Part shown: one piece after another, positions 1 to 64,000 of the stretch | How positions within the stretch are numbered: the stretch's first letter is position 1 | Layout: the number at the start of each line of letters is the position of its first letter | Source of the DNA: Takakia lepidozioides | Lineage: Eukaryota > Plantae > Bryophyta | Reading direction: 5' to 3' | Length of the DNA stretch: 64,000 nucleotides | NCBI GenBank assembly: GCA_030704615.1 | Contig: CM060732.1 | Location: forward strand, 77,066,001-77,130,000 | Notes under the pieces: generated by a model | The model's database searches: none | What the model was told of the DNA's origin: nothing | The model's input: the letters and a program-made list of their open reading frames with translations, nothing else | Position numbers and translations under genes: made by a program

Positions 1-260
1 CTTGCTTTCATAGGGATTAGGCCGGATTTGATCACCGGTCAATCCTAGAGTATGCTGTCGGTGGTGAGGCTGGAGTGATGACCAGCAAGACCACCAGTGT
101 TTCTTCTATGGTGAGGCTGGGTTGATGACCAGCCAACCATAGGAGTTCTTGCGGTGGATGCAGGTGCAGGTGCCCTGAGCCATTGGGATATGACCCTTAA
201 ACTGCAACAGGTGCCCACCCGTGTCACTATTAGATTAGTACTAGAGCCTTATAGTGTCAC

Positions 261-1810
261 GTGGAGGAGGTGCACATTGTGAGTGTCATTACGGAGTTAC
301 CCAAGGGTTTTGAGGGGAGTACGGCTACAGGCAGTAACAGTGAGAGTGGGTTCACAAGACGAGGTATTCGGTTCAGACCACCTTCACCGCCACCCTCAAT
401 TACTGTAGAGTCAGACACAGACTCGGAGGCTTCATCAACAGGTGTGCACTTTCATTCGCCATTGTTGTGGGACGACATGGAGGAGATGTATGGAGCTACC
501 AAGGGGCCTCGTAGGTACTCTGGAGCTGTGGGCACAATCGAGTTGGATGACTTTATCCAGGAGTTCGACAGCTGGTGTGATTTGCAGCAGATGCGCAATC
601 CACAGCTATTCACCCCATTCATGGCGTGGAAGGGACTGTTCCAGCATTTGGAAGGCCCGCCTATGGACGATTACCACGAGTTCAGGCGAGGACATGAAGC
701 AGAGATTGAGGAGTGGAGGATGTATTGGTCACCTGACTACGTCTCCATTACTCGAGGCACGACGCGACCAGTAGCTGCATCAGTACCAATAGCTCCCACT
801 GCCAGCACTAGTAGTGGAGCAAGTAGTGCTGGTACTTCTGCAGGTGGTACCAGTTCAAAAGGTGCTACTACTCCTCCTGCCACAACTACAACACATGTGC
901 CTAGATTCAACCCGGTGGTGGAGTTCTTCCAGGAGTTGCGGAGGAACTACCAAGGTGTACGGACAGAGAAGCTGCGAAGTTTGCAAGACTTCCAGCGCAA
1001 ACCCAGTGAGAGCCTGCGAGAGGCGTACACTCGTATGAGGCGCTTGATAAGTGTGACCCAAGGGGTTACTGAAGCTCAGGCAATCCAGTTTTGGTATGGA
1101 ATTCTGGACAAGGAGCTCAAGAGAAGGGTGCGAGATGCAACCCTGTTACAAGCAGCCCAACCCACATTAGCAGATGTGTTTCTGCTGGCTGAGCGGATTG
1201 AGCTCAACATGGTGGAGGAGCGAGTTGTTACAATTGGATTTGGCAAGGACATGCCTGTACGGGGCACAGCTGTCAGCCCACAAGCACAAGGGACTGCCCA
1301 ACAGCGTGGTCAGGGGGGCAAGGTTGCCCAGCCCAAGTTCCATGGAGCTTACAGGGGACCTCAGGTGCAGAGGCCCGTGGCATCTTTTGCAGGCCAACAG
1401 CAACCAGGGGTGATATGTTGGACATGTGGAGGACCCCATGTCAAGAGAGATTGCCCAGAGAGTGGCAGAAGGCCGGCACAAGCACAGCCTGCACAGTTGC
1501 AGTGTGGGCATTGTGGCAAGTATGGGCATGGAGATGCCCAGTGTTATGACTTGCATCCTGAGTTGCGCCCAGGCCAGTTCCAAGGGAACAATGGTGGCCG
1601 GGGCGAGGTGGACCAGCCCAGAGAGGACGAGGTGGTCGGGCACGAGGTGCAGGCCAAGGGCAAGCTCAACATGGCCAAGGACGCGGAGGTCAGGGTGTTG
1701 ACCAAGGCATGGCCAACCGGCTTCAGCAGCTAGAGCAGAGGCTCGCTGCCATGGCTATATCAGCTCGGGGTACCGGCTCCCAGGCGGGATGGTCCACCTC
1801 CTGCTCCTGA
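261..1810 (+). CDS. gag: Gag (capsid-like region, two zinc knuckles, RGG-rich tail), frameshifted
   Basis: ORF 261-1733 contains LQDFQRKPSESLREAYTRM (retrotransposon gag major-homology-like), CWTCGGPHVKRDC and CGHCGKYGHGDAQC. Adding one G at ~1603 gives RGRGGPAQRGRGGRARG...MANRLQQLEQRLAAM. First in-frame ATG is at 477. Confidence 0.85.
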
Positions 1811-2399
1811 GGGAGGAGATATGGGAGGCATGGGATTTATGTGCGGAGCAGCACTACCACTAGAGCAGGTGGAGTCTGCTGCAGCCGTGACTCGAGGAGC
1901 AGCACGAGTTCCTGAGCCACGAGGTGCAGAGGTGGAATTGGATCCACAGCGTGGGGAGGCAAGCCGTCAGGCAAGGCTTCCTCAGTCATTCACATTGGCG
2001 GAGACTGTGTCGACGCCATCCATGGCACCTAGTTCTCGCCCGACTGTTACCGAGGCGGAGGTTACTATGCCATTGGGGAGAGCTACACGTGCAGCACTGA
2101 CACCTGCTGCCAAGGCTAGTGCGGCCGGTGTGTTATTGGGGGCAGCCACCTCTGTGTGTCAGGCCCCACTGTTCTCGGCAACCATGATTGCGACGCCGGG
2201 GGTGAGACCAGCTGCAGTGTTCAGACTAGCAGCAACACTCTGTGAGAGTGGGGAGGTCACTTCATCTTCTGCGGAGTTAGTGGAAGGTGTAGTGGCAGAG
2301 GGATCCTCGGATTTGAGGGTCAAGACTGCCACGGCTGCGCCATGGCAAGTTGCAGCTGCCAGGTTGACGGAGCTGCCAGCTAGGCCAGCCATTGAGCGC

Positions 2400-2830
2400 G
2401 CCATGGTGACACCTGGAGTTGTCTTGTTAGACAACCAGGGAGGCATTTTCACTTTGAGTGGACCGGCAGGCAAGAAGTACCGGCCACTGCGGGTCTTGTT
2501 GGACTCAGGAGCTCAGCCACTGATGTTGGGCAGAGCTGCTATTGCAGGTTTGGGCCTCATGGAGGCGGATATGGAGCCTTGTCCTTTCCAGATACAGACA
2601 TCTCTGGGAGGATCAGAGCAGGCTCGCGGCATGACACGGCATCAGTTGGCTATTAGACTGCAGCCGGATCATCCTGTAGATGGCTCAGTGATGCGAGCCA
2701 AGGCCATTGTGACAGACGCGGTCTCTTACGATGTCCTCGTTGGTGGGGCAGTGTTATACCCCATGGGCTTCACCCTGGATTTCTGGGAGGAGTCAGCATC
2801 CTACAGGCCTGGATGGCAGTCAGGGGATGG
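2400..2830 (+). CDS. Retropepsin-type aspartic protease domain of pol
   Basis: VLLDSGAQPLML (D-S-G at 2502-2510) and the downstream YDVLVGGAVL motif in ORF 1821-3476. Confidence 0.85.
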
Positions 2831-3199
2831 TCGCCGTGCACAGCTCCCTGTGACATTCATTGGGGGTATTGCAGCTGCCCAGCGGGGCAAGATGCCAACA
2901 CTAGCCGCCTTCACAGCTGCAGTTAGTTGGCCTGGAGAGTTGCTGGAAGGCAATGCCCATGCAGAGGATGTGCCACCTCCAGCAGAGCAGGATGACATGC
3001 ATGGTACGGCGGAGTTGCCTGCCATGGTTGCTCACACTCCGTTGTGGGGTACGAGCAAGGATTTGCAGCAAGCTGCTGATGGACGGGTGCAACAAGCTTG
3101 GGGAGAAGCTTTTGTACCGTCAGGAGAGGAGGAGAGTGCGGTGATTGCACCAGGGCCACCTCAGTTGTCGCCATTGGACACCACACCTCTTGTGTGGCA

Positions 3200-4175
3200 G
3201 CGGCCGGATGAAGGCATTTGCCTTCTGGACTTGTTTGGCGGGATCAGCACCGGATTGGCTGCTGTGCTACAGGCAGGTGTGCGGGTAAGGCGTTACCTGT
3301 ATGTGGAGAGGGATGAGACTGCACGACGCGTCTCACTGCGCCATGTGGCTCAGTTGGTACAGCAGTACCCTGACTTGTTGCCGTGTCTGCAGTTCGTGGA
3401 TACCAACAAGCCTTGCCAGCAGACATTTCCTTGTTGGGGGCGCAAGATTTGGAGCAGGTTGGCTCCATTGATCTGATAGTGGCAGGTTGGCCCTGCCAAG
3501 GGCATTCATCAGCCGGGCATGGCAATGGATTGCGAGACTCGAGGACGGGTCTGTTTTGGGAGATGGTGCGGATTTTGCGCGCTTGCAGCTTCATCAAGCT
3601 GTATCTCCAGCATACATCTTGGAGAATGTACCACTGATGGGTGATTCTCGGGCCAGGGTGATGGCCAGTGTGCATCAAGTCCGGTCGTGGCTTGGGTCAG
3701 CAGTGTTGCTGGATGCAGCTGCAGTGGGGTCACGGGCTCATCGTCCACGACTATGGTGGACTAACTTGATGCCACCCGCACTGCTCAAGCGTGCATTTGA
3801 TGGGGGTGCAGCGGCCAGCACACCTCACCGTGGATGGCATTTTGGACACAGGAGGCAGTCTCAACGTGTGAGACACGATGACCGTTCGCCTTTGGCAGTG
3901 GTCAACAGGGTGGGTCAACCACGAGCAGCATTACCTACACTGCTCAGCTTCCCAGGATCCCATGCTTTTCGGGATGGTGGACCTGGCCTCCTGTGGGATG
4001 CTCAGTTGCAGCAGTTAGTTAGTGGAGCCTAATGCCGACGAGCGAGAGCGGGCTATGGGGTTTTCCACTGGGACCACGGCGGTGCCTTCTCTTTCTGAGG
4101 CATCACGTCGTCAGGTGTTGGGGCAAGCAATGGATCTCAATTGCTTGACCTGGATTGTCAGCTTGGCTATGGCTG
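3200..4175 (+). CDS. DNMT3-like C5 cytosine DNA methyltransferase domain embedded in pol (split by small indels)
   Basis: Motif I LLDLFGGISTG (~3222-3254), motif II RYLYVERD, motif III DI, motif IV DLIVAGWPCQGHS (catalytic Cys 3494-3496), motif VI ILENV (ENV 3622-3630), motif VIII AHRPRLWWTNL, motif IX ERERAMGF, motif X RRQVLGQAM. These are colinear with DNMT3 (SLFDGIATG / GGSPCNDLS / FENV / AHRARYFWGNL / EMERVFGF / RQRLLGRSW). Frame breaks at ~3383, ~3580, ~3803, ~3852 and ~4020. Confidence 0.93.
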
Positions 4176-4465
4176 AGCAACGTAGAGTGCGGAGTGCACT
4201 TCCCTTGACGGTCTCTCTGCCTACCGAGACGGTACAGGCAGCGAGTGGGGGCGAGCCGGTGAGGACCACGAGGTGTAGACATCCATGGCACACGTGGGAG
4301 GTGCTCGAGGTTCAGAGGGAGTTGGCAGCGAAGGCAGCTGTGATGGATGAGGTTGGGGATTCTTCTCGGGATGAGGAGGTTCTCAATGATGAGATGATGG
4401 GGCAGGATGAGGCCTTGTCATTGACTGAGCAGGAAGGGGGTACTGCTCAAGAGGTTGCAGCATAG

Positions 4466-5600
4466 CAACCACGGGACGCGTCCTCTACCTCTAAGCCCAC
4501 TGGACTTAAGGTTGCAGTTACGGAGGACAATTGGGAGCCTGACATTGGACCCATTGTCACCGGAGGAGAGAGACGACGTATACGGCGGTTCCTGAGGGCT
4601 TACAGGAATTGCTTTGCCTTCAGTTTGAAGGACTTGGGAGCACTGAAGGGTCAAGAGATCCGTATTGAGTTGGCCACTGACACGCCAATCTTTCGGAGAC
4701 CCTATAGATACAGTGACATGGAGAGGTCTTTGATTCAGATGAGGACTCAAGATCTCTGGGAGGCAGGTTTGGTGGAGCTCTCTGGTGGAGAGTATGCTTC
4801 AGCCACAGTGATGCCAGCTAAGAAGGATGTCTATGGCAATTGGACGGAGAGACGTATGTGCGGTGATTACCGGCCTGTAAATCGTCAGACCAAGTCCGAT
4901 AGGTATGCCATGCCAACACCAGAGGAGATCTTTGATGCCATTGGGCATTCCAAGGTCTTTAGCACGTTGGATTTACGATCCGGATATCACCAGTTGCCGA
5001 TCAAGGAGGCGGATAAGCAAAAGACGGCATTCTGGGGGATCAATGAGCACGGGAAGGATTGCCTATACCAGTGGCGGTTCTTACCATTTGGGCTTAAAAA
5101 CGCTCCCGCTGAGTTTCAAAGAGTCATGGACAGGATTCTAGCAGGGGTGGAGTTTGCTCGGTGCTACATAGATGACATCATCATCTTTAGTGCTACGGTG
5201 GAGGAGCATGAGAGACACCTTCAGGGGGTATTTGAGCGCTTGAGGACGCACGGATTGAAGTTACATCCGGGCAAGTGCAAGTTTTTCCACAACCAGATTG
5301 AGTATCTGGGTCACATGATATATCCTGGAGGATTGGGGGTACAGCAGACTAAGGTAGAGTCCATTGCACAGGTTCCACGCCCCACGGATGTGAGCCGAGT
5401 TCGAGCTTTCATGGGGTTAGCAAACTATTACAGACGGTTTGTTAAGGGATTTAGTGCCATTGCAAAGGCTCTAACCAAGCTGACCAAGGTGGACCAGGAG
5501 GAGTGGCAGTGGGAAGATGAGCAAGAACAAGCTTTTCAAGAGCTCAAGGCGAGGTTGACCTCGGCGCCCATCTTGAGACGACCTATCAGGGGCGTCCTTT
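4466..5600 (+). CDS. pol: Reverse transcriptase (gypsy type) plus connection domain
   Basis: RMCGDYRPVN, FSTLDLRSGYHQ, LPFGLKNAPAEFQ, YIDDIIIFS, KCKF...YLGH, RAFMGLANYYRRFV. The frame is open from 4466, directly after TAG 4463-4465. Confidence 0.97.
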
Positions 5601-5965
5601 TCAGCTGCATACAGATTGGAGCATGCTGGGGCTTGGAGCGGTGCTCACACAGGTGGATGATGAGGGAAGAGAGTTCGTAGTGGCTTATGCTAGCCGCTCG
5701 AACAATGCTGCAGAGTCTAAGTATAGCTCATATGAGGGAGAATGCTTAGCTGCAGTGTGGGCCGTGGCACACTTCAGGTGCTATCTATACGGCAATCTCT
5801 TCACCCTTGTCACGGATCACCAACCACTCAAGTGGTTGATGGAGTCAGACAAGCTTACGGGGAAGCTTGCACGGTGGGCACTCATCCTTCAAGAGTATGA
5901 CTTTCAGGTGGTGCATCGACCGGGTTTGGTCAATCGAAATGCAGATGGGTTGAGTCGCAATCCAT
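5600..5965 (+). CDS. RNase H domain
   Basis: After a 1-nt frameshift at ~5590: FQLHTDWSMLGLGAVLTQ...VVAYASR...YSSYEGECLAAVWA...LVTDHQPLKWL...RWALILQEYDF...NADGLSR. Confidence 0.95.
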
Positions 5966-6329
5966 GCACGAGCCAGCAGGATGACACTGGAGCTCGGTGG
6001 CATGGTGAGACGGACGAGGAGATGGTGCCCGGATGGCATGCATCTGCATTTCTGTGTATCTTGGCAGCGGAAGGCCAGGTTGGACCTACAACAGGGATGA
6101 CTGTAGATCAAGTGTCTGAGGACCCTGAGGCCAGCAATGAGCAGGGTGGCGCCAAAGATATACATGAGGATTCAGTTGTGTTGGACTACCTCCGCACTGG
6201 AGACACGGCAGCCACTGTGACTGCCAAGGAGAGGGATCGGATCCTACAACGAGCCAAGAGGTTCAAGTGGGAGGGGACACACCTGCTCCGAGTGTGGGAG
6301 GATGGTCGAGTGAGGATTGTGCCTCACCC

Positions 6330-7440
6330 AACACAGCGGGCACGGTTAGTGCGGCATGCCCATGAGGAGTTGGGGCATTTTGGGGTGCGACGCACTCATA
6401 GTCTACTGCAGGGGCAGTATTGGTGGCGTGGTATGCACACAGAGGTGCAACAATTTGTGGCTAGGTGCATGGTGTGTGACAGGGTGCGTGCTTCATTCAA
6501 CGCCCCTACTCCACAATTGCACCCTCTTCCGATCATGGGATTGGGCTACAGGTGGAGTCTTGACTTCGCAGGGCCGTTGCCACTGACCATGCGCACAACA
6601 AGTACGTGTTGGTGATGGTGGAGCACTTCTCCAAGTGGATTGAATTGGTTCCATTGCCTGATAAGGCTAGTGAGGGAGCTGCGTATGCATTCTTGGATTG
6701 TGTGCTTAGCCGATTCGGTGCTCCAGCTGAGGTACTCACGGACCAAGGGAGAGAGTTCTTGGGGGAGTTTCAGGCTTTGTGTGACAAGGCCTTGATAGAC
6801 CACCGCACCACTTCTCGGGATCATCCTGAGGCCGATGGCTTGGCAGAGAGAGTTGTTCAGACAGTAAAGAGGGGTTTGCGCAAGTATGGCTTGCAGAAGG
6901 GACACCTAGGAGATTGGGACCTTCAGTTACCCTGGTTAGCCATGGGCTACAGGTTCAGCAAGCAAGCATCACTTGCCTCCTTCTCACCATACTTTCTTCT
7001 CTTTGGCCGAGAGCCGGATTTGCCTACATCCATTCGCAGAGAAGCTGCTACAGTTCTTAACCTTGACGATCCGGACGTGTGGGCACGTGCATGTGAGCAG
7101 CGTGCAGAGTTGTTCAAGAGAGTCATGCCCATGGCTTTCGAGAACCTTGCCATTGCACAACACCGTGATACGTTGAGGTATGCTACCATACGTGGTGGGG
7201 GCTATCGTCCTGGGGTTCGGAGATTCAACCCTGGTGACTATGTCTATCTGCAGCAGACTGCTCCTACGACCCTGGATGTGACTGCAGGACGTGTTATTTT
7301 AAAGGGTTCGAGATGTCTTGCCCTCAGGCGTCTTGGTCTTGGAGGGTCGGGATGGCATAACTTGGAAGGACCATGTGCGTAATTGTGCGCCATGTCACCT
7401 TCCGAATGTCGATGGCAGGATTGACCCAAACCTGGCAGTG
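6330..7440 (+). CDS. DDE integrase
   Basis: HHCC zinc domain (HEELGH...CMVC), catalytic SLDFAGPL / LTDQGREF / GLAERVVQT, and FNPGDYVYL. Frameshifts at ~6592 and ~7302. Confidence 0.95.
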
Positions 7441-7451
7441 GTATCTGCAGG

Positions 7452-7595
7452 TTGAGGTGCATGTTGTGTGGGTCTGCTAAAGGGGCAGCCACCATGCTGG
7501 TGTGTGATCGATGCTCTAGAGGTTGGCATATGGGGTGCTTGACTCCACCTCTTGAGATGGTTCCAGATGGGGATTGGTTATGTCCACATGCATTG
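7452..7595 (+). CDS. PHD finger at the integrase C-terminus
   Basis: CMLC...MLVCDRCSRGWHMGCLTPPLEMVPDGDWLCP(xC) fits C4HC3. The last Cys is restored by a 1-nt insertion at ~7587 (TGT CCA CA- TGC). Confidence 0.88.
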
Positions 7596-7844
7596 GATAG
7601 TGGGAGTGGATACAACCATGGGAGGCTAACAAGCAACGCAAGGCCCAGCTACAGGAGACCTTGAATACACGAAGTCCTGGCTCAAGTTCACAGATTGCAA
7701 GACGGCGACTAACGATGGGGCTACTCTTGTACCCGGCCTCTTGGTCTATAGAGTTTGAGTACGATAGGGACAGTGATACAGGACTTAGTACGGCTATGGC
7801 TATTACGTCTTGTAGCTATCTGGAGGTAGAGGGACCTATCCACC

Positions 7845-7857
7845 AGCTAGGGGGGCG
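7845..7857 (+). promoter_or_regulatory. Polypurine tract
   Basis: AGCTAGGGGGGCG ends 2 nt before the LTR-initial TG at 7860. Confidence 0.75.
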
Positions 7858-7859
7858 AT

Positions 7860-8391
7860 TGTGGTAGACTACTTTATTGTGCATATATGTGTGGTGTGGT
7901 TTGGACAGCGATGTAGTTGTGTAGCGATATGTATGCGCACGACAGCTGTCAAGTTAAATAAGCACAGTGTGAAAACAACTAGCATAAAACTAGTTATTTG
8001 TATTTAACACTTGGATTTAGGTCAAGTGTTAAATCAGGTGTCAAGTTTAGTTTGACACCTGGTCCGTCTTATCTTCACGAGAGCGGCAGTCGCGCAGCTC
8101 ATCTCTCTCGAGTTGAGCCTGCGCGACCGAGCTCCTGTGTGCGTTTAGATCTGAGTGTACTCATGATGGGAGGTAGGTTGTGTGTGGGTGGAGTCCCCAT
8201 AGCTTGGGGTGCCCCTGGCTCGACTACTGTTTTAAAGAGTGATGGTTTTGGATTTCACATTGTTTCTTGTGTGGAGAGCAGTGTCATTTGTTAGCTTTCT
8301 TATCATTGTGGTAGACTACTTTATTGTGCATATATGTGTGGTGTGGTTTGGACAGCGATGTAGTTGTGTAGCGATATGTATGCGCACGACA
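7860..8391 (+). repeat. 3' LTR (532 bp) with identical 85-bp direct repeats at both ends (7860-7944 and 8307-8391)
   Basis: TGTGGTAGACTACT...ATGCGCACGACA occurs twice, identical by eye. TG/CA termini with an imperfect TGTGGT/ACGACA inverted end. Follows the PPT. Confidence 0.8.
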
Positions 8392-10344
8392 ACCAACATG
8401 TTAGTGAGGATTATGGAACCCGTGGTAAATTACAGTCCCCTACACTTGTCGTCGATGTCAACTAAGAACCTCAAAAGCAAGAGAGAAAGACATAAAGCAA
8501 AAAGAATCCTAATCACCAAAAGCACCTTGAGCGATTGGGGAAGATAATAACTGTGCGCCATCGCCACCAGCAAGCCACCTCCAGCACAGTTAAGGAGAAG
8601 TGAAGCATACAAGCATCCTTGCTAGGTTTAAGAAGGGAGAGAGAGATATTTCCCAACCCGAGCGCCGCCGCGAAGCATAAAAGCCAGAGGAGGGAAAGAG
8701 ACGATGCATTCACAACATTGTCTCCCGCCTGTGAGAAGAGACAAAACGCCGCCATTGCGCATCCCTAGGAGCTCGTCCAGCATGGATACAAAGCAGCAGA
8801 CAGGGTCGCAGCAAAACGCAGATGCCATAACTCTCATCCCGCAAGCTCAAAAGCACGAGGAGTGCTGCTGACGGCGGGAAAGACACCATAGGGCCATGCC
8901 CGATTTTTCATCCGTGCAGCATGAGTAATCAACACTACTTTTTTCGAAACCCGACGGATGTCATCCGTTAGCTAGGTTTAAACAATAGGTTGTAGGGTAG
9001 AGATTAGGGTTTCATTCCTTAATGAGCCATAATTAAGGATAATTAATTATTAAACAACAGTCCAGGGCCATCATAGGCTACATATTTCATCTAGTTCAGA
9101 TGAAAAAGTTAATAAGTTCATCCAGTTGGAGAAGGTTCGTCAATAGGATGGAAAAACAATACATAATATCCAAGGCAACGGTTTCACATCCTAACAAGTA
9201 ATTCAACATCCCCAAAAAAATGCCTCATCCAGTACGGAAAAAAGCCATGAAAGAGGAATAAACGAATTAATGGAAGGCTATAGCAGCAGTGGCTTAATGA
9301 TCGTCATACTCTGCACGATCGATGCTCTCTAGTATTAATAATACTCCTTTTCCTTCGAACCTGCTTGCTGGCTGTGGTATATCAGTGGGTTCAACCCCCC
9401 CAACCAGATATGTCATATCAAATGTTCGCAGGAACGATGGGGATACAGAGGCGGTCATAGCAAGGAGATGTGAAAACAGACGTGCAGGACATCGACATTG
9501 GGGTTGAATAAATGAACAGAAGAAACAACAGACAGTGACACACACAAACGCCACTGAATAGATGAAGATCAGGGATTGTGAAAGTACAGAAAGATCAGGG
9601 AGCCGCAATTTTGCAGCACGGGACTAAGATAGAGCCTTGTGGCCATTGACCCGCGCCCGGTGTGAGCAGAACACAAAGGGATAGAACCTACCTTTGTGAC
9701 ATCAAGACAACCATCCGTATTTCATTTGTGGGGCAAACCCAGATCCGTTGTATCTTGGGCCCAGATGTGCCTTCCAAAAAGAGAGCTGGGGGTACTGGAT
9801 CCCGGTACTCAGATTAGTGTATTTCTAGAAAAATGGATGGTCCTCTGACTGGGAATGGGTCGCATTTACAGCATCTCAAAACCAAGTAATCTATGATTTT
9901 TTCTCAAGCTAACTGAGTTTGGTGGCTTATAGCATTAATTCGGGCTGATATGTCCCAATTATCTTTGAATTGTGGCTATTAGTTCTGGCTAAATAAGTGA
10001 CATAATAACATTGTTCAGAGGCCCGATGAGAGGAAATCCAGCTAGGACTGGTCAAACAAGCTCCCAGCAGCCAATTTCTGACTAAATTGTAATAGTGGCT
10101 GATCCTAACTATTTTAACTGCTCTGTGGTGTACTGAGTAATTGGCCGTTTATGGAAGTTCAAAACTATTGGGAACTTGGTGGTGAACAATGCAAAAGAGC
10201 TACCTTCTGGATAATACCCTACCTTCCTGGAGACGTATGGTGTCAGGGATCCCTGGTAAGATAATGTGTTAAGGGAAAGGCTGATACAAGTGCATTGCTG
10301 GAACTTGGCTCTTCAAAAAATGCTGGCCCCTGAACTATGTTGAT

Positions 10345-10580
10345 TGGCAGTAGCATATAACATACCCAAAAGTGCCCATCACATGCATTGATACATAATG
10401 GCTCTGGCCTGCAGGTGCCAACATAGCAAGTGCAAAATCTGCTAGCTTGGCATTGAAGTTATACCTCATTAATATATCAGAGGCCTTGAAATCCTTATTC
10501 GTGTGGGCCAGTCCAGTGAGACCACGTGTTGCAACAAGAATAGTGTCATATAGGCTGATTGTAGTGTGGTCCCACAACAC
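10345..10580 (-). pseudogene. Receptor-like kinase fragment (subdomains VI-VIII), degenerate
   Basis: [56 protein letters not shown] resembles RLK HRDFKASNILL..NFNAKVADFGLA...[11 protein letters not shown]. Catalytic-loop and DFG residues are altered. Confidence 0.8.
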
Positions 10581-11520
10581 ATCATATTGAACTCACAGAG
10601 ACGTTTATCTTCAAGTTCACCCATTTAGTAGGCCACCATGTGGGCAGGGGGAGAGAGAATGTGCTCATGTAGTCTCTGTTCCGCCCAAACTGGGCATGGG
10701 GTCTATGGCCACAGTGCTACAGCAAACGTCTTATGCGTGGAACACAGAGAGAGAGAGAAAACAAAGACACCAACCATTCTGCTCCAAAACATTAACGCCT
10801 GGTGCATAATGTAGGGGATGTCAAGTACAAAATCACAGGTGCAAGCAGCCTATATCTGATGTGGCATGCAGAGAAGAAGGGAGCCTGACACATTCTGCTA
10901 CAAAATGTAACAAAATTCCGCCAAACTACATCCAGTAAATTGGATTCGGGGCTTCAATCTTATATGCCGTTCACCAAGATTTATCATGCCCATTTTTTGC
11001 AATGTGAAGACATCTACAGATAGCAAGTTGCTGGTCGAGGGTCAAGATCACATGTAGTCAATGGGCATACTCAGAAATCCTCATAAATCTGCTTGTAGTC
11101 ACTTCTTTGTCCTGATTGTTGATACCCATGAAAGCTCTAGGCCTGCGCGGACTCGAATACCCTGTGTAAAACTCATGGCGACTTAAGGTGTACCTCTGAG
11201 GAACTGCTATGCCGCTGCAAAGATGCATTTTGTGACTCAGAGTGCAGAAGGCACCAGTGACAGGTAACAGGCTGCCTCTACTCAGGAAATGGATTGAACT
11301 CTGGCTATCAACCTGTGCGTGGTGAATGCACAAGTCTACTTATCTCCAAACGGTGTAAGCGCTTGTGAGGTATGTGCAGACACATACTTGGACTTCAAGT
11401 CTAGTGAGTAAATCTGATCCAAGCAGTGCATGACGTTCTATTGAAACTTCCAGTCCTCCCACCTTGAATCAAATTTACTCTCGGTAGTGAAGTGCTATTG
11501 CATATTTACCTTGTATGCTG

Positions 11521-12010
11521 TTATACAAAGTGTGCAGAGATTTGATCAGAAGTGCTACTCAAGAGGGCACATTCACGCTCCAATGTGCACGTGCCCTCCT
11601 GTTCTGGACCCACAATGATGCACCACTCATGGAAAAATCCACTTGCCGTCACCACAAATATCTTGGCTCTGCAAAAGGAACCACCCCATTGCATCTTTTC
11701 ATCTCACAACATCCCACTTGCAAGCCACTTATGTAAGGTGGAGGAAACATTTTAGAGGGTTTAACTATTTGTGAAGCAGAATAGTTTCCAAAATGCATAT
11801 AGTATTGCCTGTTCATTGGCTTACAGGTCTGATGCCTCTCTATCCCATGAACCGTCAATTCACTTGCACTCTGTAACTAGGCTACTCGGTCACCACAGAT
11901 TTGAGCTTACACCCAGTGGGAGAACACAAACCTATTGCTTCTTGAAACGGATGGTGCCCCGTCACACCCAACATCATCCACATGCCCTGCAATAGCACAA
12001 TGACTGCCGC
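11521..12010 (-). pseudogene. 3' fragment (last two exons) of an ATG18b/WIPI-like gene
   Basis: Spliced reading GSHCAIAGHVDDVGCDGAPSVSRSNR|AKIFVVTASGFFHEWCIIVGPEQEGTCTLERECALLSS...* with a GT-AG intron (~11928-11669). Resembles the plant ATG18b C-terminus (..IITYNGYFQEY....W.LEREFNLL). No upstream exons found. Confidence 0.55.
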
Positions 12011-12488
12011 AAAGAAGGAAGATAAATGTCTCCTGCAATCATCGCGCTCCATGAGACCGCATTTCTTTTAGCCATTTTGTCAAAAACCTATCGTGCATAT
12101 AGAATATGTACTCCTTCTCTGTTTCTATAGAGACGCCCTCCAATTCGATGCTCATTTGCGAGAAACCGGGGTCATCTCAAAGGAGGGGGTGAATGCCCCT
12201 TCCATAGAAGATGCTTCTCTCGATGTAATTGCTAGCTGATGTACACCTGAGTCATTAAAACTGTTCTTGCATTCTTATTCAACTGCACATCCGTAAGCGA
12301 GAATGCTGCCAGTTGCACCGCTGTCGTTGCATCCGATTCATTCAAAGTGGGGTATCTGGGAATTGAATCTCTCCTTGACGGATTTGGTTCTGGGAGTGGA
12401 TTGTAGAGCATAATGGGCTTGGAATCTGCAGCCTGTCCCCATTTGGAAACGGAAAAAGGTTGTGCGGCATCCACCCTTAGGATCTCCC

Positions 12489-12978
12489 TCTACGATCGCT
12501 ATGTAAAACCCCTCCGCGCTCAAGTTTCACGCGGGGACATCGTGATCTCTTCATCGTGATCGCTTCCCTGCCCGTTGCAAGACACCTGTCAGGCATTTCG
12601 GGCATACTCCAAGAAATTGACGACGATGACATGGCTACGAAACGTGGCGACGATGATGTGTCAGAGATGACGACATGGCTACGAAACGTGGCTACGTGGC
12701 GACGTTGACGTGTCGGAGATGACGACACGGCTACAAAACGTGGCAGTTATGATGTGGCGACGATGACGTGTTGGAGATGACGACATGGCTACGAAACGTG
12801 GCGATGATGACGTGTCAGAGATGACGACATGGCCACGAAACGTGGCAACGATGACGTGTTGGAGATGATGACATGGCTACGAAAACTGACGACGATGACG
12901 TGTCATAGGTGACGTGGCACTATGCACCCTATTTCGACTCTAAACTAGTCTCCGACCTTCGTCGTCTCTAGAACTTCC
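12489..12978. repeat. Dispersed repeat (copy 1) containing a ~44-bp minisatellite (~6-7 units, 12620-12915)
   Basis: Unit approximately GACGATGACGTGTCGGAGATGACGACATGGCTACGAAACGTGGC. The flanks (AAACCCCTCCGCGCTCAAG..CACGCGGGGACATC and GACGTGGCA.TATG.ACCCTAT...CTAGAA.TTCC) match 48046-48245. Confidence 0.85.
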
Positions 12979-13814
12979 AACTTCACTTGTTGGAGGTGGT
13001 ATTGTCCACAGAACGGCCAACAGAAACAGCCAAGAATCAAGGCTAGTTACTTATTAGTCCTCTTGGATATCAGATTCTCACCAAAAGCCATTTGTGCCCC
13101 TTAACCAGCCCCACTTTTCATGAACTCCAAAGAACACCCATCTGAGAAAGCGGATGGCCATTTCTTTTCAATCTCTTGTGTATCATGATAACCAAGACAA
13201 ATCTCTAATCAGCACACCTTGGGAAGAATCTTGGAAATTATTTTAGAAACGTGTTTGCTCTGCTCAATCCTTTCAGAACACATCGCTGGCATCTTGCAGT
13301 CATCAATCTTTATAACAAGGGGGGTGCAAAGCTTGAGACCCATTAGTGCGAGATTTACTGGTGGACAATCTCTTTGAAATCATTGTTGCAAACCCAAATT
13401 TAAACCATTTACCAGTGTTACGAAGGAGATGAGGTTCAACAACTGCAACATCCAGAGAGTGGAAGAGAATCCAACAATTTCTGTTGTTGAAAAGAATGTG
13501 AAGCAAAACAGTGTATCATACTACATTTTTTAAATCTAGGTCTTCATCCTTCACCTTCCTCTCCTGAGCAGAGCACAAAGCCTGCAATCGAGTAGGAAAA
13601 TTTCCTGTCCCCACCTCTTTCCCTCTCCCATCCCCACCGCCCCTACCCTTCCCAGGAGCATAACAAGGGAGGTGCCAGAATGGGGGGCGAGGGGGAGTTC
13701 CTACAACCTTGCAAATAGTACAAAACATGCGCCTGGGGAGAAAGAGCAGACTTACCAGATGCATCAGAGCCCACAACAGTGAGGCTGGGGGGGGGACAGT
13801 TCTACAACCTCATG

Positions 13815-16800
13815 TTACCGCACCTGGGAGTAAGAACAGAGTAGGCCCGAGGCATCAGAGCCAACGACAGCGAGATCACACACAGTGCACAAAGTGCCGA
13901 GTATTTCTGGCACAAATCGTGCTCTACAGTATGGGCAAGAAACATCTCGACTACCACGGTAGATTGGTACAAATGTGGCCCCGCATACGACAAATGGGTT
14001 GCGGGGATCGTAGTTCAGCTGCATCTCATCTTTGGGGCTCTTCTCACCCACTTGCAGAACCTGCAGGACAATTTGTACAATATCAGAGATCTTGCATTTA
14101 AAATTTTCTTCAAAAGCGTCACTCGACAAGCTCTGAGGCCTTGGGACGGCAGTCATGCCTGACTGTGGAAGCTCCCTTTAAGTTTGCAGCCATCAGAATC
14201 CAATGTTTGTAAATTTGGTGTTCAAACTGAACTGGATCATGACCCTACTTGAAGGAGCATACAACATTTTCTGCTCCACCATAGGGTATGCCTGCAATGA
14301 AGCAAAGCCGAGGGACTCGCTGCACCTGGTCACAACACAGTCATGCCGCCAGCAAATGGATATACTTAACTAATCATAAAACTACCTTCAAACAAATTCA
14401 GCCTCCAGTCTCCCACCACTAACAAGAAACAGCACAGACTACGCTTATGGGTAAGACAAATTTGCTTTATAACTAGCTGTGGGGCATCCCGACACCCCAG
14501 AGACGCTACAAATTCCAGCAGACATGAACTTTAGCTCCCCCATATGTTGCAGCAAGGTATAACCTCTACTGACATTAGGCCCACATATCCATCAAACTGG
14601 TTTGGGAGAGACTGGTCATATAAAGCAGAGAGGATACTTTCCATATCCGTTACATTACACAGAGGACCCAGCAGGCATGGACTTGTTTGTGAGGGGGAAT
14701 ATACCATCTCTAGAATAATTCTAAGTTTCAACGTGAACCTACCTGGCGTGCCTTAGTTGCAACTTGTGGAGACAGACTGAGCTCCAAGAGCCGGCGGGCA
14801 AACGTAGCTGCTGTGTTGTAGTTTTTGGACTTGAAGCACACAGACATAGCTGACTGCAGACTCAGCTTCAAATGTGTTGCTTGCAGGTTACAGTGTGTGA
14901 AATAGGCAGCCAGTTCCGCTTGCCGCACTGGATCATCTTTCAGCAGAGGGTCCTTTCTCTGTAGTTCAATGCGAAGTGCAAGGGCATAGTCTTTAGCAAT
15001 CCCAAGCAGCTCCTTAACTTCATCTACTTCTTTACGGGACTCCACCACAACCACTGGAATGGTTTGCAGAATGTTGAGAAATAGCCTGCATCCAACAACG
15101 CGCATAGCATGGTAAGGTCCACCCAGCATCTATTTCTACTCTGAAGGAAAACTTGTGATTAGGCTCCACTATCTGTTGATCTCCAACCTAGAAGCACCTT
15201 CGTTTACCATGCCTGATACAGGCAGATTTATGCAGAGGAAGAGTGAAGCCAGCCACAGGCAGCATAATTTTTACTGCCTCCAGTAGTACTACTTGTGTAC
15301 ATGAGGGAATTTTGGTTTCCCAGTTCTTCCTGTACAGACACAGAAATCCCCAGATGCTCATAGGTGTGCCCTGCATATGGCCAGGTGGTCTACGTAGAAA
15401 ATTCACCATAGAAATCTGAGAAGATAGAAATGAAACGTCAGCTATTTTGGTATTTCTTGTTTATGCTGTAACCCAACCACAACATCTCCTATTTGAGCGA
15501 GTGGGCAAATACTTTTACTGAGTTCAATTTGACCAGGTATGCCCCAGTAATACTTGCTGGATATTCTCGATCATATAGGACCCATGCAGCACCTACAAAA
15601 TGCATAGACCACAATTGTATGGATATCCAAGGATCATACCTAAGCGCCTCTGTGAACTTGCCCTCTGTCGTTGTCTTGTATGCCATCTTGAGCTTCTCCT
15701 CCAGCGAGGACAGCTTATAAATAAGTGCAGGTGAGCCCCGCACATTGGGGCTTGTAGTCTCACTCCACCCTCTCTCTAATGCCAGAGGCAGGGGCAACAA
15801 AGTTGGGAGTGAGGTATGACTGGCTAGGTGGAGCTCAAGGAACACACTCTTTAGGGGCTCAAAATTCTTAATCCCCAGCTGCCGGCTCAATAGCCGCACA
15901 GCTGTGTCAAAGGCCCCTGCAGCCGCATGCTCTCCCGCGAGAGATGAGGTTTGAGCCCATAGTTCACTGCGTGGTAAGCCTGGGTTTGGAGCACCATTAA
16001 ATGCAGACCCATTGGCCACTGGTTCAGAAACAGCCATGTCAGGGGGAAGCTCTAGGTCTTCCATCTCCCAGCCCGCTTCCTCCTCTTCCCCTGAATGGAA
16101 GTCCACACATAGAAGATTGCTTAATATCTGCTCCATTATGGCAGACTCCGCATTTAATGCAGAAAGCTAGCACTAAAGCCATGTTCATGTCCACCCACTA
16201 AACAAACTGCAAATTAAGCATATAACAAAGAACATATTCTATTGCTTTGTAGGATTTTGTTTTGCTCGACATTCTCGTTGGGAACAACTTACTGAGATAG
16301 CAATGAGCCAACAAAATATTAACTAACAACTCACCTTCACCTTTCTCATGGTGAACCTCGCCATTTGCATCTCCATTCTCATCACCATTAACCGCCTCTG
16401 CAAAATTGAGCTCCTCACCCCAAGCCCCCTCAGTGCCATCCTCTTCCATTTCTGTTGCCGGACCCGTCTCCCCAAAGGCACCCTCAAAAAAGCCCTTACT
16501 GACCATCAAGAGAGGCCAGTTACTATCCTGTACTATTGGCTTGGGAGGCAGCAGTAGCAGTGATTTCTCTGGAGGAGGAACCGAGGGGAGGGCACCATCA
16601 AGCTGCTCTGCTAGCCTCTCAGCCACCTCTGTTAGTCCGTGGACCTTTGCAGTGGCATAGGCCAAAGGTATATGCCCAGATTCCTCCAGAATTGTGACCC
16701 TCTCCTTGATGTCCCCAAGATAGAGAGCATTGTGAAACCGCCCCATGACATCGCTGCGCATCTCCGCAATCTTGAGCATCTTTGCGAGCTTTTCCAGGTT

Positions 16801-19800
16801 TCCAGTAATAAGGTACAGGAAAGAGAGTCGCTCGAAGTTCTTTGTCTTCTGATAGGAGTATTCCACAATCTCATGGTTTCCCTGCAATGGTTACACATAC
16901 TTGAGAGTGCAAAACATGGAAGGAAGCTCCAGAATGTGAGGCCTTCCTGAATTGGTCAAAATACAATCTATTGACAGCAACTTACACTCTGCTGCTTTCG
17001 ACAGAGTGCTTTGACCATTCACAAGTCACAGAGTCCAAAACCAATGCAGCACATAGGCCCACCAGAGCTAGATGGAGACAGTGGCCACTGTGAACCCACC
17101 AGCACAGGAGCATGAAAAAGCTCAAACCATTCTGTATGGACAGTAAAACTTCCATTTCCCCCTCAGGTAAAGAAACTGTGAATGGGCAAGAGTGCAGGAA
17201 AAACAGGTTGCTGTGCAGTCTCAATTGCAAATCCTCTGTATTCTGAGGTGGCCATGGCGAGCATAGTTACGCGCACCACACTTATGTCGACATTGCAAAG
17301 TACAGACACAAAACAGTTGTACTCATCAGATAAACCCCAGGGAACACCCATTGCTATTGTCCACAACCGGTCTAGACTGACATCCAGGCCACAGAGAGAG
17401 GAAGAAAGAAGAAATACAGAATAACTTTATAACATCCAAGCAAAGCTCGAAGAAATTGTGTGAGACAAGAGCCCATTACCCAAGAAAGCAAGAAAGAGAA
17501 TTACTTCATAACATCCACAGAGAGAAGATTAAATGCTCTGTGAGTCCACTCGGGACCTAGAGGGGGGGAGAGAAAGAGAGAGAGCTCTAGGTACACCATT
17601 CATACCTGCCGGAGCGCTTCAATGCCAAGCCTGTGCCAGTAATCCTTCTCATCAATCTCCTTAGCTGATGCCACCGCAACTGCAGTATTACCACACTCCA
17701 CTGCCAAGTTGAATCGTGTGTGCTCATCTTTGACAAAGTGCAAAGCCACTTCAGGGAAACCTTTCTGTTGTAGGTATGCGATGATTGACTGGCCACAAAG
17801 TTTCATATTTTGTATCATTTGAACCACCTGATCATTGTCTCAGAAACCAGTGCAGTAGAGAAACATCAGCACAGGCTCATCCAGAAAGGCAAACAAAGGC
17901 ATGCATTTCCATTGCCAGAGCAATGACCATGTGACAACACGCTAAGTGTCCAGGGGACTGCTGATGGTTACTTCCTCTCTGCCGACCAATGCAGGAAAAC
18001 CAGTAGTTTTGGAAAAATAAACTTGAATACAGTTTGTAGCATTCTTGACCGGCTACCCAGTGGATGCAGATAATCTTGTAACAATGAACGTATGAAGAAA
18101 ACACCACCAGCAGAGCCAATACATTACTCACCGCCTGTGAGATCCCTAGGGCTACATAAAATAAGCACTAACATCACAATTTCACACATCCTCATCAGAT
18201 TGCCAGTCATTCTCATATGTACAAGTGGGTCAGATCAGTTCATCACAAGTGGGGACATGTGTCTACCTGATCATATTTCCGTTGGAGGAGAGCCAACTTA
18301 AAGCTATACTCAGTAGGATCGATCTGAATAACACGGTTCTTCCCATCTCGATCCAAACAATAAAGCGTGTTCTGTGCAACCTTGGTGACATAGATGGGGA
18401 CATCAAGGGTGCGCACAATCCCACTGTCACCATTCGGTAGACAGTACTTGATGTGGTTGAGTGTTGTGTAGAGAAACACACCTGATTCATCCCATGCCCC
18501 ACTCTTCACACGAATGGTTTCATGAACTGTGCAGAGGTGTACAAGCTTCTTGGTGGTAATGATGATGGAATGCTTGCTGAGAAGGGCCACCATCTCCATG
18601 TCATTTGACCAGACAACGTACTTCACAAATGGGGTGCTCAGATCCCCAAGCGTGGTACGCTGCTGCAAATCAAACAAAGCCACCTTGTCCTCTGACCGGC
18701 AAAGCAAGGTGCCAGTGCCTGCGTAGAACACATCGGTTGTGGGGACAGGAAGGCTGCATTTCTTGGTCACGTCATTCTTCATGTCCTTGATCAAGACCTG
18801 GTCCATTGAATCTTGATTTGAGCTACATGATGCTCTACTAAGAGAAGCAGATAGATTGAAAGTCCCCCAACAGGGTATTACCATGCAATTGTAGCCCACC
18901 TTAGAAATGGCTAAGGAAAATAAATTTCACACTACAAAACCCTTGGGTCACTCTTGGTATCCCCAAAAGACCATGAAACCCCACTAGGACCACTCACAAG
19001 TGGTTTCGTTGTTTGAAATTCTAAGGAAAAGATGAAACAAACAAGCAGTGGCAGTGCTTCTGGGGACACTGCCCACACGAGTTGCAGCTCTGGTCAACAA
19101 TCACTGGAGACCCTTAGTGTCATCCTGCATCGGAAAGCTAATCTTCAGCAAAGGAACCGCAGTCAGACTAACCCTGGGGTCAGTTGCACACAACCAAGCA
19201 GAAATCAACTTTTATGCCAGCAAGTTGTTGCGAACACTGGAGTTGTAGTAAGCTAGAACAAGTACCTGGTTGTGAGTCCTGTCCAAAACAGCAAACCGAT
19301 TCCGAGCCACAAACACTGCAGATGAGCCCAGACCCCTCTTGGCATCTGGTGCATTCTCGCCTTTTCCAGTACTATCCTTGGGAATGATATAGAGCTCATA
19401 CGAACCCCCATCAACATCTGAACACAGTAGTACTGCATTTTCAGCTGAATTGTAGGAAAGCGATCTGGGGGCTTGATTCATACCCGTTGATCCCGCTCGT
19501 CGGATTGAAATCAGAGGGTTCTCTCTTCCAGTTGGGAAGTCATAAGTCCGAAGATAGCGCTCCTTAACATAATACAGAGCACCCCCCTGCACAGCAAAAG
19601 CAGGCCTCTCCCTCTCCAGCTTGAAGACTATCATGCCACTGTCATGTCCTGCTGCTAGTATATTCATCTCCGGGTGTGCTGCCAGGATCCAAAAACGGTC
19701 GTGCTCTCTTCGGAAAGTCTGCATGCCAGAGCGCTTTGACATATCCCACACTCGGATGCTTTTGTCCTCAGAGTTTGACACAATGATGTCTTGGCGGGCA

Positions 19801-21595
19801 TGGAACAATACACATGACACATTATTCACGTGTCCACGTAGGGTGTCTACCTCCCATGCCTTTGTATCTGTTCAATGTGGCAGGAGAAACACAAGTTGTG
19901 AGGTTATAGCCTGTATAGCTAAGCAGATTATGCATACTCAGAGAAATATGAATTCTTTGACAATCAGTTCTGTACGACATACAATGTGATATGCAGCATG
20001 TGGTCTCACATCAAGGGGGTAGAAAATGCTGGCCCACCTATGCAAGGTGCCAATACCAGTATGAACATTAGTGCAGGATCCATACAGTGCAATAAGAGGC
20101 ACAGGTCATCCCAGGCAATGAGCAGTCATAACTTATCTACATCCTCAGTTCTATCAATGCATCAAAGCAGTGGTCCCAAAAAACAGCAGTGCAGAGGACA
20201 TTGTGTCCTAGCAAGGAAACCTGCAGCTAATACTTCAGGTTTTATGGAAAACCTTTCAGATGCAGATCTGGCCACATTTCCAGGCATCTGCAATCCCTGA
20301 CCCACTTCTAGGGACAAAGAACTCCAAAGTGCTCAATGGTGATTTATGTGTCAATTCCCGGCAGATGGTTTTGGCTACAGTATGTTCAAGCACAATAAAA
20401 GCTGGAGTTGTAACCAGCCAGACTGCACATCTGGTAGAAACACTTGCAACTTGCGACATTGGTGGAGGCAGAGGAAAAGTAAATGTTAGGGAAAGTGCTT
20501 ACCGTTCATGCGCCACAATTTAACTTGGCGATCATCTGCTCCTGATACAATGAGTGGGAGTGAGGGATGAAATGATGCCCAATTCACACCGCGGTCATGG
20601 CCCTCCAGCACATACTTTACCACCGCATCCCCTCCTCCAAATAGATCAGTATTCATCTGTGTCAGCCGCATTATATCGTCAGCTGGAGCAACAGACTTCT
20701 TCCTCAATGCACCAATGTCCCACACTCGCACTGTTTGGTCAAGCGAAGCCGATACCACGAGATCTTCTTTTAGATGAAATGAGGCACACATCACATAGTG
20801 GTTGTGGCCTGTGAGCACAGAAATGCAAGTGCGCGACTGCCAGTTCCAAATACGAATAGTTTGGTCATCACTTGCAGTGACGATCCACGGATACTCGGTG
20901 TGGAACTGGACAGTTCGAATGTAATCCAAGTGACCCAGCAGCGTGAAGAGGCATCGTCGCAGCTTGTAGTTCCATACCTTAATCTTGTAGTCATCCCCTG
21001 CATTCAACAGCCCAGATTATTTATCCACAGCACGTTTTTATCCAGCAATCTCGATTACTTCTACCTGGGAGCGGAGCTACCCATGGACGGAGATTTCTTC
21101 TGCTCTCAGGTCCTATCTACGTGTTCTGATCTGTGATTGTCCCACTGTATAAAGTGCAAACCACAGCGCATTTGCTCACTCCACTGATCCCAGTGTGAAG
21201 ATCTACCATTATGGGTCATAAGGAGCTGCAATGTGCGACTGCACAGAGGTTGCAGAGTTTGTAGCTGACCTAAAGCAACAACCAGTACGGCACTGAGAGA
21301 TAGAAATCTTCGTGAAAACCTGAAAGAAACTGACAGCCCTCAAGACCCACAATGTGATGCAAAAGCGGGGAAGAAGAGGACACATACCTCCAGATACAAA
21401 AAGCGGCTGAGATTTGTGGAAATGGACCCCCCGGACAGGACCCTCATGCTCGTCAAAGCGGTCGATGAGAGTGCCCATGCGGTAGTCCCACAGCTGAATG
21501 ACACCACTGTGCAAACTGGCCAGAATCCATGGCCGCCTCGGATGAAAACTCAGACCCTTCACCCGATTGCTCTTGGTCTCGAACTTGGTCAGCAT
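13815..21595 (-). CDS. COPA: Coatomer subunit alpha (alpha-COP), 9 coding exons: 21595-21388, 20997-20503, 19867-19266, 18797-18267, 17827-17606, 16881-16335, 16090-15640, 15085-14743, 14060-13815
   Basis: Starts [19 protein letters not shown], has WD40 repeats and the coatomer WDAD region, and ends [20 protein letters not shown]...CPYC...[10 protein letters not shown]. All introns are GT-AG with consistent phase. Confidence 0.98.
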
Positions 21596-22234
21596 CGTGG
21601 ATCTGTTTTGTGGGCCAGAGTGTCCCCCAGCCCAGATAGCTTCAGCAAACAACGAGGAAGAGAAGCATCAACTGCTCGGGCACATCAATACGTGCAGGGT
21701 GCCTTTGTGGGCCAGCGATGGTTGGCTTTCAAACTACAGATCTGAGCAGAAGAACTCGCAGACATGCAATCTGCTCGACAAAGTCATCACTCTACTGGCG
21801 AAAACAATCAGTGCTTTTAATCGTCCACGTCCATTGTTTTCGTTTCCTGTCCACCGTTTTTCGTTATCTTTTTGTGCGCGACGAACTCCTTCGTCTATAA
21901 GGAAGGTCCAACAGAGCTCGTTCCTCAACGGACGAACTGATGCAGCTCGGAATCGCGAGCAGCTGAACAGCTGAACGTGTTCTGGTCGTTCTTCCATGCG
22001 AAACGCATGCTGAGGAGCACCATGTTTTCCTTGGAGAAGATGTTCATGGGCACTACGCGCAAACAAAGAGGGGAGGAGACATGCCACTGGATCAACGGCC
22101 AACTCTGAAACCATGTGCATTTCAGTCTGCAGACTAAAAATCGCAAAGGGTGCAGCTTCGGTGCTAACATTGTAATTGAGCTACCTTTGTGGAACACTGG
22201 AGCTTCTGAATCTGGAGCTTCAAGGATAAGCACA

Positions 22235-24863
22235 ATGTGCAGCTTAGGTCTGGCAAGCATGTCCAATGTGAAGAATTGTAAGACTGCTTCTTTCTATCCT
22301 CCATTGTGTGCGGCCAGTGGGTTTCAGAACAAGTTTGCCAGGTCTGTCGTCACCCTTCCTTTCTCACCTTTCGGGTCTTCCTTGGTGGGGCAAGGACAAT
22401 GTCATTTCCGAGCACCGCTTGGGTTATTATTAGACAGGGCAAACGGTCTAGAGATGCAAAAAGCACTCCATGTCAGAGCTGGTATGCTGGAAGATGTGGC
22501 AAACACTAGGATTCCAACCAGAGACGGCAGGGAGATTCTGGCTTTCGTCGGAAGGTCAGAGGCGGTGAAAGAGCAAACTATGCCAGCGGTTCTTTTATTC
22601 CATGAGTTCTATGGCCTAACTCCAGAGATATGCGGGTATGTTTCTGGAGCATCTCTCTCTCTCTCTCTCTCTCTCTGCCTGCCTAAAGCCTGGCCCTGTT
22701 GGGGTTTAACTGCTGGGCAGATCACACACAGCAGATTGATGCTTGTGTGAAGAGCTTTCTAGAGGAACTCTGGAGAGCCCGTATCAATTGTTTATATCAA
22801 GGTAAGTCCCGGTACTCGAGTGAGGCCCTCACAAAGGTAGTGTATGCTCCCTCTTGTTCGGCCAAACAGGGCGCTGGGTCTATGGCTACATGGCTACGGC
22901 AAACAACGTCTGAAGTATTCTCACCCTGTCAGCAATACTCGCATTTGAGAAGTAAAGCTGATACTCAGAACAGGCGAATAGCAATTGAAACTGAGAGTGT
23001 GATCACACTGGGAAAGCTTGGATCCTTGGCCAAAAGGCTACTGTATCCCTGAAATGGATAAAAATTAAATTCTGTGATCTGTAAAGCCAGGAAGTAGCTC
23101 GAAACGGTTTGCAGAATCACATTCCAGTTTTCCTTCGCAGTGAGAAATTAGAGAGCTTAAGATGATTAAGGTGCAGTAATCTCAACCTAAGGATGGAAAT
23201 CAGAGCTTTTCCCTCCACTCAGAAACAGCATTGCTTTGGGAAGACGTTGGAGGGAGTTGAAGAACTCCCATTGCCACTGAAACGTACTGTCGGGCAGGGG
23301 TATCTCTCTGTTATCATGCTGCATAGAAGCTGCCTTGAAGACCCTCCCTTCGATATGAAGGAGGTTGTGAAGGTGATGCAGAAGGTCTCTGGTCTCATCA
23401 ACAACTTACCCCTAGGTTTAGATGTGTGCTAGAATACATTGTTTAGGAACACAATCTGTTGGTATAACAGTTGAAACTCCTCAACAATGGTTACCACCTC
23501 CCTCTTCTCATTCTCCTCCCTTCCCCCTTTTGCATATTTTCTCTTGCCTTTGTGTTTCAGTGAACTCTGTTGCTTGATCTATGGTTGTAAATTGGCCAAT
23601 ATAACGTGTATTTCTTGTTTTATGATCATCCATCACTCGTCTGTCCCCACTCCGGAGCTCACAGCGTTCATCTCTCATCTTCCTCCTTCACTCCTTCACA
23701 TGCTTAATATCTTGTTGTTCTACACTTTCAAATCAGGAAAGCAGAAGCACTGGCGAAAGAGGTTGGGTGCATTGTGATAGCACCAGACACCTATCGTGGT
23801 GCTAGCACTCGCTTCATCCCCAAGGCTATTTTTCTTGCCCTCACCACGTCTCAGGTATACCAACATCCATCGAATGCGACAGTGAGAGAGGGAGGAGGAT
23901 GGGATTCAGCGTTGCGTATCATGACCTGGACATGGAACATAGCAGGCCCCCACATTCTGACAGGATTAGATGGTGGCCTTTATCTGCAAGTCTACGTTGG
24001 GAAGGGTTCGCAATGCTACATGTTTAACAAGTTTGTTCTTTGTTTCTGCAAGGAACGGGTGAATGAAGATTTAAATGAGGTTCTTTCTTGGGTTTCAAGT
24101 ATACATCAAGTGGATATCAGCAGGGTAAGAGCATGATCCCAACATTTCACATCTTCAAGCTGCTCCAGTTTTAGCTTTCTATCCATTGTTTGAGGCTGAG
24201 AACTGCATAATGAAAGATGCTTAAATTTCAACAACACCTGGGGACCTTTTGCTAGCATCCTTGCTGGGGGAATGTTAACCATTTCTATTTGTGGGGCCAA
24301 CTGACAAAAGCCCTTGGGGTGAGCAAGTGCTTAAGGAGGACCTGAAGTATCCATGGGTCTACCAATGTAGATCGTGCAATGTGGGTGTGTAATCCAGATC
24401 TGCTGTTTGCAATGTGTGGGCGATCGATCATGGTGTTTGTTGGTGCAACTTGTGCAGGTTGGTATTGTAGGCTTTTGTTATGGGGGTGGCAAGGCCTTGA
24501 CATTTAGCATCAACTATAAGAGAGCAAAGGCAACAGTGATAATATATGGAAAGCCTGTGAGTATTGGTCTTCCCTTCCCCGGGGTTTCTTTCTTTCTTGT
24601 GAAGCCAAGGGCTGATGCAGCAGTCTCTTCCATGTTTTGGAGGCTACATTGAGTAGACTTGCACTGGTGTGGCATGTACATGTCTAGCTGTTCAATTGAA
24701 ACTAAATTGCGCAGTACCAACCTTTACACCCGTCAGTTGTCTAATTGACCGAGGGTTTGTAAATGTGAGGAGAAAGGTTTTGGAGGTCGAAACTCTTGAA
24801 AACATTGGAGGTTCTGTGTTGGGTATCTTTGGAGATGAAGATGCACAATTTCCTACTCGAACG
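22235..24863 (+). CDS. Dienelactone hydrolase (carboxymethylenebutenolidase-like) family protein, probably plastid-targeted. Exons 22235-22635, 23737-23854, 24053-24124, 24458-24556, 24777-24863; 3' end unresolved
   Basis: PAVLLFHEFYGL, VIAPDTYRG, nucleophile motif VGIVGFCYGGG, VLGIFGDEDAQFP. Introns are in phase and GT-AG. Ser-rich N-terminus ending in VRA resembles a transit peptide. Confidence 0.85.
22652..22677. repeat. (TC)n microsatellite in intron 1 of the hydrolase gene
   Basis: Seen directly. Confidence 0.9.
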
Positions 24864-26192
24864 GTGGGTTTTTCTCAATAACCATCAAATCGTTTTTTCA
24901 ATATCTGGACCTCACATTTGGAGAACTCGTAAAGGTTTTCTGGCACTGGTCATGCTCATAATAGGTAAATATGTTTCGCGAAGCTTTAAACAAAGCAGGG
25001 GTGAAGAACAAAGTCAGTATCTACGAAGGTCAAGGCCATGTATTTTGGCGTGACATGGACCAGGTACATTTGATTCACTCCTTTTGTTTCTGGAGATGGT
25101 ATATTTTACCATGCAAAAGATTTTGTATTCAGTTAGACGTCTAGACTCTAGGCATCTGCAAGAAAATGAGGTCTTTAAGGAGTGCGAGGTCTTGACAGGT
25201 GAAAGATAATGGGCCACAAAAGCGAGCATGGGTTGAGGTAACCACCTTCTTGAAAGAGGCACTGTCTAGTGGAGTTGTAGATAATGAAGTTGCATGAATT
25301 CTCCAACGCGTTTGTCTCTCATGCCAAAGCTTCCTCCCTGCTCATATCAGCTAACATGAAAGTATGTTGAAGGATCAAAGAGTCGCAGGTTTTTCAGTAT
25401 ATGAATTTTTAAAGTTCCTCTCGAGAGTATACTCAGGGGGATAGACAAAAGACCCTATCTTGCTCTCATGTGCCTTGGAATTCTAGAGTCCACTTGATAC
25501 ATCTGTTGTTGCTTAGAATAATGCACATTCTACAGAAAAATCTTTCCCATGCATTTTGCGCCTCCCACCAAATAAAGGTGTTTTTTCTTTTCTGCCACAA
25601 ATTTAATATCTTCATTGTGAATTATCTGCCTGATGGTTGTACATGAATGGATGCAAAGGCGCTCATTTCTTGGTTGACTTATTAGTAGATTGTCTTACCA
25701 CGCAGGCAAATTGAAGCAAAATTAGGGCCATAAAACTAGGCACTAGATACAACTAGCTACCAAAGCAACAATTTTGTCATCTTCTAACACTGCCAATGCG
25801 AACTGCACTGGCCATCTTCATCAGCTTCTCCCTATTCAAAGATGAAAGGTAGCTTGAGGCGAACAGGATAAGGTGTGTGTGTGTGCAGCTTGCCAAGGGG
25901 ATCACGTCGTATGGTTCCATTGGCAATGCACCAACTGATCCACTTTCGGCACAAAAACATGTGACATGCACTCACACGCACGTTCCAGTCTCGTGAGCGT
26001 CAATGGGGATTTTTAGTTCACATTCTTTGCATCACCCAGACAAAAATTTAGCATGTGTTGGGGCACCTAACAAATGGGCCATAGTTAGGGCAAGGATGTC
26101 ACCCCTTTAGGACTTGCACAGGCTCCAATGCGATGCTCTCAAAGCTGAAGTGCATTGAGTACTGCAGTTAGGCTGTGATTCATCACAGAACT

Positions 26193-27806
26193 TCAGGCAA
26201 CGGAAGAACCCCGGCCTCTGCGAAGTCTTGTGCCGCCGAGGAAATCTGGAGCCGGTCTTGGGAGTAGGAGTACTGCTGCGATGCCACCAAGAAATGCAAA
26301 GATGGATCCAAGCAAAAACGCGGGCAAATTTCCACCCCCAAAAAGCTCGTCCCAGGGACCACCTCCCACAGAGACCAACACTTGTGGCAGAACTACGGCG
26401 AGATTCATCAAACCCATCGACAAACCTTGACCACCACCAATTTTATCTGTGAAACTTGCTGTCAATGCATAAGGCACACTGTAAATCACTGCAAGTGGTA
26501 CTCCAAGCACTGCAAAAAGGACCACAGATGAAATCGTGACAGACAGAGGTGGCCCTGTAGGCCCAAAGGTAAGGGTTGATCGTTTTGCTGCTGTTGTGAT
26601 GAGCGCAGTCGCCGAAAAACAAGCTGCCAGTACCATGTTAGCCAGGCCCCACACATAGCTCGAACCCAATTTCCGGCAGAGATACTCAATTGAGAGCGAT
26701 GACAGTCCCAGCACTAGGGAATTGAGCATGAGACCGAGGGAACCCACGTGAACACCGTCTGCGTAGAGCTTCGAGACAAGCGGGTCTGAGGAAGATGGTT
26801 CGCCCCGGTACACCTCGCGTCCCATCCAATCAGTATCAAAGAGAAAAAATGGGTACAAGGCTATCCAAGTGAGTGCAGTTACAAGCATGATATACCACAT
26901 GGGCCGTGGGAGGTTCTTCAGTGCTTGAATCAACTCCCAGAACAACGCCTCCGAGTCCTCCTCCTCCTCATCCTCCTCATTCTCACTACCTCCCGAGACA
27001 CTTGCAGCACTCTTTGCAGCCTCTGGATCAGTGGGCTTTTCGGAGAGTAACGGGGTGGTAGAATCCGTGACCACATGCTTGCTGGCGATTGGATCCCATG
27101 GAATTTCCGACGCTGCTGTTAAGCTCACAAGAGTCGTAAACACCAGCACGAGGATGGCAAGGAGGAATGCAGATTTAAGATTGGCACAGGCAACATCACA
27201 TGCTCTTGTATACGTGAAGGGGAAGACTTTGTACCAACCACCGAAGGCCCCAGTAGCGTACCCCAGGACATTGCCTACAGCCATGAAGAGAGAATAGTAT
27301 GCATTCGCTCTTCGAGTTCGCCGTTGGTCCTTCCCAGTGAAGTCTGCCAACAGAGCTCGGCAGGGACCCTGCAACGTATTGTTAGCCAAGTCCAAGAGCC
27401 AGAATCCAACAACAAAAATGACGATTGCGCGCGGTCTGAAGCCAAGCGAATCCCCCAACAAGTAGCCCAGATCGGCAGCATACCCAATGACGAACACAGC
27501 AACAATTACAAGCAGGCCCCCCACAACTATGAACGGCCGCCGCCTGCCCCACACACTGGTGCAGCGATCGCTGTAATGCCCCACAACGGGCTGCACGAAC
27601 ATGCCCGAGATCGGCCCGCACAGCCATATCAAACTCGCCCACGCATGCGGAATTCCCAACTCCTGCACGTACGGCGTCAGCAGCGACAGTTGCAACGCCC
27701 ACCCAAACTGCACTCCCGCCGCCACCGACGCCACCTGCGCTAGCGCCCTCAACGGCACTCGATTCTTCCCTTTGTTGGACCTCCTCTCCCCCCCCTCCCA
27801 CCCCAT
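26193..27806 (-). CDS. Sucrose/H+ symporter (SUT/SUC, SUT4/type III-like), single exon, 537 aa
   Basis: VASVAAGVQFGWALQLSLLTPYVQELGIPHAWASLIWLCGP, SDRCTSVWGRRRPFI, DLANNTLQGPCRALLAD, FDTDWMGREVY, GGPWDELFGGGNLPAF. ATG at 27806; the extension upstream is (GA)n. Confidence 0.96.
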   Translation of the reverse strand: MGWEGGERRSNKGKNRVPLRALAQVASVAAGVQFGWALQLSLLTPYVQELGIPHAWASLIWLCGPISGMFVQPVVGHYSDRCTSVWGRRRPFIVVGGLLVIVAVFVIGYAADLGYLLGDSLGFRPRAIVIFVVGFWLLDLANNTLQGPCRALLADFTGKDQRRTRRANAYYSLFMAVGNVLGYATGAFGGWYKVFPFTYTRACDVACANLKSAFLLAILVLVFTTLVSLTAASEIPWDPIASKHVVTDSTTPLLSEKPTDPEAAKSAASVSGGSENEEDEEEEDSEALFWELIQALKNLPRPMWYIMLVTALTWIALYPFFLFDTDWMGREVYRGEPSSSDPLVSKLYADGVHVGSLGLMLNSLVLGLSSLSIEYLCRKLGSSYVWGLANMVLAACFSATALITTAAKRSTLTFGPTGPPLSVTISSVVLFAVLGVPLAVIYSVPYALTASFTDKIGGGQGLSMGLMNLAVVLPQVLVSVGGGPWDELFGGGNLPAFLLGSIFAFLGGIAAVLLLPRPAPDFLGGTRLRRGRGSSVA

Positions 27807-27811
27807 CTCCC

Positions 27812-27818
27812 TCCCTCC

Positions 27819-27854
<36 letters not shown>

Positions 27855-28069
27855 TCTCTCCTCTCCCTCCCTTTCTCTCCTCACGTCCTAAGATTCCTTC
27901 CCTGCACACACCTCCGCTTCTCCCTGACACATAAGTTATAGACTTTCCACTCAAACACCTCTCCCCCTCCCTTCGTCCCTCTCCGCCACGTGGCACCCCC
28001 CCTCATCCCTAAACCCTAACAAACTCTGCTTCTGCTGACCACCCCGCCACCCTCTCTTCTGTCCTCCAT

Positions 28070-28102
<33 letters not shown>
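27812..28102. repeat. (CT)n/(GA)n tracts in the 5' UTR/promoter of the SUT gene
   Basis: Dinucleotide runs at ~27820-27880 and ~28070-28102. Confidence 0.85.
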
Positions 28103-28105
<3 letters not shown>

Positions 28106-28639
28106 CTCCTGTGTCTCCTCGCTCCACCGAACTTACCTACTCACTGCAGTGCACACGTCTTCCCCACGCATCTCCACGCTCGTGCGCTGCACTTCTCTGT
28201 TCTTTTTCTTTTTAGAGAATTGTAGCCCTGTACAGTCTCTTTCCTGTTGTCTGACCTTCTTCAGGCGGTAGGTGATCTGACTTCTGTTTATCATTATATC
28301 TAGCTCTATGAGATTTTGCTTTTTCCCTTTGGGATAGTTTTACCCATTTTGTACACTCACTCACTTGTGTCTTTTTATACAGCTATACAGGGATATTCTT
28401 GTAAGTTCTTTGTTCTTTCTCTTTTTTGTTTTATTTTTATTTTTTGTTTTGAAAGGGAAATACCCGGAACGACCGCTCACAAATCAGGCGCCTTAATTAT
28501 ATTGAGAGGAGAAAATAACATCTTTTCTTTAGGTATACAGGAAAGAGATTTTCTTTTTCTTTTTCTTTCAATATCGGTATTCTTGCTGCTAGGCTCCCCT
28601 TTGAGAGCAACCTAGAGTAGTTAGTAACGGAAAATATTG

Positions 28640-28860
28640 ATTGATTGATTTATTTTATTTTTATTTATTTTTCTAGAAAAGGAAACCTGGAAGCGACTGC
28701 GCACAGTTCAGGCCCTTGAGGAGGGGGAAAAATTAACCCCCTTTCAGATAAGCCATCACGCACACAGGTGGGAAACGTCACCACCAGACCAACCGGTCAC
28801 ACACACCAGGCAGGGCAGCGGGTTTGAACCCCGAACCACCAGGGCCACACACTGTGCTTA
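28640..28860 (-). mobile_element. tRNA-derived SINE-like element
   Basis: The minus strand has the B-box GGTTCAAACCC (28820-28830) followed by a body and an A-rich tail (28640-28672). A related 3' end lies at ~28420-28497. Confidence 0.5.
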
Positions 28861-29534
28861 ATTTAATTATGGTTTTGTTTTTTGGTTAAATTATGGCTAA
28901 AATGTGGGTGATGTTTACAGGTATGACGTCCAGGTGCAGCCACCAACGTGTACTCGTTGGTGGACACGTGTACAAGTGTACGCAGTCCACGGGAGAGCGG
29001 GCCCACAGATGATTATGCGGCCAGCTTTTTTTGTTGTCTATATGTCGGCGTTGGAGGTTTGATCCCAGCACGCGGGGCCACTAACGGAGCGGTCAGTGTC
29101 CGTGTCCTGGCACGGAAAAAGAGACGGAAAGTGTATCCATCCAACATGCACTTTTCTTTTCGGGATGTTTATTTGGGGCGGCCCTACCGGCGCAAATTAT
29201 CGGTGCTATGATGAAACTAATGTTAGCAGGCAGGCTCGTGTTTGTGTCGTTATTCAGAAGGGTTGTATTTCAATAACGGGAGTCTGGAGTCGGGAGTCGG
29301 GAGTTGAACACACGCTGAGCTGCAGCAAAAGATCTTTGGATGGATGTGTGTGAGAAGTTGAATATTATTCATTGATGATGAGGCAACTTTGAGTGATGGG
29401 ATGATACGCAATCGTTCAAGTCCAAGATGATGTGGCAGTTCCATAGTACATGCTACACAAACACGCAACATTGACCGGGTACATTAGATCGCAATGCAAT
29501 ATAGCCACCAAAAGCAATGTGTCCCTCTAAATTG

Positions 29535-29690
29535 TTTTTGTTTTTTTTAAAGAAGAGGGACAGTGGCCTCGAATTTCGAAACTTTATAGATAATGAACGA
29601 AACGACCCAGAATTACAGAGGGTGGAAAAATTAACCACCGGCACTGCCGTCAAGGCTTACTGTGCCGGGGGGACATCCCCGGAAATTGTC
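29535..29690 (-). repeat. 3' end of a non-LTR element (LINE/SINE) with poly(A) tail; second copy in the opposite orientation at 35641-35736
   Basis: AAGAGGGACAG.GGCCTC...AAACTTTATA.ATAA...CCCAGAATTACA matches the reverse complement of 35641-35712. Both copies abut A-tails. Confidence 0.6.
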
Positions 29691-31109
29691 TATCTATCAA
29701 ACATGCACCAAAATCATACATTACTTAATATTTTATCCAATCATCTTAAATATTTAATTTATTTATATATGTTAAACGTTGAATGGTTTTGTGAAAATTT
29801 CTCGCGACTCCTGCAATGCTTTGCGTGGTCGTGCCTTAAGAAGGCAAATCCAACAAAATAACTCTCATTTCTTTCAAAAATGTAATGTAGGACTATGCAA
29901 CAAGTGAGTTTATACTATACAATGCATTGGATCGTCACTAACAACTAACATTACAAGCTGTTGACCTAATATGAGGTGAAAAGCCCATGTTGGATGAAAC
30001 ACTTCAAATCCTGCGGTCAGCACTTTATACTACAAAATTGGGGTGTAGTTTCAATCTAAAGTGGTGCTTAGGTGACGAAATGATGTTCCATGTAGCACAA
30101 ACATTTGCCCAACATATAGAAAGTGTTCTATGAACAATTTGGTGAATATGACTTGCAAGTACCCAACCAGATCGCGAAGAGATTCATGAGAATATTAATA
30201 TTAATTTTGAAAGTAAAGAAAATGATGTAATAATGTTGCGTGCAAAAGAAATTACAAGATCATCATTGATGTTTGACTCTCTTTACCCTCATGATTTTTT
30301 TGATGAAATTGGCATACTTAATGGGCTTTGCAAAGGATACCGGTATGAAACTTTGCACAATTAACCGCCGGCACAATCCGGGTCGCACCATATATCATCC
30401 AGACTGTAACTTTTGCAGATGTGGATGGCATTCACCCAGCCCTAAAGCAAATTTATAGCCTCGTCCTGTCCATCCACAAAAACTGAAAAATCCTTAAAGC
30501 TCCAGACTGTAGGATTTTTAGAAAATGGTGGGGTCCCAGATTTGGGACCCAACGGTCGAGTTGACCGTCGACATGGCAAGGAGCATACTCCCATCAATGC
30601 AAAGCCGGCAGTGGGGCCATGTGCTAGCCGAAAAATCTTGCCTTAGGTGACAAAAAGTCCACCGGTTTTTGGCAAGATTTATTTTCAACATAAGTGATGA
30701 TCTCTGCTTGAACCTCAGAAATTTCTTAGCAAATCCCTTTCTATGCCACATTGCAAAGGTCTCACAAAAGGCATTTCAAAAATTGACAAAATTTACGTGC
30801 TTTGTGTGCATGGAAGTCTCCATGTTCAAGTTGTCGCTTATGGAGGTGTTTGGAACCCTTCTGAATTTAGCTACAAAAGAGTTACCTCGTAGATAGCTTA
30901 GTTTTGGCTGGAATTTGGAATGTTCATGGATTACCTACCAAAGAATAGGAATACTAAGGTTTGACACAAAGATAAAATCATAATGCTTGTTCTATTAAAA
31001 ACTAGGATTTTAGTTCTTTGTGAAATTGATTTTGTCCCACCAAAATCATTATAATCTTGTATAATCCACGGTGGATTCCTTCCACATTTCGCATAGAGGT
31101 GCAGGTGCT

Positions 31110-31520
31110 AGGTACACATCTTGTGGGGGATGTCGTATATCCAATTCAAACGTGGTGTCAAAAAGCTCATCATGCAAAGGCTATGGGTTTAGGTGACCGG
31201 AATGTGTACGACAAATATTTGCGAAAATGAAGAGTCAAAATCGAGAATTCTTATGGCATGTTGAAAAACAAGTGGAGGATTTTGCAAAAATTCAACGTTG
31301 CAATACTGTATGCACCCCAAACCATTCTGGCATGTTGCGTATTGCACAATTTTTGTGCATCGATAATGGGGAGGTGTGGCGAGGAGAATTGTCACATGAT
31401 CCTTTGAACAATGACAACAATATTAATGTGCCTCCACTTGCTATTGTTCTATGGGAAAAACGGGCGGGGCCTGCAGAGCGTCCAAGCACCGCCATGAGAC
31501 AAGCATTGTTCCAGCAATGA
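31110..31520 (+). pseudogene. PIF/Harbinger (HARBI1-like, DDE_Tnp_4) transposase C-terminal remnant
   Basis: HLVGDVVYPIQTW and RVKIENSYGMLKNKWRIL...ILACCVLHNFC, read manually in frames not shown in the ORF track. Confidence 0.85.
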
Positions 31521-31799
31521 TTAGAGAATAGATGATATGAACCAATGTAACCAAGGTAACATGCATAATTGTACATGCACACAGTAATAAAATCGATGCA
31601 CAATGTATTTGGAATATCATTTTGTGTGGTTAAATAGAATTGCAATATGTAGTAACCAAATTTTTGCAAACATCTTTTAGATGACTCTATTAATGAGTGT
31701 AAGCATGTACATAAGAGGACTTTAAGGACATGACTTGATGATCGTAAGCAAATAAACGTGTATAATCTAATGTAAGAGGATTGTAATGAAATCTGAATT

Positions 31800-32465
31800 G
31801 AACTATGGGCTGTAAGTACTATAATGACTCTAAGCATGTGTAAAAATATTGTTATAAGGACTTAAGTAATGACTCTAAGCATGTAGATATGAGGACTCTA
31901 TCGAACCATAAGCATAAGGGCTGTAAGCATCAACATAAAAATATAAGAGTCTTATAATAATTTTAAGCATACATATAAGAAGGATGTAAGGACTATAAGC
32001 ATATTTATATAAGAGCATAAGTACGTCTATAAAAGACTCTAAGAATTATAATGACTCTAAGAGGACTATAAGCATAAAGAGCATAAGGGCTTTAAGCATG
32101 AACATAAGAAACATACAAAGGTTGTAAGGATACATAAGAGCATAAGGGCATAAGAGAATGAGAGCATAAGAGCATAAGTACTATAAAGACTATAAAGATT
32201 ATAATGACTCTAAGAGGACTATAAGCATAAACATAAGAGAAAAAAGACTTTAAGCATGAACATAAGAGAATACATCGACTTTAAGCATGCACATAAGAGG
32301 GTTGTAAGGACTATAATGACTCTATATCCATGACTATGAGGACTGTTAGTACTATAATCGCATCTAGGACTATAAGAATTGTTAGTACTATAATGACTCT
32401 GCATCTAGGACTGTTATGACTGTAAGAATTATAATTATGACTCTTAAAGGACTATAAGAGGACTT
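31800..32465. repeat. AT-rich degenerate tandem array (GACTATAAG/GACTCTAAG/AGCATAAG units) between the convergent Harbinger ORFs
   Basis: Seen directly. Confidence 0.8.
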
Positions 32466-32575
32466 TGATACAAATGTGTGAAATGATTGTAAGCAGTGAG
32501 GATCATTGATCAATAAAGAGGCAACATGCACTCTTTTAAATCATAAGCAAATAAACAACTTTGGAGGCCATATGG

Positions 32576-33425
32576 CTATGAAGGAGGAGGGGGAGATGTA
32601 CATGATTGTCCACCCAAAGCCTTTGTCATTTCAAGTTGTATGGTAAGGCAAAAAATTTCCATTTCCGCAGTTTGACGCATCCTCTCCACCTCTGTTTTGT
32701 GATAGAACTCACCAAATTTGACCATAGTACTAGCAAGGGATTTTGCGGCATTAGGGCTGCCATTGGAGTTCCGCCGTCTTTTTGGGGTCTTGTGTTTGGT
32801 TTGCCAGCCACCTTGGCATGGGCAACTCCTGCTGATCGTGGGGTGGTGGGTGTCGGAATATTGATAGGACTTGTCTCCTCCAAATTTATGCATTCCACAT
32901 TCGCATCAATATTTACTCCATCATGATCTTGTGTGCATCTCAGCGTGTTTGGTACACCTCTAATGATTCCCTTGCAGTTCAACATCCGGAGACAGTAGAC
33001 ATGAAGGGGTAAAGTAATAAGGATCATGATAAAGTGATAATGATCGTCAACATGCCTTTCGAAAGCTTTTGGCATAGTCCACTTGGTGTTTAGTCTCTCA
33101 CCATTGTCAATAGTAGCACCCAACACATCACCTGTTGTCGGATTCGTAGCAATATTTTTGTTCCATGCTCAAAAAGTATGGTCATTTCGAAGACACTGCT
33201 CATATGGAAGTGCATTTGTCCCTCTGATAACGTCTCTTCAAGCTGTCCATCTTTCTTTTTAAATTCTTTGGCGGTTTTCTCCGGAGTACCTAGATGTCTG
33301 ACCACATTCACACTATCGAGAATGTCAGCCCAATCTGATGGCCTAAAATTTCCTTTTTTGATGTGCGCATACCGTTACTCAAAAGCCTCCAATAAACCAT
33401 AAGTCTCATCTACATGTCCAACTGA
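32576..33425 (-). pseudogene. Myb/SANT-like (trihelix) partner ORF of the Harbinger element
   Basis: DETYGLLEAFE*RYAHIKKGNFRPSDWADILDSVN...KTAKEFKKK, plus the C-terminal coiled coil SLASTMVKFGEFYHKTEVERMRQTAEME. Confidence 0.7.
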
Positions 33426-34169
33426 CTTGCTCCGCTGGACCTTTCATTGCAAAGAGGAAGGCACTCTATAACACGTGAAAGCACCCTAAACCGTAGGCAA
33501 GAGCAAAAGAAGCTCTCACAAAGAGCCCTCCGGCTAATTAACCCTACACACAGATTTAGCCATGATAGCAATGGGGAAGGAATGGAGGGATGACATAGAC
33601 AGCGTGAAGTACCTACAATAGGCCGTCTGTCCTTTCCTCGCTGTCACGTTCCTCCAGGGTGGACCCCGCCCCGCCACACCCGCTGCAGACACCACATCTT
33701 GTTGGGACAGATGGATTTTAGTAGTGTGAACCTGCCTTTAGGCTCCTCCCCCATCTAGAGGGGAGTGTCTACCTCTATTGGAGCTGCCAGCTTGCTGGGG
33801 TTATATCGTTCCATCAAACTCTTGAATCCGATTCTCTAGAACAGACTTGAGATCCCTTACCCCATGAGATGTCAAATTCTGCACGAAGTTGCGTTCTTCT
33901 TCTCTAAATGTATCTGCAAATAGCTTCCCTCAACACCCGCCAAGCATTTTTTGCTTTAGACATTAGTCTCAATGACTCCTAAAAAGCCCTTACACATATG
34001 GGTTTTCCTTCAAAAGTAGGATTTTTTTTATTATGGATGAAAGTAGATCTCACTATTGACAAGTGATGAGCAATGACGTGACTAGTCTAGTTGCTTGTTA
34101 ACGGCTCATTAAGACTACGGGGTTTTTTTTTAACACTTGAAGATACCAATGTTCACCCACAACAAATTA

Positions 34170-35405
34170 ATTGGACATAGTTCTTGGGCATGATGTGACA
34201 TTAACTTTTAACTGCGTAGGGTTCGAATTCTTTTTAAAAGGAGACCATTCTGCGTCTCCCGCTCTAAGGAGTGGTTCTTTCATGATTACTCCAGTTTTGT
34301 CATAACGAATTGCATCTAAAATGTGTGGCATCATGAGTTCCACCCGGTCGATTAACACACACATCCAAAAAACATTTGTTGTGGTCACATACACCTTGCA
34401 TCAATATAGAGAGCCCGCCTTTATGACAAAAAATATCCATGAGCACATACTTCACATCTGGTTGACGCCACAAAGGAATTTTGGATTTATCAAATGCTCC
34501 CCACATATTTCGAACTCCTGTTAAGTTCTCAAAACCTACAATGATGTCCTCTAAATAATATCCGGTAGGCAAAAATATGAACTGACGGTACATGTATGTT
34601 GAGGTATGTTGCAAGAACAACAGAATAAGTTTTGTGCAATTGGTCACAGTTGATGGTTCTACTCCCATAAGATCGGTTACTTTTCTCATGGACAAAGTTG
34701 TGTGCGAAGTCTAATCAAAACAAAGGCTACTACATGTTTAGGGTAAAGAGGGGTTCTCATGGTAGTGATTTGCTTTTCAATGAACGGTGTCAACAAGCTC
34801 ACCAATTTCAAGAAGTTGATATGAGTCATACGATATTCTTTTTTTCACCGTGAGTCGAGCATGCCATCTCCAAGCTATGGCCAAATTCGACAATGAATGA
34901 TCTCCCACAAAATGTACTGTTTAGGTAGTTTCCACCAAGCTTTACATTGCATCTCCATCTCTTTCTTCTTCTCTCCAAAGTGTTGCAAGCCATGGCAGCA
35001 AATATACAAAATATAAACAGAACGAAAGAAGAAACCCTTCCAACCCACATCTGAGCCAAAGACTAACAAAAAAACCAAACAAATATGAAACATGTACACT
35101 TAGTACTAACTCTCATAAATAGTTTGTACACTTAGTACTCTGCACAACTCTCATAAGTTTGTACACTAAGTACCTCCACAACTCTCATAACCGTACTAGT
35201 TTGTAACTTAGTACGAGCAGAGCTCTCACAAACACAGAAGCCACAAAGAGCTTGGGTGTGGCTAAACTCATATGTTGCGTCACATGTGCAATATCCCGTG
35301 TGAACGTGCTGCACCATCCGTCCCGTCCGTCCCCTTCCACATGTGTGGAGGGCCCGCCACTATGGCTGGACAGGACGGACGGATTTTTGCCATGTGAACC
35401 TCACT
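34170..35405 (-). mobile_element. Second, truncated PIF/Harbinger element with the N-terminal/central transposase on the minus strand (~34990-34170)
   Basis: EYRMTHINFLKLVELLTPFIEKQITTMR, RKVTDLMGVEPSTV, GAFDKSKIP, ILMQGVCDHNKCFLDVCVNRPGGTHDA. Terminus ...GGATTTTTGCCATGTGAACC resembles the one at 33713-33737. Confidence 0.8.
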
Positions 35406-36064
35406 TGACATTAATTGGAGGCACCGTAGGTCTTTTACGAAAGGGCGGTCAAAAGCTCAATTGTCTTTTGGACCTCGAAAATGATTATGTAACTGTCTCT
35501 AGTGCTCTATCATTTTTCTAGATCTTAGCCTTATTTAAACTCTGCCTGAGGGAAGAGCTCCTTCTCTTGTGGTTTGTGGTCACAAAGCAAAGTCTTCCCC
35601 AATCAGCCTCTATGGCATTCAAACTGAGGTTATTTTTTCCTCGTTGTAATTCTGGGATGTTTTATGTCCCCCCTTATTTATAAAGTTTTAGAGGCCTCTG
35701 TCCCTCTTTCTTAAAAATAAAAATAAAAATAAAAAATCCTTGCCCTCTAAATTGAAGGTTGTCTCATGCCAAAATAGGCATAATTATGGTGTAAGATGGC
35801 GTAACTAAGTTTGGAAGGTGGGGCGCTTTTAAACCCCTACCCAAAACAACGTGGTTAAACCTCCCCTCTCGAAAGTTCCCAGCTACCTACCCAATGAACT
35901 ATGTATATGTATGCAAAAAGGCAATGGAGACCGAAATTGGATTGATAAAGGTGGACAAAATAACCACTGGGACATAAAGGTTACACAAGGGGTACCACCC
36001 TGACACCAAAAAGCAAGAAAACCCACATCCGGCAAGAAAGAACAGAAACAAGAAACGGGGATAA

Positions 36065-36535
36065 GAGGCGGGTTCCATGGGCAGCTGCAAGCGCCCCCCC
36101 CCCTGCATGAATCGCCCCCAGGATTAGTGAGACGCTATTGATCCAAATAGCATATACCCTAAGGGACGCCCCCACGGACTGTCCCCTTGCTAAGGGGCGA
36201 AAAAAAACCGTCCGTTCACAAGAGGCAATTGAATTTCAGGGCACCCCTTTGTCTTTTCCTCCAGCGGGCCCGCAGACTTACAAAATACATTGATTTCCAT
36301 CCAAACTTAATCTAAATTTTAGGGGAGGGAATGATTTTTGATATTTTCATCCAAAACTTATATTAATTGTCCATTTATATGTCATGGGCCCGGAGCAATT
36401 GGTGCAATAGATTTTTAGAGGGGTGAATGGAAAGGTGTCCATGGAACCACCCCTTCTCATTTTCAAGGGGCGATTCCATCCTGGGGCGATTCCATCCTGG
36501 GGCGCTTGCTTGGGGGCATCCATGGAACCCAGCCC
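36065..36535. mobile_element. Tourist-like MITE
   Basis: TIRs GAGGCGGGTTCCATGG / CCATGGAACCCAGCCC (13/16 match), flanked by TAA on both sides (36062-64 and 36536-38). Subterminal GGGGCGATTCCATCCT repeats. Confidence 0.75.
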
Positions 36536-37107
36536 TAAGATTGAAGGACAATTCCTTTCATGTTGGTCGACTATAAAGGATGATATCCAACATACAATGG
36601 CTTTGTTGGATGCTATTTTAATTTGATTAAAATTAGGGCATCTCCCGTATTATTTAGAAAAACAATATTGTGCCCAATGACAACATGATGCTAAAACATC
36701 CTCTGCATTGGCATGTGGGTTTGGGCTTCAACCCCTCTCTCTGCCTTCGAGTTGGGGCTCAACCTCCCTGACCCTCTCATCCATTGTCTCTTGTTACTTT
36801 GTTGTATAACCAAGGTGGCGTTACTTGGGGAAGGTACAACATAATCAAACTGGTTTTTTCGTACTAGAGACAGGCGAGCCCTATGACCCCTATGACCGCG
36901 CACGGGGCAGAGTCGGCCAAACACGACCCATTCACTTACGTTAAAGGCACGTGTGGCGTATTCTCGCCGCCACTTGGTGCAATATGATTGGGGCTCAATT
37001 ATCCCATATCGATTGCCCAGATTCAGGCCCATGAGAGGATATAAACGGGTGAGCCACAAGGGAAAGGTGGGGGGATGATGGCTACTGGCTGATGACATGG
37101 GCCTGGT

Positions 37108-38584
37108 TAGGGAATTCCAAAAAGGCCTTGATGTGAAATACATCGCAATTCACTTGATCACCCCCCCTAAAAGTGCGCAATTCAATTGAAATGTCTTTGC
37201 AATTCAATTGAACTGCTAAAACTAGCTTGAAAACAACCCTAATGTGCAATTCAATTGAATTGCCAATTCGCAATATATAATTTAACTTATTTTTTTAAAT
37301 ATAATGTATATACATGTGTGTATATATATATTCAAATTATACATATACGCATAAAAAAATGTAAGCTGAAAATATATGTTGCCGGTCTATTCTTGTTGCC
37401 CGTCTATCTATCTTTGCCCGTGGTAAGGCTTGAGCACGAGATAAGCCTAAGGAAGAGCGAGAGAGGGAGAGAGAGAGAGAGAGAGAGAGAGGAAGTCACG
37501 AAGCGCTTGCCCTAAAAGCGGGATTGTCCCTCTTTGTGGATGTTGGTGCCAATATATGGCTATGTACATATACCAAACATGATACCAATGTAAGAGTATC
37601 AATGTATAAGAGTTTGATATATTAAACTTGTATGGAACACACATCCCAACTTCAACATGGTACCTTTGTAAGGGTATTGAAACAATATTATTTTTGATAA
37701 TTCTCAAGATGAACAGATCATTTGTTTTCTTTGGGGTTGTGTCGTGGCCAGATACTAGTCTTAGGGGACTACATGATGAGCTAGAGAGGGAGAGAGATCA
37801 ACAACTTCCTGTGATTCACTGGCAAAAAAAACATGGTTGGCTCTGAATGAAACAGACAAAATTAAACCTGACAATTGTTGACAGGCTTTCCCTGTATCAT
37901 CATATAGTCCCCTGACAGTAGTATCTGGCCCCACGACACAACCCCAAAGAAAACAAATGATCTGTTCATCTTGAGAATTATCAAAAATAATATTGTTTCA
38001 ATACCCTTACAAAGGTATCATGTTGAAGTTGGGATGTGTGTTCCATACACGTTTAATATATCAAACTCTTATACGTTGATACTCTTAATTGGTATCATGT
38101 TTGGTATATGTACATAGCCATATATTGGCACCAACATCCACAAAGAAGGACAATCCCGCTTTTAGGGCAAGCGCTTTGTGACTTGCTCTCTCGCTCTCCC
38201 TTAGGCTTATCTCGTGCTCATGCCTTACCTTGGGCAAAGATAGACAGACGGGCAACAAGAATAGACCGGCAACATGTATTTTCAGCTTATATTTTTGTAT
38301 GCATATATGTATAATTTGAATATATACATATATATACATGTATATACATTATATACAGAAATAAGTTAAAAATTATATATTACAATTCAATTGAATTGCC
38401 AATTCGCAATTCAATTGAACTGTGTGCCGACAATTGAATTGAATTGCAAATTAGGGTTGTTTTCAAGCTAGTTTTAGCAGTTCAATTGAATTGCAAGGAC
38501 ATTTCAATTGAATTAGGCACTTTTAGGGGGGTGATCAAGTGAATTGCGATGCATTTCACATCAAGGCCTTTTTGGAATTCTCTA
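37108..38584. mobile_element. 1477-bp non-coding foldback element (two ~670-700 bp inverted arms) with 6-bp TSD CCTGGT
   Basis: 37108-~37790 is the reverse complement of ~37890-38584 along its whole length. Termini TAGGGAATTCC / GGAATTCTCTA. CCTGGT at 37102-37107 and 38585-38590. Confidence 0.9.
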
Positions 38585-38769
38585 CCTGGTGGTTGCTCTG
38601 CCGTCCTCTATGCATAATTGGCCATCCCTGCCCCATTCTGTCTGCCGAATCGGCAGTAGACCCTGGGTGGCCGATTTGGCCTGACAATTAGTCTCAAAAG
38701 TGGCAGAATACTCCACACATGCATTTAAGATGGTGCAGGAACTTCTGAGAGTGATAGAGAGGGAGAAGC

Positions 38770-40756
38770 ATGAAGTTGGTCGCGGGTTCATACGAGAGAT
38801 TCTTGTGGGGATGGCAAGTGAAGGAGAAGAAGCAGCATCTGGAATGGACCTTCTCGTACCCTGCACACCAGGGGCCCATCAAATGCGTGGCTGCTTGCGG
38901 GGCGGTGGTGGCGACGGGGGGATCGGATGACACCATCAAGGTCTTTGATCTGAATGCTCAGAAAGATATGGGGTCCCTCTACAAGCACACTGGGGCCGTG
39001 ACGTGCCTCGCGTTTCATGGACCGCGGGGTAACCCTAATTCCATGGCTAACCACCCAACGCACCTGTTCAGCGGGTCCGAGGACGGCACAATCGGCATAT
39101 GGGACACTGATGCGTGGATTCATCTTGCAGAGATGAAGACGAAGAAGGGGTCTAAGAGTGTAGTGAATGATTTGACAATTCATTCTTCGGGAATGGTGGC
39201 CTTCTCCGTGGAGAGGGGCGGTCACATGAGGATGTGGAATCTTAGCAAGGCTCGGTGTATCTTTACGACAAAATTAGCATCAGAAGCATCGATTGTCAAG
39301 TTTGCACCACAGGCTGGCGAGACTTACTCTTTGGTGAGAGGAGCACACGTGGAGATTCGTAATGCTGAGAGTGGAGTTGTGCTTCAAACTCTTGAACATG
39401 CCAGACGTGTGTTCTGCGTAGCCCAACAACAGGTATGTCCCTCGCACATGTAGGTTTGGCGAATCACTGTAGTGTTGGTAAATTATGCTTAGCATCTGAT
39501 TGCCTGAGAGAGTGAAACACGTATTCATGTTACAATTGTGGGCTTCAAACAGGACAATATGTTGGTCACTGGAGGGGAAGATTGCACTGTGAGGGCCTGG
39601 GACACCCGAACAGGGAAACTGGCATGGTCAGTTGCCAGTGCCCATTCGAATCGAATCAGAGGACTTGCTGTCCTGGGATCCAGTCCGGGGACAGATGAAG
39701 AATCTGCTGGACTTCCGAATCTTGTAGCTTCTGCGTCAACTGACGGGATGGTGCGGGTGTGGGATGCTCGCATGGTGGACAGTTCCGAGGGAGGGGCAAC
39801 GCCTGCTCCAGTTATGGAAGCAGAGACTAAAGCCCGACTCACCTGCCTCGTAAGCTGTGGGGCTGCTAAGAGTGAGTTTGCAAATCTCGTCATCTGCAAA
39901 CTTTATTTTTGTGCTTTGCATGTCTGTCTGCTGTAGTTTTAAGCCACCTCCTTTTTTCCATATACTACCCTTCTTCTCTCAGAATACATCAGATATTAGC
40001 AAAGGAGTGGTATTATTTTGACGTGAAGATTGTGCTTTGATTGCAGAATCTGCCCTAGCTATATCTGGGACAGTCAAGGAAGAGCAGGGTGTTTCATTGG
40101 AAGAATTGTCATCCCCCAGGGCACTGCCTATACAGCTGTCAAGCAAGCAAAAACGGAAGATGATTTCAGATAGTGCTCTTGTCAAGGAATTTACAGATGG
40201 GCACCCTCACAAACAAGTGAAGGCAAACACAGAAAAGAATTTAGCAAGTCAAGGTTGTGCCAAGATCACAAAATCTGCAGTCAAGCAGGTTGTGTCGTTG
40301 GAGCAGCTGTCATCCCCTCGGGTGCTACATCCGCAGCTATCAAGCAAACAGAGAAGGAAGAAGAAAAGTGCAATTTCAGATGGTGCTGTTGCCAAACAAC
40401 TGGCAGATGGGCGCCCCCACAAACGTGTGAAGCCAAAAACAGAATGGAACTTAGCAACTCAAGATTTTGCTTTGACCACAGAATCCTTACCAACTGCATC
40501 TGGGACAGTCGAGGAAGAGAAGGGCGTGTCATTGGAACAACAGCCATCTCCCAGGCCGCTGCCTACGCAACTATCAAGCAAACATAAAAGGAAGAAGCAA
40601 AGTGTGATTTCAGATGGTGCTGTTGTCAAACAACTGACAGATGGGCGCCCCCACAAGCAAATGAAGCCGAACACCGAAAGGAAGTCAGCAACAAAGCCAA
40701 TTGGCAATACAAAGTCACCAAAGAGAAGACTACATGTCAATCCACGGAAGAGTTAG
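38770..40756 (+). CDS. PAK1IP1/MAK11-like nucleolar WD40 protein (60S biogenesis). Exons 38770-39432, 39553-39871, 40047-40756
   Basis: Diagnostic start MKLVAGSYERFLWG, WD40s (AHQGPIKCVA..ATGGSDDTIKVFDL; HSNRIRGL..VASASTDGMVRVWD; ARLTCL) and a Lys-rich tail. In-phase GT-AG introns. Confidence 0.88.
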
Positions 40757-43678
40757 GAGCATTGCGCAGGGGATGTCTGGTACCCACTACTGCCCCCGTC
40801 AGGCTACTCAAATGTATTGTATGTAGACATACCTAACCAACCTGCATGCCATACAGGCTATTGGCACTACAACGGGATGCGGTCTCTACATCAAAGATGA
40901 CGAAGAATCTACTCAGCACATTCTATACCCTGCATTTTCTAAGGGTTGGGTGATCTTGCAGTCCTTTCTTCCGATTGTTTTGTCATATCTGTCTGTAGTT
41001 GAGTAATTCCTCTAATTCCAGCACAGGGGCTCTCTTTTGTGGTGGGTCTTGTCTTGCAAGCACTCTGGCAGATGTGCGAGTTTTCTGTGTGTTTTTCCCA
41101 CCTGTCAACATTTAAGCACAACCGCAGTGGCTGTGAGTGATGCCTGCTTCATAGTATTAGATCTCAGGAATGAGACTGTCCACATTTGAACTCATGCTCT
41201 GACTGTATTACAATTCACGCTTGGGTTTAGAGCTGTTTGCTACCAGCAGGAATCAAAACAGATGGCAGGACACGAATCCTACTGTCTAGAGTGTACAGTG
41301 ATATTGAAATTTGTAATTCAAGCAGCAATTCAAAACCCAGCTTCAGTTCATCAACTTGAATGATACGACCTGTCTGACCGCTTAAAGTGGCCCATTTGTC
41401 TCCTGTGACAGTCTTCACCTCATGGCTGTGGGAGCCGAGGTAGCCTGCTATTTTGAAAGCCAAACCAAGCCAGCTCATGTAGCCTGTCGATTTCAATGTC
41501 CCATGGCGAAATCCGGAAAACTGAGCCCTGGTCCTAAGAGGCAGATTGTGATACCTGAAGGGTCAGTAGCACAGACAATGCTCTCATTATTAAAGCCACA
41601 TCCAAGCTACGACACCATTGCAAGAATTTCTACGTAGTATGTGCCATGTGAAGGATGAAAAGTGCATAAGCACCAAGCAAGATTTCAAAACGGACATAGT
41701 TCCCCGTTATTCATGGTAGATGATCTAACGAAGGCTGAAAACAGAACTGACAGCAAAAAGATACACCGTGTTCCCTTTCGTTACAAGTCCTGCATGCTGA
41801 ATTAGGGAGAGAGAGTAAGTGAGCAGAGTTGCAGGGGCCAGCAGCTCCAGTTGCTGTTACGTGGAGATGAGGCAGCAAAGTTGGATTGCATACATTTTTG
41901 AAGCACGAGCAAATTTGGGAAACTCTCCCCTTTTGAAATACTATCTGATCGGTAAAAGCGAGATGCAACAAAGAAGACAGATGGGCAGAAACAAGATGAA
42001 TCACACACGACGTGCTCCAGGGGTGCGTTGGTGACCTTCGATATAGACATTGTTGGACAACTCGACTTTTGTTTGTGCGCGGAGATGCACGACAGGGTTG
42101 GTCTGCGCTGAGAAGAGCCTTTTGCATTTCCACTTTCAGTAGCTGGAGTTTTCTTCATGAAGATAGAGTCACAGTGCTTTTCCGTGACAAAGCTATGGCA
42201 AACAAGTGTTTCAGTTTTTGAGTATTCTAGAATCTAAAATCTCATGGGACTGCAAAGAATCAATCGAGGGAGAGCAGTTGAGAACTTGAGGTACCCCTCG
42301 CAGAATCGTGCAGAGGACCGTCGATGCTAGGGAAAAGAGAAAAAAAAAATCAAGAAGCGTGGTGTGGGGGCAGCCACAGTAATTTGAGCTCGGGGTGTTC
42401 CCCATACCAGGCTCCGTGCTGGCCCTGGGGAAACAGCAGGCCAGTGTTCTGGTCGCGATATATTGGGCTCCCTTAATTCTACTTATCGAGGTATAATTGG
42501 CGATTACCTCCGTGCTGCATTGGTGTTGTGGTGACAAATTGCATTAAAAAATTGAGGAGATTTAGGCTGAACGGAGAATCTGATTGTCTGGGCATATGGA
42601 GGAGCACGCAGTTTGCATTGCATGGTATGGGGGAGGAGAAGAAGGAATTTGATCTCTTTGTCACCGAGGTGAGGTGAGAGGCTGGCAGTTGCTTTTGGGT
42701 CCGATCAGGACGGCCCCAGGGACGCCTCTTCGTGTCATGAAGAACTGACACGAAGAACCTTGGGGGTTTGTTGTGATCACTGCCACACAGCTACCAAGTT
42801 CATCTCGAGATAATTTTGAAGATGGGGTTTGTTTCTTGTGGGAAGTTCTGGTGAAGTGATGTTGTATCCTCTGATTTCATGTCCAATCTTTATGTGATCT
42901 GTACCCTTGTTCCCTGCCCATACAACACCGTGTGACCAGAGAGATTTGTTGGAAAACCACTGGCGTGTGGTCGGGCTAGGGATTGAGCCTAGGACCTCCC
43001 CCAAGCGATGGGGTGCTCTACCCGTCTCCTTCTGTTCTCAGGTTCTGTTCTCAGAGTGCCGTGCAAGGGCTATAGCCTTCACACCTCCAACAAGACTAGG
43101 GCTTTGCGTTGCTCCGCACTCTAGCGACGAATTCTGAGAACTACATTCAATTTTCACAAAAAGGACGGGGTCATCCCTATGGTCACCCCGTGTTTCATTG
43201 TTTCGCGCAAGAAGAATGTTGCTGAAGCTATCATGTCACATCTCAGCATTTCCTTGTTTGATTATATTTCCGTGGTTTGTGGTGGATTTTCAAACCTGTA
43301 ATGCACACAAGCAAGACGCCACAAAGTGGAGAAATGCAACTCAGGCAAGAAGAGCCTTATCGCAACAAAGGTGTAGGCTTAGCTTACAGCAATATCTTGT
43401 AGCCGAAGCCACCTCTGGAGCCACAGCCAAACATCAAATCAAAACTACATAAGAAGAAGGCCTCTGACATGAAGCTACTTGGATAACACGATGAAGAGAA
43501 AAAGATCCGGATCTGAAAGTCAGAGCAAAGGATGGCGGATCTTGATTACTCCATAAGCACCAAAGGGGCGTTAAATCAGTTCTTGGATACATGTATTTCA
43601 GCTGCATTGTGTTGAGTGTAACTTACAGTTTGGCCCAAAGGCTTACATACTGATGGGCATGGTCCTTTCATGGAATAG

Positions 43679-45540
43679 GTAGCAAGATGGCTGAAGAAAA
43701 CACAAATCCAAGAGTTGACTTTATGTGCAACACTAATGCGACGTGGTGGACAGCATGCACATACATTTGAAACCTACACAAAACTTGGCAACTTCAGGTC
43801 AACCAGTCACACACACTTGCTGCTTCTTCTGAAGTAGAGATGGTTGCTGAATGACTGACAATTTGCACATCCACAGACATGGATCCAAGTGATAGATCCC
43901 TCAGAGGTCATTGCAAGGGAGACTGTTGAAAACCTTTGCAGAAACTTACAGCCAGACACAGAAAGGCTCAACCTGCTTATTTCGAGTCCTGGGCATGTGC
44001 ATGGTATGAGATGGTAGGTTCAATAAGCTAGTCGACAAGCTCACAAAACTTACTCTGGAGATAAGCAACCTACTATAAGGGTGTGATTTCTATGTAATTG
44101 AGCTGCACTAATAAAAATCCATTTATGAGGATAGCATTGCTATAGATTTTAACTGTGCTGTGTCAACAAAACATGTCTAATCTCTCCCTCCATGTGGAGC
44201 TACAACAGTGGGAGGATGCATTCGCCATGAAAAGGCTTCATCCTGATGATGTCACACTCCCATATGCTCAGTGGCTCATCCACCATGACCGCTTTGACTC
44301 TGCCTGCCGTGCCTTTTCTCATGCAGGCCGGCCTGATTTGTCAGTGCGCCTGCTCAAACAGCTCATGCTACATGCAGTACGGACTCTCATACCATGTTTG
44401 TTGATGGTCCAAAACTCGTTGCACACATTGGCAGCTCTGTAAATTGTTTCTTATTCACTTCCTGAGTGTTGAACTGTGCCGTCTGCAGCCACTTGCAATA
44501 GCATATAGCTCTCACCAACAGACAAAAGTCCCCGTGGACTGGGGAGGAAGCGGGTGAAAGAGAAGAGATCTAAGGATGCAGCACAAATGTGCAGGTCGCT
44601 GGCATTGGAAGTCCTCATGCAGGCTGCTTCAAAAGACAATGCACCAGAGAAGGAACAGAGGAAGTACAAAGATAACTGTACCATTAATGAACAGGCAGAC
44701 ATCTATTATGCGTACTCCTTTGTAGATCAGTCTTTAAATGAGCCCTTTCGAACAACAATGCCTGAGACGTTACAGTGAAGAGCTTGGTGAGTTCTCTATG
44801 TCCTCATTGGGATCTCTTCAACTAATCCATTGGTTCCAACTGCTTTTCTAGATGTACTCAAATGGTTGCTCAAGTATTCTACAATCAATATGGTTCCTTG
44901 TCCGTTTGATCTACTAAAGTAGACTTGAACCTTTTTAACTTATTATATCTTCATTTCAACAACTTTGTGTATGTCATTTGTTGGAGTACTCCTTAGCTTG
45001 ACCATGGCCATGTAGTTGTACTTTCTCCTAGGAACACAGGCAGCATCCTTTATGCTACTAAGCTCTATGTTCAAGACTTGGAGCTTGTACTGAATCTGCA
45101 AGAATCACCTCTGATCACAACCATGCAACAACCTGAATTATTGACGGCACTTACAGCACTGGGTTGGCTAGCAAAAGTTTAAACACCAATCAAGTGACAG
45201 GATCAGCTGAGAAAGTGACAGACTGACATTCTGTTGCATGCAGGCTGTTATAAAGTAGCACAGTATACCTACGGGCGCTTGCAGGGTCTACAGGCGCCAG
45301 ATAGCTGGGTTGACAAACTGGAGGTGGCTGCATTGACAGTGCGAGGGAAAGCCGGAGGTGGGGAGGATACCGGAACACATGTTGACATGCCTGTGTGCTA
45401 TGGTTGTTCCTCCCCACTCCCACTTCTCTCCTCAGCCAGTGAAGATGCCTGCAGTGTTTGCTTCCAGCCAGTGTTCCGATCCTTTCTCACCATGAAATTT
45501 CTCAGGTCCCCACTGATGGCGGGACGTGCCAGTGCACCCT
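43679..45540 (+). pseudogene. IFT122: Partial IFT122 (IFT-A subunit) gene: C-terminal solenoid and Zn-finger exons only
   Basis: VARWLKKTQIQELTLCATLMRR..ETYTKLGNF (43679-43797); LHVELQQWEDAF..LPYAQWLIHHDRFDSACRAFSHAGRP; ADIYYAYSFVDQSLNEPFRTTMPETL; YKVAQYTYGRLQ...PVCYGCSSPLPLL...CSVCFQPVFRSF. Colinear with IFT122. Some splice sites are degenerate and no N-terminal WD40 exons were seen. Confidence 0.8.
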
Positions 45541-45639
45541 GAAGACAATATCTGTTTTCTGCTCATCATCTCTGTTCAACAACTTCCAAAATCTCGAGAC
45601 TGAGCCTACCTTGATATAAACAATTAGGTGCCCACACGT

Positions 45640-47370
45640 CAGGTATTGGCAATCTCCCTTTCCTCTCTGCATCTGGAAATAAGTTCAGGGAAGTTCTATG
45701 CCCCACGTCCCTGCTGTGCATACCCTGCAAGCATCGCGCTCCACGACACCACGTCTCATTCAGCCATATTGTTGAAAACTGCCTTTGCATCCTTAATGCG
45801 CACCCACATTTGGCCTACATGTCCACCAGGGCAGTGCTCAGAATGACATCTGGTACAATTCGAGCTTTGACGATGTCACCATGGACCTCTTTCCCCTTTT
45901 CCAGGGCTGCCAGGCTTGCACAAGCATTGCAAACGCACACAGAACGTGATGTGGACTTCACCCCTTCCCCCATCATTTGCTCATAGGTCTCCAAGGCCTC
46001 CATCCCACGCCCCTGATGTGCATATCGTGCAAGCATGGCGTTCCATGACACCAAATTGTTCAGAATCACATCTGGTACAATTGCAGATTTGGTGATGCAA
46101 CCATGCACCTTTTTGCCCTTTCCAGGGTGCCAGGCTTGCACATGCACTGCTCTGCAATCACTTCTCTCGATTGTGGATTGAGATCTCCAAGCCAATCATC
46201 CAACTCACTTGGATTCTGCCAGAGAGTTTTACTTAGTCAAATGAGTGAATATCATGAACAAAAAACTGTCAAATGTTTCTCCCATTTAAAAATCATTTGA
46301 GTGCAAACTCAGGGTAACCCCAAACTCTAAAATCGATGTAATAAAATCGAGTTTCCACCAATCAATCCAAGGCTTAGGCAATAGATAACCATGGGAAATT
46401 TGCAGCCAAAGCTTTCTTGAAGAGTAATGATGGTCATGTGGCAATTGACAAATCTGCTCACAGCTTTCACAAAATTTACAGAACACAAAAAAGGTGCATT
46501 GCATACAATGATAAGATACACAAGATCTGTAACACAACACACAAACGTTATGTGGTCGGGCTTCACCCCTTCCCCCATCATTTGCTCATAGGTCTCCAAA
46601 GCCTCCATCCCGCCTCCATCCCGCGCCCCTGCTGTGCATACCCTGCAAGCATCGCGCTCCACGGCACCACATCTCGTTCAGCCACAGTGTTGAACACTCC
46701 ATTGGCATCCTCGGTGCACCCACATTTGGCATACATGTCCACCAGGGCAGTGTTCAGAATGACATCTGGTAATCTGACAGGCATTCACCTTTTTGCCTCG
46801 GTTGTCATCCTGCCAACATTATATTCCGCGTGATCAAAGATCGTTGAGGCATTCTGTTGAACACTTGGTGAGCATCCATGATGCTCCCACGCTTAACATA
46901 CATGTTGACAAGGGTGTTGAGTAGAAAAACATTTGGCGTGAATCCACTTTGGATAATGTGAGTGTGCACCTGCTTTCCAGCTTCCAGACCTTCCATCTTG
47001 ATGCACTTAAGCAAGTGACAGACATACGTATCTGAATCTGCTGCAATGCCTCCTTGGTTTAAAGTCTGTAGAGCCTCTGTCAGCCCGCCTGCCGCTCAAA
47101 GCATCTTCACATGCCCAGAAGTGCCAGAAGAGGCATTGTGGACATGGTTGAGGTGCCTGATTTTATCAACTATGCCGCTGCAGCTGCTGCCTTTAGTTGA
47201 CCATCTACTCATGCAGGTTTGTTGTAGCTGTTGATCCACAGGGAATCACATGTAATCTGGAGCTTGAAATCTGCCCCTCTTAGATGAATCTGGACCCACA
47301 CTCTATCCCTGCTCCTCCATGCCTCTGCACAAATCATGCATACATCCTTGCCTTGCTGCTAGCAGCTGAC
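45640..47370 (-). pseudogene. PLS-class pentatricopeptide repeat gene remnant, frameshifted and internally duplicated
   Basis: LEAGKQVHTHIIQSGFTPNVFLLNTLVNMYVKRGSIMDAHQVFNRM, NTALVDMYAKCGCTEDANGVFNTVAERDVVPWSAMLAGYAQQG, ACASLAALEKGKEVHGDIVK. No E/DYW domain seen. Confidence 0.88.
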
Positions 47371-48045
47371 AATGACAGCCTAGATTAGTGACACTGACGC
47401 CGTGAAGTTCTTCGATCCAGCAAACACCCCAACCCTACTCATTACAGTAGGTCCAATTCTGAATTGCATCTGCTTCTCTCTGTAGTCCAACAGGCATTCA
47501 CCTTTTTGTCTCCATTGTCCCACCATTGACTGGGGTCAGAAAAGTGTTCATTCCAAAGCTTCTCCTCATCTCTGTTATCTGGTTTACTCCAAACCACCAC
47601 AGATCCACCCAACGAGCTAACTTACAGAATTCAATATGCAAATTCAGGGCCGAGTCTGATGAGAGGGCACAACAGGCTGAAATAGGTCGAAGAAGAAGGT
47701 GCTCTCACCACATTGTCCTCGACCTTGTGTCATGACGCTGGGAGGATTTGACCGACCATCAACCCAAAAGGACCTCTTGTGTGTGCTGCTTTCGTCTCAG
47801 TAGTCAGGTAATGTCGGATTGGTCTGTGAGAACCACCACGGTGCAGCTGAGCAGGCAGACATTGGCGGCCTACTAAGACCAAGCTGACTCTCCCAAGAAC
47901 CTTCTAAACATCAGGAAGAATACCAAATCATGGTACTAACAAGAGCCGAGAGCCCACATATGCAAGATGGACAAACTTCTTCACATCGTACATTAAGAAA
48001 AAGCCACACCTTGCAAGCTCCTGCTCATAATCTGCAAATGTCCCA

Positions 48046-48245
48046 TCTGCGATCGGTGTGAAACCCCTCCGCGCTCAAGCACGCGGGGACATCATCCCTT
48101 CCCTGCGCTGCAAGAGAACGGTTAGTTTCGGGCATCTCGGGCAGATTCCAGAAAATTTGATGACGATGACGTGGTGACGATGACGTGGCATTATGGCACC
48201 CTATACCTGCTCTACGCTACACCTTCGGTCGTCGCTAGAATTTCC
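48046..48245. repeat. Dispersed repeat (copy 2 of 12489-12978) with the minisatellite reduced to ~2 partial units
   Basis: Shares the flanks listed for copy 1, in the same orientation. Confidence 0.8.
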
Positions 48246-48513
48246 ACCATTTAGTCCCACTTTGCTTCATTCTGAATGGCCGCAGAAGAAAGAAACATGA
48301 GCGAAACCTGGTCGACAAACCTGGTCGACCAAGTTTCGACAGGTTTCACTCAAAATAGGTCGTATTTTGGGTTGTTCAGCCTAATGGTATGCTGTTGGGA
48401 GATTGTGTACTGGATTGATCATATATCCTGTCTTGAGGAAGCCCGTCGATATTGCATCCCCTATATTTGCCTTTTTCGGTGAGACACTGCAGAGAGAGGC
48501 TATACTCGCATTA

Positions 48514-49028
48514 GGAAGATAATAGGAATAATGTAAGAACTTAATGGACGCATGTGATCTGACAGTACTTTCGCCGGATTTCGGCAACGTGGGCTCCACC
48601 GGCAGGGGCCCCTGTCAAATCCTCCCCACCCCATATTACCTCGGTTTCACTATTAAATACTTATGAATCCGAGTGAGTAGCAAGCTGTGGTGGGTAGCAT
48701 GATGGTAAGGTGATAGCAATGGAGGCGATGAGGTTCCAGGTTCATGGGAGGCTGTGGCAGTGTAACCTTGGTTGATATAACCCCCCACTTGGTGTAACCC
48801 CAGTTGATGTAACCTTCCACTTGGTGTAACCCTATGTAACCCCGATTTCTCATGTAACTCTGGTTGGTCCATTTTATACTTAGTCAAATTTCGAGATCAA
48901 GTGTGGGTTACACTGACTGGAGTTACACTCTGGAGGGTGGGGAAGATTTGACATGCGGAAACCGGCATACCATCCTGTCAGAGGTTGCACGTGTGCATTA
49001 AGTTCTTACATTATTCCTATTATCTTCC
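48514..49028. mobile_element. Non-autonomous Mutator-like element (MULE-MITE), 515 bp
   Basis: TIR GGAAGATAATAGGAATAATGTAAGAACTTAATG and its exact complement at 48996-49028. 9-bp TSD CTCGCATTA / CTCACATTA. Inner inverted repeat TGTCAAATC.TCCCCACCC. Confidence 0.85.
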
Positions 49029-49224
49029 CTCACATTAAATGTTGCCATAGATCTATCTATGCACATATGGGACGAAGGAGGAGAAAGACTCTTGTGACGT
49101 CAACTGAAAGAGGATACTGTAAAGAACTATGGAACATGTAATTTGGGTTACTTTTGACAATGAGCATGGAGCCTCCAGCGTCACAGCAATTGTGCTTACT
49201 ATATGAGAACATGTCGCTCATGAT

Positions 49225-49396
49225 GGAGTTCTGTGCCTACAGGTGGAGTAAGAGTTTGACGAGTGGTGGAGGCCAGTGCAAGGGTGGGAAGATGGAAGAT
49301 AAGGGACTTGGAAATGGACAGTCCACAGTCATCGCTCAGGCAGCACTAATGGATGTGGATGACTATGACACTGTTGATGAGCTGAAGCTAAAGTGA
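49225..49396 (+). pseudogene. Possible SF3A3/PRP9 exon fragment
   Basis: VE*EFDEWW.PVQGWED...AQAALMDVDDYDTVDEL recalls plant SF3A3 (VESDFEEQ...IDLDYYSTVEEL). Short and degenerate. Confidence 0.35.
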
Positions 49397-52300
49397 TTGT
49401 CGGTGTAGCAAATGGCAAACTAAAACCAGAAGACATTAGATCCCCCCGCATTCTAGGGGTCTAGGGGTCTAGGGGCCCATGCAGCCACTATATCAGGATT
49501 TGCGGATTTTAGTATCCTGATTGAAAAACAATCGTAATTGACTGTTAAAATTGTAATACAATTGAAAACCCATAAAAAGTGCGACTAGCACCATGAATAA
49601 ACAGCATGAATGTTTTGCATGCTTGACAGGTCGTGCTGACGAGGTGCATCATGTCGTGTGTAGATTACGCTCAGTACCTGCCTCACATTGCGAGAGAGGA
49701 TCGGAGATCGAGAAGAGAAGGTGTAAGTTATCATGGCATCTCTCAAGGAAAGTGGGATGGGATCAATAGAATCCTGCTAGAAATTGATATTTTTGCTGGA
49801 TGCAGACTCTTGAACGATAATGGTCATCTGTGAACTCTTCAACAGATCTAGAGTTGCTTCACCCATCGCATGGGCGCACGGCTCAGTCAGGGGGTAGTGT
49901 TGCTGACAAGATGATTGCTACCATTTTGGTTGGGACAGAATCATTTCCTGGTTTTGAAGATGCTTTGAGTAAATTGATAAGTTTAGCAAGAGTTTGCATC
50001 AGTGTTTTTCTTTTCTGGGGAAAAACCGCCCTGGAAATGGGTCAGCTACGTGTACAATGAATTATGGGGTGATAAAATTCAAAAATTCTGCCAGCAAGCG
50101 CCAGTAGTTGAAATTAGGAGCCTGACATCATGGACCTATTATATGGCCGCTTTTCTAACTCTGCCACCAGTTTATTCTGGCCACATGGTGGCTGGGTAGA
50201 ATTACATGTGGCCCTGTAGCCTGCAGTTGCCTATGAGCGGAGCATTGCACTTACAACTGATGAATTGTTGCGCACACCCCCAATACAAAGGTAGAGTACC
50301 TATGTTAGTTTGTTGAATAAGCTTTTTGTGCATTTCACTCTACAGATTTTTTTTCTTAAAACTCAGTTTAATATTTTGAGGTTTTTGGTGATCATCAGCT
50401 CGTACCGTATATTTATTTATTGATAATGAGCAATCAGCTATCAGCAATGAGCAATTGCCATTAAGCAATCAGCTATGAGCAAGTATTTGCTGAAGTCACA
50501 AAGCAAAAGCCTTCGCTTTGAAAAATTGTTAATATGTTATCCACTATTGGATGAAGTGTTTGATGTTAACCGGCCCCACTCCTGAAGCTTTAATGACAAG
50601 GGATTTGTCTAGAGTATGATGCAAAAAACAAAAGCTACGACCTACAAAAAAAATATCTTAGATCTCTCATTTACGTTTTGGGCCTGAAAAGGGCTGTTGA
50701 CCGCTGACGTGGCATGTAAACAAGCCCAAAACAGATTGCACTCCAAAGGCCATTTTTGGCAGAAAATTAGCAATTTTGGAAAAAGAACTTCACCTTGTGG
50801 TGTGTGAGCATTACATACACACATCCACCATTGGCTTTTTAAACATTTGTAGAAAAAAAAGTACTTCATTTGGAGGCACATTTTCTCTTGTCAATTTTGA
50901 GATTTCAACCCCCATGTAATTGCATGCATAGCAAGCATAGGTGAAAAAATCAGTTGGACCTGCAATTTAGTGGGGTCATAGCCACTCCACTATTGATTTG
51001 GAAATGGTGAGTCTTGGGGCAAGCAAAATTGGATAAAGCTAGGTTTTAATTTGGTCAAACCAATTTTTTTCTCACTTTTCTTTGGGACCTGATATTTGAG
51101 GTCCGGGCCAACGTTATAATCTCACAATTTCCAGGATGGACTTGGCTCATTTTTTGGTATGTCATGCATAAATGAGCTGGGCCCACTGCTATAAGGTTGG
51201 AATCTCTGGATGATTTTTGGTAGGTTTCTAGGGGCAATTTACTGCAGCTGGGTACCCAAAAAGTCAATAAAGGGCTTGGGAACTTACGGGTTAATATTCA
51301 GAGTTTGACTGACTATAGTGCTTCATATGAATCTAGACATAAAATTGCAATATCGCTTCGATCTATTGGTGGATCTTAGTTCTTTTGTCAATTTGAGTCT
51401 TGTAGACTTTCCAAGCCAACTGTAGTAGTTTTTACTCTACGTGTAGTATTAGGAATGATTCCCTCTTCTACATATTTGTGGGTGTGATTGTTTATAACCG
51501 GATTTTTATTTTCAGTGAAAACTTAACGTATATATTATGTATTTTCAATGAATTTTATGTAAATATTATTATTAAAATATTACCAAGTTTTGTATATAAA
51601 GATTAGAAATTTATTAGATTTGAAGCTGGACTCTATAGTACATGTCAAAGTTAGTGACCCAAATAACATGGTACATCTATAATGTTCTTTTTCTTTAAAA
51701 TATCTCACTTATTTTTTCTAATATCTTAGAACTTACCCCTAATTTGGGGTGGGATTAGGATATCCATAAATCCATGTCAACCAACTTTCGCTCAGTAGAC
51801 ATTGCAACATAAATCAATACAATTGTTTAAAAAAAAATTGAGTAACAAAAAACAAAATAGTAATAGTGGTAATTCTGTCTATTTGATAACAGAAAATCTC
51901 AAATTGGCCCCTTGTCGGTTGGTGGGATTTGTGCAACTGCTGTATCCCTGGCCAATCCTCTCCTCTTTTAACTTGGGTTTGCTCTTCCTGCTCATGATAA
52001 GCGAACGAAATTCTTCTCCATCCTTTCAGCCCATCTCTTCAAGGTGCTCCCTTATGCCTGCAGGTTCATCTTCCCCCATGAATCTCTCTCTCCACTCTTG
52101 GAATATAACTAGGGATTTAGGATCTGATGCTGGTGTCCCTAGGTTGAAGAGGTGGACCACCTCTCTCCCCCTGTCTCATGCTATCATTCTTCTTTAGGAA
52201 CATAAATTAAACCCTTTTAAAATTGCCGCGCTAGGCAATCAGGTCTGGTCAGCTGCTTCTGCAGCTTGGTGGAACGCCATATATGAGTTCTGGGGGGTGG

Positions 52301-54896
52301 CACTGCCATTCTCGTTCGCCCTTCTCTTCTCCCTCTTCTCTCCCTCTGATTCCACATGGATGCATGGCAGGAGCCTAGTGTTTGATATTAAATACTCCCA
52401 ACAACGCCGGGCTGTTGGGAATAACAAATGTCTATGCTCATAACTCGCCTCTGGACCGGCCCCAGGTTTGGTGCTTAATTAGATCTCGAGTCTTGGCCTT
52501 GGTCTTGGCACTGGATTCTTGCAGGTAATTTCAACATGGTTGAGTCTCGAGTCCCCCTCTGATATACTGGGTAATGAATCTCATGAACTTTCTTTTTTTG
52601 ATATTCAAGAATGGGAAGCACTGATACTTGCAGGTTGGTCTGGGTATTACCCAATCTTTCAAGATATATGCCTTCTGGCCCTCTGTCCTAGTGGTTATTT
52701 TTTCAGGACTCATTTTCAATATGAATTACAAGGCTTCCTCCCCATTTAATTTAAAAAACAAACGAAAAAGAAAAAAATAATAGTGTTGATATGATCATCC
52801 ACTTTCATCATTTCACAATCCAATCCATCAAGTAGCTAGTTTGTTTGTTTTGTTTTGTAGCATTGAGATGTCCCAAAGCAGGGGCCCACCCCAAGTGCTT
52901 GGTACCCTTGGAAAGCCCTCCATGATGATGCGCGGGCTTGGATTTTTGGACCTGGTGTGGGAGATGTGGAATTTCAAGTACTTTTGGTCATAGGAAATTC
53001 ATGAAAAACAGCAAAGTGGGCTTTCCTGGCACAATGATTGGAACCTCGACATGAGATATATCAATAATGATCGAAAAAATGAAAAAATAAAATAAATTGG
53101 GCCTTGACATGGGAGACGTACTAGTTTGATTCATAGGATATTGCACTTGGGCTTAGATGACACTGGACACTTGGGCCAACGGCACAAAGCTACCTAAATT
53201 ATGATAATTTCGCAGGCGGTGTTTGTTGCACTACACTTTACAACACTAATTTTTATTTTTATTTTATTTTTTAAAAACAAAGAAAAAGAGGATAGGTGGA
53301 CGCGTTGCCGAAGCAAGCGTAACTTATGGTGTCACTTGACCCCATAGGCCTACTGCCTTCCGGTGGGAAGGTGGACACCGTATATGACTTCCAAGAAGTG
53401 GATTGAACCCATAACCACTCGTGAGAGGGTTACAACACTAATATATTATAATGATAACTCCAAAACTAGGGTAGGCATCCAATACAATTACATTTCTTCA
53501 TTATGGAAACTTTTTAGATGAGTATTATAAAATGTACTATTAACCCTTTAAACGTCCACTAGGCCCAAAATGGGCTTTAGGGCCTATTTGAATGTAAATT
53601 ACTTTTCCAGATCTGCTTCAATTCTTATGAAATTAGTGCCACACAATGGCCTTGTCGTGCATTGCCAGGATTGGGCACTTGATTTCTCTATTTTGGAGAA
53701 GGGGTCAGGTTTTGATGAAGGCAACTGTCTTTTTTTCATGCTAAGATTTCTTCACACGTGTGTGAGAGGGTTACTATTAGGGGATTTGCCCAGGTTTGAC
53801 TAAGTGGCAGCACTACATGAGTTGGCCAAATTGGATTGTTTCTGGGCTTGTTGGATGAGGGATCCCAAAGGGACAAAGTCCTACTAATCTTGCCTGGATC
53901 CAAGTTGATCCCGTCCCACACTCAAAATCTTTAAAAAATGGCTAAAAAAATGAAATGTTTCTCCAATGGGCCCCAATAATTGGCCCCATATTCAAAGGTG
54001 GTGTTTGGTGGATGTGGGGTACCCTAAAAATTGGCTGGTGGATGCAAGAGGAAGATGGTGCACATTAGAAAAGGCCCGGGAGTTTAATGCGACCCCTTCG
54101 GTCCTGCCTGCGTGGCACCCCCTTCGCCGGCTCCTGCGCGGCTCGCGGTCGCTGCGCCCCCTCGCCCCCGCGCCACCCCACCCCTCACCCCCCCCCCCCC
54201 CCCCGCGCCCCGCGGGCCGTCACCACACCACATGAACTCTGTGGCACATGACACCTTTACCACAACCCAACATCGTGCGCGGGACACATCGCATGACGAA
54301 AGATGGATGGGATGCAACATGATCCATGTGCTGCAATCACCCATGATGATGGATGGCTTGACATGACATGATGTGACACATACTCATATATGGCCGTAGG
54401 GAGATCGCGATGATCATGCTTTCGTGCTTTTCGCATCCAGTTCGCACGCACATGGTGGACCTGTCGATTCGAATGCGGCCCTTCAGCTGTCACTCCCCAC
54501 GTCGATGCTTGATTGATTTAATTCATTGCAGCCACATGACAGGTTTTCCAAGCTTCCTGGCGTTTGCATGGCCCGAAATGTATGATCCCGGCGGAAGCGG
54601 TGTTATAAGCACTTCCTTGAGGAGTATGCATTGCGGCTGTTATAAACTGTTGACTGAGTTGTGGCGGTGAAGCGATTACTCATTCGACTTGAGTATAGGG
54701 TTTCTTTTTGGAGAATGTGGAAGTCATTCGTGTGATTTGCAGCTATTTTCTTCCTCTTGCTTGCCATTTCTGTCTGTTGCAGTCCATTTGCATGCTTCAT
54801 GTTTTAGTTTGAGTTCTTGCTTTCACATTCCAGCAACTTTTGCTTTGCTGGAGGATTCTTCAGGAGGAGGGTAGTGGATTTGGAGTGGGCGCCGAT

Positions 54897-57800
54897 ATGG
54901 TGAAACAATCCTCCATGCGCGAAGCGCGTCGGACATACAATGAAACGTACGACTCTGATGAGTGGGAAAATCTCATATGCGAGGCTCACTCAGAGGCAAG
55001 GGTTGAGCAACCCGGTGATGATAATAGGAAGCCATTCAAGTGTATCCACTGTCTTAAGCAATATAAAGATAAGAAGAAACTTAACATTCACAGGATAAAC
55101 GGCTGTGATGCTACTGTGGGAAAGGGTGGGCCTAAACTGAAAATGTACCCTGTTTTTTTAAAAGGGGCAGAGGCGAGGGTGTTCTTAGTAAACACGGGAT
55201 GAAGCCTCCTTCCTGCAAGTTGATGAAGACGAGGGTAGAACGCAAGGAGACGACGGCAGAAGAGACTACACGAGAACCTAAGCGTAGGAAGCACATGAGT
55301 CTTCGGAAGGAGCCGGGAGTGGACCTTGACGATGATGATGACGATGACAATTTCCTGTTGTTGGACGCACCACCTGCGCTGCCACAGCAGACTGTTAGAC
55401 CTCAGCACATTCAAAAGGACTCATTGGACGCACCTCTGCCATCATAGGAAAGTCTTCCATCTGAGCGCATTGTAAACTCTACGTTTGTACGACCTCCTGC
55501 CGTGCCACAGCAAAGTCTTCGACCCGAAGTGCACGTTGGAGTTGCATCTTCAGATAGACAAGATGGCAGACCTCCAGTGCACGTTCTGAAGTCCACAACC
55601 CTTGCACCGCTAAGTAGAGAAGAGGCAAGGGAAGGCTTTGTCAAGACGTCGTTGCTACTGACCTCGGATATTGTTGTGCCTCCCATACCCGCACCTGTTT
55701 CATGCCCAGGACTGACCTATCTGATGAAGTTCAACTTGTTGCCCGACGGATTTCCATTTCTGGATGAGCCTTCTTTTCTCAATCGTCTTGTGGCTCTTAT
55801 TGGGAAATTTGAGTTTGGGGACCAAATGATGGGCAACGCTTTTGGTCAATGGTGGCTTAAACGACGGGTAACACACCTTCTTCTTGGCCTGCACCTTCAT
55901 GGTCACAACTCCTTCTTTGATGATGTGTGTCTTTGCATTTTGTTTGAAGTTGCCTTTCAAGTTTAGGGTTTTTGGTCACTCTTCCTCTATTACTGACCAG
56001 CTCCATGACTCTGCAATGGCGGGGGAGTAGTTTGATGCACCTCTAGAGGAGAAGACAGCTGTGGAAAATGTGGTGGAGCTATTTGCCATACGTCCTGGAG
56101 TAACTCGTGACCATCCCGCTCAGTTGGCGGAATGCCAACTAGTGATGGCACATCACAAGTATGCCATGGCATTGCTGGATTTCGAAATGAAATTGCTCGT
56201 AGAAGGCAGTTTGTTGACGACAACATGGCAAAATGGGATAGAGAACAATATGATGAGAAACAGGAGGGAATCTAGGGTTGGTCCCCTCTGTACCAAATTG
56301 TTGCAACAGGTGAGATCCCTGAGTTGCCCCCCGATATGTTCACACATTCTGAGGATGAATCTGATAGGTTGATGGTCATTCTTGAGGTTGCTCGCCACCA
56401 CGCTCCACCTCCAAACATTCCGCTTTTCAGCAGGGTGTTCCGTCTTGGTTTGGATGTCTCACGTTCACAACATGAAACCTATGTCAATTCCCCGAAACTC
56501 CATCTTGTTACCTCTCCAAAATCATCTTCTCAACACAGAAGCTGGCCAGTGTGCCATTACAAATGCGGGTGAGAATTTCCTGCAGATTGGATACTTCCTG
56601 TACAGAGGCATGCCCCCATATGAGGAAGCCCGAACCCAAGTGCGTGAAGGGCTTGCAGCCCTTCGGGGAGTACGGAAAGAGGACTACGAACACCTTTTTG
56701 AAGATCTGCATTGTTTCATGCGCGAGGTCCGATGCAGGGCTGTGCGTGACCTCGCCGTTCTGAATCCTATTGCCTTCAGAATATTGTGGTGTGGGAGTAT
56801 ACCAACTGATGGTGCAGGGGGCAAGAAAAAAGCCTTGAAGGACTTCAACAAAATTTTGAAGCATCGGGAAGATGTCGACATGGGCTGGCTTCCTTGTCCA
56901 CCAGGTGTGTATTGCCCTTACCATGGTTCGTGCTACTGCATTTCAGTTCCCGGTGGTTCTTAACAATGTCCCTGGTGTTGTTCTTATTTCATTTCTTGTC
57001 ACGGCCACATTTTCACAATGCCGGTGTTGGTGTGCAGGCTGTCTTGACTACGGGGAATCCAGCCTACATGACAAACTTGAGGCTGCCCGACAAATCCTCC
57101 ATGAGGTCCACATTGAGAGGCTCGCAAGGGATGAGGCACGTTTCTGCAATGCCAAGTGTGGACATAAGGAGGCGGCTGTCCTTGAACCGCAGTCAAGCGC
57201 ACTCGTTCACCTGAGTACAAATACGAAATGGGGGCACTCATTTTGGCCGCTAACATGGCATGCAATTCCACACCTTCTGGTGAGGCCAACAATGTCGTGG
57301 TAGAACATGTGTTGTCAGATCCTGTCCTCCCTCAGGCCCAAACGATCCTGCCTGCTGAAGAAACTTGTGGCGACATACAGTGCCCACTACCAGGTCCCAT
57401 GACTCAACTTGAAATGGAACTAAGCGCCACTTAGGTATTTCATGGAGTGTGTCGACCGCCTCCCCCTGTGGCCTCTTTCACTTCAGAACAAACCCTCTGT
57501 GACATAACTGAGTTCCAAAGTCCACCACCCCTTAATATGCGATGTCCCACTGATGAGGGTGCTATTGTATATGCAGTAAGCACTGTTGGATCTTCCGTTA
57601 CCCCAACTACCTCAGTGCTTAAACATGGGACAGAGCCTCCCACCCCCAATGCGATGGTTCTCGCACTGCCTTCGCCCATGCGACCTTACCAAATCTTGTT
57701 TGATGGTGCTGATACACCTCACAGTACAGAGGCTACTACACGATTTCATGGTGTTGTGCATGGCAGCGTCCGGGCATTGAATAAAAATGCAACCACTGCC

Positions 57801-59373
57801 ACCTTTGCCAAACCCAAGCCCATCCATACCATGGTTGCTGCCAAGGCAAAGGATGCGTTGCCCCAACCAGCACTTGCATTGCAACGCAACAAAATCATGT
57901 CCAGGTATCCAGTGCCATTGTGGTTTTTTTTTAATGTTAATGGTCTCTCCTCTCCAGATTGGAAATGGTGTATGTACGACATTGCACATGCATTGACATA
58001 TTGGGCTCTTGGATGTGCAGGATACATGAAGGCCTCGAAAACGTATTGTGAGTTGCGACGCATGTGCACCCTTTTTCATGCATGATATGGTATACCTTCC
58101 ATCCACAGTTTGCAAGTCACGGCCCGCATGTGCATAATTATGTGGGCGGATTCTCATAGCAATGAGGTATGTGCCTTTTTTGCAGGCGGGCCAGTGGTGC
58201 AGTGGTGGCAAAAACACATGACATATGGTTTTTGAAGGGCTCTCGGGTTTCGCAAGTTCCTCTTAGACTAGAAGATGCAGATGACTTGCTCTCTGCAAGG
58301 GGGTGGATTAGTGACCGTCTGATGGACTTCTGGGTGTCAATTAAAATATTTTCTCTTCCTGAACATGTGTGCAATAAAATCCATGTTGTAGATAGCTTCA
58401 CATGGATATGCCTTCACGATCATTGTGCAAAGCAGACAAATCAAGTCGACTCTGTGCGGATTTGGATGCAAAGACGGTTCCCCTTCTTCAGGAGTGAGGG
58501 TGTTGAAGCCCTTATTGTGCCAATTTTATGCAAGTGAGTACAATGTGTATGCATTTCTACCTTCTTGTTGTCGTACCTTTGAAGAAGGTCGTGCTCCATT
58601 GCTACATGTCGACTAACCGGCTATTGTTGCCCCCCTGTGCAGTGACCATTGGAGTCTGGTTATCTTGGAACCGTCTCGCTACCTTCACTTGAATAGCATA
58701 AGAAGTTTGCACAAGTACCGTGCTTTCAAGCCATTGTTTGCTACTTTCTGGGCCATGGTCAGAGGAATCAGCGCAGGAAGCCCCCAGTGGAAGGATGCGA
58801 CTGACCTCAAGCGGTGGTTTTGCCCGCCTGTTCCACAGCAGGCCAACACATGGCAGTGTGGTCTGTTTGTAGCTCATTACATTGAGCTGTACTTAGTGCA
58901 AACGTACCTGAATCCACAACCTGGTGGTGCAGGCCCGGTAAGAGGCAGCTGCTCGTGGTTTACATGATCATTTGCTGCCTATTTTAGTTGTGGACGTTCA
59001 TGTGCTCGCGCAATGTGCTGAATCCATGTATCAGGTAGAATGAACATGAATATCCTTACGAAAATTGTATGCATTTGTAACAATGATCATTGCTTGTTCA
59101 TTGTTTGTTTTTGCATTCTTTGTTCTTCTTTCTTTGCAGCTCACATCAAACTGGTTCCCTACTGAGGCCGTGCGCAAGAAAAGATATGAACTTCAAGACA
59201 TGATTTTGCACGAGCTTGACGGTCACCCATCGCACGAGCCTCCATATGTAGTGCCCAAACCCCCACGCAAAGTTGGAGATTGCAGCAGCCCTGTCCTCCC
59301 TGTGGCCACCACTCCAGCTCCCCTCACACGCAGACGGTGTAAACGAGCCAGGAATGTCAGCAAAGCGTTGTGA
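54897..59373 (+). pseudogene. Multi-exon, partly disrupted gene with an N-terminal C2HC zinc finger and a C-terminal Ulp1/SENP (peptidase C48) domain. Protease exons 58186-58533, 58643-58937, 59140-59373
   Basis: FKCIHCLKQYKDKKKLNIHRINGC; GWISDRLMDFW..IHVVDSFTW..LIVPILCN|DHWSLVIL..YLHLNS..VPQQANTWQCGLFVAHYIE|..NWFPTEAVRKKRYELQDMI. Stops and frameshifts occur in the 5' half. Confidence 0.75.
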
Positions 59374-59995
59374 CATTGGATACAATTGGCTACAAAAAGT
59401 ATTATTTATTAATTGTCTACCTTTCTGCGTTGATTTTTGTGGTCCTTTGCTTCCCACAACTGTGTCTTATTCTTCTTACATGCAGCACATTTCCGACCGT
59501 CAGTGCACGTTCTCTGCTTTGTTTTGCAAGTTCGCTTCAGTCCCTCTTTCCTACCCCTAGTCAGCCCTTCTCTACATTGGGGTATGCTATTTCGGGATGT
59601 CTCTTCCTTCTCTCTAATGTTTTCGATTCAAGGGCATGCTGTTCAACATGATGGCAGCCAATGGGATCCCTGGTGCCCCACAATCTGCTCACACTCACTT
59701 CACAGTGCCACATTACTGTTCCGTTTCCTTGCTTACATGTATTTGTGCAGTGACATAATGCCCAATACTGAAGACTAGGACTGTTTCAACAAGTATATGT
59801 TGACAAGCACTGGTAACTGGGGTATTTCAATGTAGCCCTGCATGCAACACATGCCTACATTGCATAAACAAGCAAGCCAGGAACTGCATGTAAAGGAAAT
59901 TGGTAACACCCCGCACATACCATTCCATGCAACAATCGGTTATGGGCACAATGCACACCCCAGTGCAATCAGTCTTCCTCGCAATCACATAAATG

Positions 59996-60439
59996 TTATT
60001 GTGCTAGTGCCAGTGTGGCAATTGGTCTCTCAGCAATGATATTGAATATAATTCGTGCCAAGCACCTGTGCTCTACACGCCACGAGGTCCAGTGTGTTGC
60101 ACAATGGTGAATCAACGAAGTGTAGGGTTCTTTATGCGTGCCATTCGGATTTCCATAGTGATACATACACAGAGGGCACCTGATATCAGGCTCGGAAATA
60201 AACTCCACAGCGGCATGATGGTTGTCTATAATGCGCACCAACCGTGATTGCACCAACATACGAAATTCGGGACGTTGTGGTCCATACATTTCCATGTCTA
60301 TGGCACAATGTTTGAACACATGGGCCTCTCCATCCCCCATCTCTCTTTGCCGTTGTCTTTCATTCAAACACATGAAAGGATTGAATATGCTGATGTTTCC
60401 CCTCCTCGTATACTTGCTCTCCTCCATCTTCACCGAAGC
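59996..60439 (-). CDS. Small protein or last exon with an SGS3-type zf-XS zinc finger
   Basis: IRCPLC...YTSLIHHCATHWTSWRVEHRCLARII shows CxxC...H-x11-HRxLA, as in SGS3 (CPAC...LLAHARTKGARRVKLHRELAEVL). Confidence 0.6.
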   Translation of the reverse strand, partial: ASVKMEESKYTRRGNISIFNPFMCLNERQRQREMGDGEAHVFKHCAIDMEMYGPQRPEFRMLVQSRLVRIIDNHHAAVEFISEPDIRCPLCMYHYGNPNGTHKEPYTSLIHHCATHWTSWRVEHRCLARIIFNIIAERPIATLALAQ

Positions 60440-61229
60440 CTGTGCACTTCTCTACAACAATGGTGCCCGTCAACCAAAAAAGAAATAACTGTTCAAATGT
60501 CCTTTCATACTTCAGCCCCAATTTGTACCCATCCCTATCTCCCAAGGAATATACACTTCTTCTACTTCATCCACTTATGTGTTCTGATTTCAGGGTGCAC
60601 AAATGCAAGCCTGCCTTGCCAGCATCATGGGAGCTGCAAAATCATTCCTTTTGAATTTACATACTTCCCATGTGACCTGTATGTAGAAGGGTAAGTGACA
60701 CATAAGAAACGTCCCTTCCCTTCTACTAATTGCTTTAGGCCAATTGAATGTAATCTTGAAGGTATCACCCCAGGTAAGGAATATTACGAAAGCAAACAAT
60801 ATTATGCATAAATGCCTATTGGTTTCATATGCATTTCTGCATTTCTCAGCAAGTTCTGTGTGAACATATGGATGACTGTGGATTGAAGGGTGCCTTTACC
60901 AACTGTCAGGTACCCTTCATAATTGAATTTCACTAGCCCTCTTGAAGCTAGGGGACAAACACATGCAATCAGACCACACCGTGCTTGCTTCAGCAGCATT
61001 TGTTCAGATCTTCAGCATGGAACATGCACATTTGCATGCAACCCCTTATGCACTTCTGGTGCAAACGAGGCAGTACTGAATGACCAAGTAGTTCCTCTAG
61101 TTCAGCAATACTTATGAACTGCCCCACAAACTCCAGCCTCAGTTTTTGAAAGAGCAAACACATGCACTCAATTGGATCCCCACCTTAACCCGCCGACCGT
61201 GTCTTCTATGAAGCATTATCAATTACTTC

Positions 61230-62992
61230 TCAGATTTTGGCGTGGACGATCCTGCCCCACCTACAAGCTGAGAGGGCTGGACTGACTCTAAGAGCACCCA
61301 AGTCCTGCACCAGCTCATCCATGGCAGAAGTCTCATCGATGTCGGTTTTGTCAATCAAAAAAGCAGTAGTGGGAGTGAGCCCCAACGACCAACTAACACT
61401 ATGCTTTCCTCTCTCAACCCTATACTGCTTCTTTAGTCGCACTGTAAAGCTACCCTTCACCATCACGTTAGTTTTTATACCAGCGAGGGTCTTCTTCAGG
61501 TCCACAATGGGGACCTTGGATAGGAACCCGGTCTCGTCTACCTCCACAATGCTGAAGATCTTCTGAGGACTCCACAGGTTCACCTCCAACCACAAGTACT
61601 CCCCAGAAATCCGAGCCTTCGTGGTTGTGTCCACATGAAATCCTTTTGCATGTGCAGCACATGCAATCACATCCCAAATACACAAAGGAACCCCCATAGT
61701 AACATATTGCATAGCATATGACTTGGGGGCATTCGGCTTGTACAACAACACTATTCCTTCCAGACACACTGATTTCTCCATGCAGGAACCAAACAAAATG
61801 TTTGCAACAACAGTGCGTGTCCCTGCCAATCGCGGTTGCAGCACATCCGAGATATCGCGGGGATCTTCAATGGCAACTTCAATAAGACTGTCATTCGTAC
61901 CTAAATAGTATGCCATGACCTGAGTTCGTAATGAAAAGCAGCCCAAAGGAAGTTGGAAACCCCAGTACCAAAAACAAACGCCCTGAAATGTGTCTACCTT
62001 TGCCCAAACTTAAGTGCGAGTTGTTTTTTCAGTTGCAACTTAAGCTGCGATTGATCATATGCTAGTTCAAATGCGGTCTGCCAAGTCACCAACGACTAGA
62101 GCTGCGAAACCGCCAACCTTGCTACACTGCCACCCTCGGCCAAGACCAATTGGGAAAGCATTCATCAACATTCCGAAAGCAAAATCTTCATGAGGACGCT
62201 TAACCAGCCCTGGTCTCAAACGAGTGAGGTTCACCTCCACTGTATACTGCCTCCTTCAAAAACAATGAAGATATACATTACTGATTTTGAGAACTGAAGA
62301 AACTAAATATATGCCGCTTCCCATGTTTCACTGTTTTTTGGGGCTTTGAGGCAGATGGTCACATAAGCAGCTGTTCCGAGTGAGTCGGAATATTATTGGA
62401 TGGCGCGAAGGCTATAACCTATGCAGCCTTAAGAAAAGAAGAGGAGGAAAATGCAACCTCACTTTCTTAAACATCACAGACATTCAATTCATGAAATGCA
62501 CTCAATTCCGATTCTCACCGGTGGTAGCAACTGGATTCCGTTTCACAACAAAGATCAACCTCGTCGATTGCCGCTCCACATGAAGGCAGTTTAATGCAGT
62601 CGCAGCCTTCATCCACCCATTGAAACAAGGTAAGAATATGAAAACACTCGTTCTCCTTCGAAGGGTCCAGGCCCAAAGCATGTGGCCCCCACTCTTCGTT
62701 AGGAGCTCACAGGAATCTTGACCTGAGTACAACGGTGTTAGGCTGTTTTGCAGCTGCACTGTTGGTGTCATCGTAAAAGCCAGACCATCCCACTCTACCT
62801 GCAGATACATGTGCTGTAAGAATGATATCCCCTGCTGTGGGTTTTGACCAATCCACCAACGCTTCCAATCCAGAGATGCGAGTCCCCACGATGCCAGTAA
62901 TATCTCCTACCAACTCCTTGTGAGTATCGACATCAACAAAAGCTTCCTCTTGCAGCCAGGAGCTGCCTACTCCTTCTTGAGCGTCTGACATT
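61230..62992 (-). other. Unidentified ORFs, partly disrupted; the cleanest is 61230-61946 (238 aa, beta-rich, acidic tail)
   Basis: Long open frame with protein-like composition. No family recognised. Confidence 0.4.
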
Positions 62993-64000
62993 GCTAAGTG
63001 CGAGAGGCGGAAGTGAAAGAGGCAGCAAGGCCAGGCAAATGGGTGAGGGAGAGTGCGACGAGGCAATGGGGGATCTGAGGAAACTCAACGAGTTTGGGAG
63101 TGCTGAATGGCAGTGTCGTGTGGGGAGAGTATGTGTTCGGTGAGGCTGGAGAACATGACTTTTGGAGGGGGTAAGTCATGTGCTGCACGATTTCGGATGG
63201 GCACATGCATCTTGAGGAGCAAAAGGATACTGATTCCACCATCCGCTGAGGTGCGCATTGGTCCACATGTATGGACAACACATGCATGAATTGGAGGCAA
63301 TGTCTCTGATTGGCAGCCTCCACCCACATGACAGTAGGGCGGGAAAAAGTGGCGGGTGCTTTTGAGGGATGCGTCGTTTTGAATTGGCATTGCCACAGTC
63401 AGTATTCTCATTCTTGGTGGGATGTTTTGTTCACAAATGTGGTTGGAGAGGCATTATATTTATTGCTATCTGAACCCACTGGAGTGGGGGCAACATAGCT
63501 GCATTTTATGATGGACATAAAGCTTAGTCTTGACATTTTAGACATTTTGGGGTCCGAACGAACTTGTGTCCACATTGTTCCCTGTAACATGACCGGCAGC
63601 TCTGTCCTTGCACCTATGCTCTGCAATCATATAAATAACAACATTCCATGGGCATTGTATTCGTGCCAGTTGTGCATGCTCCCTTTCATGTGGAAGACAA
63701 GTATGGGTGATCGTTCTTCAATACCTTATGTATTGGACGCCAGAGAGCATTGGAAAATGTCTTTGAACCCTAAATGCTAGTCATTTGCTAAGGAAACAAT
63801 ACCAACTTCAACTGAAACAATTGTACATGGCCAGCAACTCAAAGTAGGTATTCAACTACAAAGATGCATGTAAATGTGTAAATTTGGAATGCCATCTTCA
63901 TTTGCAAATGCTTGCCTCATGATGGAGAAACTGAGTTCGAGCCCATGCATTTGAAGAAGGTCTCCTGATTCGAAATACCTACTGAACTACAGTGACCCAA

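Follow-up and report, generated by a model that had tools for sequence, protein, structure and literature searches.

A Ty3/gypsy retrotransposon occupying the first 8391 nucleotides of the window (the whole 64-kb stretch of DNA analysed here) carries, between its protease (PR) and its reverse transcriptase (RT), a predicted DNMT3-like C5 methyltransferase (MTase) with a complete set of catalytic residues, and the stop codon at 4463, which separates this domain from the RT, is a conserved feature of the family and not damage. We propose, with a probability of about 0.5, that the family encodes a Gag-PR-DNMT3 open reading frame (ORF) closed by a stop in a CARYYA context, that RT, RNase H, integrase (IN) and a PHD finger are likely made only by occasional readthrough, and that the MTase is packaged at the level of Gag and likely methylates the element's own cDNA. 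The novelty lies in the extension to land plants and in the conserved readthrough-type stop that places the MTase on the Gag side; a Gypsy-Dnmt3 element was already known from Klebsormidium.

Layout and ends of the element

Pfam searches and alignment to intact relatives gave the order gag, protease, DNMT3-like MTase, RT, RNase H (RH), DDE integrase and PHD finger, and the gag-PR-RT-RH-IN order together with the DDE integrase assigns the element to Ty3/gypsy. The earlier note had confined it to 1821..4465, but the element is larger: gag is already running before 500, the 5' end lies upstream of the window, and the 3' end is at 8391, so that the window holds most of one copy on the + strand.

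276..1810, + strand: gag, with a capsid-like region, two zinc knuckles and then a Gly/Arg-rich stretch (PF03732, E=0.0013)
477, + strand: first in-frame ATG of gag; homology to relatives runs from 276
near 1600 and 1780-1810, + strand: frame switches in gag
2424..2861, + strand: aspartic protease, DSG at 2502-2510, sharing its frame with the beginning of the MTase (PF13975, E=0.03, a weak match)
3210..4177, + strand: predicted DNMT3-like C5 cytosine methyltransferase, motifs I-II-IV-VI-VIII-IX-X, unpermuted
4178..4462, + strand: acidic linker, poorly conserved, closing ORF1
4463..4471, + strand: stop plus CARYYA hexamer, TAG CAA CCA, a TMV-type readthrough context conserved in the family
4466..5964, + strand: RT and RNase H, YIDD at 5165-5176, in frame with the stop (PF00078, 6e-33; PF17917, 2e-36)
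near 5585, + strand: frame switch in RT-RNase H
6289..7440, + strand: DDE integrase, with H2C2 zinc domain, core and C-terminal part
near 6595, 7310 and 7450, + strand: frame switches in the integrase
7452..7610, + strand: PHD finger at the end of the integrase (PF00628, 2.8e-11)
7849..7857, + strand: likely polypurine tract, judged by a purine run directly 5' of B1
7858..7944, + strand: repeat B1, 87 nt, identical to B2, ending in GACA
7941..7950, + strand: B1/A2 junction, palindromic GACA-GC-TGTC, kept in relatives L008, L020, L029, L058 and L064
7947..8304, + strand: repeat A2, starting with TGTCA
8305..8391, + strand: repeat B2, the 3' end of the element, ending in GACA and followed by ACCA, the presumptive 4-bp target duplication

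The window copy is a frame-broken member of its family, with about 11 frame switches, five of them within the MTase, and copies in public sequencing runs differ in length where it changes frame. Its identical B repeats and a 2173-nt contig from a public run with only 5 substitutions relative to the window suggest that the copy is young and the family recently active; as a young copy is nonetheless rich in indels, part of these may be assembly errors. Among the neighbours named in the earlier note (COPA, SUT, PLS-PPR and IFT122), Pfam recovered COPA (PF06957), IFT122 (PF25295), PPR repeats and an MFS sugar transporter, in addition to WD40. These land-plant genes contain introns, and no tRNA gene was found in the 64-kb window. 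The presence of IFT122 alongside PPR and sucrose-transporter-like genes, at the gene density seen here, indicates a seed-free land plant, and with liverworts and peat mosses as the sources of the element's nearest named relatives, the host is likely a bryophyte.

The description of the element as a land-plant gypsy retrotransposon held for its Ty3/gypsy domain order and its host; it had missed that the ends are split repeats and not ordinary LTRs, and that the integrase carries a PHD finger. The window shows B1-A2-B2, and in relatives L029, L039, L050 and L061 the full arrangement is A1...B1-A2-B2, which rules out one ordinary LTR per end; by analogy with these and with L008, the A1 partner of A2 is expected upstream of the window. 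The outer ends of the relatives start with TGTCA and finish with GACA (TG..CA termini), and a 4-bp target duplication was present in five of the seven relatives with both ends (L021, L029, L039, L046 and L061), matched at three of four bases in L043 and was unreadable in L050. Such termini, duplications and split repeats argue for integration by the integrase, combined with a replication that, on this evidence, must depart from the ordinary two-LTR route. Runs of G like that at 7849-7857 lie at the equivalent place in L020 and L064, and the GACA-NN-TGTC junction is retained even in L058, whose MTase precedes the integrase. A DIRS, PAT or Ngaro tyrosine-recombinase element is ruled out by the rve and H2C2 integrase domains and by the lack of any recombinase match in Pfam.

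The closest solved structures to the PHD finger of the element are those of CHD4, PHF12, DPF3, KDM5B, ATXR5 and PHF21A; the PHD fingers of CHD4, DPF3, KDM5B, ATXR5 and PHF21A read unmodified H3K4. Two Gypsy elements of the green lineage, Gypsy-7a_cRei and REM1 of Chlamydomonas, resemble the window family in carrying a PHD finger and terminal repeats that are subdivided; they differ in that the accessible part of their description reports no MTase and in that the PHD finger of Gypsy-7a lies before the integrase, whereas that of the window lies after it (PMC9940879).

The methyltransferase domain and its distribution

All the motifs that had been claimed to lie in DNMT3 order after the protease and before the RT were located on the + strand: I (LDLFGG) at 3225-3242, II (YVE) at 3300-3308, IV (GWPCQ) at 3485-3499, VI (ENV) at 3622-3630, VIII (RAHRPR) at 3733-3750, IX (ERERAMG) at 4040-4060 and X (LGQAMD) at 4118-4135. 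Every key residue checked was present (13/13), the catalytic Pro-Cys, ENV and RxR among them. Contrary to what had been supposed, the domain is not in frame, since in this copy it uses all three frames, switching near 3380, 3580, 3800, 3850 and 4015. The PF00145 profile, suggested earlier as a check, matched the motif IV piece (E=5.5e-12). Compared with an intact Marchantia protein (P0001), the pieces agreed at 62-76% over motifs I-VIII and at 87% over IX-X, far beyond chance, and another protein (P0230), with motifs VIII-X in a single frame, is 96% identical to two of them.

A PDB search with the MTase of the intact relative L020 returned DNMT3A/B/C as the first 29 of 40 matches, followed by HaeIII and HhaI, with colinear alignments. 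Foldseek with a model of the Calypogeia domain (P0158, pLDDT 73) placed DNMT3A first (E=7e-13), all 39 rows listed being DNMT3, and the structural alignment with DNMT3 showed about 21-24% identity. Motif order and fold are common to the window MTase and to host DNMT3A/3B/3C and plant DNMT3, from which it differs in having no PWWP/ADD or plant N-terminal domain and no introns. A captured DRM is ruled out, in agreement with the earlier note: plant DRM is circularly permuted, with motifs VI-X before I-V, whereas here the motifs run from I to X.

The catalytic Cys was found in 64 of the 66 loci covering that position and, together with the ENV Glu/Asn and the SAM-binding FxG, is maintained across lineages. 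Among the largely intact L020, L022 and L064, dN/dS of the MTase was 0.10-0.13, comparable to that of the protease (0.08-0.16). Between land-plant lineages it was 0.06-0.17, a rough estimate with dS near saturation (pS 0.63-0.78), far from the value near 1 that the earlier note had said would count against its reading. Sibling dead copies gave 0.47-0.82, as expected from post-insertion decay and no evidence of selection. These comparisons point to purifying selection on the MTase.

Selection of this kind could also maintain the domain for a non-catalytic or non-DNA role, for instance if the protein binds and shields the cDNA or has the RNA genome as its methylation substrate. In yeast, no methylation was obtained with the Gypsy enzyme of Klebsormidium, a result that its authors call inconclusive; the DNMT3 domain of a dinoflagellate DIRS element, assayed there in isolation, produced de novo CG methylation, according to the portion of the report available (PMC5890265). 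The negative yeast result favours such a role, and dosage at the level of Gag would fit a structural coat; we nevertheless regard it as quite unlikely, given that the catalytic Cys, the ENV Glu/Asn and FxG are retained across lineages and that the fold and the best matches are those of the DNA enzymes DNMT3A/B.

At least five intact, uninterrupted Gag-PR-MTase proteins of 1278-1281 residues occur in Marchantia polymorpha, and a protein search found Gag-PR-MTase in M. polymorpha and Sphagnum fallax (13 matches). The organisms named among the 120 of 612 MTase matches listed include Calypogeia fissa, Marchantia paleacea, Riccia sorocarpa, S. troendelagicum and S. tenellum, and no vascular plant. 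Named algal relatives were Closterium and Monoraphidium, with no named Klebsormidium protein among the matches, and a broad protein search gave 264 clusters at E up to 1e-30. A metagenome scan yielded 79 loci related to the element (L075, a match to a bacterial or phage MTase, was excluded). MTase sequence lies between protease and RT in all 43 loci having both, with at least 200 of 322 residues in 40 of them, a count biased by the fact that loci were found partly via the MTase pattern. In run X2, in which 91,881 contigs aligned, summed depth was 0.70-1.15 million over the MTase and 1.00-1.11 million over the RT, figures that do not represent copy number. No relative was found in the viral contigs searched, and no RNA run is among the sequencing runs listed as containing the element.

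The frame-broken state of the window copy might suggest a one-off capture of a piece of host DNMT3, a chimeric contig or contamination, much as the earlier note had allowed for. We give this practically no weight, and the architecture shared across the family already refutes it: chromosome-scale assemblies of Marchantia, Calypogeia and Sphagnum carry this architecture, coverage of the MTase by contigs from four runs resembles that of the remaining element, a single contig from a second organism spans 2905-7866, and the flanks are intron-containing land-plant genes. The MTase is a family trait, and elements of this kind are widespread in bryophytes and green algae and not unique to this genome.

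Three arrangements were found: PR-MTase followed by a stop, in the window clade; PR-MTase-RT-RH-IN in a single ORF, in Closterium and in unnamed proteins; and RT-RH-MTase-IN-PHD, in many unnamed proteins and one Monoraphidium fragment. In quick, unrooted trees built without outgroups (the MTase tree with element-borne enzymes only; SH-aLRT support), the window clustered with the liverwort and Sphagnum elements (99 for MTase, 96 for RT) and the stop-split elements fell on one side of a branch (98 and 99, respectively). The RT tree joined them to the single-ORF Closterium type with a support of 100, and both trees were concordant. With the sampled Sphagnum-like families the window element shares only 70-72% identity.

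KnitGypsy-Dnmt3 of Klebsormidium nitens has Gypsy domains, DIRS-like split repeats and an intronless, unpermuted Dnmt3 with Ka/Ks under 0.2 (de Mendoza et al. 2018, PMC5890265), as far as the consulted portion describes it. The window family shares with it the Gypsy domains, the split repeats and an intronless Dnmt3 under purifying selection. It differs in its land-plant host and in that its MTase ends the Gag-PR ORF before a readthrough-type stop, whereas the description of the Klebsormidium element places DNMT, RT and RNase H in one ORF (PMC5890265 peer-review file). SymbioDIRS-Dnmt3, whose activity on CG has been shown, SymbioLINE-Dnmt and EpiLTRs are also retrotransposons with C5 methyltransferases, but, in the descriptions available, they belong to other element classes or carry a DNMT4-sister enzyme, with other hosts and domain positions (PMC5890265; bioRxiv 10.64898/2026.05.21.726589). 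Later papers, in the parts available, cite the Klebsormidium finding as 'streptophytes', and the accessible REXdb text mentions no methyltransferase. Our literature search, covering mostly open literature, found no report of a DNMT3 retrotransposon in land plants; the figures and supplement of the 2018 study and a 2025 supplement were outside this scope and might reveal copies from land plants or a layout with two ORFs.

The stop codon between methyltransferase and RT

The MTase had been described as part of one polyprotein with the RT, but an in-frame stop conserved in the family (4463-4465) separates them. It reads TAG-CAA-CCA, is in frame with the RT and fits the TMV-type CARYYA. TMV and other plant viruses use this sequence behind a stop as their readthrough signal, with about 10% readthrough in plants and 6-10% in stable Arabidopsis lines; in TMV-type readthrough, UAG-CAR-YYA is the same stop context as in the window and is likewise in frame with the polymerase ORF, by the published accounts as far as available (PMC2194720, PMC2754532).

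When anchored at the RT start, 46 of 80 sequences (79 loci plus the window) were readable. A stop followed by CARYYN stood at the homologous place in 37 of these 46, window included (29 of 36 distinct contexts), a count that overstates independence because copies are related and some represent one insertion in different samples; perfect CARYYA was present in 6 of the 46. As background, 0.86% of all stop triplets in these loci are followed by CARYYN and 0.29% by CARYYA. Nine loci lack the motif at the anchored position: in two, a single C-to-T change separates the sequence from it, and the rest are decayed or belong to a more distant element.

The pattern among lineages provides a stronger argument than this count, since the hexamer is kept where synonymous sites are nearly saturated. 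It is CAACCA in the window, L012 and L043, CAGTTA in L020 and L022, and CAATCA in L064, so that the encoded residues (Q-P, Q-L and Q-S) and the flanking codons differ while the nucleotide rule stays, and in four lineages it varies only at degenerate positions. In the largest family sampled, the Sphagnum-like one, the hexamer is CAACCC, which departs from the consensus by one base, and the stop is often TAA. The intact L020 consists of a Gag-PR-MTase frame of 1369 codons, TAG CAG TTA, and an RT-RH-IN-PHD frame of 1047 codons, and the second frame of L064 likewise has 1047 codons. In a set of 42 database proteins of the clade with motif X, comprising many near-duplicates and one gene model spliced to integrase, 35 stop 60-200 residues beyond that motif, without RT; from motif X to the end there are 95 residues in the intact Marchantia proteins and 113 in the window. 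Conservation of the stop and hexamer at the homologous place implies that the family plan is Gag-PR-DNMT3, a likely leaky stop, and RT-RH-IN-PHD.

In retroelements, such stops have been described at the gag-pol or the pol-env boundary (Tca2, MuLV, SIRE1 and rice gypsy candidates), in the accounts available, whereas that of the window follows the protease and the MTase, which puts both on the abundant side. RNA folding 3' of the stop at five junctions, under a pseudoknot-free model, gave z values of -0.25 to -1.67, with no sign of a structured signal of the MuLV type. We found no report, in mostly open literature without supplements, tying an element-borne DNMT to stop-codon readthrough.

Readthrough does not follow from the presence of a stop between ORFs, as the gag-pol stop context of Candida Tca2 gave none in yeast, by the portion of the account available (PMC2194720). 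The MTase could methylate the cDNA while the second ORF is expressed via reinitiation, splicing or a second transcript, the hexamer being a relic. Besides the Tca2 precedent, two observations favour this: the Sphagnum-like family has an ATG two codons past the stop (at codon 3) and codon 14 of L064 is a Met, reinitiation being possible in both, and four Marchantia and Sphagnum gene models splice MTase to RT (P0002, P0003, P0007 and P0013). However, the spliced models omit RT residues that are otherwise conserved and resemble artefacts of gene prediction, and RT homology begins at about codon 50 while the first Met after the stop is at codon 85 in the window, inside the RT, and at codon 117 in L020. 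With the hexamer varying only at degenerate positions, we consider this alternative rather improbable and retain occasional readthrough as the preferred reading.

Proposed role and significance

Fusion to Gag implies packaging in retroelement biology. Under the readthrough model, the full-length RNA would be translated mostly into Gag-PR-MTase, with a minor full polyprotein made through readthrough at roughly 5-10%, by analogy with TMV, that is, 10-20 MTase molecules per RT. Gag-PR-MTase would co-assemble into the particle, the protease would free the MTase, and the enzyme would methylate cytosines of the double-stranded cDNA before or at integration. The PHD finger of the integrase, resembling readers of unmodified H3K4, may steer insertion away from active promoters; the new copy would arrive methylated and host maintenance enzymes would preserve the mark, resulting in less harm to the host or in disguise from the sensing of unmethylated DNA. 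A broader version, which we hold tentatively and at somewhat less than even odds, is that a streptophyte Gypsy clade reaching liverworts and mosses relocated its readthrough point to a place after a captured DNMT3, with the result that capsid-level MTase would deliver densely pre-methylated cDNA to H3K4-unmethylated chromatin, with intact copies in Marchantia.

Two observations count against this scheme. CpG observed/expected was 0.48-0.53 in the element against 0.50-0.51 in the host background, so composition bears no trace of self-methylation. Dosage at the level of Gag is also not required for retention of the domain, since MTase and RT occupy one ORF in the Closterium relatives and, in another group, the MTase sits between RNase H and integrase.

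With the same readthrough, the surplus MTase might instead act on chromosomal DNA, at the insertion site or on other copies in trans, as a brake on copy number. An excess at Gag level would surpass the need of one cDNA, a PHD-bearing integrase could bring the MTase to chromatin, and a slowing of transposition beneficial to the host was raised in the discussion of PMC5890265, as far as available. We consider this unlikely, as fusion to Gag points toward packaging and the very high abundance of the family (the contigs aligned in run X2) argues against a strong brake.

The first methylation of new transposon copies is usually ascribed to host pathways (RdDM, DNMT3 and CMT). If methylation of its own cDNA is true, an element bringing its own de novo methyltransferase, with a dose tuned by readthrough, would reverse this view, as the transposon itself would deposit the mark that silences it. 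Self-methylation was raised for algae in 2018 (PMC5890265). Uninterrupted Gag-PR-MTase proteins make the proposal testable in Marchantia polymorpha, a genetic model with existing methylome data. A further consequence is that some 'DNMT3' models in bryophyte proteomes belong to elements and may be taken for genes of the host. In host methyltransferase mutants, additional de novo methylation could come from an element that is expressed.

Start, stop and terminal junction of the element

Within window 255-476, homology between the Gag of this Ty3/gypsy copy and that of its relatives begins about 70 codons upstream of the first ATG (477); gag may have a non-AUG start, or its ATG may have been lost. 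At the junction between the methyltransferase and the reverse transcriptase, the Sphagnum-like family (metagenome-scan loci L008, L032 and L041) carries TAG or TAA followed by CAACCC and then ATG. In this family the readthrough context is weakened, and the adjoining ATG is a possible reinitiation codon.

The internal junction between the terminal repeats B1 and A2 is a GACA-GC-TGTC palindrome (window 7941-7950), which is kept across distant groups (L008, L020, L029, L058 and L064); by its sequence it looks like a pre-formed joint of both integrase ends.

Genes and repeats around the element

Past the 3' end of the element lies a second, rarer repeat, where contig depth in public runs falls, yet still exceeds background. 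Among the features in the window are:

8400-9400, second repeat
12613-12938, tandem array with a 44-nt unit; related stretch at 48153-48195
26196-27806 (-), sucrose-transporter-like gene, one long exon
34303-34710 (-), Harbinger-type DDE fragment, weak match
37108-38584, long inverted repeat, arms of ~640 nt, 87-98% complementary
45700-47100 (-), PPR gene, its repeats internally duplicated and frame-broken
58166-58964 (+), fragment of an Ulp1 protease (PF02902), among ORFs that lack annotation

The Ulp1 and DDE fragments are likely relics of DNA transposons, and the inverted repeat is MITE- or foldback-like.

Methyltransferase arrangements among relatives

In one large set of related Gypsy polyproteins (P0048-P0085, many of P0278-P0415, and L058:557-3178), the DNMT3-like domain follows RNase H and precedes the integrase, giving the order RT-RH-MTase-IN-PHD, an arrangement for which our literature search found no published description. 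As the sole named member of this set is a Monoraphidium fragment, the hosts are likely chlorophytes. In Closterium (Zygnematophyceae), PR-MTase-RT-RH-IN is encoded as one ORF (P0289, P0342, P0282 and P0425).

Three of the 48 long-tailed relatives bear, C-terminal to the PHD, a second, amino-methyltransferase-like domain with the motif DPWxGxG...SPWF:

P0055, 1729-1790; matches phrog_799 (E=0.0037)
P0086, from 1808
P0340, from 1423

These sequences would thus combine DNMT3 and a DAM-like domain within a single element, reminiscent of, yet distinct from, the published EpiLTRs, retrotransposons carrying C5 methyltransferases (bioRxiv 10.64898/2026.05.21.726589).

Follow-up and report, generated by a model that had tools for sequence, protein, structure and literature searches.

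A conserved in-frame TAG, a candidate readthrough codon, follows the methyltransferase in bryophyte-type relatives of Gypsy-Dnmt3 retrotransposons

A single in-frame TAG at 4463..4465 (+) separates two coding regions of a retrotransposon located near the start of the window (the whole stretch of 64,000 nucleotides that was analysed), the first encoding Gag, protease (PR) and a Dnmt3-like cytosine methyltransferase and the second reverse transcriptase (RT), RNase H (RH), integrase (IN) and a PHD finger. Judged from the sequences of this copy and its relatives, the TAG is very probably a programmed readthrough stop, which would put the methyltransferase together with Gag, on the more abundant side of the switch. 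The original prediction held that methyltransferase motifs IX-X and the RT share one frame split by this TAG, and the frame at 4022-4462 was indeed found to run on into the RT. Positions 4460-4474 read GCA TAG CAA CCA CGG, so that a CARYYA hexamer stands directly 3′ of the stop, in agreement with the TMV-type context (UAG CAA CCA) that had been proposed. The chance of CARYYA following a given stop, calculated from the base composition of the element, is 0.0013; among the 204 plus-strand stop triplets of the element it follows just one, TAG 4463, and in the whole window it follows 4 of 2688 (+) and 3 of 2605 (−) stop triplets. Comparison by tblastn with four relatives also upheld the claim that this TAG is the sole nonsense codon left after repair of indels, as the homologous path contains no stop other than 4463. 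Every other stop within the matches (1731, 3371, 4016/4030, 6561, 7380 and 7422, plus four within a single over-extended match) sits in an off-frame overhang beside a frame change. The window copy carries about nine frameshifts by the same comparison; probably it is itself non-functional, or the assembly contains indel errors. Contigs from one sequencing run that aligned to 3900-5000 numbered 12,789, a figure that is not a copy number and that suggests a very large element family in the host. The changes among these sibling contigs were mostly C>T or G>A, and across 4435-4482 no difference was present among the matches listed (40 of 200).

The first open reading frame, ORF1 (477..4462, +; delimited by tblastn with Marchantia proteins P0017 and P0018), encodes Gag, zinc knuckles, an aspartyl protease, the Dnmt3-like methyltransferase and an acidic linker, and is interrupted by frame changes near 1600, 1790, 3380, 3582 and 4020. 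Pfam matches to Gag, PR, RT, RH, IN and PHD extend over 255-7661, with weak matches to Gag (Retrotrans_gag, 921..1088, +; E 0.0013, under the curated cut-off) and to the protease, which has a DSG motif (2481..2702, +; E 0.03) and for which ORF1 of the unbroken relative L033 gives an E value of 2e-4. The C5 cytosine methyltransferase (3213..4186, +) shows motifs I, IV (PC), VI (ENV), IX and X in translation, distributed over three reading frames. The corresponding domain of L033 matches PF00145 (E 2e-13), as do other relatives, and when compared with solved structures is closest to DNMT3A (E 7e-8), with DNMT3A, 3B and 3C making up the top matches. ORF2 (4466..7661, +; Pfam and tblastn) contains, all on the plus strand and by Pfam, the RT (4850-5320; RVT_1, E 6e-33), RNase H (5593-5898), integrase (6328-6827) and PHD finger (7458-7589), with frame changes near 5600, 6594, 7300 and 7452. 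The Gypsy domain order Gag-PR-RT-RH-IN is thus present in the window ORFs and in L033 and L068, Gag and PR being weak in Pfam. Beyond ORF2, the 3′ terminal repeats (7858..8391, +) consist of two identical 87-nt units, 7858-7944 and 8305-8391, on either side of a 360-nt segment. They are consistent with the B-A-B terminus of split direct repeats, and the 5′ end of the element precedes base 1. The complete A...B-A-B pattern of DIRS-like split direct repeats was found in relative L037, and in L020 and L024, like the window, the 3′ segment is repeated; most of the 19 loci tested, being cut or decayed, were without the full pattern.

Since a Dnmt3-like methyltransferase occurs together with a DIRS-like repeat arrangement, the element is, on its sequence, related to the Gypsy-Dnmt3 elements that de Mendoza et al. 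described in 2018. The nearest proteins are from Marchantia, Sphagnum, Calypogeia and metagenomes, which makes a plant of bryophyte type the likely host. The Gypsy-type KnitGypsy-Dnmt3 of Klebsormidium nitens is described as having a Dnmt3-related methyltransferase in the Pol ORF and DIRS-like repeats (PMC5890265). Gypsy domains, a Dnmt3-related methyltransferase and DIRS-like repeats (here in L037, with B-A-B in the window) are therefore common to both, whereas the methyltransferase, located within the Pol ORF in KnitGypsy-Dnmt3, here closes the Gag-PR ORF ahead of the conserved stop (PMC5890265). The main text of that paper makes no mention of readthrough, PHD, Gag or Marchantia, and three of its supplements gave no match. 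A 2026 preprint mentions streptophyte Gypsy-DNMT3, with no mention of readthrough or a stop codon in the portion consulted. Elsewhere in the window are host coatomer alpha (COPA) exons (14731-21667, −), an MFS sugar-transporter-like ORF (26196-27887, −), a WD40 ORF (38758-39450, +), a fragment of a Ulp1-type protease (58617-58964, +), nested long inverted repeats of fold-back or MITE-like type with 87-98% complementarity (37108-38584), and a tandem array of about 44-nt units (12617-12938).

Conservation of the stop was examined in 68 fetched loci, comprising 61 from metagenomes (alignment of ten ORF1 proteins), six viral loci and one from an RT alignment; the viral contigs proved to carry six unrelated methyltransferases and zero RT relatives. 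Twenty-five of the 68 were dropped, 17 without a motif IX-X match and eight in which the junction could not be read (contigs that were cut, a deletion, copies that were broken, or a methyltransferase after RNase H), and the remaining 43 plus the window gave 44 junctions. Counts at these junctions are not independent, the lineages having common ancestry: TAG is present in 34, TAA in nine and TAC in one, and after copies were merged at 98.5% identity (n=35) the respective numbers are 27, seven and one. A sense codon in most siblings had been named as the outcome that would count against readthrough; with CAG at none of the 44 junctions and one TAC, the idea withstood this check. All TAA junctions belong to a decayed Sphagnum-like family in which neighbouring G>A changes are also common. 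The TAC replaces the stop in the decayed locus L026 (6960-6962; TAC CAA CCC) and encodes Tyr, the residue inserted by TMV-type readthrough; its occurrence in a single broken copy is probably due to chance. The distance from the stop to the N-terminal RT motif is 15, 19, 21 or 22 codons, always in frame, and the same stop position is found in lineages that are about 65-80% identical in RT.

Two of the relatives are unbroken, and in both ORF1 encodes Gag-PR-DNMT, ORF2 encodes RT-RH-IN-PHD and the junction TAG is the only internal stop. L033 has an ORF1 of 1369 aa, the junction TAG CAG TTA and an open frame of 1047 aa past the stop, that is, one TAG in 2418 codons versus 115 Gln codons; L068 has an ORF1 of at least 1162 aa, the junction TAG CAA TCA and likewise 1047 aa of ORF2, with one TAG in 2211 codons versus 84 for Gln. 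The intact element L068 (1-9285), which has a 127-nt terminal overlap (a collapsed repeat), lies in an assembly labelled uncultured cyanobacterium and is likely to be eukaryotic contamination; P0012, from a bacterial MAG, resembles it in this respect. ORF1 proteins of Marchantia stop at the matching place, eight of them with a tail of 120-124 aa past motif IX, and Calypogeia P0315 and several metagenome proteins also end at the junction position. These Marchantia and Calypogeia proteins (P0017, P0019, P0274-P0287, P0315) carry annotations as genes of the host, either hypothetical or for a DNA methyltransferase, and several of the Marchantia ORF1 gene models map to the V chromosome.

The nucleotides that follow the stop in the window, CAA CCA CGG (4466..4474, +), comprise the CAR-YYA hexamer and a third codon with a final G, as in xxA-UAG-CAA-UUA-xxG, a motif that is reported as fully conserved across 105 tobamovirus sequences (Firth et al., PMC3159437). 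Among the relatives, the hexamer is CAA CCA in L007 and L040, as in the window, CAG TTA in L033/L028, and CAA TCA in L068/L045 and L052; L031, a copy with further stops, reads TAG TAG CCA, and the Sphagnum-like family has CAA CCC (once CCT) followed by ATG. In the junction alignment, which had been proposed as a check on both stop and hexamer, the stop and the frame are kept and exact CAR-YYA is present in six of eight lineages, but the largest family, with 26 of the 35 distinct copies, differs at +6. The two remaining lineages have one mismatch each, the second codon is YYA in seven of the eight, and by locus strict CARYYA amounts to only 8/44, as the CAA CCC family dominates. Because the first codon may be either CAA or CAG, and the second CCA (Pro), TTA (Leu) or TCA (Ser), the constraint appears to be on nucleotides. 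The 45 nt upstream of the stop show 27-47% identity between sub-groups and no more than 67% within one sub-clade. A final G closes the third codon of all 11 representatives (9/9 in the alignment columns) through seven variants (CGG, GTG, AGG, ATG, GAG, CAG and CCG), while the frequency of G at third positions in the intact ORFs is 0.27-0.35; a uniform final G by chance is unlikely, at roughly 0.35^5-0.35^6, a range to be read with the lineages not being independent. An A at −1 is present in the window, as in only 4/9 representatives. The remaining in-frame stops within matching regions of the fetched loci served as a control; of these, 0/502 were followed by CARYYA and 10/502 by CARYYN.

A stem 3′ of the stop was predicted in the window and in most relatives from folds of 120-135 nt starting at the stop, with its 5′ arm at 4476..4491 (+) and its 3′ arm, across GGERRR codons, at 4563..4579 (+) in the window. 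The predicted stem pairs bases 10-26 past the stop with TG(G/A)E codons situated 75-100 nt further on, and the cognate 3′ site was the best downstream partner in 7/9. Arm sequences differ between two sub-clades, with better pairing within than across them, and each sub-clade alignment gave the stem separately; RNAalifold with a joint alignment of all ten sequences returned no pairs. Values of z for the stem against synonymous shuffles ranged from −0.4 to −4.3, and single-sequence folding was strong in 3/8 (window −2.6, L033 −2.7, L068 −4.0) and weak in five. Covariation in the sub-clade stem was not above that of shuffles, the score being reached by 31/500. A long 3′ stem beginning 10-14 nt downstream of the stop is hence plausible as a second signal, at about even odds on these folding models. 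It would resemble the alphavirus type II stem, for which a spacer of 8-12 nt and a loop of about 100-150 nt are given, whereas in tobamoviruses none was seen by Firth et al. (PMC3159437).

In the proposed mechanism, most ribosomes would terminate at the TAG and release Gag-protease-methyltransferase, and a few would add a residue there, likely Tyr, and go on to translate RT-RNase H-integrase-PHD. This would depend on a signal of the tobamovirus type, UAG-CAR-YYA-xxG, possibly aided by the predicted stem, and the outcome would be methyltransferase in Gag-like amounts, with the copying enzymes a small fraction that is fused to Gag for packaging. We infer readthrough, its rate, the role of the stem, how abundant the methyltransferase is and where it acts from the conserved stop, frame, context and layout. 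CAR-YYA is reported to be enough for readthrough in plants, with Tyr inserted in the case of TMV and, relative to the sense control, an efficiency of about 20% in one assay (PMC2754532, PMC3542737).

The main rival, although unlikely, is that ORF2 has a start of its own, an ATG or GTG located 3-5 codons past a true stop and used through termination-reinitiation or on a shorter RNA. It is strongest for the CAA CCC ATG family, since an ATG stands at +3 in these Sphagnum-like copies; one is also present at +5 in L028, L052 and L031, and a GTG at +3 or +5 in L007, L033, L045 and L068. Tca2 provides both a precedent and a warning, in that its in-frame stop region showed no detectable local readthrough in yeast and a promoter lies at the junction (PMC2194720). 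However, the unbroken elements L033 and L068 carry GTG as opposed to ATG, the first 15 codons of ORF2 in the window include no ATG, GTG, CTG or TTG, and the first AUG of ORF2 is at codon 117 in L033, L068 and L045, 85 in the window and 48 in L007. Separate initiation also leaves CAR-YYA-xxG unexplained, in one sub-clade the RTG is part of the 5′ arm of the predicted stem, and a free RT-IN protein would presumably require some other route of entry into the particle. Removal of the stop by splicing, with the AG of the TAG or one nearby as acceptor, is a little less probable again. Stops are removed in this way in Ogre elements, gene models from Marchantia and Sphagnum (P0001, P0002, P0004, P0007) bridge the junction with predicted introns, and the Sphagnum-like family has a T-rich run upstream of the TAG. 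These intron-bearing models are nevertheless predictions that disagree with one another, the sequence upstream of the TAG is purine-rich in the window and unconserved among lineages, and splicing would select neither an exonic CAR-YYA-xxG nor an ORF1 that ends in frame at exactly that place.

Decoding of TAG as an amino acid by the host, or editing of UAG in the RNA, is very improbable. TAG reassignment does occur in some green algae, but TAG occurs once per intact element, among more than 2,200 codons, and of the named hosts Marchantia, Calypogeia and Sphagnum are the nearest; contig X5 from another study, which is taken as RNA only as a guess, retains T-A-G and has three differences, all of them C>T. 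The explanation considered alongside the original prediction, in which a copy-specific CAG>TAG deamination struck a dead element and the context arose by chance, draws on the broken state of the window copy, with its nine or so frame changes, and on the predominance of C>T and G>A among siblings. Since the stop is kept in relatives, including the unbroken ones, and its position is common to distant lineages in which CAG is absent from every junction, deamination of a single copy is excluded for practical purposes and is the least probable of the four.

The distribution of the stop was examined in an unrooted RT tree of 70 rows (quick search, no bootstrap). Every RT from a stop-bearing element groups within a single clade of 26 rows (SH-aLRT 99), which also includes a Coleochaete transcript ORF, P0008, that encodes RT-RH-IN-PHD only. 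The clade holds one fused member without a stop (P0129, full-length P0288), and the stop is therefore not obligatory. Outside the clade are relatives from Closterium and metagenomes in which the methyltransferase is fused upstream of the RT with no stop. The unrooted tree suggests a possible gain of the stop within the stop-bearing clade. A third architecture, a single ORF with the methyltransferase between RNase H and integrase, was seen in P0012, P0015, L046, L047 and P0327-P0357.

In-frame stops are known from other retroelements, among them RIRE2/Kamikaze, and SIRE1 uses a CARYYA-like context. The cited papers describe such stops in MuLV gag-pol, Tca2 and SIRE1 pol-env (PMC2194720) and in Tj1, activity of which was lost once the stop was removed (PMC4600332). 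Common to these systems and, as proposed, to the present elements is a single in-frame stop that sets the ratio of structural to enzymatic products; they differ in that the known switches follow Gag or Pol, whereas the switch here would follow Gag-protease-methyltransferase, and in that MuLV uses a pseudoknot and Tca2 and Tj1 use UGA in place of UAG (PMC2194720, PMC4600332). A split into Gag-PR and RT-RH-IN is reported for some plant groups (PMC6317226). With the tobamovirus Type I site the junction shares UAG, CAR-YYA, the final G of the third codon and a polymerase downstream, and in the window also the A at −1 (PMC3542737, PMC3159437, PMC2754532). Unlike tobamoviruses, it belongs to a nuclear retrotransposon, keeps the −1 A in a minority of representatives, reads CAA CCC in one family and has a predicted long 3′ stem. 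SymbioLINE-Dnmt of Symbiodinium also has a methyltransferase in an ORF upstream of the RT ORF, but is a LINE with an unrelated methyltransferase lineage, and readthrough is not described for it in the cited text (PMC5890265).

Dnmt3-carrying Gypsy elements and readthrough in retroelements are each known, and their apparent combination here was not found in the literature searched; the search returned neither a readthrough switch after a methyltransferase nor the bryophyte junction, and older papers on recoding in plant Gypsy elements may hold something similar. The balance of evidence leans slightly towards a partly intact liverwort and moss Dnmt3 clade having moved the switch behind the methyltransferase, with a tobamovirus motif and an alphavirus-like stem, so that DNMT and Gag would be made one to one. 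If true, a de novo DNA methyltransferase would either form a bulk part of the particle or modify the DNA of the host in bulk, in contrast to algal relatives, in which the methyltransferase is made as a fusion with RT. Why a retrotransposon should encode a cytosine methyltransferase of its own is regarded as an open question (PMC5890265). An enzyme at the level of Gag, far above RT and integrase, would better fit dense methylation of cDNA in the particle or action on host chromatin, and a helper role at one per RT would be the poorer fit. The clade supplies natural contrasts in its stop-split and fused forms and that with the methyltransferase between RNase H and integrase, and is represented in Marchantia, a model liverwort. 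In gene annotation the elements appear split or spliced, with ORF1 entered as a DNA methyltransferase gene of the host. The bryophyte junction would, moreover, be a candidate for the plant-virus leaky stop in a cellular genome.
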